A DNA stretch of 63,918 nt, counting the filler, from Hausera hauseri (Eukaryota): NCBI GenBank assembly GCA_046269625.1. It is 12 parts of 12 records of this genome, joined end to end, with 100 filler letters (N's around TTAATTAATTAA, not from the genome) between each part and the next. Parts side by side here need not be neighbours in the genome. Positions count along the whole stretch, not along the records: positions 22,778 to 30,054 come from JBJURY010025119.1; 11 more parts are not named here. One strand, written 5' to 3'. Positions 1 through 63,918 of this stretch are shown here, in pieces; positions within the stretch are counted from its first letter, which is position 1, and every line of letters begins with the position of its first letter. Position numbers and translations under genes: made by a program. The notes under the pieces were generated by a model, which saw only the letters and a list, made by a program, of their open reading frames with translations, searched no databases and was not told the origin of the DNA.

Positions 1-489
1 TAAAGAATGTTAATTTGCTTTGTTTCATGGACATAAAATATTATCATTCTAAATAGCATTTCTTGTCGATCATAGTAGTGAAAAAAGATGTTTTGCTCAG
101 CGGCAAAGTAGAATCTTTTCATAGGTCTTTTTGCAATAACTATAATAGTATAGAAGCTGAATTTTGCATTAAAACCAATAAATAATTCTTACATGCATGT
201 TTTTATTTTATTTATGCATAATGGATAATTACTTGTTTTAGATATTTGTTGTGATATAATGAGTACCCTAAAGACAAGATCGGCATCTTCCCATAGTATC
301 ATTGGTGGTGTGTTTTCAGAGCTGTCTTTAAGTAAACTACCAACTCGTTTGCAAGTTGCATGCTAATGATGATGACAATGATAGCAACAACGACGATGAT
401 GATGATGAGTGGGTTAGAGATTTCCAACATCAGGACAGGAACATGATTCTAATTCCAACTGTCGGACTGGAAGCAGACCGATCGAAGTG

Positions 490-2152
490 ACAAACAGAAC
501 TACTGTCGCCATCAGCACAACTACATTGATGGACTATGGCGTTATTAGCCTAGAAGACAATATCAATATTGTCGATCATCACAGAGTATGGAAAGTCCGA
601 CATCAGTTGAGAATCAATACTGAGGAAGAAATCATGGCAATATTTAGATGGACGAAAGACATGACACTTATTCGGGAGAAAAAAGTTTATGGTATGAAGG
701 AAACTTAAGATCAATATGTAATTGTGGTGAGCCTGGTACTTTCTATCTGCATCATCTAACACCGGAACGATGCTGCTATTGCTGATGGCATTCATCACTA
801 TGAAATTGAAGTCATGATAAAAACAGACAAGATCATGGCTGTCGGAACTGACAACATAACTGTGAACACCTGACACTGTGATGCAGCAATATATTTGTTA
901 GAGCTTCACAATGGTCGTCCTTTTAATTGGTTCATCCTTACACATGAACGAGCTTCCATTCCACTATCTCTGCAAAACACTCATTGGACAATCTGAAACA
1001 CTCGCACTATGGGGAGGATCAATTGCTAATGCATTAACAACTTGTGCATCATTGCCAATTCCTGTGACAGGATTTTAATGGATTACAAACGGTGATCATC
1101 TTCCAGAAATCGATCTCTATGAACTTAGTAATGATTATACCTACCTGTACAAAATGATCATAGCTTTTCGAAGTGGAAGAATCAGTGATGATTTACTATA
1201 GGAAAAGCATGGGCTCATTACGATAGTCAGGTGGCTCTCAATTGGTAACAAAATATATCGGCTGTATGTGGCAACAGCAGAACCAAGCAACGAACTGTAT
1301 TATCTGATACATTTCATTGTCTGCACCTACGGGCCATCATGGTTCAGCATCAAGTGTCACTCAAGGTTCACTAATGGCCAAAGCACTTCCTTGGTTAAAT
1401 TAAGCAACAGAGTCTGTTACCATCGACCTGCAGAAATGTAACATGGTCTGTAGTGCAACGGAATGCATACTAGTCCCACAAAGAAAATGTTCTTTTGTCA
1501 ATACTTGGAGATGACGATGAAGTCAATAGGAAGGCCGCAGTGGACATAATCAAGACTGTTCGCCAAGCAGCTGGTAGATCCAAACGGCAAGTCTAAAAAT
1601 TTTGACCGCCCAAAGTAATTTCAAATGTGCGAACATTTCGAGACTTACTGCTACCAATGGAAAAACTCAGCCTTGAATTACTTCTCACAAAGAACCTCTC
1701 TGATCAAGAACTTCATTAGTTTCTCATGCATCCCTTTATTAGTCTGATCCCGTGCCCCTCTTAGGGAGTCAGAACAGTGAGTGAGGCATCAAAATCAGTC
1801 TACGGGATGGATGCAAGGGATGGCTACATTCGAGCAGTCATCAAGTCCAGAGACTTCATGCCATCATTTCAGACGAAGCAAGATTTTGTTTTACCGCACG
1901 ACTAGAAATAAAAACACAGATACGTGAAATGTTTTTGCTTTTATTTTCTTACAGTAAGTCTTACGTACATTGTAAGGAATTAATATACTGGCATTTATTA
2001 AACTGCAGTATATACGTAAAGAACAGAAAAAAGGTGTTCCACTAACTGTGGATTTTTTTGTTATACATTTTTGAATTCAGCATAGCTGGTTGTACAAAAC
2101 CCCAAATGTGCCAAAATATCTGTAACAATTCATTGGATGACGTTACACCCTA
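490..2152 (+). mobile_element. Decayed hAT-superfamily (hATm-like) DNA transposon, transposase pseudogene plus right terminus
   Basis: Broken frames give HMNELPFHYL (~940-970), VRWLSIGNKIYRLYV (~1225-1270), QRNAY*SHKENVLLSILGDD (~1455-1515) and SEASKSVYGMDARDGYIRAVIKSRDFMPSFQTKQDF (~1780-1890). These resemble the H, RW and C-terminal motifs of hAT-like transposases. The sequence ends in ...CACCCTA at 2146-2152, like TAGGGTG-type termini. Confidence 0.6.
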
Positions 2153-3229
2153 TTATATCATTTATATTAAATATAAACAAACAAGAAACTCATCCGCTTG
2201 AAGAACCATATGGTTAATTCGTCCAAACCGGCTTAAATTATGTACTGTTGTTGCGAAATTTCGAATTAAAAGTTGATTTTCATATTAGTTATTTATAATT
2301 TTATTTGTCAGATACACGTTATTTGTTTCGTACGTCTAGTATTGTTTAAATATTGAGTTTGTCTGAATATAATGTGAATAAACATCTCCAACACATCTTT
2401 AACAAATCATATAATGTCCTTTTTGAAAAGTTGAAATTGCCCGATCATTAATGAATTCTAACAGAAGAAGATATTTAAAGAACCTTATTAAACCCTGTTT
2501 TATTGAAATATCTAAAGATTATTATGTATTGCAAGAAAATGAGAAGTAAAAATAATTAGATAAAAAGTAAATTTGATGAAATCAGTGTAATGAAAGATTA
2601 TCCAGATGATCGATCGAATCTGGATTTTAAATTGGATTGTAAAAAAAATGAACTTATTTTAAACTTTCATGGTCGTAATCAGTTTCTTGAGTCTTGCAAC
2701 AGTGGAAAACTCTTATTGCAAGATTTGGAATATTTAGTGCATCGAATATTTGATTATTTAATATGACTTCGTTCAATGATTATAAATGGCATTCACACAC
2801 GCCCAGAAAGAAGCTCCCCGATTAAACGGCTGTTGAATGATGAAATGTAATGGAAGGTTGCATTAAAATTTTGAAATGTTGTAATGCTTCCATGATTGTT
2901 AATATATTTCGTTGTATTTCAACAACCGCTATTATAACAAACAAAGGAATAGGGTTAGAGCTCCTAATATGAGTCAATTTAGAATAAATTCATTACTAAA
3001 AGAACACGACCTGCAATATTGCAAAAGTGAAAACACCATCATGGTTAGTTTTGGCGGCAATGAGTCACTGTCACTCAGTATGGGTCATTACACATCCTTA
3101 GTATGAGTCATTAGCAAAATTCATTGTACAATGAGTTGACCTTTCTGTTTCTTTTAGGAGGTAATGGATCATCTTCCTTACTTGAGCTTTCATCAGTTAG
3201 ACAGATCCAAAAAACATTTTTTCTACCTG

Positions 3230-4520
3230 TAGTGTGACACAGAAGTACTTAAATCTTTAGATAAACTGGTCTTGTATATTATTTTTGGAGAAGGAAATAA
3301 ATGAGTAAATGAAGAACGAGCATTAAGTGACTCACTTCTGCATAGCAAATAACATCCATGACTAGATGGATTGTACGGAAATATTCTTTTTTGCCTAAAT
3401 CCACGCATGGTTGTAGTTGCTGTGAGAGACTGAAAACATTTTGAAAGTATAACATTAATGTCATATGTATGAACTGCCTGTATAGACAACTTTTTAGACA
3501 TCATTTCTTTACACTCCAAGCTCCAATTTGCTTTTCAATGCCTGGATCTTATGTGTGGTGTGTGAAGGCAATTCAATCATGTAAATTCCCAAACTATTAC
3601 TTACTTCCTGTGCTTGAGCACAAGTGTTGGAATGGTACTGATCTAAGTCAGAAGCACTAGTTTATGAATAAAGTTTTCAATTACCCAATTACTCAGGTGG
3701 TGAAGACATGACACAAATGTGTCATTGCTTTTCCAGTCATTATCAGTAATAAAAACCTTTTGGAAGATGCTTGTCCATCCATGTCATTTGTAATTTGCCT
3801 TTGTAAATCAGAACTGGTGGCACATAATCACTAATAGCATTGACTGTGAAGACAGCTGTTGTTGTGCTGTTCTTTTTAGCTGACACAACATTCACACATT
3901 TGTTACACTTAACACCTAATGTTTTAACTTTTCTTGTAGGAACTGTTGTCATTCCAGTTTCATCCATGTTGAACACTCGCTGTGGCTGGTTCTCTATGCC
4001 AAGCTCTTTCATTTTATTGCACAACAATTCACAGAACGATTTAAAGCTGCCAATTCTTGCAGACACAGCTCTGAACAAACTGAGATTTTGTGATGGCTTA
4101 CATGCAAGATCTGAATGACGTTTTCTGCTTCCTTGCCACCATTTTCTTCCTGGCACTCCTTTTTAAATACTTTTTTACTGTTATGTTCATCATATTTCTT
4201 GACCATTGAAAATACAGTGTCTTGTCAAAGAAAACCATCTTCTTTCATGATGCTTGATTACATTCACTACGCTTAATTCCTCTAATTCGTCTAATGCAAG
4301 TGTTGTACCCATTGCAGGAAACATGGAAGTTGTTGTACCTATGATTCGCCTAAGCAATGTCTCATATGAAACTTTCATTTTCGCAATGCTTCTAATACAC
4401 AATCTTCCAAGTTTCGGTTTTACGTTTTGAGCATTAAAAATGGCTACATCATTTTCCATATGATAAGGACTCCAAAGTCCACGTTTTTTACCATGATAAA
4501 TCAACAGTTTACCTTGCAAA
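3230..4520 (-). pseudogene. pogo/Tigger-like (DDE_1, CENP-B-type) transposase remnant
   Basis: ORF 3743-4156 contains QRVFNMDETGMTTV...TAVFTVNAISDYVPPVLIYKGK. Upstream fragments are HTH/CENP-B-like (IRSIAKMKVSYETLLRR; PGRKWWQG). Downstream MRGFRQKRIFPYNP matches the pogo 'GF..GI.PFNP' motif. Many stops and frameshifts. Confidence 0.75.
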
Positions 4521-4835
4521 TAACAAAAAACGGTTCAAATTCCAAAAATACAAAAGATTTGAAATATGCTGGCTCATATTAGAGAGCATGTAATGTTTAT
4601 TGATTTAGCGACTTTTACAAGCGACTTTTTATTAAAAATGGGCCATTAGATTTTACCGCTACATTAAATGTCATTTAATTTTACTTCATGAATATTAATG
4701 CCATTCACGGAGGTAGAGCATTAGTAGTTTTGATTTTGATATGCCATACTCTGAAATGCCGGCATTTCCTCTGTTATTGTGTTCAATAATAAAAAGATAT
4801 GTACCATCATTTGACTTCTAATTATTTTTTACAAA

Positions 4836-4935
4836 NNNNNNNNNNNNNNNNNNNNNNNNNNNNNNNNNNNNNNNNNNNNTTAATTAATTAANNNNNNNNN
4901 NNNNNNNNNNNNNNNNNNNNNNNNNNNNNNNNNNN
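4836..4935. other. Artificial contig linker N44-TTAATTAATTAA-N44 (also at 10585-10684, 16576-16675, 22678-22777, 30055-30154, 36421-36520, 40731-40830, 44881-44980, 49931-50030, 54564-54663, 59781-59880)
   Basis: The same 100-nt spacer, with a six-frame-stop core, occurs 11 times. Composition and content change across each one. Confidence 0.97.
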
Positions 4936-7900
4936 AAAGTGGAAATGATGTAGCAACAGATATAGGAATAGTAGGGAGTGGAGGAATGAGAAAAGAGGTT
5001 GACGTATCGGTTGGTAAGATGTCGTCAACAAAGAAAGCGGGTTTTAAGTTGCTAATGTGTACTGTTGGGTCTTTGCCGTCTTTAGAGATAATGGCGTTGT
5101 GTAAGTGCAGCTGTATCAGTTTATAGGGCTTCAGGTACCGCGGCTGGAAACCCCAAGGCGCCTGATTCTTTAGCCATACAAATTTTGCCAAATACAAATC
5201 TTCGGGTAAGTATGTTTTGTCTTTGTGAAGTAGACTGCGGAACGGATCTTTGCTGACCTAGACAAAGTGATTTTGCGCCGCCCATATCGTCTCATCCGTG
5301 GGACTGTCGTCTAAGGCGGTTAGTTCGAATAATGATCGGACAGGAGCTCCGAATAAAGCTTCAGTAGGTGAGCATCTTGTAAAAGTGGACGGAGTGTTCC
5401 GACCAGAATAAATGGAGGAAGATTCGTCCAACTAGTGTTGGACTCTGCCAGAATTTTTAGTGACGTTTTCAATGTCCGGTGGAAACGTTCTAGAAGGCCA
5501 TTCGATTGGGGGTGATAAAGCGTAGTATGTATGTGGTGAATACCCAATCGGTTAATAAGGGATTTGAACAGGTTGGATCAAACTGTGGACCCTGGTCCGT
5601 GATGATGAAGCGAGGTGATTCAAACCTGCTAATCCATGTGCGAATGAAAACGTCAGCTATAGTGCCGGTGTTTGTGCTCAGCAGAGGGATGGTTTCTGGC
5701 CATCGCGAGGAACGGTCCATCATGGTTAGAATGAATTGATGTTCTTGATCGGGCGGAAGAGGGCCAACGATGTCGATATGCACTGATTTGAAACGCTATA
5801 TGCAGGGAAAGTGGAATAGTGGTGGCTTTAAATGCTTAGCTGTTTTGTATATTTGGCAAACCACACACTCCTTAACCCATGCCTGCACATCAAAACGCAT
5901 TGACGGCCAAATTACTTGTCGATGCAGTAAACGAAAAGTGGCTTAGCACCAAGATGGTGTAGTGAATGCACGCTGTGAAATGCTTGCCTTTGCAATGATG
6001 GTGCTAGTATTATGACGGAATAGCCTAGTTTGGAAGTGTCCAAAGCCACACCGTCAACAATTGCGCAAGATTTAAAAGAATTAAGCATGTCCTGAGGTGG
6101 CTGGTTCTGTTGAAGTTGATCTTGCGTAAATATCAGTGAGAAATTAATCGAACTAACCGACCCAGATAAAACATGAGCAACCAAATTGTTAACCCCGTTA
6201 ATGTGTTTAATATCGAAGTTTAATATGGACAAGTATGAGATCTGTTGTTCTTGGCGTGTAGGAGGGTGTTTCATGGCCATGATGTTAAGTAAAAGCTTGT
6301 GATCGGTAGGTATAGTGAAATGACGAGCGACAAGTAAGTGGGAGAAATGCTTTAAAGCGAGAACGATGGCCAATAGTTCTCGATCGAACGTTGAATATCT
6401 GGTTTCATGGGATGTTAGCTTGCGAGAGAAAAATTCTAGTGGTTGGTTTTCTCCCTTGTAGATCTGGTAGAGTACAGCGCCTACTGCAGTGGTTGACACG
6501 TCTGTAGTAAGGATGAGTTTTGCATCAAACTTGGGGAAAGCTAGAATATCGACAATCTTAATTCTTTCGCTTAGCTTGTCAAATTTGTCAATCCATTCAG
6601 GTGTCCACTGGATTGGCTGATGTTTTTGCCACCGCTTAGATGTGCGAATGGTGCTGTCAATTCGGAGCAATATGGTACATATTTATGTACAAAATGTAGT
6701 GTACCAAAAAAGCTGCGCATTTCGATGGTTGTACGTGGCGACTGGATATTTTAAGAGCTTCAACTCGGTCTTATTGGGGAGAATGACCGTCCAGTGAAAT
6801 AACATGGCCTAAAAAGTTAATGCGCTTTTTGAAGAAATGACATTTGTCGAAATTAATATAAAGATTATGGTGGTTAAGGCGTTGGAATATTAAGCGAAGA
6901 TGTTCCTCGTGTTGTTTGGCCGAAAATAAAACGACTAGAATATCATCGATATAAGGGTGTGCAAACGGGAAATCTAAAAGAATTGAATCAGTGTGCCGTT
7001 GAAAAGTTTGTGCGGCATTCCGCAAAACGAATTACATAAACAGGTATTCATAGAGACCGAAAGGAGTAGTGACAGCAGTTTTTTTGTCTTCGGGTGCCAC
7101 CGGTATTTGATGGTATGCTTTAGCCAAATCAATGGTCGAATAGATGATGATTGAATTAAGACGATGCAGGATATCCTTGAGGTGTGGTAAAGGGTACGCA
7201 TCCATGATAGTCAAGTTGTTCAGCTGTCGGTAGTCACCGCATGGTCTAAAAGTACTGTCCTTTTTGTGTACAACGTGTAAAGGTGATGACCAAAGAGATT
7301 TGGAACGGCATACTACGCCTGAACGTTCTAGTTCAAGAAATTCGGCTTCTACGGCCTGCCTACGACTAGGTGACAGAGGTTTTACTTTTTGGCGTATTGG
7401 TGGTTGATGCTGTCTAACTATATGGTGTAAAGTACTGTTTACGGGAGTAAACGTACGGTCTCTTTTAAGTACGCGTGGACATGATGTGTTGACAAATTGC
7501 TGTAAAATTGTAGGTAACTGTGAGAGAATCGGTGGAAGTGGTTGAACGGCTTGAGTAGTAGCGGATGCAATTTGTGAGTTGTTTTGTGATGTGCAGTCAA
7601 TTGGTATTTGGTGTAAGATGGTTGAATTGAAAATGGTGTTGGATGAAATGATTTCGTCGAATGAATTAACGTTGGTGGCAGTACCACACCCATCGACATC
7701 GAACCTCAATCGAATATCAATATTATTATCTAAAAATTTGCGAATTGAATTATTGTGATGAAAATTCAAATTATTCATTGATTTTTCTAAGATTGACCTC
7801 CCCGTCCCGTCGACTGCGCGGTAGTCGAAATGCTACTGACATGCCCAGAAATGTCGCCAGTGGTGCCGTTCCTCAAACATCGCTGACTCTGATAGAAAAT

Positions 7901-9570
7901 CTGATCCAAGAATTGCCGTCTGGACGTTAGCGACAGTAAACGTCCAGTAAACAGGTGAAGGAGATTTCGGTAAGATGAAAGATAAATTAGTCATGCCAGA
8001 AATGTTCAGCGGTTGACCTGAAGCGGTGTATAAAGGTTTAATTCAGAATGGTGAATTTTGTACTGGAAAAGTTTTTGGTAATAAGGAAATCGCTGCACAT
8101 GTATCAATGAGGAAATCAACAAATTGCGTTGTAGGAGCGGTGATCGCAGCGTTTAGAGTAAAGAGAGCAAAAGAGGCGTGTCGGCGTTCAGAAAGTGAAG
8201 TAGTGACTTTGCCATAGTTTTCCGTGACTTCTGGCAGCGAACTTAGTTGTTTTAAAAGGGTGAACTAGGACGACTATTAGAAGGAAAGGTAGTACGTCCG
8301 TCGTTTGTATCTAATTTGAAAGTGCAGCTTGGAATGTATTTCCGAGCTTGGTTTTCGAACCTTGCGTGGTAGATGCAAACAACGGTGTCCGAGAAAAACT
8401 CTTGTGATAAAATTTGCACCCTAGGCAGCATTTCTGATCACTACTGTTAAGTCTGCTGTGGTAATAGCAGATCGACGAACGCCCAGACGATGGTGAGCGA
8501 TTTCTAGACGCAAAACGAACGCGGTCAGCGACAAAATTCACTGGGCGGGACAGAGAAAGTTCGTTTAATTTAGTATTAATATTGTTAATTGTTGCGTGTA
8601 GTGCAATATTTTCAGCACTTAGCTGATTAAGCTGTTGTTCTATTGATGTATTATTGGTTTGAATATCATTAGCGGCAACTGCTGCCGAAACAACTGGTGA
8701 GGAATTTAAGTGTAGAACGTCGTGTGTCCTATCGGCTAATTCGGCCAATTTCTCAAGAGCCGTGGAGTCCTCCACCAAGGTAAGTAGAGCCCGAATGTGG
8801 ATAGGTAACGCATTGAGGAAATTGTGGCGCAGTAGGACTGGATTGTGTTTTTTAGTGGCGCCGAGAGCATGCAGATGTGCCAAAGGGGTGCGTAAAAATT
8901 CTGATGGTCGTTGTGTGCCTATAACATTGTTGTGGAAGAAACGTTGTATGGTCGTGTCCATAGAGGGTTCTGTGATCTTAAGAACGGCGTTGAAAAGTTA
9001 GGAATATAAGTCAGGAAGTTTAAAGATTTCGATGATATTGTGAATTCGTGTTTTGATGTTATTAGGGAGTAAAAAGAGAAGGTTATGTGCCTTAGTTAAA
9101 GAGTCAGTAATGTTATTTGCCTGCAGCCATAGTTGGTGAAATTGCAACCAAGTTTTGCTGGAGCCTTGGTTGTCAATAAAGAATTCGGTGCAGTAAGGGA
9201 AAGAAGCGGAAGAGGTAATAGGTGGGAAATTGCTAGCAGGTGTAGGAGTGGGTTTTTAAGCAATATATCAGATTTTGGTTTCGTAGTGGTTTTATCCGTG
9301 GTGTCTATGGTTGGCGATGAGTTCATGCCATCACGGGTACGGAAGTGTATGTGGAGACAAGTATGAGTTGAGGAAGATGATAGAGTTGCAGTATGGGGCA
9401 CTATACATCCGTTATATGTAAGGTAGAAATGAAAATAACATAGATATTAGGTGGATGATTCTACCTCTGAGGCGAAAGATCGGTGCCCGCCTATAAGCCC
9501 GACGTAGCGGCGAACGCCCGGCTGTTCCCAACCAAATGGGGCAGAGGGCGCCGGTCGCTGTAGACACCAC
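4936..9570 (-). mobile_element. Decayed Ty3/Gypsy LTR retrotransposon (CsRN1-like)
   Basis: Gag 8311-9400 has CYYHSRLNSSDQKCCLGC (CHCC). Protease FLIDTCAAISLLP is at ~8080-8125. RT motifs are SLWSSPLHVV, FRPCGDYRQLN, DLAKAYHQIP and YIDD (6771-7400). RNase H has TDVSTTAVGAVL and DRELLAI (5912-6670). Integrase has HIDIVGPLP and YHPQSNGLLERFHR (5320-5783). The order PR-RT-RH-IN is Gypsy. Confidence 0.92.
9417..9570 (-). repeat. Putative 5' LTR of the Gypsy element
   Basis: The minus strand starts TGTGGTG at 9570, exactly where pPolB homology stops, and has a TATA-like TTATAG. The 3' end (...CCTTACA at 9417) is tentative because the second LTR is outside the contig. Confidence 0.45.
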
Positions 9571-10584
9571 ATTGCACCATTCTTCTTCTTGTTTCCACGA
9601 CATGCTCATATTATCTTTATGCTGCTGAAGCATGTTTTCAAGCTTATGAGCCATGTCTTCAAGTCTCTTCATGAGATGTGCTGCTGCACCTGGACCCCTG
9701 AATAGAAATGGTTCACTGTCCAGTCCTTTAACATACATGTAATACGATGAGAGTTCATGATATTAGTATGCCGTTGTGCTGCTACGTTGAGGACTGGGAG
9801 TGAATTTCTGAACTCGTCTGAGAATAGCTTCAAAGTCGCAATAGACGACAATTGGAATGCTGAGCTTCTTCTCGAACTCCTTGAATTCAATGTAGTCCTC
9901 CTTGGGGAATTCTGGCCTTACAATAATTGTTTCTGCAGTACATTTTGTGCTCTGCAAGCTTGTCCACTGCTGTATCACCGCTAAAATGGGACAAGCATCG
10001 TATACATACTTCTATTTGTCCATGATGATTCGTAATTTGGGATCTGACTAGACGTTCAAAGTTCTTGATCCAAACATTATGTTTCTTTTCTCCATTGTCT
10101 AGTAGAAGCAGATCCCTATGATCTTCCAATTCAGTATCACATATCTGTAGGGGATAGAATTTGTTTTCATCCAATCCAATGATGTTGATTCGATTGAACT
10201 TCTTGACTTCATCTATGGATTGCGGGAACTTAAAACATTGAAAGTCATAGTTGTGCTGCAGATCACTATATAACCAAATTCAATATGCTGCATGTTTTGG
10301 ATCCGGTACGAGTTTTGATAGAATGGCATACATGAAACACTTGTTGTCATTATTATGGACATTTGAAAATGTTTTTATTAGCGATCCATTCCGAAAGCTG
10401 ATAAGAACTGACCCGCATTGGAGAGTACTTATGAACATACACAAGCAATCTCTTGATGGTTGTCAGAGTCCATCCGCTCTTCTTACTTTGGCTCTCATCA
10501 ACTTCATGGATCAGCTTTGCATGCTCTTCATGCAGCCATTCTACTATATTGGTGGCTTCAAAAATGGGTCTATTTCTGGTCTTG
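9571..10584 (-). pseudogene. Protein-primed DNA polymerase B (Polinton/adintovirus-like), N-terminal fragment
   Basis: Motifs include HRDLLLLDNGEKKHNVWIKNFERLVRSQIT..CIRCLSHF and IPIVVYCDFEAIL (Exo I). It is closely similar to 48370-49400 in contig 9. Confidence 0.85.
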
Positions 10585-11091
10585 NNNNNNNNNNNNNNNN
10601 NNNNNNNNNNNNNNNNNNNNNNNNNNNNTTAATTAATTAANNNNNNNNNNNNNNNNNNNNNNNNNNNNNNNNNNNNNNNNNNNNACTTAAAAAATATCAG
10701 TAGCACAAAAGTTACTGCGCATAACTTATTCGTTATGTATTTGAAAGATATTGTTGGAGCGTGTTTGACGTTGCTTGGATAGAAACAGACTTAAGCTACA
10801 TACTAACTGGCCCCGTTATCAGGTTGGAAACTGTCTGAAGAATTAGTAGGAAAGGGGGGAAAAAGCGGTAGATGACTTCTTCACTAAAAGAATTTTTAAT
10901 AACAGTTTTTAAAAGTGGCAAATATTTGACAAAATTTTTGTAGGTTTTGCTAATAATTAATTTCCCTGGAATAGTTTTATTTATCTTAAACTTCTGAAGC
11001 ACCTACTCAAATTAAGTTACATGAAGTAGGAGGTTTAATTTAGCCTAAGAAATAAGATGTGGTTTTGAACTACTGGACAACGGAAAGTACT

Positions 11092-11712
11092 TGTGGGGGT
11101 GTGATGCATGGAAGCACTAAATATCAATTCTCTATTCCAGTTCTACACCACCACTAGAATACTCCATCAGAAAGTTGCATAATATGTTGAACCTCATTAA
11201 AGTCAATAACGTTGAATATCCAATAAGTTGAAGTAATGGATGGTTGGTTAAAATAATTACACGATGAAACTTTGTACTAAAACTTAACCATTTATTAATT
11301 AAGAACTCAACATTATAAAAAGTTAAAATATTCAACAACATTTAACATTATTTAAATTAAGCGACTTAGCTTAGACATAAAAATAAAAGTCGCAACTCAT
11401 AAGATTAAAAGACTAAAAGTAACTGAAGAACACATTACATCTTCATTCCATGTCTATTTAAGTACATCTGCTGCTCTACATAATTGATTCATTCAAAATT
11501 TGATTTCAATCCACCTCTTCTTGTAAACGTGTTGCCTTGTGCTAAAAGTATGCTAAACTTCTGCAGTTCGCAAGTGACGTAATACCTTTGACGCAACACC
11601 TCATCTTCTTGATTTTAACTTGACGTCATCAAGTGGTGATGGGGATAAACACTTGCTTTGGTTTCGTTCGGATTGGTTCGGCTTTGGTTCGGTTTTGGTT
11701 CGGTTCCCGACA
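11092..11712 (-). repeat. Putative 3' LTR
   Basis: On the minus strand TGTCGGGAAC starts at 11712, just after the polypurine tract, and AATAAA lies at 11296-11291. The far end (...CCCCACA at 11092) is a guess. Confidence 0.5.
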
Positions 11713-11716
11713 GTAG

Positions 11717-11725
11717 CCCCCCTCC
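11717..11725 (-). promoter_or_regulatory. Polypurine tract (GGAGGGGGG)
   Basis: It lies between the integrase stop (11739) and the TG start of the LTR. Confidence 0.75.
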
Positions 11726-11738
11726 AGCGTTAGCGAAA

Positions 11739-14700
11739 TCACTTGACGCTGGGGTGGAAACGAACTACTCGTCCAGAGCGTGTTCTGTATTCCTTTATTG
11801 GTGGCTCTGCCATCGCATCATCTACCTTGTGAGTATCTTTTTTTGTTTCAATGTTTGGTTTTTGATCATCAATTGGAAGTAAATAAGCGGGTTTTAATCT
11901 ATCTATATTAACCGGAACAACACGATCTTTCATTTTTACATTAAATACTTTTTTGTTTCTTTTAATTACTGGATAAGGACCTTCATATGGCTGTTGTAAA
12001 CTTTTTTTAATTGTATCAATTCTTACAAAAACATGTGTACATGTGTTTAATTCCTTAGAAACAAAAATTGTATTTTGACGATTTATGCGTTCTCTAGGTG
12101 GAAGTATATTGTGCATTGTCTCTCGTAATCTACCAACTAGTGTAGCGGGGTCAGGAATTTCTTTTTTAGGAGAGAAAAATTCTCCCGGTAACCTGATTGT
12201 CTCGCCATATAAAGCTTCAGCTGGTGTTCCTTGCAAGTCTTCCTTCCATACCGCTCTAAAACCGAGTAATATGGTGGGGATAGCTATGGACCAGCTATTT
12301 TCTCCTCTTGCCATAATTGCGGCTTTAAGTTGCCTATGAAATCTCTCGACTTGGCCATTTGAGGCAGGGTGGAAAGCTGTTGTACGACACCTATGAATCC
12401 CTAGTAATTTTGTTAATTCTGTAAATAAAGAGGACTCAAACTGCCTTCCTTGGTCAGTTGTTATACGAAGAGGTGTACCAAATCTAGCTATCCAGCCCGC
12501 ATAAAATGTAGATGCAACTGTATTTGCCGTTATGTCACTAAGAGGAAAAACTTCAGGCCATTTGGAATAACGATCGACACACGTTAGACAATATCTAAAA
12601 CCTTCGGATGGTGGCAATGGACCTACAATGTCAATATGAACATGTTCGAAACGGGAACTCGGAGGTGTAAATTTTCCGAATTCACTCCTAGTGTGTCTCG
12701 AAATTTTGCTTTTTTGACACTGTATACATGCTTGAGTCCATGCTTTAATATCTTTTCGCATTGAAGGCCAAATAAAACGCTCGCTAATTAATTTAACTGA
12801 AGCGCGACCTCCTGGGTGCGAAAGAGAATGCAAACTAAAAAAGACATCTCGCCTAAAAGTTTCTGTAACATAAGGTCTAACTTGGCCTGTGGACACATCA
12901 CAATATAAAAAAGTACCGTGTTCACCAACAGGCATGGGTTTTAAATTCAAAGAGGTTTTTTTTTCTTTTGTAAAATCTCTTGAAGCTCCTTATCATTTTT
13001 TTGATCTGTAGCTAATGATTCAAAATCGACAAATGTGGTTGTATTAATTAAACTTATTTGAACACGCGAAAGGGTATCAGCTACCGTATTTTCACTTCCT
13101 TTTAAGTGTCTAATATCGGTACTAAACTGTCCTATAAAGTCTAATTGGCGTGTCTGTCGAGGAGAACATTTATCACTTTTCTGTCTAAAGGCAAATGTAA
13201 GTGGCTTGTGGTCGGTAAAAATAGTAAATGGACGACCTTCAAGCAAATGTCTAAAATGTTTAACGGCTGAAAAAATAGCTAGTAATTCTCTGTCATATGT
13301 ACTGTATTTTTTTGAGCATTTGACAGCTTTTTTGAAAAGAACACTAATGGTTGCCAGGCATTATCGACTCTCTGGTGGAGGGCCGAGCCTATAGCTACAT
13401 CTGAAGCGTCTGCTACTAAAGCCGTAACTGCGTTTTCCCTAGGATGTGCTAGTATTGCTGCATCTACCAAGTCTTTTTTACACTTTTCAAATGCACTTTT
13501 TGATGCTTCAGTCCAATCGACATCGCGTTTGTCGTTCTTTTTTGAACCCTTTAAGTAATTGTTTAAGATACTTTGAGTATCTGCTGCCTTTGGAACAAAT
13601 CTTCTATAAAAATTAATTAGCGCTAAAAAACTGCGTAATTGCTTTATTGTTTTTGGTAAAGGAAAATCTCGTATTGCGGAAATTTTTTCTGGATTAGGTT
13701 TAATACCTTCAGATGAAACTATGTGTCCAAGAAATTTCACGGAATTTTTTCCTAATTCACATTTAGATGGGTTTAATTTAATATTGAATTGTTTAAATCT
13801 TTCAAATACTAATCTTAAATGTTTTATATGTTCGTCTTCATCTTTGGACGCTATAAGAACGTCGTCAAAGTATGGTATACAAAACTGAAGTCCGCTTAAA
13901 ACATAATGAATGAACCTTTGAAAGGTAGCAGCTGCGTTACACAAGCCGAAAGGCATATATAAATATTCGTATAAACCGAATGGTGTTACCACTGCTGTCT
14001 TTGGAATATCAGCGGCCTTTACCGGAATTTGATGGTATGCTCTTGCGAGATCTAGCGTGGAGAATATTGTCTGCCCTTCCAAAATATGTAAACAGTCTTG
14101 AATATGGGGAATAGGGTACCTATCTGGTATTGTAATCCCGTTTAGGCGTCTATAGTCTCCGCATGGTCGCCAGTCACCGTTTTTCTTTTGTACCATGTGG
14201 AGTGGACTAGCCCAACTGCTTGTTGATGGACGGCATACTCCAGTAGCTACTAAATATTCAAATTCTTTTTTAGCGGCAGCTAACTTTTCTCCAAATAAAC
14301 GTCTAGGTTTTAATGCAACAGGTGGACCTTTTGTTTGAATTGAATGTTCGATTTCGTTACTAATTTCCCTTGGTGCAACACATGGTTCAACCAGTGAAGG
14401 AAATTCAGCTAAAACGCTATGAAATCGTGTATTTTCAATTATAACTTTAATGCTAGTCTCTTCTGTTGCTCTTATAAAACCGTATGTTTTAAGACCAGTC
14501 AAAGGATCAATTAAGCTAGAATTTTTTAGATCAATTAGTAAACCAAAATGCCTTAAAAAATCGGCACCTATAATTGGTTGTACTACTGTAGCTAATGTAA
14601 ACGGCCAGTGAAAATTTCTTCTTAAACCAAAATCCAACTTAAGTAGTTGTTGGCCAAATGTGGTTATTTTTGCACCATTTGCCGCGAACAATTGTAAGCG

Positions 14701-14880
14701 AGCTGGCAATTTATTAAATCTGTCAACTACGTGCGGTAAAACGGAAATATCCGCTCCAGTATCTACTAAATACTTTACTTCAGTCACTCTATCCATGATA
14801 TATAAACGATTTATTTTTGATGCGCCGTCACCCGTTACTGCGAGCGACGGCTGTGCTCGTTTTCCTGGATATAAGAACAT
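11739..14880 (-). CDS. pol: Gypsy (CsRN1-clade) Pol: protease-RT-RNase H-integrase, split into three ORFs by two frameshifts in A-runs
   Basis: Protease [37 protein letters not shown]. RNase [18 protein letters not shown]. Integrase has an HHCC zinc finger, [25 protein letters not shown] and a GPY motif. The breaks at ~13310 and ~12960 both fall in homopolymers. Confidence 0.95.
14824..14865 (-). promoter_or_regulatory. Programmed -1 ribosomal frameshift signal at the gag/pol overlap
   Basis: On the coding strand: G GAA AAC, a 7-nt spacer, then the 11-bp hairpin GCCGTCGCTCG-CAGTAA-CGGGTGACGGC. Pol is in the -1 frame relative to gag. Confidence 0.7.
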
Positions 14881-15659
14881 GGTTTAACACATTTTCGTGC
14901 ACGTTCTTTAAACTTAAAATGATACCAGCACTGGCTGCTTTTATTCGCGGTTGGACTTTTTATTTTATAAGAAGAAGAATGAATTCTACTAGGGCTTCTA
15001 AGTTTTTGTGGACTTCGAGACTTTCTTTGAAATTGAGCTTCTAATCTAGCTAATCGTGTAGAAATATCATTTAAAGTACTGCTAATATTTGTGTTATCTG
15101 ATGATACTGTTTGTATGTTTAAAGTACCTGTACTTACGGCCAAAATACCGTCAGCCATTGCAGCTAATTTTTCAAGACTATCGTCTGAGACTGCCAATAT
15201 TTGTTGGACTTGAATGGGTAATCTCTGAAGAAAAAGTGATTTTAATATATCATCAGTTAGGCGATTACCTGCTTTACCACGCATCTCTAATAAGAGACGG
15301 GTAGGTTTTCGATCGCCGAGTTGTATACCAGAGATTAACTCCCTTAATCTTTGTTGGTCCGAAACAGCATATTGATCGCATAATCTTTGTTTTAAACGCG
15401 TATAGGGTTTTTGCTCGTCGGGTTTTAAAACAATATCCTCGACTAGAGCAAGTTCCTCAGGCTGTAATGCCGAAACAGTATAATAGAATTTTGTTATTTC
15501 TTCCTTTACTTTTGCTAAATGAAACTGACCTTCAAGTTGACAGAACCAAACTTCGGGTTTAGCTTTCCAAAAGGGGGGAATTTTTACCGCCACATGTTGG
15601 ATATTAGCCTGTGGCTCTGAAACATTCAAAGTGTCACTTTTTATTTCACTTTCAGCCAT
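14835..15659 (-). CDS. gag: Gag (CsRN1-type, CHCC zinc motif), 274 aa
   Basis: [39 protein letters not shown] and C-terminal [18 protein letters not shown] (Cx2Hx9Cx3C). Confidence 0.93.
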
Positions 15660-16289
15660 AATTACTCAAATAACTAGAAAACTAATGTAGTATTTACACT
15701 TTAAGTAAGTAACTTTTAGGTCAATGAAGTTTAATTTAGAGGAAGATTTAAATTTAAATTTTTTTTTTTTAAGTTATTTCGTTAAATTGGTGTAATTTAA
15801 AGATTTTGTGGTTTGAGAATAGAATAAGGTTTTAATACTCACTAAGATGCTTCTTTGGCATTTGCTACTTCACAATATTTGGCGTCGAAGGGAACCAAAC
15901 CATACACCGATATGAGAACTCACAAAATAGCTTCTACAGATGCACGGCACAACAGTCGCTTTTTTTTTATATTCACTTTTTCCTTCATGGTTGTTAGTCC
16001 ACTAGTATGAAGACAATTAATTTGTTAAATCTCTCGAGTTGTATCACTACTTGTTCTGGAACATAGGATTACTGACTGTCCTTGAATGTAGGATAATCAT
16101 TCTGTTGTAGAATGCTGGTTTACCGCTCTGTTGTAGAATACATGGTAGCTATTCCATTCCTGGAAGCAGGTTCACCTTGCCACAGTTGAATATACAGTCA
16201 CAATTTTGTTGCTGGACAAAAAGTTACTATTTTTTTGTTGAGCACAAGGTTACCGTTTCTTTCCCAAGCAGAAAGTAAGTCTTTCTTTA

Positions 16290-16575
16290 GTGGAGGGGCA
16301 ATCATTTCCTTAGTGGAGGGGTTACCATTTCTTTAAAGTAGAGGTCATCAATTCCCGAATGTAGAGGTATGTAGATGTCACCAAGTTCAAATGTAGAGGT
16401 AGCCAATTTAAGCGTAGAGGTAGCCGAAACGTCCGAGGTAGTCAATTCAAGCGTAGAGGTAGCCAATTCAAATGTCCAAGGTAGTCAGTTCAAACGTAGA
16501 GGTCGCCATTTCTAACGTCCAAGGTAATTAGTTCAAACGTCCTGGGTCGCCATTTCTAACGTCCAAGGTAATCAG
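16290..16575 (-). repeat. Degenerate ~21-22-bp tandem array in the retrotransposon leader
   Basis: Alternating units such as GTAGAGGTAGCCAATTCAAAT and GTCCAAGGTAGTCAGTTCAAAC; the array runs off the contig end. Confidence 0.8.
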
Positions 16576-16792
16576 NNNNNNNNNNNNNNNNNNNNNNNNN
16601 NNNNNNNNNNNNNNNNNNNTTAATTAATTAANNNNNNNNNNNNNNNNNNNNNNNNNNNNNNNNNNNNNNNNNNNNAGCAGCGCCCTTTCATCAATTGGTC
16701 GTAGCTCCATCAGTCAAGACCAACCCCGACTGAATTGAACAACTTCCCCACTAACATCTCGCCGCAAATCTGGCCAGCGGCGAGCGGTTGAT

Positions 16793-16820
16793 TGTCCCCA
16801 CGGCGCGCGCCGTGGAGACA
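16793..16820 (-). terminator. GC-rich hairpin after the last phage-like gene (terminator-like)
   Basis: The near-perfect palindrome TGTCCCCACGGCGCGCGCCGTGGAGACA lies about 10 nt past the stop at 16830. There is no U-tract. Confidence 0.5.
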
Positions 16821-16829
16821 GGCCAGAAC

Positions 16830-18305
16830 TCAGAAAGACCAATTCCGCAAAAATTTCAGCCGCGTCTCACCCACGGCTCCCGTCTGCGTATACCCGCACG
16901 CGCCGACGCGGAGCGGGTCAGCGCTCGTGCATTGCGATCCGGATGCAACGATTTCCGTCCAGCCCGCTTCAGCAGCCGGGTCAGTCCCACCGTTGTTATA
17001 GAACGTCTGGAACCCGGCGCCAATACGGCGCAGGCGCACGTAAATATAACTCGCGCTGGCAACGCCAGTCGCCGTCGTCTCGGCGACGGTCGAAGCCGCG
17101 TGTTCATCGAGGCGAATCGGGATGGCATTCGTCCCGTTGTCCTTGTCCCCGACATACACGCCCAACCCAGACGACGGATGCCGCGCGCCGACGAGCGCGC
17201 GCCGGATCGCGCTGCCTGAGCCAGCGTCGCAGCGCAAACGCGCCCAAATGTCGAAATCCCCAGCCACCAACTGATATAGCAGCCGGCCAGCGCTCGGCAG
17301 CGTTCCCGATGGCGGAGTTTGCGTCAGTTCACCGCTCGACGCTTCCACACTCCAGCCCGCGGACGTGGTCGACCAATATGAATCGATCACGCCATACGCG
17401 AACTCGTCCGCCAACGGACGGAAATACTCGACAACGATGCAGTGACGCCGCGCCACATCATTGGACGGAAAGTGAATCTGAAGTACATAGAAGAGCCGGC
17501 CATCATAAAAGTCTTCGAGGATATCGCCGACCTCGATGTCGGCCGACCTTGGAGCTTTCACCAGACCGGTCACACCCTCTTCGACTTGGCCGCGAGCGAC
17601 GATCTGCGGAGCGCCAGCGGACTGCGCATAGATCGTGACCCACGCCGGGTTCACAACGCACGAGCTCACATTCCCCAGCCGATGCCGGGTGAATTTTGTC
17701 CGGGGGCCGCGATGGGTTATCGCGGTCGAAGCAGTCACGGCGCCACCCGATCCGCCGCCCGATCCGCCAGACAGAGCATCAGTGCACTCGAAATTGTCGA
17801 AATCAGGGTGCTTGCTGAGAACGTTGGAATAGGCGATCAGCCCGGGCTTGCCAGAAGAGTGCGTAGTATCAGTCTGCGTGATCCGAAGCACGCCCCCGAC
17901 GTGGACAGTGATCGTTGTCCCCGCGCACGTCAGTTTGATGGTTGTCGGCGTTTGCTCGGCAATCCCAGCAGCATAGTCGGCAATGAACGTCGCCGACCCG
18001 GCAACTATTTTGTACAACTCGACGGCGCCCGCATTCACACGGGCCCAATACCCATTACCAGAGGCATCAAGACGGGCTCCGACCCCGCCAATTGAATCTC
18101 CGGTTACCTCATCCACCCATTCACAGTCAGCCTGCGAATAGTGGTCATCCGGGAAAGAACTTTCAGCACGGCGAACCGTCGTGTCCGCATAGAGCGATAC
18201 GCCGCGCGCCGTCGCGCTGCCCTGCGTCACCCACATCGACCCGGAAACAACTTCCCAGTTGCCGTTATCGAACGTGGATCGGTTAAAGTCATCTGGAATA
18301 GCCAT
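16830..18305 (-). CDS. Phage-like virion protein: ConA/LamG-like domain, Gly-Ser linker, head-closure-like domain, second ConA-like domain
   Basis: 491-aa GC-rich ORF. It starts DDFNRS and has YWARV...IKLTCAGTTITVHVGG...GKPGL...DFDNF (lectin fold). A SGGSGGGSGG linker is followed by ADIEVGDILEDFYDGRLFYVLQI. The C-terminus has GDFDIWARL...YVRLRRIG...LRVG. Confidence 0.65.
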   Translation of the reverse strand: MAIPDDFNRSTFDNGNWEVVSGSMWVTQGSATARGVSLYADTTVRRAESSFPDDHYSQADCEWVDEVTGDSIGGVGARLDASGNGYWARVNAGAVELYKIVAGSATFIADYAAGIAEQTPTTIKLTCAGTTITVHVGGVLRITQTDTTHSSGKPGLIAYSNVLSKHPDFDNFECTDALSGGSGGGSGGAVTASTAITHRGPRTKFTRHRLGNVSSCVVNPAWVTIYAQSAGAPQIVARGQVEEGVTGLVKAPRSADIEVGDILEDFYDGRLFYVLQIHFPSNDVARRHCIVVEYFRPLADEFAYGVIDSYWSTTSAGWSVEASSGELTQTPPSGTLPSAGRLLYQLVAGDFDIWARLRCDAGSGSAIRRALVGARHPSSGLGVYVGDKDNGTNAIPIRLDEHAASTVAETTATGVASASYIYVRLRRIGAGFQTFYNNGGTDPAAEAGWTEIVASGSQCTSADPLRVGACGYTQTGAVGETRLKFLRNWSF

Positions 18306-18645
18306 CAGGATTTCGCGCGCTCTGAAGCCTGGGGCTTCAGGCCAGCCGTCCGGGCCTCATTGGCTGGTATCGCAGGATCGGTTTTGAGCGAGTAGGTCTT
18401 GACCGTCGCGCCAGGCATCGCGCCGAATTCAGCTTGCACCAATGCGAACTGCGCGGCAGTGAGCGCNNNNNNNNNNACCAGTAATGACTTGCAGCCTTGG
18501 CCACGTCGCCATCAGCGTTCAGCCCCACCGTGAAAGTGCGCTCGCCGCCAACAGAATCAACGCTCGCTTTCATCAAAGCGTTTGCCGGCAGCGCCTCAGC
18601 AGCTGGAATAATGATCAACACTCGGTGGACATATAAGGTTGCCAT
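18305..18645 (-). CDS. Hypothetical phage protein (~113 aa; frame broken by a 10-N gap)
   Basis: After the gap the frame ALTAAQFALVQAEFGAMPGATVKTYSLK...SERAKS* ends in a TGATG overlap with the next start at 18305. The start at 18645 also overlaps the upstream stop. Confidence 0.7.
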
Positions 18646-19370
18646 CAGAACAAGGCGTACTTCGAGTTGAGATAGGTTTCGACGGACTGCCTATCCGTTG
18701 TCCCCAGGTTGGTGTTATACACCAGAATCTCAGCGATATCGCCGCCAAGAATGTTGCCGCTATCAGCGGACGCACCAACTGCTAAACTCTTCGAATTCGA
18801 CAACGTGCGCGACTCCGTGCCAGCCCCCCCTGCGGTTCCGTCGAGGTAGGTCTTGAGCTGGTTCGCGCCAGTGCCCTCGCGAACCACGCAAATCAATTTG
18901 AATTCAGCCCCAACAGGGCCAATCGTGATATCAGATGAGCCATTCCAATAGAGATAATTGGTCGCATCACAATAGAGAAAGACTCCATTGTCCGCTGCTG
19001 CCGCGTTGTCCTTGCAAATCAGCACGTCAGTCCCACCCGACGTGACCTTCGCCACCACGAACGCGGAAAAATTGCCCGTGCCAAAATCAAAGTCCGCGTC
19101 ATCGGCGCGCGTCAGCGCGTCATCGACATCGTCCCAGCGCACAACCGGCTTGCCATTCAACTCCGCCGTCTGGAGCGTGGGCTTCGCGGAACTGGTCGCC
19201 TGCAACACATCGTTCGTCGCCGAACCACTGTCGGCCCACGTCCCTACAGGATCGCCGTCTGACAGGCCGAGGGAATCAGCCTTCAGCCAGAGAACCAATC
19301 CAGAAAGCTGATCGGGGGAGAATGCAGCGGCGCCTTTCCCCGCGCCAAGCAAAAGCATGTCACGGCTCAC
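18645..19370 (-). CDS. LamG/concanavalin A-like beta-sandwich protein (phage tail/decoration type)
   Basis: GLVLWLKAD..L..GDPVGTWAD.G...NGKPVVRWD..DD...GDIAEILVYNTNL....RQSVETYLNSKY is a typical LamG-like pattern. Confidence 0.8.
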   Translation of the reverse strand: MSRDMLLLGAGKGAAAFSPDQLSGLVLWLKADSLGLSDGDPVGTWADSGSATNDVLQATSSAKPTLQTAELNGKPVVRWDDVDDALTRADDADFDFGTGNFSAFVVAKVTSGGTDVLICKDNAAAADNGVFLYCDATNYLYWNGSSDITIGPVGAEFKLICVVREGTGANQLKTYLDGTAGGAGTESRTLSNSKSLAVGASADSGNILGGDIAEILVYNTNLGTTDRQSVETYLNSKYALF

Positions 19371-19537
19371 TTCCCAGCCTCCCGATCGTGGATCTCCTCC
19401 AGTCGCGCGATCCGTTTATCGTGATACCTGATTTGCTCTTCGAGTCGCGCCAGCGCCACACGCACGCCCCAGAACGCGCCGAGCGCCGACACTACGCCGG
19501 AAAGCAACGACATCACGATAGGAATCCAAGTTTGCAT
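19367..19537 (-). CDS. Small membrane protein, holin/XhlA-like (56 aa; below the ORF-track cutoff)
   Basis: MQTWIPIVMSLLSGVVSALGAFWGVRVALARLEEQIRYHDKRIARLEEIHDREAGK* has one TM helix plus a coiled coil. Its stop overlaps the next GTG start (GTGA). Confidence 0.6.
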   Translation of the reverse strand: MQTWIPIVMSLLSGVVSALGAFWGVRVALARLEEQIRYHDKRIARLEEIHDREAGK

Positions 19538-19543
19538 GGCTCA

Positions 19544-20030
19544 TCAGAAGCGAACGCCAACGCCGGCGCCCAAACGCGTGTAGCGCACGGGACGCTCATC
19601 GATCCATTGAAAGTCCACCTGCGCGGGCCGCACGAAATACCTGCCAAAATTCACATCCAAGCCGCCGCCGGCACTGACTGTTACTCGGTCAAAGTTAGCC
19701 ATCGTCGCGGCATCGAAGCGCGTCGAGCCGAACAGCGCGCGGCCGAACACGGCAACGCGATCCTCGGCGCCGAGATTGCGACCGACTGAGAGGCCGCCGA
19801 GAAACTGAACGCGATTGAGAAGGTCATTCGTGTCGTCGTGGTAGGAGAAGTCAGCCACGGCGCCGATGCGCCACTTCCCTACCTCGGCGACCTTGTAATC
19901 AGCTGACAGATTTCCGCCTGGCAGGTTCTGGAACGCAACATTCAGGTTCTGGAACGTGCCAGTAATTTTCACGGTGTCTTGCGCCATCGCACCAACAGCG
20001 CAGAAAAGCAAAAGCAAAAAGACTCCAAGT
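19544..20030 (-). CDS. Outer-membrane beta-barrel protein (8-strand OmpW/Ail-like), true start lost at the junction
   Basis: Signal peptide KLGVFLLLLFCAVGAMA|Q, alternating beta strands, AGGGLDVNF and a C-terminal GAGVGVRF with terminal Phe. Confidence 0.8.
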
Positions 20031-20328
20031 TTAAATAATATTTTACTGCAACGCCACATAACTGAAACTTTGTCTTGTAACCTTAAGAGTCAGGCCCAAG
20101 ATGCAGCTCCACCATCACGCAGCAGACCAGAGTGGGCAGGTAAGATTACTCATTGACTGAATATTATATTATAATTATAATTTAAATAATATTATGATGC
20201 GAAGCCACATAACTGAATCTTTGTCTTGTAGCCCTGAAGAGTCAGGAGCAAGATGCAGCTCCACATCACGCAGCAGCACAGAGTGGGCAGGTAAGATTAT
20301 TCATTAACTGAATATTATTATAATTATC
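20030..20328 (+). repeat. Two ~150-bp tandem units, each with a short exon-like segment (…TGTAG|…GGGCAG|GTAAG)
   Basis: Direct repeat 20030-20180 / 20181-20328. AT-rich, eukaryote-like. The first copy differs by scattered substitutions and indels and lacks the AG acceptor. Confidence 0.8.
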
Positions 20329-21454
20329 TAATGAAGAGGATGAGTCTGGTGAAGACCTGCTCTACATGAAAAGTGCCCTGAGATGTTAAATGATTCAACC
20401 CTTTAATGAAACTGGCCTGAATTGATCATAAGGCTTTGTAAAAAGGGGAGATTTGTGTTGAGTTATGACAATTTTTAAAATGTGGTTTAGTGTCAGGAGC
20501 AGAGCCAGGAGTGATGAGGGGATTGTTCCTGTCAGTATGAAAGAACAGGTGAGCTGTTGTAACTGTGTGAACAAGTATTAGTTCCAATATAAACACTTTC
20601 TAAACAACAGTAGTGACTCGTTATATTATTATCATTAAGAGTAAGATAGTAAATACATAAAGCCTGCAATGAAAGTATGAAAGTAATATGAAATAAGCCT
20701 GCACATTTTGCCATTGAAAATATATTAATTGGTTAAGTCAAAATGAGTTTTCCATATTAAATATACTAAAGCTTTACAGATTATTGTCCTGATGCAGGCT
20801 CAATAAATTTAGTCCTCTGGACAGATTCTTCTTTGTATCAAAAAGATTTCTTCAGTCTGAGGAGCTGAGACAAACTCAGTCATCGTTCCTCCTCGATAGA
20901 GAGGAACGATGGTTTGAGAGAGGAGAGAAGGAGGCCATCTTTGTGAAAAGAAACCGTCCATCATTAAACAGAGGTGGAGGCCTCCGTGTTCAACTGTCCC
21001 CCTCTTACAATGCTGTTATTGCCAGTATCTTACCGTTCATATAAAATATTTGATAATGTTCTTATAGAAACAATTCTTGAATAATGTTCACACTGTGTTA
21101 ATGCTGCATGTTTGTCTCAGGCTACTTCTTGTTCTGCCATTAACTCTAAAATATTTATTGAATAGTTTACATATGTAGGTAAAACTAGAAGTTGAACAAC
21201 CCATTAAAATACACCAGAATGCAGGAAATGGCATCTATTTTATTCAAAAACTTCTGGGGGAGGACCCCCAATGGCTACCAAGCCAAGAGCCATTGTTAGC
21301 ACTGAGGTTAAGCTAAAACTAAAGGGCATGTTTTAGAATTGCCCCTGATGTAAGGTTATAATTACATGATTTTAATAATAATTGGTCGTGATCTAAAGTG
21401 GGCCACTCTGAGGCTGAAAGTCCAGGGCTGAAAATGAGTCCCACTCCGGCCCTG
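20030..21454. mobile_element. Teleost-type non-autonomous hAT-like transposon remnant
   Basis: It contains CACCAGAATGCAGGAAAT...TCTGGGGGAGGACCCC (21213-21269), a motif I recall from fish DNA transposons, and ends ...CTCCGGCCCTG (CAGGGCCGG-type terminus). Confidence 0.4.
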
Positions 21455-22080
21455 TGTGTCACTGTCATTTCTTGTTGTGTGAAATGTGTAGGCTGTAGCT
21501 TGCTGATGCTAACTGGTTAGCTGCTTAGGACAACATATTTTGTTAACAGATGAAAATATTACCGTCCACACAGAAGGCAGGGGGCACCATTTAGCAGCAA
21601 CCCGATGGCTTGCATGCAACTTAGCCGGGGGGCGGGCTGGGCTGGGTTTGCTCACCCAGGGTGCCAAATAGGCTACGACCGCCACTGGTCACAGAGACAC
21701 ATGTTGCTGAAGAAGTGACTGAGACTGAGTCAAATGCAACCAGAGATTTACTTTCTTGTGATAGTATCAGAAAAAAAAAACAGTGGAGAGGCACACAGCA
21801 GGAGGCTGCATCTTCCTGTGCAGGTGAACATGGTGAGGCAAAAGAGGGGAAACAAAAGTAAGCACAGGGAATCTGGGACCCAAAATGGACTGAAATAACT
21901 ACCACCATTAAAAAATTTAAAAAAATCCTAGAGGAAACAGAATTAGAATGCAAAAAATATCTGATTTGCTTTAGTCTCACATTACATCATTGTAGATAGT
22001 GTGAAACTATAGTTTCTGGCAATGCAGAGGAAGTAAAACTTTTAATTAAATTCTGGGTCCTCGTGTAGAGATGTGTTAAA

Positions 22081-22094
22081 GCGCCATCTACTGG
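22081..22094 (-). promoter_or_regulatory. CTCF-consensus motif
   Basis: The reverse complement CCAGTAGATGGCGC matches the CCASYAGRKGGCRS core. Binding is untested. Confidence 0.45.
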
Positions 22095-22598
22095 TAGATA
22101 TGAGTTACTAAAAATATTTAATATGGGAAGATTTATAAAAAAAAGGTTTTTGGACGAAGCAGTTCACAAGTATCATCTGTAAACTTTTTGTTTGAGAATC
22201 TAAGAATTGAGATATGGATGCATTTGCTTTTTGTTATGTATACATTTTAAAAAGTGCTCTTATTGACCTTGTGTTTTCTGTGTTTTCTGTTGAAGCTTTT
22301 GAATTCACGGCGGTCTGTTGGTCGCTCCATTTTAAATGATGAAGAATGAGGGGGTGCCAACATGCCTGATGAGTACGAGACCGACACGAAGACAAAGACA
22401 CATGGAAAGTTTATCCACCTGAATGGAGAGCAGCAAAACTAGGACATTTTAGACAGATGCCAGTACAAACTTGCTGAGCTTCAAACAAAGTCCTGCAGAA
22501 TTTTTGGCTACATCGCAGAGTGCCCAGTGGGAAATGCAGCCTGAGGCAGCCTCCAAGAAGCACCAACAACTATTTTTTTTTACAAATGAAACCGTAGG

Positions 22599-22602
<4 letters not shown>

Positions 22603-22677
<75 letters not shown>
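22603..22677 (+). repeat. (TG)n microsatellite
   Basis: Perfect dinucleotide run reaching the contig end. Confidence 0.98.
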
Positions 22678-22777
22678 NNNNNNNNNNNNNNNNNNNNNNN
22701 NNNNNNNNNNNNNNNNNNNNNTTAATTAATTAANNNNNNNNNNNNNNNNNNNNNNNNNNNNNNNNNNNNNNNNNNNN

Positions 22778-24050
22778 GTGATCTGAAGCCGTGCAGACAC
22801 ACAGGACACCATTTGCATCGTATTTGTTTTTTGATAAACTGATCATGATCCATAATCAGCAATCTATCCAAATTTGTCACGGCCACGTAATGATTCTTTT
22901 TCTTTTGCTGCAATAACAACAAATTTATTGAGCAACCATTTGGGTTTAGACTACCGTAAATTATATCCACATGGGGGATTTTGTAAATTTCTTCATTCGC
23001 CATCATTTCTACGATTGCATTGTACCGGAACACGTTGATTGTCAGTGTCGAATTACGCCCTTCAAATGTCGGAATGGATTTCAGTTTCATCGTCATCCAG
23101 CTTTCATCGAAATCCTATTCGGAAAAATATTTCTGATCCTGTTTTGGACGAGGTGCACTACGTTTGTCCACTTCGTCGTATTTCAATATCGCCAGAATAC
23201 TGTAAAGAAAGCGGTATCCGTCGTTAGTATTTTTTACATTCACTACCGCCAGAGACTGCTTCAGAACTGCAGGTGTCGGTATGAATGATTGCCCGAACAA
23301 ATATATTATGTCACTCCACTTCGTTACAATAAAGCCGAGAGTGACAATTCGTATAATTCGCCATCCACTACCCTTTTCCGTGCTGTTGACGATTTTCTCA
23401 TCGAGCTTTTCGCCTACATGGGCAATAAAATCGTCGGAATACAGTACGGCTCGATGTGACAGGTACCACTGTTTCCTGTCACCTTCCAAATTTTCAAATT
23501 CTGCAAGTGCATAATATTGCACTTTGTAGTGGTGGTGGTGTTTTTGGAATTTGGCCACCTCTATTTCCAACCGGTTACGCACATGAGCAGGTACATCCTT
23601 CAATTGCGTTGCTGTTTTCACCGTCATGCCCACCTTCATGTCCACGTACGATTTGTTCAGGTCATACTTGACTGTAATGTTGGCAATATTGGCCTCCTCT
23701 TCTTCTTTTTGATGCTGTTCCTGCTGCTGCTGCTCATGCTGGGCACTGTTTCTGATTAAGTCGTCAAGACTTATTAAAGCCTGATGTTTCCTACTGGTTG
23801 TTGTTGTTGTTGTTGAGGGGATGATGCTGCTGCTCTTGCCGCTGTTGTTGTTGTTGTCCATAAATATTTGTTTTTTCGACCGCTTAAACTGGTTTAAGTG
23901 GTCCTTGTGCAAATTATAGAATTGTTCATAGTTGATTTGATCATCATTATCAACTATAGAACAACAACTGGGACAAACAAATGGCCCGTTTACTGTGCAG
24001 CGTTGTGATAATGCCATAGTACTGCTCCATTGCAGTATGGCAACCATCAA
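22778..24050 (-). pseudogene. pPolB-associated N-terminal region (Polinton/adintovirus-like), frameshifted
   Basis: KGSGWRIIRI...QSFIPTPAVLKQSLAVVNVKNTNDGYRFLYSILA, then IPTFEGRNSTLTINVF...INLLLL...HYVAVTNLDRLL...WCPVCLHGF. This is the same motif series that precedes Exo I in contigs 2 and 9. Confidence 0.8.
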
Positions 24051-24092
24051 CGTTATGCACTTTACTAGTACAGTAGTGTAGATATGTGGGGC

Positions 24093-24149
24093 AATGCGTA
24101 AGCATCATCTATGGGCCGCGTAAACGGCCCGAGATGATGCTTGTGCATT
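24093..24149 (+). other. Long imperfect hairpin upstream of the pPolB N-terminus
   Basis: AATGC-GT-AAGCATCATCT-AT-GGGCCG-(CGTAAA)-CGGCCC-G-AGATGATGCTT-GT-GCATT. Confidence 0.85.
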
Positions 24150-24474
24150 TCGTAAAAGTCAGCGTACGGGCACTGCATTGAAATATTGCATGTTGGACAC
24201 ACATACGTATTCGTTCCAACAGTCTAATACTTCGCCATCTGCTGATGGCACTGCTCATGGTCTGTGTGTATGCGTAATACACAATACACGGGATAATGTT
24301 TGCATTTCTGAATGAGAAACAAATTAAAGTAAGCGTAAAATATATTAACTTATTTATACTTTAAATAAAATAAACACAACTTTTATGGTGGGTTGGGATG
24401 GTGGTGGTCTAAGGGCGACTATAAATATTTAGCACTCAATGTCACTCAAGTAAAACAAACAGAGAGTCAGACAG

Positions 24475-24753
24475 ATGGAAGAGTACATAGAAAGTGAGAT
24501 TTAGAGATTGACCGATGACATTTTGACCGGCCATGTGTTTCATGTTCAGTACCTATGTGAGCTGTGAGAAACGAAAATAATGAGCAGGCGAGAATATATT
24601 GAATTGATAGTCAGATCTCTGTTCGTAAAACGTATCGAGGATGAAATGAGACGAAAACAACAACAACAACAACGACGTATTAATTTCCTCATTGGGTTTG
24701 TATTTACTGCTTCACTTTGTATTGTAATGAAAAAGTTGATTAACCGTATTTAA
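24475..24753 (+). pseudogene. Small tail-anchored protein pseudogene (two in-frame stops)
   Basis: TATAAATA at 24420. The frame MEEYIESEI*...RRKQQQQQRRINFLIGFVFTASLCIVMKKLINRI* has a C-terminal hydrophobic helix. Confidence 0.4.
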
Positions 24754-24857
24754 CCACAAATATATAATTTCGCTACGTATTTGTTTTTATTGTGTGTGTG
24801 TGTTCAAGCTACATTGCAGTATAAATACTTGAGCTTTTCCTCACATAAGATTATACA

Positions 24858-25249
24858 ATGTCTCACTTAACGACACAACTCATTAGCTTATACCACTCAT
24901 TCGACGGTCTCCGGAACAACCTGTACAATTTCGATCGACCTTTGGATAATGCTTGATATTTGCCTCCGAAAGAGCTACTTCTACTTGTTGAGCAGAATTG
25001 AAGGGCACATTTGATCAAGAAATGACGACGACGACGACGACATTGGACTATAATAATAATCCTCGTCAATTTGTGACCGATTTTCTCAAACGTAGAGGTA
25101 GTAGTCAGACGGATTACATTCCTACTTGGCAGTCAGCAAATAAAATTTGCTTGAAGCAATATTGCAGTGTGGTTAATTCCAACGGTCTCGATCATTCTTC
25201 TTCTTCTCCGGAATTGGTTATTCCTTGCGGTTTGTGTAATCCGAATTGA
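24858..25249 (+). pseudogene. Small unknown gene remnant ending in CxxC
   Basis: TATAAATA at 24820 and ATG at 24858. After a stop and a frameshift it continues into ORF 24998-25249 (...ICLKQYC...PCGLCNPN*). Confidence 0.35.
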
Positions 25250-25280
25250 CTCGAAAGATTTAGTAGTAGTAGTAGTAGTA

Positions 25281-26526
25281 TCCTATAAAAAGAATAAAAG
25301 TTTGATGTGAACTTTTTCTTTTCTCATTACTCAGAACGAAGTAGGTGAGGAAAAGTGTTGTCCAAAACTAGGTCAGACAAAAAAGTTAGAGGTAGGTAAA
25401 TGGTGGGTAAATTAAATAAAAAAATTAAAATTATTACTAATAAAAATTATTAAAAGAAAAATAAAAATAAACAAACATTCATCTTCTGTTAGTGCAAATT
25501 TTCAACAAAAATGACGATAAACTAAGTGCAATGGTATTTATGTGTATGTCTTGGTATTACTTTACTGACAAGTACTGTTGACTTTGTGAAAACAGTGACT
25601 CCCAAAATAAAACCATATCTAACCAAATGTCCATTACTTCGACACACTGCCCTTCACGCCACTAGTAATAGAACGAATCATGAGAAAAAGTACATTTTAA
25701 TTAATATGAGCTTTTGGACACACACACGCCACAACTCATTATTTTGTTTTGCATGCAGGCATGTCTGGCGCGTAACGCACACTTGTTTCACGTCACGCCT
25801 CACCATTGCATGTGTCAACTCTTCGTATACCGGATTTGTCTTCTGCGACGCAACATGCAAAACCAACCGCACCACTAAACTCGCCGTTGTCGATTTGCGT
25901 TCACTTACCGGCGCTAACATCAATGGATCCACCTGCGTTTCCATTGGCGCCACCTTTTCTTCTCTCTCTCTCTCTCTTTTAACCGACTTTCCCCAAACAT
26001 GGGAACCCCTATGTTTCCCACATTATTAAAACTCTACTCTACACACACTTTCTCCTACCATCCCTGCAGAAATTTTGCTTTTTTTCCTTTTGCATTTCCC
26101 GACTTTGTCTTTTGCGACACACAAAAACCGACCACACCACTAAACTCACTGTTGTCGATTTGACCACAAACCGTTCATTTACGGTCGCTATCATCAATGG
26201 TTCCACCTGCGTTTCCATTGGCGCCACATTTTCTTCTTCTTCTTATCTTCCACCGACTTTCTCGCTTTTCCTAGACACGCGAACTCTATGTTCCCTACAT
26301 TATTCGAACGCCCGTACCCTACTATACACTTTCTCCTATCTATCCCTGCTCAAATTTTGCTTCTGGAAAAAGTTTGCTTTTTTCTTTTGCATTTTCCGGC
26401 TTTGTCTTTTGCAACGCGCAAAATCCGACCGCAACAATAAAATCGCCGTTGTCGAATTGACCAGTCAGCATGCGAGCCGCTTTTGATTGGTCAATCGGTG
26501 CGTGGGTGGATCCCCCGCTGGTCTAG
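25281..26526 (+). mobile_element. Possible non-autonomous Helitron-like insertion with internal ~280-bp tandem repeats
   Basis: It begins A|TCCTATAAAAAG and ends with the GC hairpin GCGTGGGTGGATCCCCCGC followed by TGGTCTAG. About 2.3 diverged repeat units start at ~25840, ~26105 and ~26400. Confidence 0.4.
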
Positions 26527-26955
26527 AACGCTCTTTTTTCCCTACTCACTTTCAATTTTATCTGTTAATTGTTTAAGAAGATTGCTAATATCGAAATCCT
26601 TTTCATAAATGTCAATTTCAGTAGCAAAGGCATTAGACTGGTAGATCATTGCTAGTTGATCCACATATTCATCAAATGGTCTTTCAACTGAACTTTCATC
26701 ATTTGTTTCTTCACAATCCTATTAAAATAATTAAGTCAAGTATATTGAACATAAAATTATACGCTTATCAGTGGGGATTTGTCATTACATTCACCAAATT
26801 CTTCTTCCATAATAATTCCATCAACAGTACTATGTTCATTTGGGTCAATAATTATGACCTTACCATTTTCATCAGTATCAACTCGAATGCAGTGCTCCAT
26901 TTTATTTCTTTTCAACTGAATTAATTTGTTTATATATTAATTTGTTTATATTCTG

Positions 26956-26979
26956 ATTGGTTGAAAATAAGTATAAATA
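26956..26979 (+). promoter_or_regulatory. Inverted CCAAT box (ATTGG) plus TATA box (TATAAATA) of the TBP-like gene; similar pair at 27456-27486
   Basis: GATTGGTTGA..GTATAAATA lies 26 nt before ATG 27005. GATTGGTTGA..GTATAAAC lies before ATG 27521. Confidence 0.6.
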
Positions 26980-27004
26980 GAAGTATGAGTGTGACATTTT
27001 AAAA

Positions 27005-27441
27005 ATGTTAGTTAATATTAATTATAAGGCGCATACGGATGCAAAAAATGTCCAACATCACCAGTTTAACGAATGGAAACCAAGACAGTGTATTCTTAAT
27101 TATGCCGATTACAAAATCATAATGTTCCCAAGAGGTAGTTATCGCATTATTGATTGTAAGGAACCTATTGTGGAATCTGATTTACCACTAAATATTAAAA
27201 TAGAAAGGCTTCAGTCAGTTACCATATGTGTGAATCTGAATGAAAATATAAATATGAATGACTTGGCACAAAAAGTACCAAGTTCATATGAGCCGGAATT
27301 ATTTCTACATTACGTCTAACAGAATTCAATCCACTATGTGTTAATGTTTTTCATAGTGGCAAAATTGTTAATCTCGGAATAAAGTCATTAGACTATAAGC
27401 ATATACTTGATACAATTTCATACATTTTACTTTCAATATGA
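27005..27441 (+). pseudogene. Minimal intronless TATA-binding-protein (TBP)-like gene with a single 1-nt frameshift at ~27305
   Basis: The ORF ends ...LQSVTICVNLNENINMNDLAQKVPSSYEPELF. Adding one base continues it as (P)TLRLTEFNPLCVNVFHSGKIVNLGIK...LLSI*. Compare TBP repeat 2: IQNMVGSCDV.FPIRLEGL...SSYEPELFPGLIYRM..P..VLLIFVSGKVVLTGAK. The repeat 1 equivalents are LVNINYKA and KIIMFPRGSYRIIDCK. Confidence 0.85.
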
Positions 27442-27726
27442 CTCATCGCGTTTTGATTGGTTGATTTTGAATGAAAAAGTATAAACGCTGATGTTTCATC
27501 AGAATATTTCATTTCTTAAAATGTCCTATTCACAATTTCCGACTTACCAGTCCAGTTTTTTGGTTAGTACGGGATTCAACAACCATTTTCACAATACGGT
27601 TTTGATTATCCACCACCACCACCAACAGCAACTTCAACACCAAAAAGTTTGTTTAATGTAGATTTGTTAATATGATTACATAGATGTATTTTAAAAGCAA
27701 TAAAAAGAATCAAACTTGATGATACA

Positions 27727-28137
27727 TTGGCTTTGTCCGATGATGAACAATTCAATGAGCCAACAATATTTCACGGATATGAAATACATATGTTGAAAAA
27801 ATGGACAATACCAACTTTGACAAATGTGGATATCCAAGAAAGCAACTATGGATTTTGTATCAAAAACCTAACTGATAAACAAAATGAAACTATTAATGAC
27901 GCTTTTGTCTCTATCCACCCAAAGTTTAATATGACTGAAAGAGATGTATTTATACGATCGGATGTAAATGACAAAATTATTGATTCTTATGGAAATGAAT
28001 TGTCGAATTATTGTCAAATATCAGATAAAGTAACTGAAGTCAAAATACAATTACAAGGATATAAGACAAAGAAAGATGCAATTCTTCCGGTTTGGATAAT
28101 ACATGAACTTTTACCGATTTACCGAGTTTTTGAATAA
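27727..28137 (+). CDS. Hypothetical element protein (possibly OB-fold/SSB-like); start uncertain
   Basis: 136-codon open frame in AT-rich DNA, intronless, on the same strand as the TBP-like gene. The fold guess comes from the beta-rich pattern only. Confidence 0.45.
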   Translation: MALSDDEQFNEPTIFHGYEIHMLKKWTIPTLTNVDIQESNYGFCIKNLTDKQNETINDAFVSIHPKFNMTERDVFIRSDVNDKIIDSYGNELSNYCQISDKVTEVKIQLQGYKTKKDAILPVWIIHELLPIYRVFE

Positions 28138-28139
28138 TT

Positions 28140-28572
28140 TTGAGTCCTACATAAAAAGTATTCAGTTTTTTGAGCTCTATCGACTGGTACAGGTTTCAAG
28201 TCCATATGACGTATCGATTTGAATATATATCAATTCGAATATTTCGAAAAAAATTTTCAAAATGAAATATCTCCGCAACAAAAAATCATATTGACATGGG
28301 ATAAAGTGGGTTAGATGCAGAAAAAAATTCTCTATCGAATACAGTTAAAATTGATGACCTATACTTTAAAATAAAATTCGATTTTCAGTGCTTAAAATAT
28401 TCGAAACGTAATATTGAAACCCTAAACGTCGCATTGACTTGCGATCAAGTTTGTCGGGATCAGGAAAATGTCCTCTATCAAATAAAATCAAAATTATCTA
28501 TTTCCAATTTTCTCGATAAAACTTGATTTTCGAATATTTGTCAAATATTTTTTTATTTTCTCATGTACCCTA
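28140..28572. mobile_element. Non-autonomous DNA transposon/MITE fragment
   Basis: Recurrent CTCTATCGA/CTCTATCAA subterminal motifs (28175, 28330, 28473), AAATATCTCCGCAAC, and a ...GTACCCTA terminus. Confidence 0.4.
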
Positions 28573-28717
28573 GCCGATAGCTGTTATTTAAACCAAAAAT
28601 CCCCCCAAAATGTTGTTTGCATGCAAAGATAATTATGTTTGTGTGTAATAACGTAAAAAATGCAATATACTTTTATTTATATAACAAATAAATCAGAAAT
28701 ATGTAGAAAGGAAATGT

Positions 28718-29930
28718 TTACACATTTGTACAATAATGTCCGTATGCGACACTTTTGTTCTTTGTTATCCACGGATGTTTGTCATCAAATGGGTCCAATG
28801 TCTTTTTTCTCGATTGGATTGTCATGAGCTGATGGATTTTAGTCAAAATTCGTTCCTGATTCATCATGGTGCTGCAACCGGTTTCAAATGCTTGTAAGTA
28901 GTTAGTGAACTGCAAATCGGTTTGTTTGAGATTGATGCCATTGCATTTGAGGACTGATTTACTTTCGGTTTTCAATGCATATGATTTCAGCCGTAGGAAA
29001 ATTGCCTCCTGATACTGAATGCAGCCCTTACTTTCGTCTTTAAATTTTCCAATTAGAGACGCAAAACGAGTCGAGTACAGTAGATCATTCTTGTTATAGT
29101 TCGAAGTTCCCAACTGTTCATTAGCTATCATTGATGGTAAGAGCTGCGATCTCAAATCAACTCCATGACACTCAAGAAAGAAACTGTCAGTGTCACCAGC
29201 AACAATATTAAGTTCACACTGGAACTGGTATATATAGTTCTCCAACTCTATATAATTTAGTTCATACATTCTCAACTTAGAAAGATTCAGAACATCTTGA
29301 CCAATGTATGAGTGTCTTTCTAATGTCACAATGTCTTTATCGAAAAGAACGGCAACTAGATCATCGGCTATTATAATGCTCGCTTTAAACTGGGCTTTTC
29401 TAGCATATGTAACTAACTTTTTAGAATTATTACACAATCTAAGGTTTTACCTTTTCAATAGGTCTTCAAGTGTTTTCCCATATAAGCTTATATTCTTAAG
29501 CTTAAAGAAATCTTTTTCAAAAGAATTATTTGCGGCAGCCATCCTTGCAGTATTTATATCTATGCAATCCTTAAATACATAACCCTGGTCAAACTTAACA
29601 GCCCGATGTACCTTTTCAACTACAGCGCCTAACTCGATGTACAACTGTAAGAGTCGATACTGAACAACATAGTTGGACTTACGCTCATGTGTCAGAAACA
29701 ATTCCTTTATTTTAGAACCAGGAGGACATTGGTCGATTGGGGCTAGAGGCAGTTGGTCCAACTTACCATGTTTGTCTGCAGGAATGCTTAAATCAACTTC
29801 AAAAACTAAGCCTCAGTTTTCCTTAACACAGTCAATGTAAGGCAATTGTTGGATTAGACTGATCAAAACGTCCTCATCGTAAATCTAAATCAGATTTGCA
29901 AATGGCAAAGATTGAGAAAAAGCCCATCCA
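28718..29930 (-). pseudogene. Protein-primed DNA polymerase B, C-terminal polymerase domain
   Basis: DQLPLAP, FFKLKNISLYGKTLEDL (motif B), AGDTDSFF (motif C), LIGKFKDE, LRLKSYA, KCNGI and LDPFDDK...SVAYGHY. Confidence 0.9.
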
Positions 29931-30154
29931 AAAACTCGTGCAATGCCTGGTGCGGGCCAGCGTCTCCAATTGTTTTAAAAATTTTCATTCATTCGCAAAT
30001 AATAACAACAATAAAAAAAAATAAATAAATAAAAAAAAAAAAAAAAAAAAAAAANNNNNNNNNNNNNNNNNNNNNNNNNNNNNNNNNNNNNNNNNNNNTT
30101 AATTAATTAANNNNNNNNNNNNNNNNNNNNNNNNNNNNNNNNNNNNNNNNNNNN

Positions 30155-30890
30155 GTTGCTGGCCGAAATTATTAGGGAACAGTTAGGTCTTTCCTAGAGT
30201 GTATTAGTTTTGGTTACATTGCTAGTAGTAGTTATGTGCTTTATTTAGAACATGTTTTCTAAATTAGTTTAATAATAAGTGTTAAATAAACATGTTAGTT
30301 AAAAGGACTTTACTAATAGTGAACATATAGACAAATACGTTAAATTTATTACATTAGTGAAAAGTGTTCTAGTTAAAAATGTTTGTTAAGTTTAGGATTC
30401 TAATTCTAATGCTAGAGAAAAGTCTGTAGTAAAAGTTAGGGCAAACTTACAGTACTGCTATTGGAAAATACGTGCTTACTATTAGCGTGTATCTTAGTTA
30501 TAATGTTTCTTTCCATGTATTCGTTAGTTAATAGCTAGCCTGTTTGCTTATTAGGTACTGACAGTCAATAATTAGTAGTATCGTAAAATTATTATTAAAT
30601 TTGGGTATAACTTTATATTACTATCTCGTTAGTGGAAAGCTATTTAGTAGTGAATAGTTAGTAATATCACACAATTATTACATGTTGCTAACAATATTTC
30701 TTTCCACAGAGTAGTTACATTACTATTTAGTGTACCAGCGGCTAGTTAGTTACAAGATTGTTAGTTATAAAATGTTTTCTAATTTAGTTAAACAGTATGT
30801 GTTAGATACACACGTTAGTTACGCATAGGAAAGGTTAGAAACTTACTAGTAGTGTGTATATTAGTTAAAGTATTTCTACAGTAAGGATCC
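30155..30890. repeat. AT-rich, TAGT-rich region with an imperfect ~520-bp-period repeat
   Basis: 30253-30320 (TGTTTTCTAAATTAGTTT...GTTAGTTA...TTACTAATAGTG) resembles 30773-30854. Confidence 0.5.
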
Positions 30891-31008
30891 GGTGGTTTTC
30901 TATTTCACAGAAACACAAGTGTGACGAGTGCGGAAGGGTTTTCCGAGGATTTGATAATTTCCAACGTCACCTGGAAACGGCACATGGTAAACAAAACACA
31001 ATTGGCAA

Positions 31009-34000
31009 TTGTGTGGGCACATGTATGGGCGGGTCAATAATTTGAAGACCCATCTGAAAAAACAACACAACAAACGACCCTCAGATGGTGAACTGGATGA
31101 ACCCTTGGCCAAGAAGACTAGACATGAAACCAAGAGAGAGAATGCGAGTACGAGTGTTAGTTCGATCGATGTCGGTGCGAGCGATAGTGAGTGAAAGCGA
31201 TGTTGGTGCTAGTGTGGTTGGCGCATTACCGAATGAATCCCTTCGCGATCTCCCTGCTGATCTTAGATCAGTGTATGTAGACAACTGGTTTGCCATTAAT
31301 ACACATAGCAATGTAAACAAACACCTATCAACTTATACTTTTTTCCATTCTCCCATTTCTGACCACAATAATAATAATAAGGCCATACATACATTACAAC
31401 ACGACTCAAACAACAAACCTTATACCGACAATCTCTGCTTTTTCAGATGTCTGGCCCTTTTTAACAAATGTCCCCTTAAAGACACTAGACAAGTTACACT
31501 ACAATTATTCAATCAATGATATGTTTTCCAGGGGGTTTCCCTGGTCGAACCATTCCCCAGTGTAGCGTTTGTAGACTTAGCTAGGCTCGAAGTTTGTTTT
31601 AATCTAAACATAGGCGTCTTCGAGTACATTGATCAGGTTCTCTTCCCCAAGGCTAGAAGCAGTAGTAATTTCCCCCGGACGTTGACGGTATTGTTCTTCA
31701 GTCAACATTTCTTATTCATTTCCAACATTAATAAGGCCGCTCATGCCGTTAGTTGTTCCAAATGCGGCAAGCTGTGGTAGCGCTACTGGTCCATGACAAA
31801 GCACGAGAAGACGTGTCAGGATGACGCAATAGTACAAGTTTGTAAAGGTGGCATCTATAACCCACTCAAAACGATCCTGGAAAAGATTTCTCAGCTCGGA
31901 ATCGAAGTTGATACTAAATATGTGTACTGTTTTCGTTCCACCTATGATTTCGAAACATACTTTGTAAAAAATGAATTGCCAAAGGAGACGAGTTCAACGC
32001 AATACGTCTTTCTTCACGCGCCTTTATCGGTCGCCATAGCCTCAAACATTCCAGGGTTTGAAAACCACAAGCTTATGTCAGTGAGGGATGTCCCCAAAAA
32101 CTGGTCAACAAGATGGTCAAGCATCTCGGGACAATCGCTGACGCCGCCTACGACATCTTATGCAAAGCTAGCCGAAATGAAGGCTACAGACAAGTTGGAA
32201 AGCTACTTGCGTGAGTTGTTGGTAATCGGGTTTAATTTCGGAAAGTACGACCTAAACGTTATTAAACCCTATTTGATTAAGGCTCTTTCCGACCTGGTCG
32301 GGAAAAAGGATGAAGCCGTTTCATCCGAGGTCGGAGATAAAACCGAGAAGGGCTCTTCCTCGACCAATCCTTTTATTTATATAGTTAAGAGAAATAACAA
32401 CTTCATGTGTCTAGGGACACAGAAGTTAAAGTTCCTCGATATTTGCAATTACCTCGCTCCCGGTTTTAATTACTGTAAATATAAGGTGGAAGAAACTAAA
32501 GGTTTCTTCTGTTACGAGTACGTAGATAGTTTACCAAGTTGGATGAAACTGTATACCTCCACACTCCGCCTTCCATTCGACACTTAAAAATAGCTACATT
32601 TCCGAAAAGGACTACGAATATTGTCAACGAGTAAGGAAAGTGGAGGGGATGCGTACCCTTAGGGACTTTCTCGTGTGGTACAACAACAGAGACATAGTCC
32701 CCTTTATAACAGCCTTTGATAGACAAGCCGCGTTTTATGCCGAGTTGGGGGTAGATATTTTTAAGCAGGCGATTAGTGTCCCAGGGTGACCTTAAATTTT
32801 TTTTTTTAAAACTCTGCCCACCGACGTTAGCTTTTCCTTGTTTTCCAAGCGCCAGCAAGATCTCCGCCAGACCCTTAGGGAGAATATAGTCAGGGGTCCT
32901 AGCATCATATATCATAGATTCCATACCGCCGGCAAGACGCGTATTAGGGGTGATACATCAGTTAAGAGTATTAAGGGTTATGACGTTAATGCTCTGTATC
33001 TCTGGGCTCTAATGCAAGATATGCCGACCGACTTTGCCATTGTAAGAACTTGTGAAGATGGGTTTAAGAAACATACCATTAATTCATCCACAAAGCAGAG
33101 TCGGGAATGGCTGGCGTGGATTGAACACGTGCATGGCATAACCCTCAAAACCCAATATAACGGCGGGGAAATGGTGATCGGTCTCAAGCACGACAAGGTT
33201 GATAGTTGGGATTAAGTATCGTGAACAGCCTACCAGTTTCGCGGGTGCCTGTTTCACGGACACCCAGATACCCCCATCACAGAAAGTCAAGTCGTGAATC
33301 CCATCAGTAAGAAGCCGCTGGCAGCTCTTTACGTAAAAACGTGCAAGGTGCGAGAATATCTCCCACACGAAGTCACTGTCGTCGAGCTATGGGAATGTGA
33401 ATGGATATCGATGAAAAAAGCTGACGCATCGATTGATGCATTTCTAAACACTACGCCTTTCAGGGCGCGAACCACGTTCCGACAGCTGCCGATCGAAGAA
33501 GAGATTCTCAAGGCCGTACAGAAAAACAAGTGCTTCAGTCTTATAGAATGTGATATACACCTACCAGACAATTTAAAAGAGTACTTTGCCGAAATGACGC
33601 CAATCTTTAAAAACATTGACGTCTCTAGGGACGACATTGGAGACTACCGTCAAAAACAAACTTTTCACGAATCCACGTCGAACTCTGGTAGGGAGTTATA
33701 AAGGCGACAAGAGCCTCCTGGCGACTACTCTATTTAAATGGTATTTGAAAAAAGGATTACAAGTGACCAAGATATATCGGGTGATTGAATATCACCCTGT
33801 GGCTTGTTTCAAAAAATTTGGGGACCGCTTCTCCGATGCTCGGCGCCAGTGGTACAAAAATGACTCTGACTCTATTACAAGTGAGACGATGGAATTGCCC
33901 GGCAACTCTAACTATGGGAATACATTGACCAACAAAGCCAAGCACATGGCGATATCTTATTGTCGGCGTAAAGACACGACAAAATGCGTCAACAACCCAT

Positions 34001-34709
34001 ACTTACAAAAAATGACTCAAATTTCCGACGAGCTGTTCGAGATAGAGACACTTAAGAAAAAGATAGTCTGGGATCTGTCCCAACAGATAGTCTTCTTTGT
34101 GTACCAGTACGCAAAGTTACGTATGTTACAGTTTTACTACGACTTTATAGACAAGTTCGTAGACAGCTCCGATTTCCAGTTGTGTGAAATGGACACGGAC
34201 AGTTTGTATATGACGTTAAGCGTGGACGACTTGGCCGAAGCAGTCAAACCGTGACGTAAACATCGGTTTTACCGAGTTTACGACCGTTGGTTTCCCTCAG
34301 AAGTTTGCCCGGCCCATGGATCCTATTTGTAACTAGAGCTGGTAAGGCAGGGGTAGACTGTCAGGCTTGTAGGGACAAGAAATTATACGATAAAAGGACT
34401 CCTGGCCTCTATAAGCTAGAATTCTCCCGCAAAGGGATGATATCTCTTTGCAGCAAAACGTACCATTGTTTTGGAGACTACAGTAAAACAAGCACAAAAG
34501 GCCTCACCAAAAAACACAACACCCCACACAAGGACACCTTTCTAGAAGTCTTAGACACGCAAACACCACAGGGGCGTACGAACGTAGCTTTTAATATACA
34601 CAAATCGACCGATTACACATATACTCAACACAGAAACTCTTTATCACATTTGTACATAATGAGACAAGTACAATCTAATAATGTTAGCACCATTCCCCTA
34701 GCAATTTAG
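31009..34709 (+). pseudogene. Near full-length protein-primed DNA polymerase B (Polinton-like) with N-terminal C2H2 finger and internal VSR/PD-(D/E)xK-like insert; many frameshifts
   Basis: CGHMYGRVNNLKTHLKKQH, DNLCFFRCLAL, YDFETY (Exo I), GFNFGKYDLNVI (Exo II), YDVNALYLWAL (motif A), VDSWD...YQFRGCLFHGHP...LWECEW (nuclease insert), GNSNYGNT (motif B), EMDTDS (motif C) and RTPGLYKLE. Confidence 0.9.
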
Positions 34710-36271
34710 ATCCTTATTATCCCCTTTGTGTAGAGAATTTCAGTATTCTACAAAATGTCCCCGAGTGTAATGTATGTGTATGAGTATTTAATATTTATAT
34801 CATGTTGTATATATGTTGTAAAAATTGGGAAAAATAAATATTATGAAAATAGCAGCGAGTTTTGTTTCTTCTTATAATCAAAGTTGTTATGTTTGTGTTT
34901 ACATCTTTATCTTCCTCGGTTTATCATTTCACAGAGAAGAACAAACAGTTGAGGCGTGTAGACCAGTGTAAAACATGAAGCTGGGAACAGAATGGCCGGT
35001 ATAATGAATCAGTCCTTTTACTAAACAATACCACTATCACCGCCAAGACATTTCAATAATCAAGGTACATTTTAAGTTATGTAACCAAGTCATGTGTCAC
35101 GCGAAACCACTGTGATTTTACATGTAGGCCTATAGAAATATGGGAAAAAAAGTATACCCGTGAGAACACCATGCTAGGCGCTAATCTAAATGGTATATTT
35201 TTTATGGTCATAACTGAACTGCAGAAATGAAACCACTTAGTGAACCTCAGTAGCACATATATTTTCCATTAATGCAAGTTATTATGTTTTTGTGTGGTTT
35301 TACACCAGAGCTTCCATTCTCCAGCCTTTAAGGATTTCGCAGAGAAGCAAGAATGTAATATAACGCAAATAAAACAAAATTATCATATTTGAAGAACTTA
35401 CCAGAGACAACTTTATTTCTGCACTGTAATGCGTTAAACAATCATTTTAAAGGCTATACATAAATAGATAAAATCCGTCAAGTCTTAACTGCAGGAACTG
35501 AACACTTTCGAGGAACACTTATTTCCATCCGTTTGCGACGGATACATTAAAAAAATTAACATTTCACAATTAGTTTTTTTTTTTTTTTATTTTAGCTCAC
35601 AATTAAAAAAGATGGACTGTGGTAAGACAATAAAAGTGCAATGGGGTCGTGGAAAAAAAAGCAAATGGTAGTAAAGTCTTAAAAGGAAAAAAAAGAGAAC
35701 AAGACGACGTTACGACCACGAGGTTTTCGTCAGGCACACAAAGAGACAACGGACAAGGGTATACAAACGAACTACATACTGTTAAGCCAGCATTGGATTA
35801 GATGAAGCGACAGAGTTAGTGCTGATACTTTTTATACAAATAGATTGCAAAATAATCAAACATAAATAGTTATTCAGTCAAGAAACTGTGGAAAAAATCT
35901 TAATGGCTACGGAATCAGGGACTAAGAGTGACAATGATAAAGCACGGAAAAACAAATCAAATATAATCAAATCAAGCAGGAGAAATAAAACAAGATAAAA
36001 GAAACTACAATTATAATCAACTGGAATTAATAAAAGCAGCCCATTTTTTTTTCCATTTTATGTATTTTAATAAAAGGCCCGGGGTAAATGCCTTAAATAT
36101 CAACTTGGACGTGAAAAAGAAGCAATTAAAATAAATGTTAATTCTTTAATCTGCTGGACTAGAACCTACTGACTCGAACTGGTAGTTCAAAATGACGTTG
36201 CTCCTCTTTAAGATATTGTGACAAGATGAGGGAAGTACGCTAGAGTATTTGACATGCGACGACTACATAAT

Positions 36272-36416
36272 AGTATACCTGTATATCAATTACAGTGAAC
36301 CCAGTATACCTGTATATCAATTACAGTGAACCCAGTATAACTGTATATCAATTACAGTGAACCCAGTATACCTGTATATCAATTACAGTGAACCCAGTAT
36401 ACCTGTATATCAATTA
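36272..36416 (+). repeat. 31-bp minisatellite, ~4.7 copies
   Basis: Unit AGTATACCTGTATATCAATTACAGTGAACCC at 36272, 36303, 36334, 36365 and 36396, with no spacers. Confidence 0.95.
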
Positions 36417-36520
36417 AAAGNNNNNNNNNNNNNNNNNNNNNNNNNNNNNNNNNNNNNNNNNNNNTTAATTAATTAANNNNNNNNNNNNNNNNNNNNNNNN
36501 NNNNNNNNNNNNNNNNNNNN

Positions 36521-37300
36521 TCGTTATTGACACCCAAAATGTCAATGTATATAAAATACTTAGCTTTTCAAACGAAAATTTTGTTTAGAATACTACTAGA
36601 TCCAGTAATACTAGGAATTGAAATTTGTCAACCTATGGGTATTCAAATAGGTTTACAGCCGCCTATATTTTATCAAAAGCCATCAGAGCTAAGTACGAAT
36701 AACTACCAGTTAACAAAATCTAATAACCATCGGTACTTAGCAGTTTCGTTAGCGTATGCACCAAATGGTGAACCCATTCTAGTCGAAGTAATTATAGCAG
36801 ACGAGAAAAAATTAACTATCTACCATGCTTTTATGAACCCACGGAAAAAGATATCCAATACCAACTAACATCATCCATGGCTTTAATTCAGCAAGCAGAA
36901 GATGAGGAAATAGTTCGTTCAGAAGTTATTAAATATCTATATGGATATACGATAATCAGTGCTAACACCAGCACTATATTGAATGCATTTCGTATACTAA
37001 TAACTTTCATTTATGGTATGTTCGATATATTGTCAATCGGGAATACCAAAAAAAACGTTTCATAGAAACTGGAATGAAACCTAATTTAACCCAGTTACCA
37101 AAAATGTATAATACATCGTATCAATTTCCGAAGGCCGCTGAACTAATCCTACAGGCAATAATTGAAATATACAATCAATTAATAGATAATTGCACTAATG
37201 AGCAATTGGAATGGGACTGCATCCCACCAGAAAACAATTTAATAAATAATGACGGTTTTACGCAAATATCCACCAAATATCACTAAGACTACCAGTATGA
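36521..37300 (+). pseudogene. Decayed ORF: retropepsin-like tail followed by a DEDDh (REX/ISG20-like) exonuclease-like domain
   Basis: DPVILGIEIC, then YLAVSLAY..ILVEVIIADEKKLTIYHAFMNP..IIHGFN..EIVRSEVIKYLYGYTIISAN..PNLTQL..LILQAIIEIY, spread over three frames. Confidence 0.45.
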
Positions 37301-38610
37301 AAACACACGAAGTAAAATACAAAAAAGTAAAACGGATCCAACTGAAACTCTAATAGACAATATGAAAACCCATACAAACAGTTTGCTAGCAAAAACACAA
37401 ATTGAGAAAACAATTGAACCTAGGAATTTATCTATATTAATCTATGGAAATACTTGGCAAGCAATCAACGTGCACTTTCTTCAAAAGCCATCAACAAAAA
37501 TAAATTAATACAACCAAATCCAACCTAACCCCAGGTTTGGATCAATAATTGGAATGGTATACAAACATTCCGTGCATAATACACTGCACCTAGTGATGGT
37601 TGGGGCCCATCCTGAGATCATCAGCAGTCTCGATCATAAACCGGTATTGATAAATCAACCAAGTATCGATTCCTAAACCCAGGGGCGCAAAGATAATCAA
37701 TCTTCGAGGAACCACCAGAGAAAAATTGAAGATGATATTGTACCAACGGCATGGTCAGTTTACACTGGAGAAGCTCTACAATATGGAGAAGATGACTCAG
37801 ACAGAAAAAGATATAACTATGAACAACCTAACAATTCAATTGTGATATTCTATTTTGCACCTGCTTTCTTACTGTATAATTCTCCCTATTTTTTATTTTT
37901 ATTGTACATTATTCCTATTTATTAACAATGTTATAACTTTATTGATATCTTGCTCTTTTTTATATAATGTACACTATCAAATTCCTTCATTTTTATATTG
38001 TATATTATTGCTGATTCTGTCGAATATAAGATAAAAACTAATTTTGTTACTAAAATTTTTCTAAAGGTGAGAGAGATGTTAGGGAAACATTTTATTTTTA
38101 GATTTTTATTTTTATATTTTTTATTATTGCAAGAGAGGTTAGGAAAATGCTTTAACTTAAAATGCTTTAATTACTTATAAAAATTACGATACCACACAGA
38201 TGTTAGGAAAATACCTTATAATCTTATTAAAATAAAAATTCGTTACTACACAAAAAGTAATAAAAAATGATTTTTGTTACTACACAAAAAAGTGATAATT
38301 TAAAAACCTATACTACACAAAATATAGGTTATGAAAATAATAAAAAATAAAACCACACAAATTAGAGTTTTTACATATTGTCTTAAGTAAACAAAAAATA
38401 AACCCCCACAAACTAAGTAAGCTATATATACCCAAACTAAAACACGAAAAACGCACAAAACAAATTTTTGGCCATTATACCGTTCAATTCGGGTTCAAAA
38501 TTATGATTAGTCCTATTGGGACTTGTTCTTATTCGACAGGATTAGCAAGACAGTTCTTCAATAACTGCTTGTTTCGATTTCAATCCAAATAAAATTTTGG
38601 TATTCGTTCA

Positions 38611-40398
38611 GTTATTTGATTCAAGAATTCTATGGGAAAACCTTTAACGTTTTCAAAGGCGACAAAGAAATAAAGAGCTTAGAAGAATTAACGAAAAGCA
38701 CAAACTTCAGCTTGTCCGTTTTGGGGGATGTAAACAAAGTCTTGCTTCCTATTTTATCCAAAGAAATGACAGATTTGTCAATAGTTCAACATTTGTTGTT
38801 CGATTATATCAGAGTTCTAATTGACGGATTAAAAAATCAGGAAGCAAATTCTGTCCAGTACAATTCGTATTTAAATAGCGTAAGCGATACATTGAGTACA
38901 CAGTTGTTTAAATTGTGTAATACCCGTGAAGGAACAAAAGTTGCGATGATGATTTATTGGTACTCGTCGGTGAAAGCCAGAAAGGAAATCTTAAAATCCT
39001 GTAAAGAACTAATTATCGAACTGTGTAATAGTGTCCATGCACATCTTTTTGTTATGGCAATGCTTGATCAAACGGATGACGTCCAGATGTTGAACAAATG
39101 TCTTTTGCAACCGATATTGAGTCAGTTGGACAAACTCGTTGTCAACAAAGAAGGACGGAAAGTGATCCATTTCATCATTAACCATAGAGATGTTGCATTC
39201 TTTTCCAAATACGTCATCGAACTACTCAGTGAAGGAGATGACAATCCGTACTCCAAGAAAGAACACTCAACACGCTCCAAGGAAATCCTCGAGATCTTCA
39301 GTAAACCCATCTTGCTCTGGATTCACGAACATTCCGACAGTTTACTGGATTATCCAGGCCGAATCAACGTTTTAACGTCCATCATATCTAAATGGTACGT
39401 TTTGTATCGTGTTTTCGGGAATTTTTCAAGCAGATCATTTTAGCATTCCGAGAAACGATGAGCTCAAATCGAAATTGTCTGATGTATTTTCCGTGTTGGC
39501 AAAACGTATCAACGAACCTTTGATTCCATCGGAACGTAAAAGTACAACAAAATGCTGTCCGGCCACTAAGAAATCGAAAAATTTCGCTGGTGCTGGTCTG
39601 GCGTCCGTTGAGAGTGAATCAACTGCCGTCGAGGAATTCGACGATAAATTGGACTGCCATTTCTTGGAGTCGCTTGCTGGAAACATTTTGACACGAAAAA
39701 TCTGTAAAATGGAAAAGGAGGGAGTCATTGGTAAAATTCGCTTCTTTTTCTTTTTTATCGAATCGGCTCTTTTTCACTATTCACCCACTCATCGAAATTT
39801 TTGGATTTTTATCAATTTAGTGTTGAAATGTATGGATTTGTAGCAACAGAAACCATTGGTGGAACGTAGAATACGGATTAACGATCGGATTGGAGGAAAT
39901 TTTGCGTGAAAAAAGGTTGGGGAGGATAGTGGATAAGTACCGATGATAAAATATTGAAAAAAAAACATTTTGACGACTGACTGATTAACTATCGAATTGG
40001 AGGAAAATTTGAGTGAAAAATTGGCGGCTGTCCTTAAAAGGGTCAAAAAACAAAATGTGTTGGGGGGATAGTGGACAAGCGCCGATGATAAAATATTGCA
40101 AAGGACCCTCATTTTGACGACAATTCTGCAGAAGGATTTACCGGCACCATTATGAACACAGTGAATGGCGACAATCTCCGGTCATTCATCGGCTGCAATC
40201 GCAGTGCGTTTTTCTTGGTCAAGTAAAGTTTTTCGTGTGGTGTTTTAGCTTATCACACAATATAGTCTTTTCGAATGCGGAAATTCCGACGTCCAGACAA
40301 AATTGAAACAAATCCTTGAACCGGTCAAAAAGTTCATAAAGGAATCGTCATTGTCGGGTGTAAAGGTTTTGGCCAACCATTTGTTTGGAAAAAAATAA
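38611..40398 (+). CDS. PUM3: Pumilio homolog 3 / Puf6 / penguin, 3' exons (38611-39394, 39444-39730, 40132-40222, 40266-40398)
   Basis: IQEFYG, NTREGTKVAM, KARKEILKSCK, LDQTDDVQML, KEGRKVI, EGDDNPYSKKE..R..EIL (CPL domain) and CNRSAFFLV. GT-AG introns of 49, 401 and 43 nt keep the frame to TAA at 40396-40398. Confidence 0.88.
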
Positions 40399-41732
40399 AT
40401 TTTATGATGCATTTTTTCTACGTAATTTGCAATTTCGTTAAATAATTTCCATTAATTTACGACGAAAAATATGTTTAACTTTTCATTTTCCTTGTCATCA
40501 AGCGAAGTAAATGAATTGTAAATGAAATTTCCTACAAACCAAGTTGACAATAAGTTTGTCACAGCGTCCATTGCAATTTTTGATTCTCGTGCTAACAAGG
40601 TTGATGAAAAAGACAGGATGGAAAGCTCGCTATCAAACTTGATTTGGGCATCAATATCATGTGCCGGTGGTGGTGCTCTCTACGTGGTTTATAAGAAAGC
40701 AACAATAACAGCGGCGCAGTACTTCTCAATNNNNNNNNNNNNNNNNNNNNNNNNNNNNNNNNNNNNNNNNNNNNTTAATTAATTAANNNNNNNNNNNNNN
40801 NNNNNNNNNNNNNNNNNNNNNNNNNNNNNNCTATTTTCATTTTTTTCCCCTCCATTACTGACTTGTCAGTGAGCAAAGAACTGAGACAAATGGAGAAGGG
40901 TCGTTTGAGGGTCATTGAATGTGCCCCAACGATCACCACAGGTTACGGGACTGATGATGATACTGACTTGTTTCAGTCTTACAATAGTCCTCTTCCCATA
41001 TACTATACTTCCATGGCTCCAACTTGTCTTTATTCAAGAACGTAGTAATTAACAAGACAGGTTTTTTTAAAAATAACATACAAACAGACAAAAATGTGCA
41101 AGGAGTACACAATATAACATTGTTGTATTGCCGCCAAGTGATGAGTGTCAGTGAACCCTCTCTCAAGTCTGACATTTTATTTCGGCACAAAAAAAAGTTA
41201 GCTGCCGAAAAGTGTTGAGTATAATGGAAAATAGGCGCGCCGTTGAGATTAAGATCGCTTCATGATCCCGATGAAAGCTAGAATTAACACAGCGGTCAAG
41301 ACCTCATGCTGCCTGCTAGTGGTTCAGCCTGCAAAAAAGACGTTCTGGTCAACAGCGTGAGGATAGACATGGTCCCTGTGGATTGTGAGAACATCTCTAG
41401 AAGACCTGACATTACATCACTGTCAGGAGGAAACTCTTAGGTGCTACCCGGACTGAAGGACAGCATTAGCACTCACCCAGGACTCGCCAAAAGGCTAACA
41501 GCCCAACGCAATTATTTGGGATCCATAAAAAAAAACCAACCAATGGAAAGCAGACAGAGATACACGACTCTGAGATAAGTACGAGAACAAGGACTAACAT
41601 AAGTTAAGTCCATTTCGCGCCTAAAGGCAAGCGTATAGGCAAATGTGGAGTTAGTGTCCACATTTTTCTTTGACACCGACACATGAATGGGTCATGTTGT
41701 CAGCATAACGCCAGGCCGAAAAAGTAACATAC

Positions 41733-43201
41733 TGTAGCCGTGTGACGAAATAACTTAAGTCCGCGAGAAAGCAAGTGATAGAATGCGAATGCTTAGAAGT
41801 ACGTTTACCATAGCGACAGTATCTCGGTAGGTGGCACTAGTGGAGCGGAAGTGCCCGAGATATTGTGGGAGGCAAACTTAGACTTCCTGTCTTATTTGTA
41901 TCTCATCGGCCGACAGGGAAGGTCCTCGTTGGGACAAGCCGTGATTCTATCGGTAAGATATTAACATGTACTTAGTATAATCCACGCATAAGGCTAGGAG
42001 AATTTACTTAATATTAACCTTACTAGGGGGATGGGGCAGTTTACCCGCGATTTATCATGAATTCGCTGGGGTACTGATAGAATCCCAGTGGACTCGATGG
42101 ACAAGCAAGAAACTTGTTTAAAGCGTGAACACGTGTGTTTGGAAATGGTGTTAATGATTAATCAGATAGCGAGTTGTGCTAAAGAATAAGTACACTATTT
42201 TGTGAAGCTTGAATATTATAATGTGTGACTGTAAATATAAGTTTCTGTTGGATTAGACGTAATTATGAATTATGCTAATGTGTAGGATGAAAGCCAGGTT
42301 GTGCGCGCTGATGAATCGCGGATACGACAGGTGAATTATGTAGCGTAGGCTAGGCGGCCAGAGCCAGTGGATATGTAGTGGTAAGATGGACAGGAGGTCA
42401 TTGTTGACGGTACCACGTGCGGGCCCAAAACCAATATTGAGGTGACGCGGAGTGACCGAATGATCACAATGGACCCATGTTAGAAGTTCATGATAACTTG
42501 TATTATAAATTGTTGGATGTAAAGTGTGGCTGAGACTGAGACATGGTGTATTTATTCTCTCGGCAGGTTTTATCTACTGGGTGTTCGCTAGCACTCTATT
42601 TCTGCTGGGTGTGTGTGCGCAGCCTTGTCAGTTGTCAGATCGTTGGTATACAGCTGTTTGGCTGTACAACTATTCGACTGCTTAGGTGTTTAGTTAACCT
42701 GCGCTACATTATTCGTTGTGTAGTACGCTGCTACTGCGTACCAAGTTCTTGAAGTGCTTGAGAGTACATTGTCTTGTACAGCTTGGCATAGGCTATCATC
42801 GAGGAAGGAGTGATTAAGGTCAATATCTTTAAGTGAGCAACTGGAGGTGTATTCCAAGAGGGCTCAAACCAACGTCTTCCCAGACACAGTAGTTAGGAGT
42901 GACAGTGGTATATACGGTATCGAAACACTAATGGCAACTGTATAGTGGAGAGGAAGAGTGCGTTACAGTGTGGAGATCACCGGATGCGAGTGCAGACGAA
43001 TTTTGTACTGATGTAGAAATTGTCACAATAAAGAGATTTCGAGCTGTTACCATTGAAGGGTGTCCAGAGTATTCATTGGGTGCCCCTACCTAACCTATAA
43101 TTCTCTTTTTACTTTTTTTTCTTTGAGTGTGACGTCAGAGCGGAGGGTGGAATACAAATAGAAGCCTGTCTATAGCCACAGGCTTCTGGTCCCCCATCTC
43201 A
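41733..43201 (+). repeat. 5' LTR (~1.47 kb)
   Basis: It starts TGTAGCCGTGTGACGAAATAAC, ends ...ATCTCA before the PBS, and has AATAAA at 43027. The first ~650 nt are repeated at 44274-44880. Confidence 0.85.
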
Positions 43202-43204
43202 TTG

Positions 43205-43222
43205 TGGCGTCGTCAGTAGGAT
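43205..43222 (+). promoter_or_regulatory. Primer-binding site, tRNA-Ser-like
   Basis: TGGCGTCGTCAGTAGGAT versus the tRNA-Ser complement TGGCGTAGTCGGCAGGAT (15/18). Confidence 0.7.
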
Positions 43223-43335
43223 CGGGAGACTTTGGCGACAGCTTGAGGACGTCATCTGGGAGAAGAGTCAGTCTCCTATGAAGATAGCCTGAGAGTAGCA
43301 GGCAGGGGCACCCAGTAGAATCAAAACTGATAGGA

Positions 43336-44127
43336 ATGGAAACCCGTGGAATGAAAGCGGTATGGCTGGAGTCAAACGAGACGGATTCGGTGCAAAAGAC
43401 AATTGAGGAGGCACAAAGCCGGGAGATTCTAGCTGAGGAGCATCCAGCGAGAGGACCAAAAGACGAAACTGTTGTCAGGTATGTGATGGTGCCCACTCAA
43501 CCGAGATTGAGGCAGTTTGGAGATAGGACGGGGCCATCCATACGGGAATTTATTAGTGAAATTAGCGCAGCATGGAGAGCTGGAGTGATGAGTGGGCAGC
43601 AACAGGTTGACGCCATCTTGACTAATGTCACGGCCGATGTCAAGAGCGAGTTGAGGTTACATGGAGTGACAGAAGACCCTGAAGCTATGCTGGTAGTGTT
43701 GGAAGAGGCCTGTGGAGGACGGAAGACACTACAGGAGCTAATCGCTGAATTTCACTCAATAAAGCAACATAATAGGGAGTCTGTTAGGGACTATTCACAC
43801 AGGTTGCACAGTGTGTTTGAAGAAATAGTGAAGTCACAAGAGAAGGGAGGTGTTGTCCCTTGGTTTTGGGTCACTTTAAGAGACCAGTTCGTGGCGCAGC
43901 TGAGGGATACTCTGACGCAGAAGGTGCTGAGGGAGAGGGTCCTACAGGAACCGAATGTGACGTTCCTAGACGTGAGGGACCACGCTATGAGGTGGACTGG
44001 TCAAGAGGTGAATCCTCACACCCGAGTGTTAGCAGTAAGCTGTGGGGAGACAGTGCAGGAGACTGAGCACAGTCGAGAGGACTGGGAGGCATTAAAAGCT
44101 GAGCTTGAGGAGTTGTGGCATGAATAG
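43336..44127 (+). CDS. gag: Retrotransposon Gag capsid protein (PNMA/Arc-like), 263 aa, no zinc knuckle
   Basis: PRLRQFGD....IREFISEI, FHSIKQHNRESVRDYSHRL (major-homology-like) and LRDQFVAQLRD. Confidence 0.85.
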   Translation: METRGMKAVWLESNETDSVQKTIEEAQSREILAEEHPARGPKDETVVRYVMVPTQPRLRQFGDRTGPSIREFISEISAAWRAGVMSGQQQVDAILTNVTADVKSELRLHGVTEDPEAMLVVLEEACGGRKTLQELIAEFHSIKQHNRESVRDYSHRLHSVFEEIVKSQEKGGVVPWFWVTLRDQFVAQLRDTLTQKVLRERVLQEPNVTFLDVRDHAMRWTGQEVNPHTRVLAVSCGETVQETEHSREDWEALKAELEELWHE

Positions 44128-44273
44128 TGTAAAATTAGTTAATTGTGGTCTGTGTATTGGAGGTGTGAATGTAGATACCCTGAATATGTGGTGTGTCTGT
44201 ATGACTGTATAGCTATACAAGAGGTATAGCATGAGGTGTGGTTGTCGGGACATCAACATTTAAAGGGGGAACA

Positions 44274-44880
44274 TGTAGCTGTGTGACGAAATAACTTAAC
44301 TCCACGAGAGAAAACAAGTGATAGAATGCGAATGTTTAGAAGTACGTTTACCATAGCCACAGTATCTCGCGACACTAGTGGAGCGGAAGTGCCCGAGATA
44401 TTGTGGGAGGCAAACCTAGACTTCCTGTCTTATTTGTATCTCATCAGCCGACAGGGAAGGTCCTCGTTGGGACAAGCCGTGATTCTGTCAGTAAGATATT
44501 AACATGTACTTAGTGTAATCCACGAGAATTTACTTAATATTAACCTTATTAGGGGGATGAGGCAGTTTACCCGCGATTTATCATGAAATCGCTGGGGTAT
44601 TGACAGAATCCCAGTGGACACGATGGACAAGCAAGAAACTTGTTTGAAGCGTGAACACGTGTGTTTGGAAATGGTGTTAATGATTAATCAGATAGCGAGT
44701 TGTGCTAAAGAATAAGTACGCTATTTTGTGAAGCTTGAATATTATAATGTGTGATTAGACGTTGGATTAGACGTAATTATGAATTAGGATGAAAGCCAGG
44801 TAGTGTGCGCTGATGAAGGGCGGATTCGACAGGTGAATTATGCAGAGTAGGCTTGGCGGCCAGAGCCGGTGGATATGTAG
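44274..44880 (+). repeat. 3' LTR (truncated by contig end), preceded by PPT AAAGGGGGAA (44262-44271)
   Basis: Direct repeat of 41733-42378 with several substitutions and indels. Confidence 0.9.
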
Positions 44881-46559
44881 NNNNNNNNNNNNNNNNNNNN
44901 NNNNNNNNNNNNNNNNNNNNNNNNTTAATTAATTAANNNNNNNNNNNNNNNNNNNNNNNNNNNNNNNNNNNNNNNNNNNNTGTCCACTCGTCACTGCACT
45001 ATACGTGAGTGCACTATGTGAAATGATTTTTCACTCATAAATTCAAGCTACTTTCATCAATTACAAAGGATAAATACACTTTGTAATATTAGAGTTCACA
45101 TGCAAACTCATTCTTTAGTTAGGTCTTCCTGGTCAAGTTAATTAATTTCTGTATTTACATTAAATGAAGGAAACAGAATTAGCCAAAATATTAGATGGAT
45201 ATTTATTATGTTGATAGTTTAATTTTCTTCTGAGTAATTTGTTGAATTTTCTTGTGAGAAATTTGTTGAGTTTTCTTGCACAGAGTCATGCACATCAGTT
45301 ACAATAATTAGCATGTTGAGTATTGCACATTACAGTAATTTGTTGAGTCTTGCACATCATGTACAGTAATTAGCATTTAAAAAAGAATCAGCAGTATGTG
45401 ATACATTGCTTCAGTACCTAATTATGCTCAAAAATACCATTTGTTAAGAAACGTTACGTTCAAACAACGGCATACTGCCAAGAAAAATGTTATTTAACAA
45501 ATAAGCAAATCCGTTAAATATGTGTTGAGTCTAGTTATGTAATATGGATACTTTACCTATCTAAAAATATTTTGATGATAATTAGTAAATTAGGCCGATC
45601 TATCGACTATAATAGAATTTAATTAATCAATAAAACTCCCAGATCTAATTAAAAATACACCTCCATATAGGTGAAACCTACATAAAATTACTAAAAATAG
45701 TAATTCTAGAAAAAACTCACACAGAATGCAAAAATAGTATAAATAATTAAGCATAGAATAAGATATGCCCTCAACTAATTTAGAATTTACTTTGAGTTTG
45801 CCGCTAAATCGACAATATTCTACGGAATCGACTTCTCGACTTCTGTTGAATTCAAATCTTTGTAATCGACTTCTCGGTTACTAGTCCGTTGTATCAAAAA
45901 TTTTTCGGAAAAGAAAATAAAGCAAATTTCAAAATTTGTTGGTTCTGATTTTCATATATTTTGAAAGAAGTGAAAGTAATTTTTATTTACATATTGGTAA
46001 AAATCATTTGTGTTTATTTTTTCTTCCTTTTTCTTTATTTTTTCTTCAAAAGTAATTAATACCCAGTTTTGCAAAGATTGCCTTATGCGGGATATTGGGA
46101 GTATATAATATAAATGAATCAATGTTTTATGTCAAAGATCATGCTGATGGGCGAAAGATATTTAATAGCATATTTCCAGAATTGCGAATATGTGCATATG
46201 AATGTAACAAATTGGTAACTATACCAAAGAACATTACATGTATTTATCGTGAACATGGTTCACATTGTGCATATACAAAGTGTTTAGCGTTATGTCAAAG
46301 TAATATTGTTACTAAATAAATGTGTTATAAAATTAGTTGGTCTTATCCTATATAGTAGTTACCTAGTTTTACTTGGCCTTATCCTATATCCCACATTACT
46401 TGATCCAGAAGACAACACGATATATCTATACAACATTTATTAAACAAAAGAATAACAATATTTACAATGCCACATGTCATGAGGTAGTGTGTAGATTCCA
46501 TCGCTCAAGATCTGCCTCTTGCTGTCCATCCAATCTAGGCTTTTCTTTTATAAGGTAAC

Positions 46560-49500
46560 AGTTTGGATGTTATGATCCCTAGGTAGGATTTTTTTCATCT
46601 CTGAAATGATGTGAGTCTGCACCTGCAGAACTGTCACATAATCTTCAAAACTGATCTTCTTGGAAAATGTAGCCCTTTAAACTCATTTTGCCCGCTTCTT
46701 TATTTGACCATATACGCCTAGGGAATACATTTTAGATCTGAGAGCTACAAATCTCGATATTATTGCTCCATTCATTTCGCCTTTGAATTTCCCAAGGACC
46801 TTCTTATTCGCAATTGAATAGTTGGGATGATCCATTGGATAGTCCGAAGTATCCATGTGTTGGGCCAATTTGTCAAAGTCCTCATAAATGTTTTTTGCAT
46901 GGATCTGATCGATGAAACTATCAATATCCATATACATTAGCTGCATGGACTTTAACTTTGGGATTATTATATCGTAGTGAAAATGATACATCAAGGTCTT
47001 TGACTAGTCGATGATTGCCATACCCACATATATGGGCTTGTTGAATGCCAATGCTGTTTTCAGCACATGGATGACTACCAAGTTCTCAGCATATATGGTG
47101 CTTCTGTGGAAGATGTGCTTGGCAATAAGCTTCTTTGTCCGCTTTCAGTCACATACTAGCTTAATGTTCTTCCTGTTGCGGATATTTTCCGAGGTCTTGC
47201 CAAAGACCGAGTTATTGTAAAGCTTGAACTGGTCCTTCTCAAAGTCGTTCTTGGCATTTGTCCGCAGCTTCGTATTCAGATCTATGTATGACTGCAGCCG
47301 CATGGACTGACTGAACTGGAGGGCTCTATGGATCTTAGTAATACGAAGTCCATGTCTAACTGCCTGCTGGAGATTATGTAGTGGATTATATACCTCTCCC
47401 TATTACCAAGATGACAGAGCAGCTTTCTCTGCTTTCCATGGGGTGGGCGTCTGCTCTCAGGAAGAACAGGCAGCTGTTGATGCCTTGCGTGGATGGAAGA
47501 CGGATATTCCATATCCACCTCCAATATGTATCCCGTATCTCCAGTGGGATCCAGGTCCAATATAAGGATGTTTTCATGATTCTCGACCACATTGACCCAT
47601 TACGATCATAAGGATCATGTCGTAATCCTTAATGATCTGCAGCCTAATATCCATATAGCGCAGTATTACTGTCCAGCTCATCCCTAGAGCCGTAAAGAAA
47701 TGAGCCGGATCCAATGCATGGTTCTTCATTGTAACATTCCTGAAACTCTCAGATGTCTGTCAGATGCAGCACGTCCGTCTTGAGGTAAATGTCACTGTAT
47801 TCCCCTATTGTCCTGCATTGGAATTCATGCCAGACATTCTGGACATGGTGGTAGTCTGCATCATTGATATCGCAATCAGATAGGATATTGTAAAATTCCT
47901 TCTTGTCCGGCAATGGAGTCTCATCCAGTGTGTCCAATGAAGTTATATAGTCATATGGAAATACGCATTTCCTCTTGACGAGGTCAAAGGTAGTGGGAAA
48001 AAACCACTTCGTCCCCTTGAGTTCTTCTGCAGGGAGGTTCTTCACTAAACTGTTTAGTGAAAACGACATAAAGCGAAAGTTGCCTATAAAGCGAAGTCGG
48101 ATTTTTACCCACATGCTTGGTAAAGATGATGTATTTTTCCTCACTGTTCGGGATCACATATATATTGCCATCAACGTTGCCTAATTCTCGGACTATGAAT
48201 CATGGCCACTGAGATTATGGAACACTACAGACACATATGTACATGTTTTGCAGCGAAGATTGTAGTTGTTGCATGCGGCACCTCTATATTTGCCTGTATA
48301 ATGGCAATGATCCTTGACTTTATGATTTTCCTTGGTGAAGGACTTGTTGCACAAGTAACATGTGGTTGCCTTGCGCCATTCTTCTGCTTGTTTCCACGAT
48401 ATGCTCATATTATCCTTATGCTGCTGATGCATGTTTTCAAGCTTATGAGCCATATCTTCAAGTCGTTTCATGAAATGTGCTGCTGCACCTGGACCTCTAA
48501 ATAGAAATGGTTCACTGTCCAGTCTTTGGCATACATGCAATATGATGAAAGTTCATAATATTGGTATGCCGTTGTGCTGCTATGTTGAGGACTGGGAGTG
48601 CATGTCTGAACTGGCCGGAAAATAGCTTCAAATCGCAACAGATAGCTATTGGGACCTTGATCTTCTTCTCGAACTCCTTGAATTCAATATAGTCCTCCTT
48701 GGGAAATTCTGGCATGATACAGTAATTGTTGTTGCAGTACATTTTGTTCTCTGCAAGCTTTTCCACTGCTGAATCACCACTGAAATGAGACAGACATCGC
48801 TTACATATTTCTATTTGTCCATGTTGATTTGTAATTTGGGATCTGACTAGACGCTCAAAGTTCTTAATCCAAGCATAATGTTTCTTTTTTCCATCGTCTA
48901 GTAGGAGCAGATCCCTATGATCTTTCAATTCAGAATCACATCTGCAGGTGATAGAATTTGTCCTCCTCATCCAATGCAAAAATATTGGTAGATATGTTGA
49001 TTCATCCGAATTTTTTACTTCATCTATGGATGGCGGAAATGTGATATATTGGAAGTCATAGTTGTGCTGAAAATCCTTATATTGTCAAACTTGTGAAGCA
49101 TTTTGTTGATCAGGCATTAGTTTCGATAGAATGGCGTACATGAAACACATGTTGTCATTATTATGGACATTGACACATGCTCTTTTACTAGCGATCCAAT
49201 CAGGGAGTTGAATATATAAGCTACCCTACATGATGGAGAATCTGTGCACATACACAAGCTATCTCTTGATGGTTGCCAGAGTACATCTGCTCTTCTTACT
49301 CTGGCTCTCATCAACCTCACGGATCAGATTTGCATTCTCTTCTTGCAGCCATTCTGCTATATTGGTGGCTTTAAAAATGGGTCTATTTCTGATCTTGAAG
49401 GCCATTTTGGACTCTTCGCCATCAACATTGACGTATGTGTCCTCACGTTTCACATTAGCCTTAATGGTCTTGAGCTCAGCTATGTTGTCCTGAAGAATCC

Positions 49501-49800
49501 CCTTTGTTTCTTCTTCTGTGTACTCCAGGAACTCCTTGATGGTTGTTTGACCAGTTGCATCAATGATATTTACGGCATTTTTTCTTTAATTCTGCAGCAT
49601 CGAATGGCCGCTGTCTTTGACTCTTCGATGGAGCCGGTACACCTGATGCGTCTGATTCGCCTGATGTGCCTGATGGGCCTGATGGGCCTGATGCGCCTGA
49701 TGCGCGTTTTAGTCCTGCATCTGGCTGTACTGCAGGCTGTGAAATTGGCTTATGTTCATTAAATATGATTTTCTTTGAATTTGATGCGAAGTCAGTCAAA
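46560..49800 (-). pseudogene. Protein-primed DNA polymerase B with endonuclease VII-like zinc domain (adintovirus/Polinton-like), decayed; motif A region deleted
   Basis: CYLCNKSF...VKDHCHYTGKYRGAACNNYNL (EndoVII-like), VFHNLSGHDS (Exo II), KRKCVFPYDY, YLKTDVLHLTDI (Exo III), [22 protein letters not shown] (motif B), YMDIDS (motif C), LGKFKGE and RSKMYS. No DxNxLY motif is seen near 47590-47610. Confidence 0.9.
49640..49705 (-). repeat. 9-bp coding tandem repeat (ASG/PSG peptide units)
   Basis: CCTGATGCG/CCTGATGGG units encode RASGASGPSGPSGTSGESDASG. Confidence 0.85.
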
Positions 49801-50496
49801 TGATATTTGTGATCTTCATAAAATTGTATGTATTCTCCATCACATACAGCCTAACATCCTGGGCAGATATAATAAATGATCTTGTTGAATTTGTGTCCAT
49901 AATAGCTCATTTTGGCATCGTGACAATTCTNNNNNNNNNNNNNNNNNNNNNNNNNNNNNNNNNNNNNNNNNNNNTTAATTAATTAANNNNNNNNNNNNNN
50001 NNNNNNNNNNNNNNNNNNNNNNNNNNNNNNTTCTTTTTTAGTATTTTAGTAGTATTTTTTTTTGTTTTCCTTAGTATGTTAGTAGTATTTTTTAAATATG
50101 TTTTTCTTAGTATGCTAGTAGTATACTTTTCGTATGTTTTTAGTATGTTTGCTGCATGATTTGATATTTCTTGTTGTTGTTTTCTTTTTTCCTTTTTTTG
50201 GCGAGCAGAGACGGTTCTTCTCGTCTTAAGCATTTCATTACATTGTTGACCTTGTGTTGATTTTGCACGACAAATAAATCTAACCTGTAAAATGTTGTTA
50301 GTATTATGTAGGTTTGAGTTAAGAACATTGCAAGAGTGTGCGAAGGGTTTATAAAGCCTTAAAATATATAAATACTAAAATAAATATAACGTCGCTACTT
50401 TGCAGGATTTCACTTACTGCCAAATCCCTGCAATAAATAAGGGACTACTGAAGCCCTGGCCTAAACCCTGTGGTTCAGTTTAGTGTGTTGGTTTAC

Positions 50497-50637
50497 CTGA
50501 ACGGCTGTTGCGTGATCTGCAACTGGAGCTAGTTGGACGTACTGCACTTGGATGTCAGGTGGGAGGGAAGAGCTCTCCACTGCCGCGGTTGCTCCGTCTG
50601 CTGAGGCAACAGCTATCAGCTGAGCTCCACGTAGAAC
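50497..50637 (-). CDS. BANP: Vertebrate (fish-like) BANP/SMAR1 penultimate coding exon
   Basis: 141-nt exon between TTTTCACTGTCCTAG and GTAAAC. It encodes VLRGAQLIAVASADGATAAVESSSLPPDIQVQYVQLAPVADHATAVQ, versus human BANP VLQGAQLIAVASSDPAAAGVDGSPLQGSDIQVQYVQLAPVSDHTAGAQ as I recall it. Confidence 0.88.
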
Positions 50638-50928
50638 CTAGGACAGTGAAAAAAAAAACTGCCTGTCAAATATAACTAACACATTTGCTTTGTTTTCTGC
50701 ATTACCTTTGGTGAGTTAAATAGGCAGTTCACATCAGTTAAAACACAAAAGATTAAAGTTTTCTCATCATCATTACGGCGTTAATCAATATTTTTGTTTC
50801 TCCATTGTTAATTATTTCAAATGGAGATGTGTATAGTATCATATATGTGTTCTGTATTTTCTGAGAATGACGTACGTTTGTTGATGATGATGAATTGTCG
50901 ATAGAAGAACATTCTGATACCTGATACT

Positions 50929-52164
50929 TCATTTTTCCTGTCGTAAATTTTTTCTTTTATTCACCTTTACTATGTCATTATGTTTCCATTTCACTTTTAA
51001 TTCTGCTTGTTCAGGATCATCATTTTCAATGAGGTCCTTTATCCTTCTTGATTTTGCATCATTAACTTTTTGCTCCATGCCGCTCCTTTTAACTTGATCT
51101 CCAACAGCTCCACGTTCCGAATATTGAAAATCTTCCTGAAATACATCCAATAGTTTTGGGTGACTCATGTCGAATGGGGACCTTTTAAAATATTTTCTAT
51201 TCGTGTCAGTTGTCCACAGTTTTGTCCATTGATGTCTGTTCTCTATCCACTTGGAAACATAGACATCAGAACCTTTTCCTTTTAAATATCTATCGCCCTC
51301 GGCGCAAGATTCCGTTACTCCCGATTTTAGCGTCGCCTCAGTGAAATAGTCATGGTGTTCCATTTTATTCACTTCGCCATAACTCCTCACCATGCATATT
51401 TCACATGAGGTTCCCGCTTTTATTTCAATATTTAAACGGAAAGAACAAGGTCCGAAAGCGAGGAGACGGACATAAAGACACTCTAAGACAACTGCATTAC
51501 ATGGTTTGTGTCTGCGGATCAAGGTGCAGAGCACAAACCACGCTCTGCTAACATAAAATGGAAGATTTAAATTGAATATATGAACGATTTCAACGGTGCA
51601 GAACACTAACCACGCTCTGCTACCATAAAATGGAAGATTTATAACGGAATGATAAGATAAAATATGCGTATCTTCACTAGAACGGGCAGTTAGCATATGA
51701 CTTAAATTCTCCTTGGACACAATCCTTATCATCTTTCCCCTGGGCCCATTTTTATTTTCTTCTGATATATGTACATTTTTATCCCATGTCGAAAGTCCTT
51801 TCCTCTTATTCCCCGCTCTGTCATTATATACTTTTATGGATACTTCGTAGCTCTGTGTGTCTCTTCTTATCTTGGGCACCCTTGAGTTAGCCATGAGTTT
51901 CATGTATCTCAATATATATAATCCCATATGTTCCCAAGACCCTTTATCGAATATATAGCGATATACACAAACATTTAAATTAATTTTTTCAACATTCCTA
52001 GCCATTGTTTTCGGAGTGCTGCTCTCCGAGGGAATTTCTCCACCATTAATTTTGTGGTTCCAAACATGCATTCTGATTTTATCAAGCATGCATTTACACA
52101 AACGCGTCACACAAACCCTGGCGGAGTTAATCAAACCAAAAAAAACAACAATAACCAAAAACAA
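50929..52164 (-). CDS. Hypothetical protein (411-codon open frame, possibly last exon of the gene at 52925-52182)
   Basis: Long open frame in AT-rich DNA with an internal duplication NLPFYGSRAWLVFCT / NLPFYVSRAWFVLCT. No family recognised. Confidence 0.45.
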   Translation of the reverse strand: MFLVIVVFFGLINSARVCVTRLCKCMLDKIRMHVWNHKINGGEIPSESSTPKTMARNVEKINLNVCVYRYIFDKGSWEHMGLYILRYMKLMANSRVPKIRRDTQSYEVSIKVYNDRAGNKRKGLSTWDKNVHISEENKNGPRGKMIRIVSKENLSHMLTARSSEDTHILSYHSVINLPFYGSRAWLVFCTVEIVHIFNLNLPFYVSRAWFVLCTLIRRHKPCNAVVLECLYVRLLAFGPCSFRLNIEIKAGTSCEICMVRSYGEVNKMEHHDYFTEATLKSGVTESCAEGDRYLKGKGSDVYVSKWIENRHQWTKLWTTDTNRKYFKRSPFDMSHPKLLDVFQEDFQYSERGAVGDQVKRSGMEQKVNDAKSRRIKDLIENDDPEQAELKVKWKHNDIVKVNKRKNLRQEK

Positions 52165-52181
52165 TACTATTTACATAACAC

Positions 52182-52925
52182 TCAAATACCTTTAAAATCA
52201 CTGATGAGATCAAAGTCCTTCGGCGAACTGTCCTCTTTCTCTATAGTCGGTGGCATAGTTCTTTCACCAATTCTTTTCGACAAATTATCTAGAATTTGTA
52301 GGCAATTCTCTGACTTTTGATGAAACTCGATCTTGGGTAACAATTCAAAATCGTTTATATTCAATACATTTTTGTCTCTATCTTCAAATATAAGAACATC
52401 AGTGGGTTTCCATTTCTGTACTAAATTTAAGCTTTGTGTGTTTTTCAATTTAGCTATAATTTCGTTTAAATCGCGACCATCCAAAGAACTGATATCTTTA
52501 TATGAAGCAAATACATCTCGACGAATAAATTTTGGAACAGTCAATAAATTTAACTAATCAATACCGTCGAGATCTGATATACTTTTTCCATATTTTTTCT
52601 CATCATTGAGCTGTGTATATTCGTCTTTCAGCAAGTAATCTGTAGTAATTAATAATTTTTGATTTTCTTGTATAACTTATTTTAATTGAAAATAGTACAT
52701 TTGTTTTTGTAAGTACGACGATTTGGACACTTGGTATTGTCTGTTTCTGAGGTCTTTCCTGGCTCGAATTTTCCAATTTTTTGAGAATCGAAAGGCATGA
52801 TCCTCGAATATATCCGTATCTACTGATAACTTATTTCCATCAAAATTGTTTCTTTTTCGCATGAAATTCAAGGCCTTAGATTTCGTCCGTATCAGGACTT
52901 TTAAATCAAATTTTATCATTTTCAA
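52182..52925 (-). CDS. Hypothetical multi-exon gene fragments
   Basis: Hydrophilic open frames at 52677-52925 and 52182-52544 are separated by short AT-rich GT..AG-like stretches. Confidence 0.35.
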
Positions 52926-52991
52926 TTTATAAATTATATATCAATTTGCCAATATTCAATTTCTTTTTCAATCTATAGCTGCTATAGCAGC

Positions 52992-53708
52992 TTATATTAT
53001 TATATACATACAATTATTTATATATATATGACAATATGTACATTTAAATGCAGTTTCTGTCAAAATCCTGCGGCTTTCTACGTCGGTACCGAAGAAAAAC
53101 GAGCTGCAATAATAATTGGAACTGCAACGATTAACAATCGAAAAATCCACTGTTTGTAAATCCACTTCATTCTTCCTACTGTTATCAAAAGAATTCCTTG
53201 AATCATTTCCATCCACATCGAATGTTATTAAATCATTAACAAATGAATCTCTTCGAGATTGACCATCAACATTACCAAGTTCTTCATAACTCGACGAATT
53301 TTCCAAAACATCTTTAATCGGTTGATAAACGTAAATATCGTCAAATGTTGTCATAGAATATGTCAAACGTTGCTTCAGAGTATTTGTTTTTTCCAACCAA
53401 TCCGTCAAATCATCTCTTGAGTCACAGTCTAATTTAATAACACTTTGATTACTAACGTACGGAATTAGCGCAAAACTGTAATTTTCTGTTGAAGATTGAA
53501 CCCTTTCTATTCTAGAAAATTTTTTCACTGAAACACAAAAACTTTCTATTTTAAACGATGGTTTATAAATATGTAAAATTCCATCTTCTGTTAAAATTCC
53601 ATAAACAGACAACCATTGGTTTTGAGCTAATAACCTTTGCCTTAATTTAAGATAACCATAATGAAAAATATTCTCTTTAATTAAAGACGGCTTTCTCTTA
53701 ATACTCAT
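52992..53708 (-). CDS. PH-domain protein
   Basis: FHYGYLKLR...QWLSVYGILTEDGILHIYK...YSFALI....VIKLDCDSRDDLTDWLEK is the canonical PH pattern with the helix Trp. Confidence 0.8.
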   Translation of the reverse strand: MSIKRKPSLIKENIFHYGYLKLRQRLLAQNQWLSVYGILTEDGILHIYKPSFKIESFCVSVKKFSRIERVQSSTENYSFALIPYVSNQSVIKLDCDSRDDLTDWLEKTNTLKQRLTYSMTTFDDIYVYQPIKDVLENSSSYEELGNVDGQSRRDSFVNDLITFDVDGNDSRNSFDNSRKNEVDLQTVDFSIVNRCSSNYYCSSFFFGTDVESRRILTETAFKCTYCHIYINNCMYIII

Positions 53709-55059
53709 TTAAAATAACATATGACCTTAAGTTCGAGAAAAGAAATAATATTCATAAATGTTACAAACTTGAACAAATGACAAATTCTGTCACATCTTAA
53801 ATTTCAAATTGCGTTATTTTTACTTTACTGACAAAATATTATCATTTTCTTAATTGAAAAATAACTGTATAATCTACTTGAAAGCTGTTGTAACGTCAAC
53901 CCAGCTTGCGAAACATTTTCTAAGAGTGCTCGTTTTCCATGATGTTTCAGCAACTTTTAGTCGATGATTTCTTTCTGTGTTAATCTTAGTGGAATTTAAC
54001 TAGTGATGAAGACATTTTGTATAGATCGTTCTTCCTTCGTTTTTCCATATCTCGATAATGAGCACGAGCTGCACCTATCTCCATTCTTATTGTGTTATTT
54101 TCCTTTCTTCAGGGTTATTTACACCGTTGGGGTACTGCAACTCAGCCAAACTACCAATTAAATTTCTTAACTGACCCAATGCTTTATCGTTAACCAATTC
54201 ATTGAAAACAAAATCCTTCGTGAATGTAAATCCAATACAGGGTAAATAGCGACCCTTTGAGTTTTTCACGGAATATTTTCTCTTTAATTTTTGAACATGT
54301 TTTCTCTTGACTTCAGAGTTTCTAATTCGAAGAATAAGTTTTGATTGGTAGAATTCTCCATATATTTTCATGCAATTATAAAACAATAGTCTTGTAAAGA
54401 CTGTGTACGACCCTCAACACTCGGTGAACCATGGTCACTCTCGCCTTCCCAGTTTTCCGAACCCTGCCAGGGATCATATATTCATCATTTTGCACACTGT
54501 TTTTATATCACGCACACTCATTTAACAATCTAACCTTTAACAACCCTTATTTTTATACAACTTNNNNNNNNNNNNNNNNNNNNNNNNNNNNNNNNNNNNN
54601 NNNNNNNTTAATTAATTAANNNNNNNNNNNNNNNNNNNNNNNNNNNNNNNNNNNNNNNNNNNNGTACATCACACTTGTAGATTAAAAAATTATGTTTAAA
54701 ATTTCTAACTGTCAGGGTTTCCATTTTGTTGCTACGTGTGCATGAAGCAGGAGAATAAAATTTTTCGTAAATCCAAGGTGATTTGGAAGGCCAACCATGC
54801 ATTTGAAAAAACCGAGCATGCGAATAAATACATTTTGCCATTGTCCACTCGACAGAAAAAATCCCAAATAACATATAGTATTAAAATACACTTATGCGCA
54901 CTACAAAGCAGATACGTATTCAGTTGTTTCCAAGTGATCTGGTGGTTCCGTTTGTGCTATCAAATGTCTTGCTGCTTAGGCCTTATGTACTAATGTTCTA
55001 CCTGAGGTAATATTTTGCCTCACTACTGTATTCGACTATTGTAACACATTCTTATATCG

Positions 55060-57300
55060 TTCATATTTACTAGTAGCCTTGACAAAATCCGTTGATTCCT
55101 TGACACTGTGTTCAGCAGCATCATTCACCGCATTTACTGATTTGACGTTTCCCAAGCTTGTTTTGTATCCTACCCTGACATTCTAATCGCTGACTGGCAA
55201 GCGAAGAAAGCTTGTGTCAATCTACAGGAGGAATATTGTGAACCAGTAGTCAACTATAACAATGACAGACAGCCGTGCGGACAAGGTGAAAGCGAAAAAC
55301 TGTGATTTGCCCCTCCGGTATCCAGAATGATTCAATGATTCACTGGCTGACTGCACTTGCAACAGTGAGTCAGCAACATCTTGGAGTTTCAGTAAAAGCA
55401 TACCAGTGCTGAAGAGTGACAGTGGCACCATTTCAACAATCATGTACAACAGATGCCGACCAAATGCTCATACTGCAGACTGAGAAATGTTCTTGTCAAC
55501 TATTTGATACTGCAGCAGATTTTTGAACAGTTGTAAGTCATTCCGGGTGCGTCAACCTCTTTCGTGCAAGTAATTCACCACTTGGACTTCACATGAGTCG
55601 GGAAAGTGACTTTCGGCACCTGATGTCGGCTGGTGATTGTTCTTGGTCGAAGCTGTTCAATGATCTTCTCCAGTTATGAAATCTTGAGGCAGTAAAATAG
55701 CTTTGCCATCCACCAAGAGTTATAAAGTGCACTAGGTTTGCAAAACTGTACCTTTCTTCACTGGTTTTTAGAAACAGCAGCGACAGTTCTGAGAACTCAG
55801 CTATGTTTTTCCACAAGAAGTCGACTACTTCAGCAATAAAAGCATTTAATTATCTGACATAGTTTTTAACAGCGCCTGGACTTTTGGGCTGTGATCAAGC
55901 GGCCGAAATACGTGAATATCTCTGGAACTATGAGGCACCAAAACCCAGTTACTGAGTAGCCGAGTGAAAAAAGTGACAACCGACAATTTTGATGCTTCTA
56001 TCTTCAAGTTGGTGAAGACGTGTAAAATCACAACCACGCTAATGTGATGAGGGCACCCCTACCAAAGAACCGCTCGCTGGAATTTGTCCAGCATTGCAAT
56101 ACAGGCAGCTGACTGATGATCTATGTTTGCACTTGTTGCATAGAACGCCATATTGATAACATTGTTGCTACACTTCTATTTAGTCACCAGTTTCATCGTC
56201 AGCTCTGCAGTCATTGCACCTACAGCCTGGTCTGTTGCTTTGTGACAACTCAGGACTCCCAGAAGCTTCATTTATGCCACATCACCAACAAGCATTGCGA
56301 CGCTTTCTTCAACCACCGGGCGATTCGACAAAGTTGGTATCAGCTTTCCGTACCAGTGCACTGTGCACAGCTTTAGAGGGTTCCATTCCTCCTAAATACT
56401 GCCAGAAATCTGACCGATAACCTTGCGTCTGGCACCATCCTCAGTTACATAAGATGTAGAAACCATTGAAACGTCACCTCGTACTCAGATATTAGACCCT
56501 GAGTGAATTCTGACTGTACTGTCTGTGTCATTTCTAGTCGAGTTGCAAGTAAAACGATGTTGAAATTACTCAGAACGTTTGGTGAAACAAAGAGTGACGT
56601 CCCAGTTTTCTTCTTGCTACTTTGTTGCATCATTGATAGACTACAGATGTTGGGCAGTGTCTCTGTCGCTGTCATCAGACGACACAAAGCTGAGACAGCT
56701 GCTGTTGCTGTCACCTCATATCAAACACGCTTCTGTCATTCTGAAGCTGTGGCTTCACGCTGATGACATCTTTCAACTATCTGTTTTATTGTTTTGTCGG
56801 AATAAACAAAGCTGGCTGAATGATCAGTCTCCATTTACTGCAGAAATGCTTGATCTTCGTCATCCTTCACCAGAAATTCTTTATTGGGTGGTCAGAGCTG
56901 GAATGTCGACTGCAGCATTTGTTGGTTTTCTTCCATCTTCTGCATGGGCAGAGTATCTCTGTGATATTGGGTGATGCAATGAAGCTTGTTGTTTGAAGCC
57001 TGAAGCTTCATAATCTTCTCACAGGCTCGACGCTCGGTCACCATCGGGATGTTGGCTTATAGAAGGTGGAAACTTTCTGCATGACAAGCTTGGCTATAGT
57101 AAAACGTGGTAAGGATCCAATTGCTCCTGGTCTTTTCGTGTTTGCGGCTGAGTTGCAGTGATACATCATGCTTCGCAAGACATCCAGTAATTACTGCGTC
57201 ATCACTGCAGATTGCACCATTATCCAAGCCAAACAACTAAGATGCACCACGCGTAAAGTGTGCTCCCTTCTGTGAACTATTACTTGAAGCTTCCATGACT
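55060..57300 (-). pseudogene. hATm-like transposase remnant
   Basis: Minus-strand fragments GCPHHI..VVILHVF, KPSALYNSWWMAKLFYCLKI (cf. PGA.H.ARWMAK..Y.LKI), RHLLY and NAVNDAAEHSVKESTDF (cf. VVND.AER.VK). Confidence 0.7.
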
Positions 57301-58140
57301 GAAATTTACGGCAAAGGAATCAGACAAGTGGCAAATAAAAAGTAAATCAAACATAATCTATCGTCATCAACAAGTGCAGAAAATAACATCAAAGCAAGCA
57401 AAGAATATGAATTTCATTGGCAGAAAAATATAAATATTAATAAGTAAGCTAGCCTGTTTTTCGCTCTCTATACACTAGCATTCACAATCTCACATCAGTC
57501 ATTCACTTCATGCAAGCTTTGTAACCCTATTGCCTTAACAGATATTTGATATTACAGTGTGCGGATCAGTGCGATCTGGCAACCGAACTTGGCAGTTTAC
57601 AATGTAGCGCGGAATCTCTAAATGACCTTCAATGCTAATATATTTTTTACAATTGTCATATAACTACAAGTGGAACAAAACTGTAACACAGACAGATCAA
57701 TATATTTCATTTTTAATGCATCATAGTGAACATGTTTCTGCTTTAAGTTATTAGTGTTACAATTATAATAATCGTTATTATTACTAAAAATATTATAAAG
57801 GTGTTTCTAGACGTTTCTACTTGTAAACATGAGCAAAAATGCAGGGAAAGTGAAGGTCAAAAATTCTCGATAATGCATGGTTTTCGATCAGTTGATGATA
57901 TTGACTTTTAGAAGTTTAAATGTTATAATTATAAATTACATTAAAATTCTATTATGGAAAACATTTGTATTTGCCTTTTTATTAGATTAAATAATCATTA
58001 CAAACTTGATAATAATTTCACACAAATGTTTAATTTTTACGTGTTCGTTTTAACGTCTTAATATAAGCAGATTCAATAATTCGTCTAATGTTTTTATGTT
58101 GATATTAAGATTTACGAAACTTCTATTACAGAACTATAAT

Positions 58141-58450
58141 TTTTCATATACATGTCTTTTTGAGGACAATAATGTTGCAGAATTTGTTTAACGTTCTTTA
58201 TGTAACGTTCTAATATTTCGATCTTATTAAGATCTTCGTCAGAGAACATCGGTCGGGCAGATATTTTGACACGAACTAAACAATGTCTACTCATCTTTTT
58301 GAATTTTGCACACACAATATGTTGCACTCTAAGTATATATCGATGTTCTCTGACGAAGATCTTAATAAGATCGAAGTATTAGAACGTTACATAAAGAACG
58401 TTAAACAAATTCTGCAACATTATTGCCCTCAAAAAGACATGTATATAAAA
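58141..58450. repeat. ~110-bp near-perfect inverted repeat with 89-nt spacer
   Basis: 58141-58251 is the reverse complement of 58341-58450, with about 3 mismatches. The ORF track shows the same peptide on both strands. Confidence 0.95.
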
Positions 58451-60028
58451 TCAGAAAGACAAAGATTTTGAAAAATTGTAACAGCAATATCAAGACATTA
58501 AAGAATTGACTGTGTCCTGTTTGTATGGACCGGGTACGAAACATGGTATTCATGTGCAGTCACTGTAGCTGCCAGCTGTGTGGAGATCGTCTTGAAACGT
58601 GATAGTTCAAAACTATACTCTCCAAAGTATGTAGCACGTGATGAACACTACATATACGAAGTCTGGTCAGTGCCGAAAATGGAATTAGCATTAATGAACT
58701 GCTAAAAGTACACATTTTCGATAGCAAACAATATACATAGATTATTATTTCCATAACTGTATTAACAGTTATATCCTACCTCCCGATTTTCTCTACAATT
58801 CAGATTTGATGGAATTCCCATTTTATTCCGTTTATTGTACATTTTCCCTATCTGCTGTTGTGGATCCATTGATTATTTTTATCACGAGAGGAGACATAAG
58901 AAAATATATTTACTCTGTTTAACTGACACAGATTTTTGTCCAATCTGCCATTGGAACTAAATGCTCCTTTGTTACACATGATTATGTAATAACCCATGGA
59001 GATTATCGATCGAAATTTGATGCGTTATGTAACACAATTTTGTTGAGACTTAACATTCAGAATGAATATTTTGTTCAGCCCAATCTACTTAGCCAATCTA
59101 AAACATCTGGAACAAAATGAAATCTACTTATCGTAAATTCAACTACTATCGAAGTGTCTAAAAAGAAAATAAAATTTCAATATTGACTGAACAATTTACC
59201 CAATTCTTAAATGAGTTCTAATTGATTAAAATATTGTATAAATGAATTTTTATTTATTTTCAATTAGTCTTAATTCATCTTGAAAATTTTAATGTCATCT
59301 GCTATGTTTTGAAATAATATATATATAGTCGTATCTTTCATTTACTCTGAACATTCTTTTTCTCATCGTGTTATTTGATCGAAACCATATGACAAATATG
59401 AATGGGTGTAAGTATTTTTGGTTGTTATTTGTTATTTCTTTTATTGATCGTTCTATCGTATTTTTAAACTAATTATATTCTGTCTATTTGACTATCTGTG
59501 TTTTTCTTTTATTTATTTTCGATTGTTTATATTTTAAAGTAATTAAAAGTATTTTACGGTATTGAAATAAGCTTAACCAACTTTATTTAAGGGCCCTATT
59601 TGGTATACCGTCCCTTCAGGACGGTTGTTAAAATCATCACAAATAAGGGGGAGTAACGTCGGTGTGCCTCCCGACCGAACTCACACAGTAAGACCAAGTA
59701 ATCAGACATAACTTCGGCAGACCCACAGGCTGCCGAATACCTTGATCAAGTAAGTAGAACTTGGGACAAGGAGAGGGCCCNNNNNNNNNNNNNNNNNNNN
59801 NNNNNNNNNNNNNNNNNNNNNNNNTTAATTAATTAANNNNNNNNNNNNNNNNNNNNNNNNNNNNNNNNNNNNNNNNNNNNTGTGCCGGCTGATACAGTTA
59901 GATGTGTGAAAGGCTTTGCTGCAAAAATGCAGAGCTTGCAGCTCCAAAAGGATACAGTAATAACAAAATGACTTTTATACCACACAGAAATTGTTTGTAA
60001 TTCTATTGACAATTACTTTTTACAACAG

Positions 60029-60285
60029 TGCAAGCGACAACTTTGATCAGACCTACCCAACAAACGTTGTGATAGCCAATGACGGCTCCTGCCTCTGGGT
60101 GCCCCCTGGGATGTTTAAAAGCACGTGCGCTATTGATATCACGTGGTTTCCCTTCGATGACCAAAAGTGTGACTTGAAGTTCGGATCCTGGACGCATGAA
60201 GGCCGTCTGCTGAACTTGTCCCAGGATAAACCGGAAGGCGGGGATGTCACGGGTTTCATTAGGAACGGAGAGTGGATGCTCATTG
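60029..60285 (+). CDS. Nicotinic acetylcholine receptor subunit (alpha7-like) extracellular-domain exon
   Basis: CAG|T...G|GTAGGT exon encoding ASDNFDQTYPTNVV..DGSCLWVPPGMFKSTCAIDITWFPFDDQKCDLKFGSWT...FIRNGEWMLI (Cys-loop). Confidence 0.92.
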
Positions 60286-60370
60286 GTAGGTATGAATTAA
60301 TTTGTGAAACGAATGTATTTAGAACTGCACTCTTCTATATCTCTGCTGCCTCGCTCTACTATCATAAGGG

Positions 60371-60442
60371 AGCTCAGTGGTCTCGAGGTAAGCTGCCCCC
60401 TTTGGGGGCCAGAGGTCCGATGTACAAATCTCGGTGAAAACA
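60371..60442 (+). mobile_element. tRNA-Pro-derived SINE head or tRNA pseudogene
   Basis: AGCTCAGTGGTCTCGAGGTAAG...CTTTGGGGGCCAGAGGTCCGATGTACAAATCTCGG follows tRNA-Pro(TGG), but the B box and stems are damaged. Confidence 0.55.
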
Positions 60443-63074
60443 CTTTTTCTCTAGTAAACATTTCTCCATGATCTCATGATAGCAAAAGATTAGGCGTCCC
60501 TTTACACCGTTGCAAAATAAATGTTGAAGGAACAAAACTTAAGTAAGTGAATACGTTTAAATGTTTGGGAACAATAACAACAGCAAATGGAAGATGCAAT
60601 ACTGTGGTGAAAAGCAGGATAGCCCAGGCTAAAGCAAGTAATACGTTCTGACACTAAAAAATAGGAAGAAGGCCCTATAGACCTATACTATACCATACTT
60701 TTTTTTTGGTAGCAAATCATGGAAAATTAATAAAGAATTACAAAAACAATTATAGCCCACAGAGATGTGGTTCCTAAGACGAATGATGACACTTTAATGG
60801 ACATTGACAAGGTTAAAACAAATACGTTTTGGAAAAAAAAACTCATAAGAAAAGAAAAATAATTACATTTTCCCGACTGAAACGGCATTAATCTGATCAC
60901 ATACCCAATTACGTGCCGTTGGTCAATGAATATTGCGGACACTGACTTCACGTTCCCTTATACGTCTTTAAGGCGTGAGTGAGTCCAATTTACTTTATGC
61001 GTTTTATTTTTCATAGCAAGTAACAACGAACAAGAGCACATTGTTAACAATAACAATACTGAAAAAAATTAACACCTTATCTGGAAGCTTAAGTAAAGAA
61101 AGGCAATAAGTTGCGAAAATATGTTATGAATCTGTAGAACGGTTTGAAATATAGCACCAAATTATTGCTTCATTTCAATAAGGGCACTTTTAAATAATAC
61201 AAAAGCAACAGGAAGCAGAACACGCTTCCATTCACAATGCTTCTCTGATAATTTCTGACAGCCTCTATGACCACAGATGGAAGATGCATTGTCGATGTTC
61301 ACATCACCGAGCGTCAGCTCTTCTAGATGAGCCCTAAGAAGGATTATGGTGAAGGATAACCGAGCTTTCCTGCTGTCCCGGTGGTGTCTAGGAGGTGGAC
61401 CGAGGCCCACCAGGCCTTAGTGCAATGCTTGGCCTCCTAGAAGTGATTCACCACTCAACCGGGGACCATCTCAACCCTCCGCCCGCTAGCCGACATGTTT
61501 CCCTACCGTTGTCCGGAGACACGACTTGGACATGGTCAGAGGATCTTGGCTGACCATTATTCATCAACCCTGGCAGTGTGTATCAGGGCCGGATATGGGT
61601 CGTCGCCCACACAGCACCTCCATATACTATGACCACTGAAAACACATTTTTGACGATACGATATGTTATCATGCGTTATGTTAGAAACACATGAGTGATT
61701 AAAACTGAAATGTTAGCCACGAAACAAACCAATATACATGTCTTCTTTTTGTCCACAGGCAAGGGTCAAGGTGCAGATAAACGCCCGCCATGACGGAACA
61801 TTTTGTTGGCAAAGTGACCACTTCACGAAAATTGAAGCTAGCCTTTTCATAATGAATGCTGCAGGACACAGCGAATCTTAAACTTAGTGGCTTTACATTA
61901 ACACGTCACACACGTAAGTGTTGAAGTATCTGCCTTAACTGAATGTTACAGTCATTTCTAAGTGTCTGTTTAAACGGAATATTACGCCACTTCTAAGCGT
62001 ACCATAAAAGTCTATTTAGCTCGTCTTTGATAGTTTTAGTGTCAGAGAATGATCAAAAAAGAATGTTCTGATGAAATAAGGATTCACAAGAAAAAGGAGT
62101 GGGGGCAATATCAACAGCGATAAAGAGGGTGTCGTTGTATGGAAAATTCGTTGAGGAAGGCAAAAGATTTTGATGCCACTGATAGCATTACAATGGACCC
62201 CACAGGATCGGAGAGGACCAGGGTGACTCAGAAGAAGTAATGCAACAAAAGTATTATCAACAGGGGTCTGACCTGGTGCAACAAATGAAAAAAAGCAAAC
62301 AATTGATTGTTGTACAAGTCTTTCCTCAATATCATTCTCGTGTGGTATGGACACTCAAGGCAGAGAAAAATAAAGAAATAGAGAAATAAATCGTCAGCGT
62401 ATCACTTTGAATAATGTTTGGATGTAATTTTGGCTCCAGTATTAGTAATGTTGCTTCTCATACAGCAAGGGACATAACCAACTCATCCTTGAAAGAAGTC
62501 AGAGTGCACGCGGTGACTTTGTCTTCTTTAACAACGCTGTTTTAGTTTGTTGTAAGATGCCTCACAGTCATGTGCTGTTATTGTTGTTAATTTTTAATAG
62601 TTGTTTATTTGGCGGCGAAGACTGCTTTTGGTTGTGGCAGCGACCAATAGCCATCTCCCTATCACAGAACCATGACCAATGCTTGAGGTTAGCGCAGACC
62701 TCTCCCCTACCTCTCCATTTTGACTCTCGGGCAACGGGAGAGAAACCTACCAGTTAGCAGGGAAACGATTAGGACAATCATTGGAAAAGTGTCTTCAAGT
62801 AAGTCACACATGTGGCCCACCGTCTACACTTCCATATAACCCACCTGAAGGTAGTAAGACCTTGCTACCTCTATCAGCCAATCCAATCCAGAGGCTGTAA
62901 AAAGTATCCATTTGGAAAAGACTAAATCGACGTGGAACTGACAAGATCAACAAACATATATACACTTATATTGATTATTGAACACATATGGATCACATCA
63001 ACTCAACAACGAGTTCGAACATTGTGATGTGGTGCTACAAGTGTTTAACCTATGATAAGTGAAGCAATCGTTTC

Positions 63075-63410
63075 TCTAATCATCATCATCAGGTGACACG
63101 CTGTGAAGCGTAGGTCGTCATAGGTCTCTCGCGATTCCTAGTGACTCAATCATCTCTGCTGTTGTGTTACTTCCGAGCCATTCACGCAAACCATCATTCA
63201 CTCTCTGTCGCCTACTGCTTCTATTTCCTGGTATTTTGCCTGTGATGACCAAGTTCTCCAGATCTTCTCTTCTTAAAATATGGCCAATCAAAGACGCTTG
63301 TCTCTTTATGATCTTATTGATAAGCATTCTTTCTGTATTGGCTTCATGTAAAATCTCTTCATTTGTTCTCTTTGCTTACTCAATGTCAAAGATTTGCAGC
63401 CATTCCTTAG
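63075..63410 (-). mobile_element. 3' end of an RTE-type LINE
   Basis: KRQASLIGHILRREDLENLVITGKIPGNRSSRRQR is the typical RTE C-terminus. It is followed by a (TGA)n tail at ~63078-63091. Confidence 0.8.
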
Positions 63411-63670
63411 TATGGGTTCGATATAACACTGCAGGACTCTCTTTCCTTACATTATGTTATCGTTTAAAAATATGAATCAGCAAAAAGTATTATTAAAATC
63501 ATGAGTAGACAAAACACAAAAACATTGAAATTATGCTTATTATCTGTTTAAGTTGCCCAGACTGCGATTCTTGATCATCGGTTATCTTTCTGTGTTAAAT
63601 TTCCTTCACATTCTCCAAAGAAATCAACACGAATGGAAACAGTAACTCCACTGAAATATAAAATGTTTAC

Positions 63671-63766
63671 CTTGATCTCCTGTGTCGGTCTCGTGATCTT
63701 GAGCGTCTTCTCCTATCTCTATCCCTTGACCGAGACCTCGAGCGTCTAGACCGCCTGCGCGGTGAC
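63671..63766 (-). CDS. Exon of an RS-domain (SR-related) protein
   Basis: 96-nt exon between TTTACAG and GTAAAC encoding SPRRRSRRSRSRSRDRDRRRRSRSRDRHRRS. Confidence 0.75.
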
Positions 63767-63918
63767 CTGTAAACAAAAATGTGCAAGTGTTGTTCGAAGG
63801 TAAAAGCTAATCAAACATTTATATACAAACAATTTTACTGTCTTAGTGGTCATAATACTGATAAGAGACTGTCACAACTGTTGATCGTTTGCTTTTCTTT
63901 CCTTCTGGCTTTACTCCA

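Follow-up and report, generated by a model that had tools for sequence, protein, structure and literature searches.

The window (the whole stretch of DNA analyzed here, 63,918 nucleotides from Hausera hauseri) carries a broken gene that is almost certainly a pseudogene copy of a miniature TATA-binding protein (mini-TBP) of Polintons. Its intact relatives make up a large family under purifying selection, and their product is a member of the TBP family, not canonical TBP. We directly observed the TBP fold, the linkage to Polintons, the purifying selection, the pattern of residues on the protein surfaces and two promoter classes in the carrier elements. As to function, we lean toward a role of intact mini-TBP as the element's late-promoter factor, predicted to bind (T)ATAAAC and to recruit host TFIIB and Pol II.

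The broken mini-TBP copy and its contig

The window is composed of separate contigs strung together with N/TTAATTAA spacers, and the TBP gene lies in a contig of 7,277 nt (22778-30054). The other contigs contain gypsy-type retrotransposons, a nicotinic-receptor ligand-binding exon and further fragments of Polinton polymerases, contents that point to an animal genome. The features of the TBP contig are as follows.

22779..24104, minus strand: N-terminal part of a Polinton polymerase, truncated by the end of the contig; aligns with residues 16-258 of the polymerase from L016 (35% over 251 aa, E 3e-36); one in-frame stop
24463..24753, plus strand: small gene with a hydrophobic C terminus (cluster 9), decayed; 37% over 62 aa (E 1e-10)
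25859..26463, no strand assigned: direct repeat of about 270-300 nt in three degenerate copies, seen in the sequence
26542..26900, minus strand: short ORF, broken and pointing away from the TBP gene; TATAAACA lies 33 and 49 nt ahead of its ATG
26956..26979, plus strand: putative host-type promoter signals of the TBP gene, a reverse CCAAT (ATTGG, 26956) and TATAAA (26972), 33 nt before the ATG
27005..27441, plus strand: mini-TBP gene, broken copy, with a frame break near 27305
27521..28137, plus strand: conserved neighbor gene (cluster 1); 31% over 118 aa to an ORF of L010 (E 7e-11)
28718..29944, minus strand: C-terminal half of a family-B DNA polymerase of Polinton type; aligns with residues 672-1079 of the polymerase from L016 (45% over 411 aa, E 4e-99); three in-frame stops

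As the sequence-only reading had noticed, a 104-aa ORF on the plus strand (27005-27319) loses its TBP-like frame directly after SSYEPELF; TBP-like text (LRLTEFNPLCVNVFHSGKIVNLGIK...) resumes in a different frame and runs on until a stop codon whose last base is 27441. When each piece is scanned on its own, they match consecutive stretches of the Pfam TBP profile (positions 4-38, E 0.006, and 50-69, E 0.019). Intact relatives that are 72-73% identical to the window copy are 146 aa long; in the sequence-only reading, restoring one base near 27305 gives a protein of about 145 aa. By themselves, the pieces reach 16.9 and 15.2 bits against Pfam TBP, both under the 22.9-bit cutoff, which four intact relatives exceed with 44.7 to 57.9 bits. 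A profile built from the family scores the same pieces at 102.9 and 44.8 bits, compared with 6.2 bits for the best of 1,200 shuffled frames from the same contig. The first piece is identical to the intact relative P0001 at 73 of 100 residues and deviates from the family at four near-invariant positions, and the second aligns with residues 102-146 of P0001. Since the start methionine coincides with that of the intact relatives, the gene has neither an N-terminal extension nor an intron, in line with what had been suggested.

Ten public runs contain part of this region. In one of them (X1), 15,100 short variant contigs fall on 1.7 kb of the region and 53,436 on 6.95 kb, the latter covering all 30 bins; such numbers are those given by high-copy repeats, and we therefore regard the contig as multi-copy. 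The break near 27305 is not common to the crossing contigs (assembled contigs, not reads) in three of four runs, the fourth having no crossing row, so the break looks private to the window copy, although a sequencing error in the assembly may be its source instead. The genes neighboring the TBP copy also carry stops and frame breaks. Judged from its sequence, the window copy is most likely no longer functional, a relic from an active family.

The polymerase stop at 28718 lies 1,277 nt from the TBP stop on the opposite strand, matching the distance of 1.3 kb that had been given for the pPolB C terminus. The L016 polymerase, to which both window halves align, in turn matches the polymerase of the complete Polinton L064 (E 2e-144). 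Neither the window halves nor the scanned neighbor ORFs gave a Pfam polymerase match, and the polymerase is presumably protein primed, as is usual for the family it belongs to. On the contig, an accessory block sits between the C-terminal half of the polymerase (right) and its N-terminal part (left), both on the same strand, with no virion module; this layout may mean that the element is a deletion derivative, that copies lie in tandem or that the region was rearranged. No ATPase, integrase or capsid gene was found on the contig, and neither terminal inverted repeats nor a target-site duplication was found in it or in loci L009 and L016, all three of which are cut. An (AGT)6 run at 25262 resembles a Polinton terminus, but a search for its inverted counterpart gave nothing, and the run may instead be a repeated codon. 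A poly(A) run stands at the contig end, about 65 nt beyond the polymerase homology. Cluster 9 lies directly upstream of the packaging ATPase in five of the seven loci that have it; a Pfam scan of this small membrane-tailed gene gave no match, leaving a Bcl-2 label unsupported.

Decayed fragments of Polinton-type polymerases also occur in window contigs 4936-10584 (together with a gypsy element), 30155-36420 (labeled from motifs and a weak alignment) and 44981-49930, none of which has a TBP match. Contig 16676-22677 is GC-rich and bacterial or phage-like in its first 3.5 kb (LamG-like and outer-membrane beta-barrel matches) and AT-rich with a GT repeat at its end; it is possibly a chimera or contamination.

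The family and its Polinton carriers

Intact family members are 144 to 192 aa long (median, 150). In a profile search, 764 of 1,601 candidate proteins reached an E value of 1e-5 or better; the best 120 of these 764 measure 107 to 192 aa and are nearly all unnamed, and the lower ranks may include canonical TBPs. Among 1.84 billion representatives at 50% identity, 221 score 1e-10 or better. When intact loci at 60-99% identity were compared in pairs, which are mutually non-independent, dN/dS was 0.45 or lower in 51 of 52 pairs, and the exception has a dS of 0.022. A search among proteins of 337-2000 aa, in which 7,994 candidates were scored, gave only four canonical TBPs, which is weak evidence against multidomain forms. 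No family member was found in a tblastn search of a phage collection or in scans of IMG/VR, one of which gave three weak, canonical-like TBPs; IMG/VR likewise held no close relatives of the capsid or the ATPase. One family relative of 219 aa (P0209) appears to have duplicated its C-lobe, giving three lobes in all. Four eukaryote-type TBPs (L073, L074, L075 and L079) lie on contigs of genomes labeled as bacteria, likely because DNA of eukaryotes or giant viruses was wrongly binned with them.

A quick IQ-TREE tree of 83 rows is split by a long branch (SH-aLRT 97) into 44 family rows and 39 rows of TBPs from archaea, eukaryotes and viruses of giant-virus type. The tree is unrooted, was built without L072 and without TRF2/TBPL1, herpesvirus and poxvirus rows, and names no donor; within this sampling, the family stands apart from cellular TBPs and does not nest among them. 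These data bear on the possibility that the gene is a processed pseudogene or a diverged paralogue of host TBP/TRF that came to lie near pPolB by chance. Such an origin would suit an intronless and broken gene, and an Atlas feature match to the TBPL1 cluster at 0.94 points the same way, TRF2 being absent from the tree. However, hundreds of intact relatives are under selection, the family shares 20-25% identity with cellular TBP, the long branch sets it apart from the sampled cellular and giant-virus rows, its Polinton context recurs, and the whole contig is multi-copy. This explanation is already largely refuted, and we give it next to no weight. Neither a missing TBP fold nor a lone pseudogene nested within host TBP/TRF, the two outcomes on which the sequence-only reading had staked itself, was found.

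A metagenome scan gave 60 TBP loci. Counting as core Polinton genes those for the ATPase, integrase, capsid, protease, pPolB and penton-like protein, at least one was present in 24 of the 60 loci, in 9 of the 11 loci of at least 4 kb and in 18 of 33 TBP clusters (70% identity). The ATPase is the most frequent (16 loci), followed by integrase (11), protease (10), major capsid protein (9), penton-like protein (8) and polymerase (3). A core or shared accessory gene occurs in 53 of the 60 loci, and the remaining seven are all shorter than 1.6 kb. Pfam identifies the ATPase as Pox_A32, the integrase as rve and the protease as Peptidase_C5, and a model of the capsid protein (pLDDT 70) matches the double-jelly-roll capsids of PBCV-1, iridovirus and mavirus (E 1e-13); the penton-like protein is presumed to be such mainly from its position. 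Two loci, L009 and L016, represent most of an element, with an accessory block including TBP, the ATPase, integrase, penton-like protein, capsid and polymerase. The proposed pPolB virus or element as the carrier is thus upheld by recurrent linkage to Polinton genes, but "pPolB neighborhood" was too narrow a description, for the carriers are a full Polinton lineage that encodes integrase and capsid.

Several accessory genes accompany TBP. Cluster 1 is found in 22 of the 60 loci as well as in the window contig, where its C-terminal ORF (27790-28137) is open and its 5' part is either broken or a separate exon. A GT...AG intron-like stretch of about 45-50 nt often precedes the cluster 1 ORF (L016:1502-2135, L017, L018, L022, L033, L034, L045), and clusters 5 and 1 may be two exons of one gene; the window gene at 27521-28137 may be built likewise. 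Where cluster 1 is absent, TBP is adjoined by one of two other families without annotation, cluster 6 (L043, L044, L046, L048, L050, L051, L053, L054, L057) or cluster 15 (L027, L028, L035, L038, L041, L048). By its motifs, the cluster 1 product may resemble an OB-fold single-stranded DNA (ssDNA)-binding protein, and clusters 1, 6 and 15 share a similar beta-rich terminal motif that may correspond to one of viral ssDNA-binding proteins; PDB profiles and the Atlas gave no supporting match for this label in cluster 1. Cluster 3, which has a conserved Cys/His-rich composition and an N-terminal D-x-E motif, often lies directly before TBP (L009:9591-10052 and 13 other loci). It is presumed to be exonuclease-like, a label that found no support in Pfam or the PDB. 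A broken cluster 3 copy is also present at 46058-46292 in another contig of the window, beside polymerase. Further cargo or flanking genes near TBP encode an E2 ubiquitin-conjugating domain, a dual-specificity phosphatase, a RING finger, C2H2 fingers, a phospholipase A2-like domain and a leucine-rich-repeat protein (L009:225-719, L018:4008-4316, L047:1710-2168, L055:1513-1908, L060:2-358, L028:1918-3327).

The company of these genes raises the possibility that the saddle was repurposed for replication or packaging and binds termini or origins together with the putative ssDNA-binding protein encoded next to it. A neighbor from cluster 1, 6 or 15 is present in 36 of the 60 loci, and Rep initiators appear in the VIA structure listing (Z 6.8, rmsd 5.0). 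However, a Z of 6.8 is within the range of common arrangements, the ssDNA-binding label lacks PDB and Atlas support, and the glutamates of the TFIIB-binding stirrup are kept (see below). We consider such a role improbable.

The gene is not wholly unrecorded, because a "TBP" label is placed on a MELD virus or related element in the legend of Fig. 5 of PMC8502044 (2021). That element resembles ours in carrying a TBP-like gene in a midsize pPolB element with pPolB, integrase, A32 ATPase, adenain and a double-jelly-roll capsid. In contrast to the present analysis, the legend offers a label without family size, structure, residue pattern or promoter, and the label does not establish that the two genes are of the same family. 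In the literature searched, we found no account of the family or of the ATAAAC motif beyond this legend, although figures and supplements may name the family, and a term search of PMC11161782, PMC11131425, 10.64898/2026.06.19.733378 and 10.64898/2026.10.13.758929 returned no mention of TATA. The claim that this is not a standard Polinton gene consequently holds insofar as no family description was found beyond the PMC8502044 legend, and it fails insofar as a TBP-like gene had already been labeled there.

Fold and contact surfaces of the saddle

The model of P0001 (pLDDT 95.7) has the two-lobe, pseudosymmetric saddle of TBP. Its top Foldseek matches are all TBPs (E 2e-9), and residues 1-146 superimpose on residues 66-238 of yeast TBP (Z 13.2, rmsd 2.5 Å, 146 aligned). 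Since all 146 residues align across both lobes, the weaker repeat suspected in the N-terminal half is real, and with 20-25% identity to cellular TBP the description of the protein as a highly diverged TBP is borne out. Relative to canonical TBP (PF00352; yeast 1ytb and human 1cdw, Z 13.2-13.3), mini-TBP thus shares the whole-length saddle, three intercalating phenylalanines, the first asparagine and the YEPELFP stirrup. It differs in being 27 residues shorter than yeast TBP, in having turns in the model in place of N-lobe helices H1 and H2, in the replacement of the first phenylalanine by proline and in the invariant Asn, Arg, Thr and Ser found at hydrophobic DNA-facing positions. The H2 region is 13 residues shorter in the profile alignment and is modeled as a three-residue turn.

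To describe these surfaces, residues were counted over 146 diverse representatives, the denominators being the aligned segments that cover each column. Of the four sites of intercalating phenylalanines, three are kept (Phe41 in 120/121, Phe100 in 140/142 and Phe116 in 136/136), and the first is proline in 101/107 segments (115/116 in another alignment). Polar residues have replaced others on the DNA face (Asn6 in 69/73, Arg47 in 118/122, Asn114 in 133/136 and Arg104 in 102/142, with position 73 also swapped). In yeast numbering, with the register set by the alignment to the model, Asn stands in place of V71 and L205, Arg in place of V122 and I194, Thr or Ser in place of V161 and Ser in place of N159, all highly conserved. 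Thus, the first base-reading asparagine is kept and the second is serine in 113/116. Because the polar substitutions are near invariant, the DNA face appears to be respecified and not decayed.

The surfaces that meet protein partners show a different pattern. According to PMC7221094, the C-lobe stirrup glutamates bind TFIIB, and of five positions in the N-lobe contacted by TFIIA, TAF1, Mot1 and Brf, three sit on H2. In the family, both glutamates are retained (Glu96 in 126/142 and Glu98 in 138/142), whereas the basic H2 patch of canonical TBP is missing, the helix being gone in the model and replaced by the 13-residue gap in the alignment. No Pfam match to TFIIB was obtained among 91 neighbor ORFs scanned (24 + 67); with no TFIIB-like gene found in the elements, host TFIIB is the expected partner. 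The sequence-only reading had left open whether the protein redirects host Pol II initiation or jams it. The anatomy of the model favors redirection of Pol II to the element's own genes.

TBPs of viral origin are known from herpesviruses, poxviruses and giant viruses. The best BFVD match of mini-TBP is a giant-virus or large-virus TBP (E 2e-8), and as described in PMC7221094 the TBPs of Nucleocytoviricota and other large viruses are likewise virus encoded and have lost the N-lobe regulatory patch. In most viral TBPs, according to the same source, the TFIIB glutamates are poorly conserved and a viral TFIIB is present in almost all such viruses; mini-TBP, in contrast, keeps the glutamates, has no TFIIB match among its neighbors and rides on a carrier of about 15-20 kb in which no RNA polymerase was seen. 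Matches to herpesvirus proteins in BFVD are weak (E 3e-3 to 5e-3). KSHV ORF24, as reported in 10.1101/2025.08.25.672222, recognizes a variant TATT box through a polar face rich in Asn, which occupies positions that are hydrophobic in TBP, the trend that mini-TBP also shows. This kind of DNA face, with N-x-N in its first strand, is shared by mini-TBP and the herpesvirus TBP mimics, EBV BcRF1 and HCMV UL87 among them. A variant TATA signal before late genes is a further likeness, for mini-TBP in the form of a candidate motif. The herpesvirus mimics, as that source describes them, are large proteins of several domains; they contact Pol II directly, depend on five viral partners, have four phenylalanines and lack the TFIIB glutamates, whereas mini-TBP is a bare 146-aa saddle in which these glutamates are kept. 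The resemblance is likely convergence, and mini-TBP, although it is no herpesvirus late TBP, likely acts in a similar way.

Promoter classes and the proposed late factor

Upstream regions in the carrier elements fall into two classes. TBP and its early-type neighbors frequently combine a TATA box with CCAAT and the initiator-like motif TCAYW; among 50 TBP upstream regions, a TATA-type box is present in 24 and the initiator-like motif in 34. Virion genes feature ATAAAC 22-65 nt before the ATG (30/49 regions, versus 7/98 for other genes; P = 3e-12, a value that is inflated because the motif and the gene groups were picked after viewing the sequences and because the loci and assemblies are related). 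The initiator-like motif shows the opposite distribution, with 3/49 virion regions versus 52/98 others. By virion class, ATAAAC precedes the ATPase in 14/14 cases, c4 in 7/10, the capsid gene in 5/7, the penton-like gene in 3/7, c11 in 1/6 and the protease in 0/5; ahead of capsid genes, it falls within the upstream coding sequence. Shuffled virion regions gave a mean of 2.6 matches and a maximum of 8 in 1,000 shuffles, the reverse motif was found in 0/49, and the background was 296 of 9,004 tiles. The motif is also positioned, since 39 of 69 matches lie 31-38 nt before the ATG, in the context T-ATAAAC-A. Some nonvirion genes have it as well, namely, the exonuclease-like gene (6/9) and c6 (3/5).

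In Polintons without TBP, ATAAAC was found before 0 of 16 ATPase, penton, capsid and protease genes, versus 22 of 33 genes of the same four classes in TBP carriers. These controls are five elements (two complete and three partial) with no TBP profile match in six frames; all of them are Polintons or virophage-like elements of a distant lineage, which means that the motif and TBP may each simply mark a lineage, and one control ATPase start is probably misplaced. Left out were L065, where phage-like genes adjoin a fragment of polymerase; L146, in which virion genes could not be identified; L142/L066, which share their contig with L064; and the capsid gene of L145, whose upstream region is cut. 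One control gene that is not a core virion gene (L064, 13687) has the motif at 38 nt.

How should the respecified saddle and the two promoter classes be read together? One possibility is that mini-TBP acts as a decoy: by sequestering TFIIB or sitting on TATA-like DNA, it would lower host transcription, and ATAAAC would be read by host factors. The TFIIB stirrup is its best-kept partner surface, proline stands in place of the first intercalating phenylalanine, and the TBP gene itself has an early-type promoter, all of which a decoy would accommodate. Yet the DNA face is invariantly respecified instead of degenerate, which a pure TFIIB sponge would not need, and a distinct, positioned motif lies before virion genes and is missing in the TBP-less controls; host shut-off would also presumably gain an integrating element little. 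We regard a decoy as unlikely. Against the late-promoter reading, in turn, ATAAACA is a forkhead consensus, TATAAAC is plausibly also a host TBP site, and mini-TBP has lost one of the four intercalating phenylalanines and the second asparagine.

Alternatively, mini-TBP might be a general, regulation-proof substitute that replaces host TBP at every promoter of the element, as in germline cells whose TBP is scarce or specialized, without late specificity. Loss of H2, the docking site of TFIIA, TAF1, Mot1 and Brf according to PMC7221094, is in keeping with this, and TATA begins both promoter classes. The invariant polar substitutions nonetheless suggest altered specificity, and the sixth base and the initiator set the promoter classes clearly apart, making a general substitute rather unlikely.

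For the late-promoter factor that we prefer, the following course is envisaged. TBP and its neighbors would be made early from host-type CCAAT/TATA/initiator promoters; the rewired polar saddle would then read (T)ATAAAC(A), preferring TATAAACA over TATAAAAG, and the retained E-P-E stirrup would dock host TFIIB. Loss of H2 from the N-lobe would free mini-TBP from TFIIA, TAF1, Mot1 and Brf, which bind there. The packaging ATPase, capsid and core genes would thereby be turned on late, with transcripts predicted to start 25-30 nt downstream of the motif. More tentatively, a widespread lineage of Polintons of about 15-20 kb could run an early/late cascade with this single 146-aa factor, which would be the smallest two-lobe TBP, respecified for TATAAAC(A), linked to host TFIIB and blind to TFIID, TFIIA and Mot1. 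If so, it would constitute an orthogonal, one-protein late-transcription system that arose independently of herpesviruses, and such "transposons" would possess a regulated virion-making phase without a helper virus. The question bears on how Polintons control their capsid genes and on whether animal Polintons make particles without a helper, and a small intact protein with a candidate promoter of 7-8 nt makes it directly testable. In this naturally minimal TBP, moreover, DNA recognition and the docking of TFIIB are uncoupled from the regulatory lobe, which is useful for the study of TBP specificity, and mini-TBP might offer an orthogonal promoter tool.

The TBP-less elements have an upstream feature of their own: in L064, L143, L144 and L145, an A-rich TAA(T)AAAAA run lies directly before the ATG of most genes.
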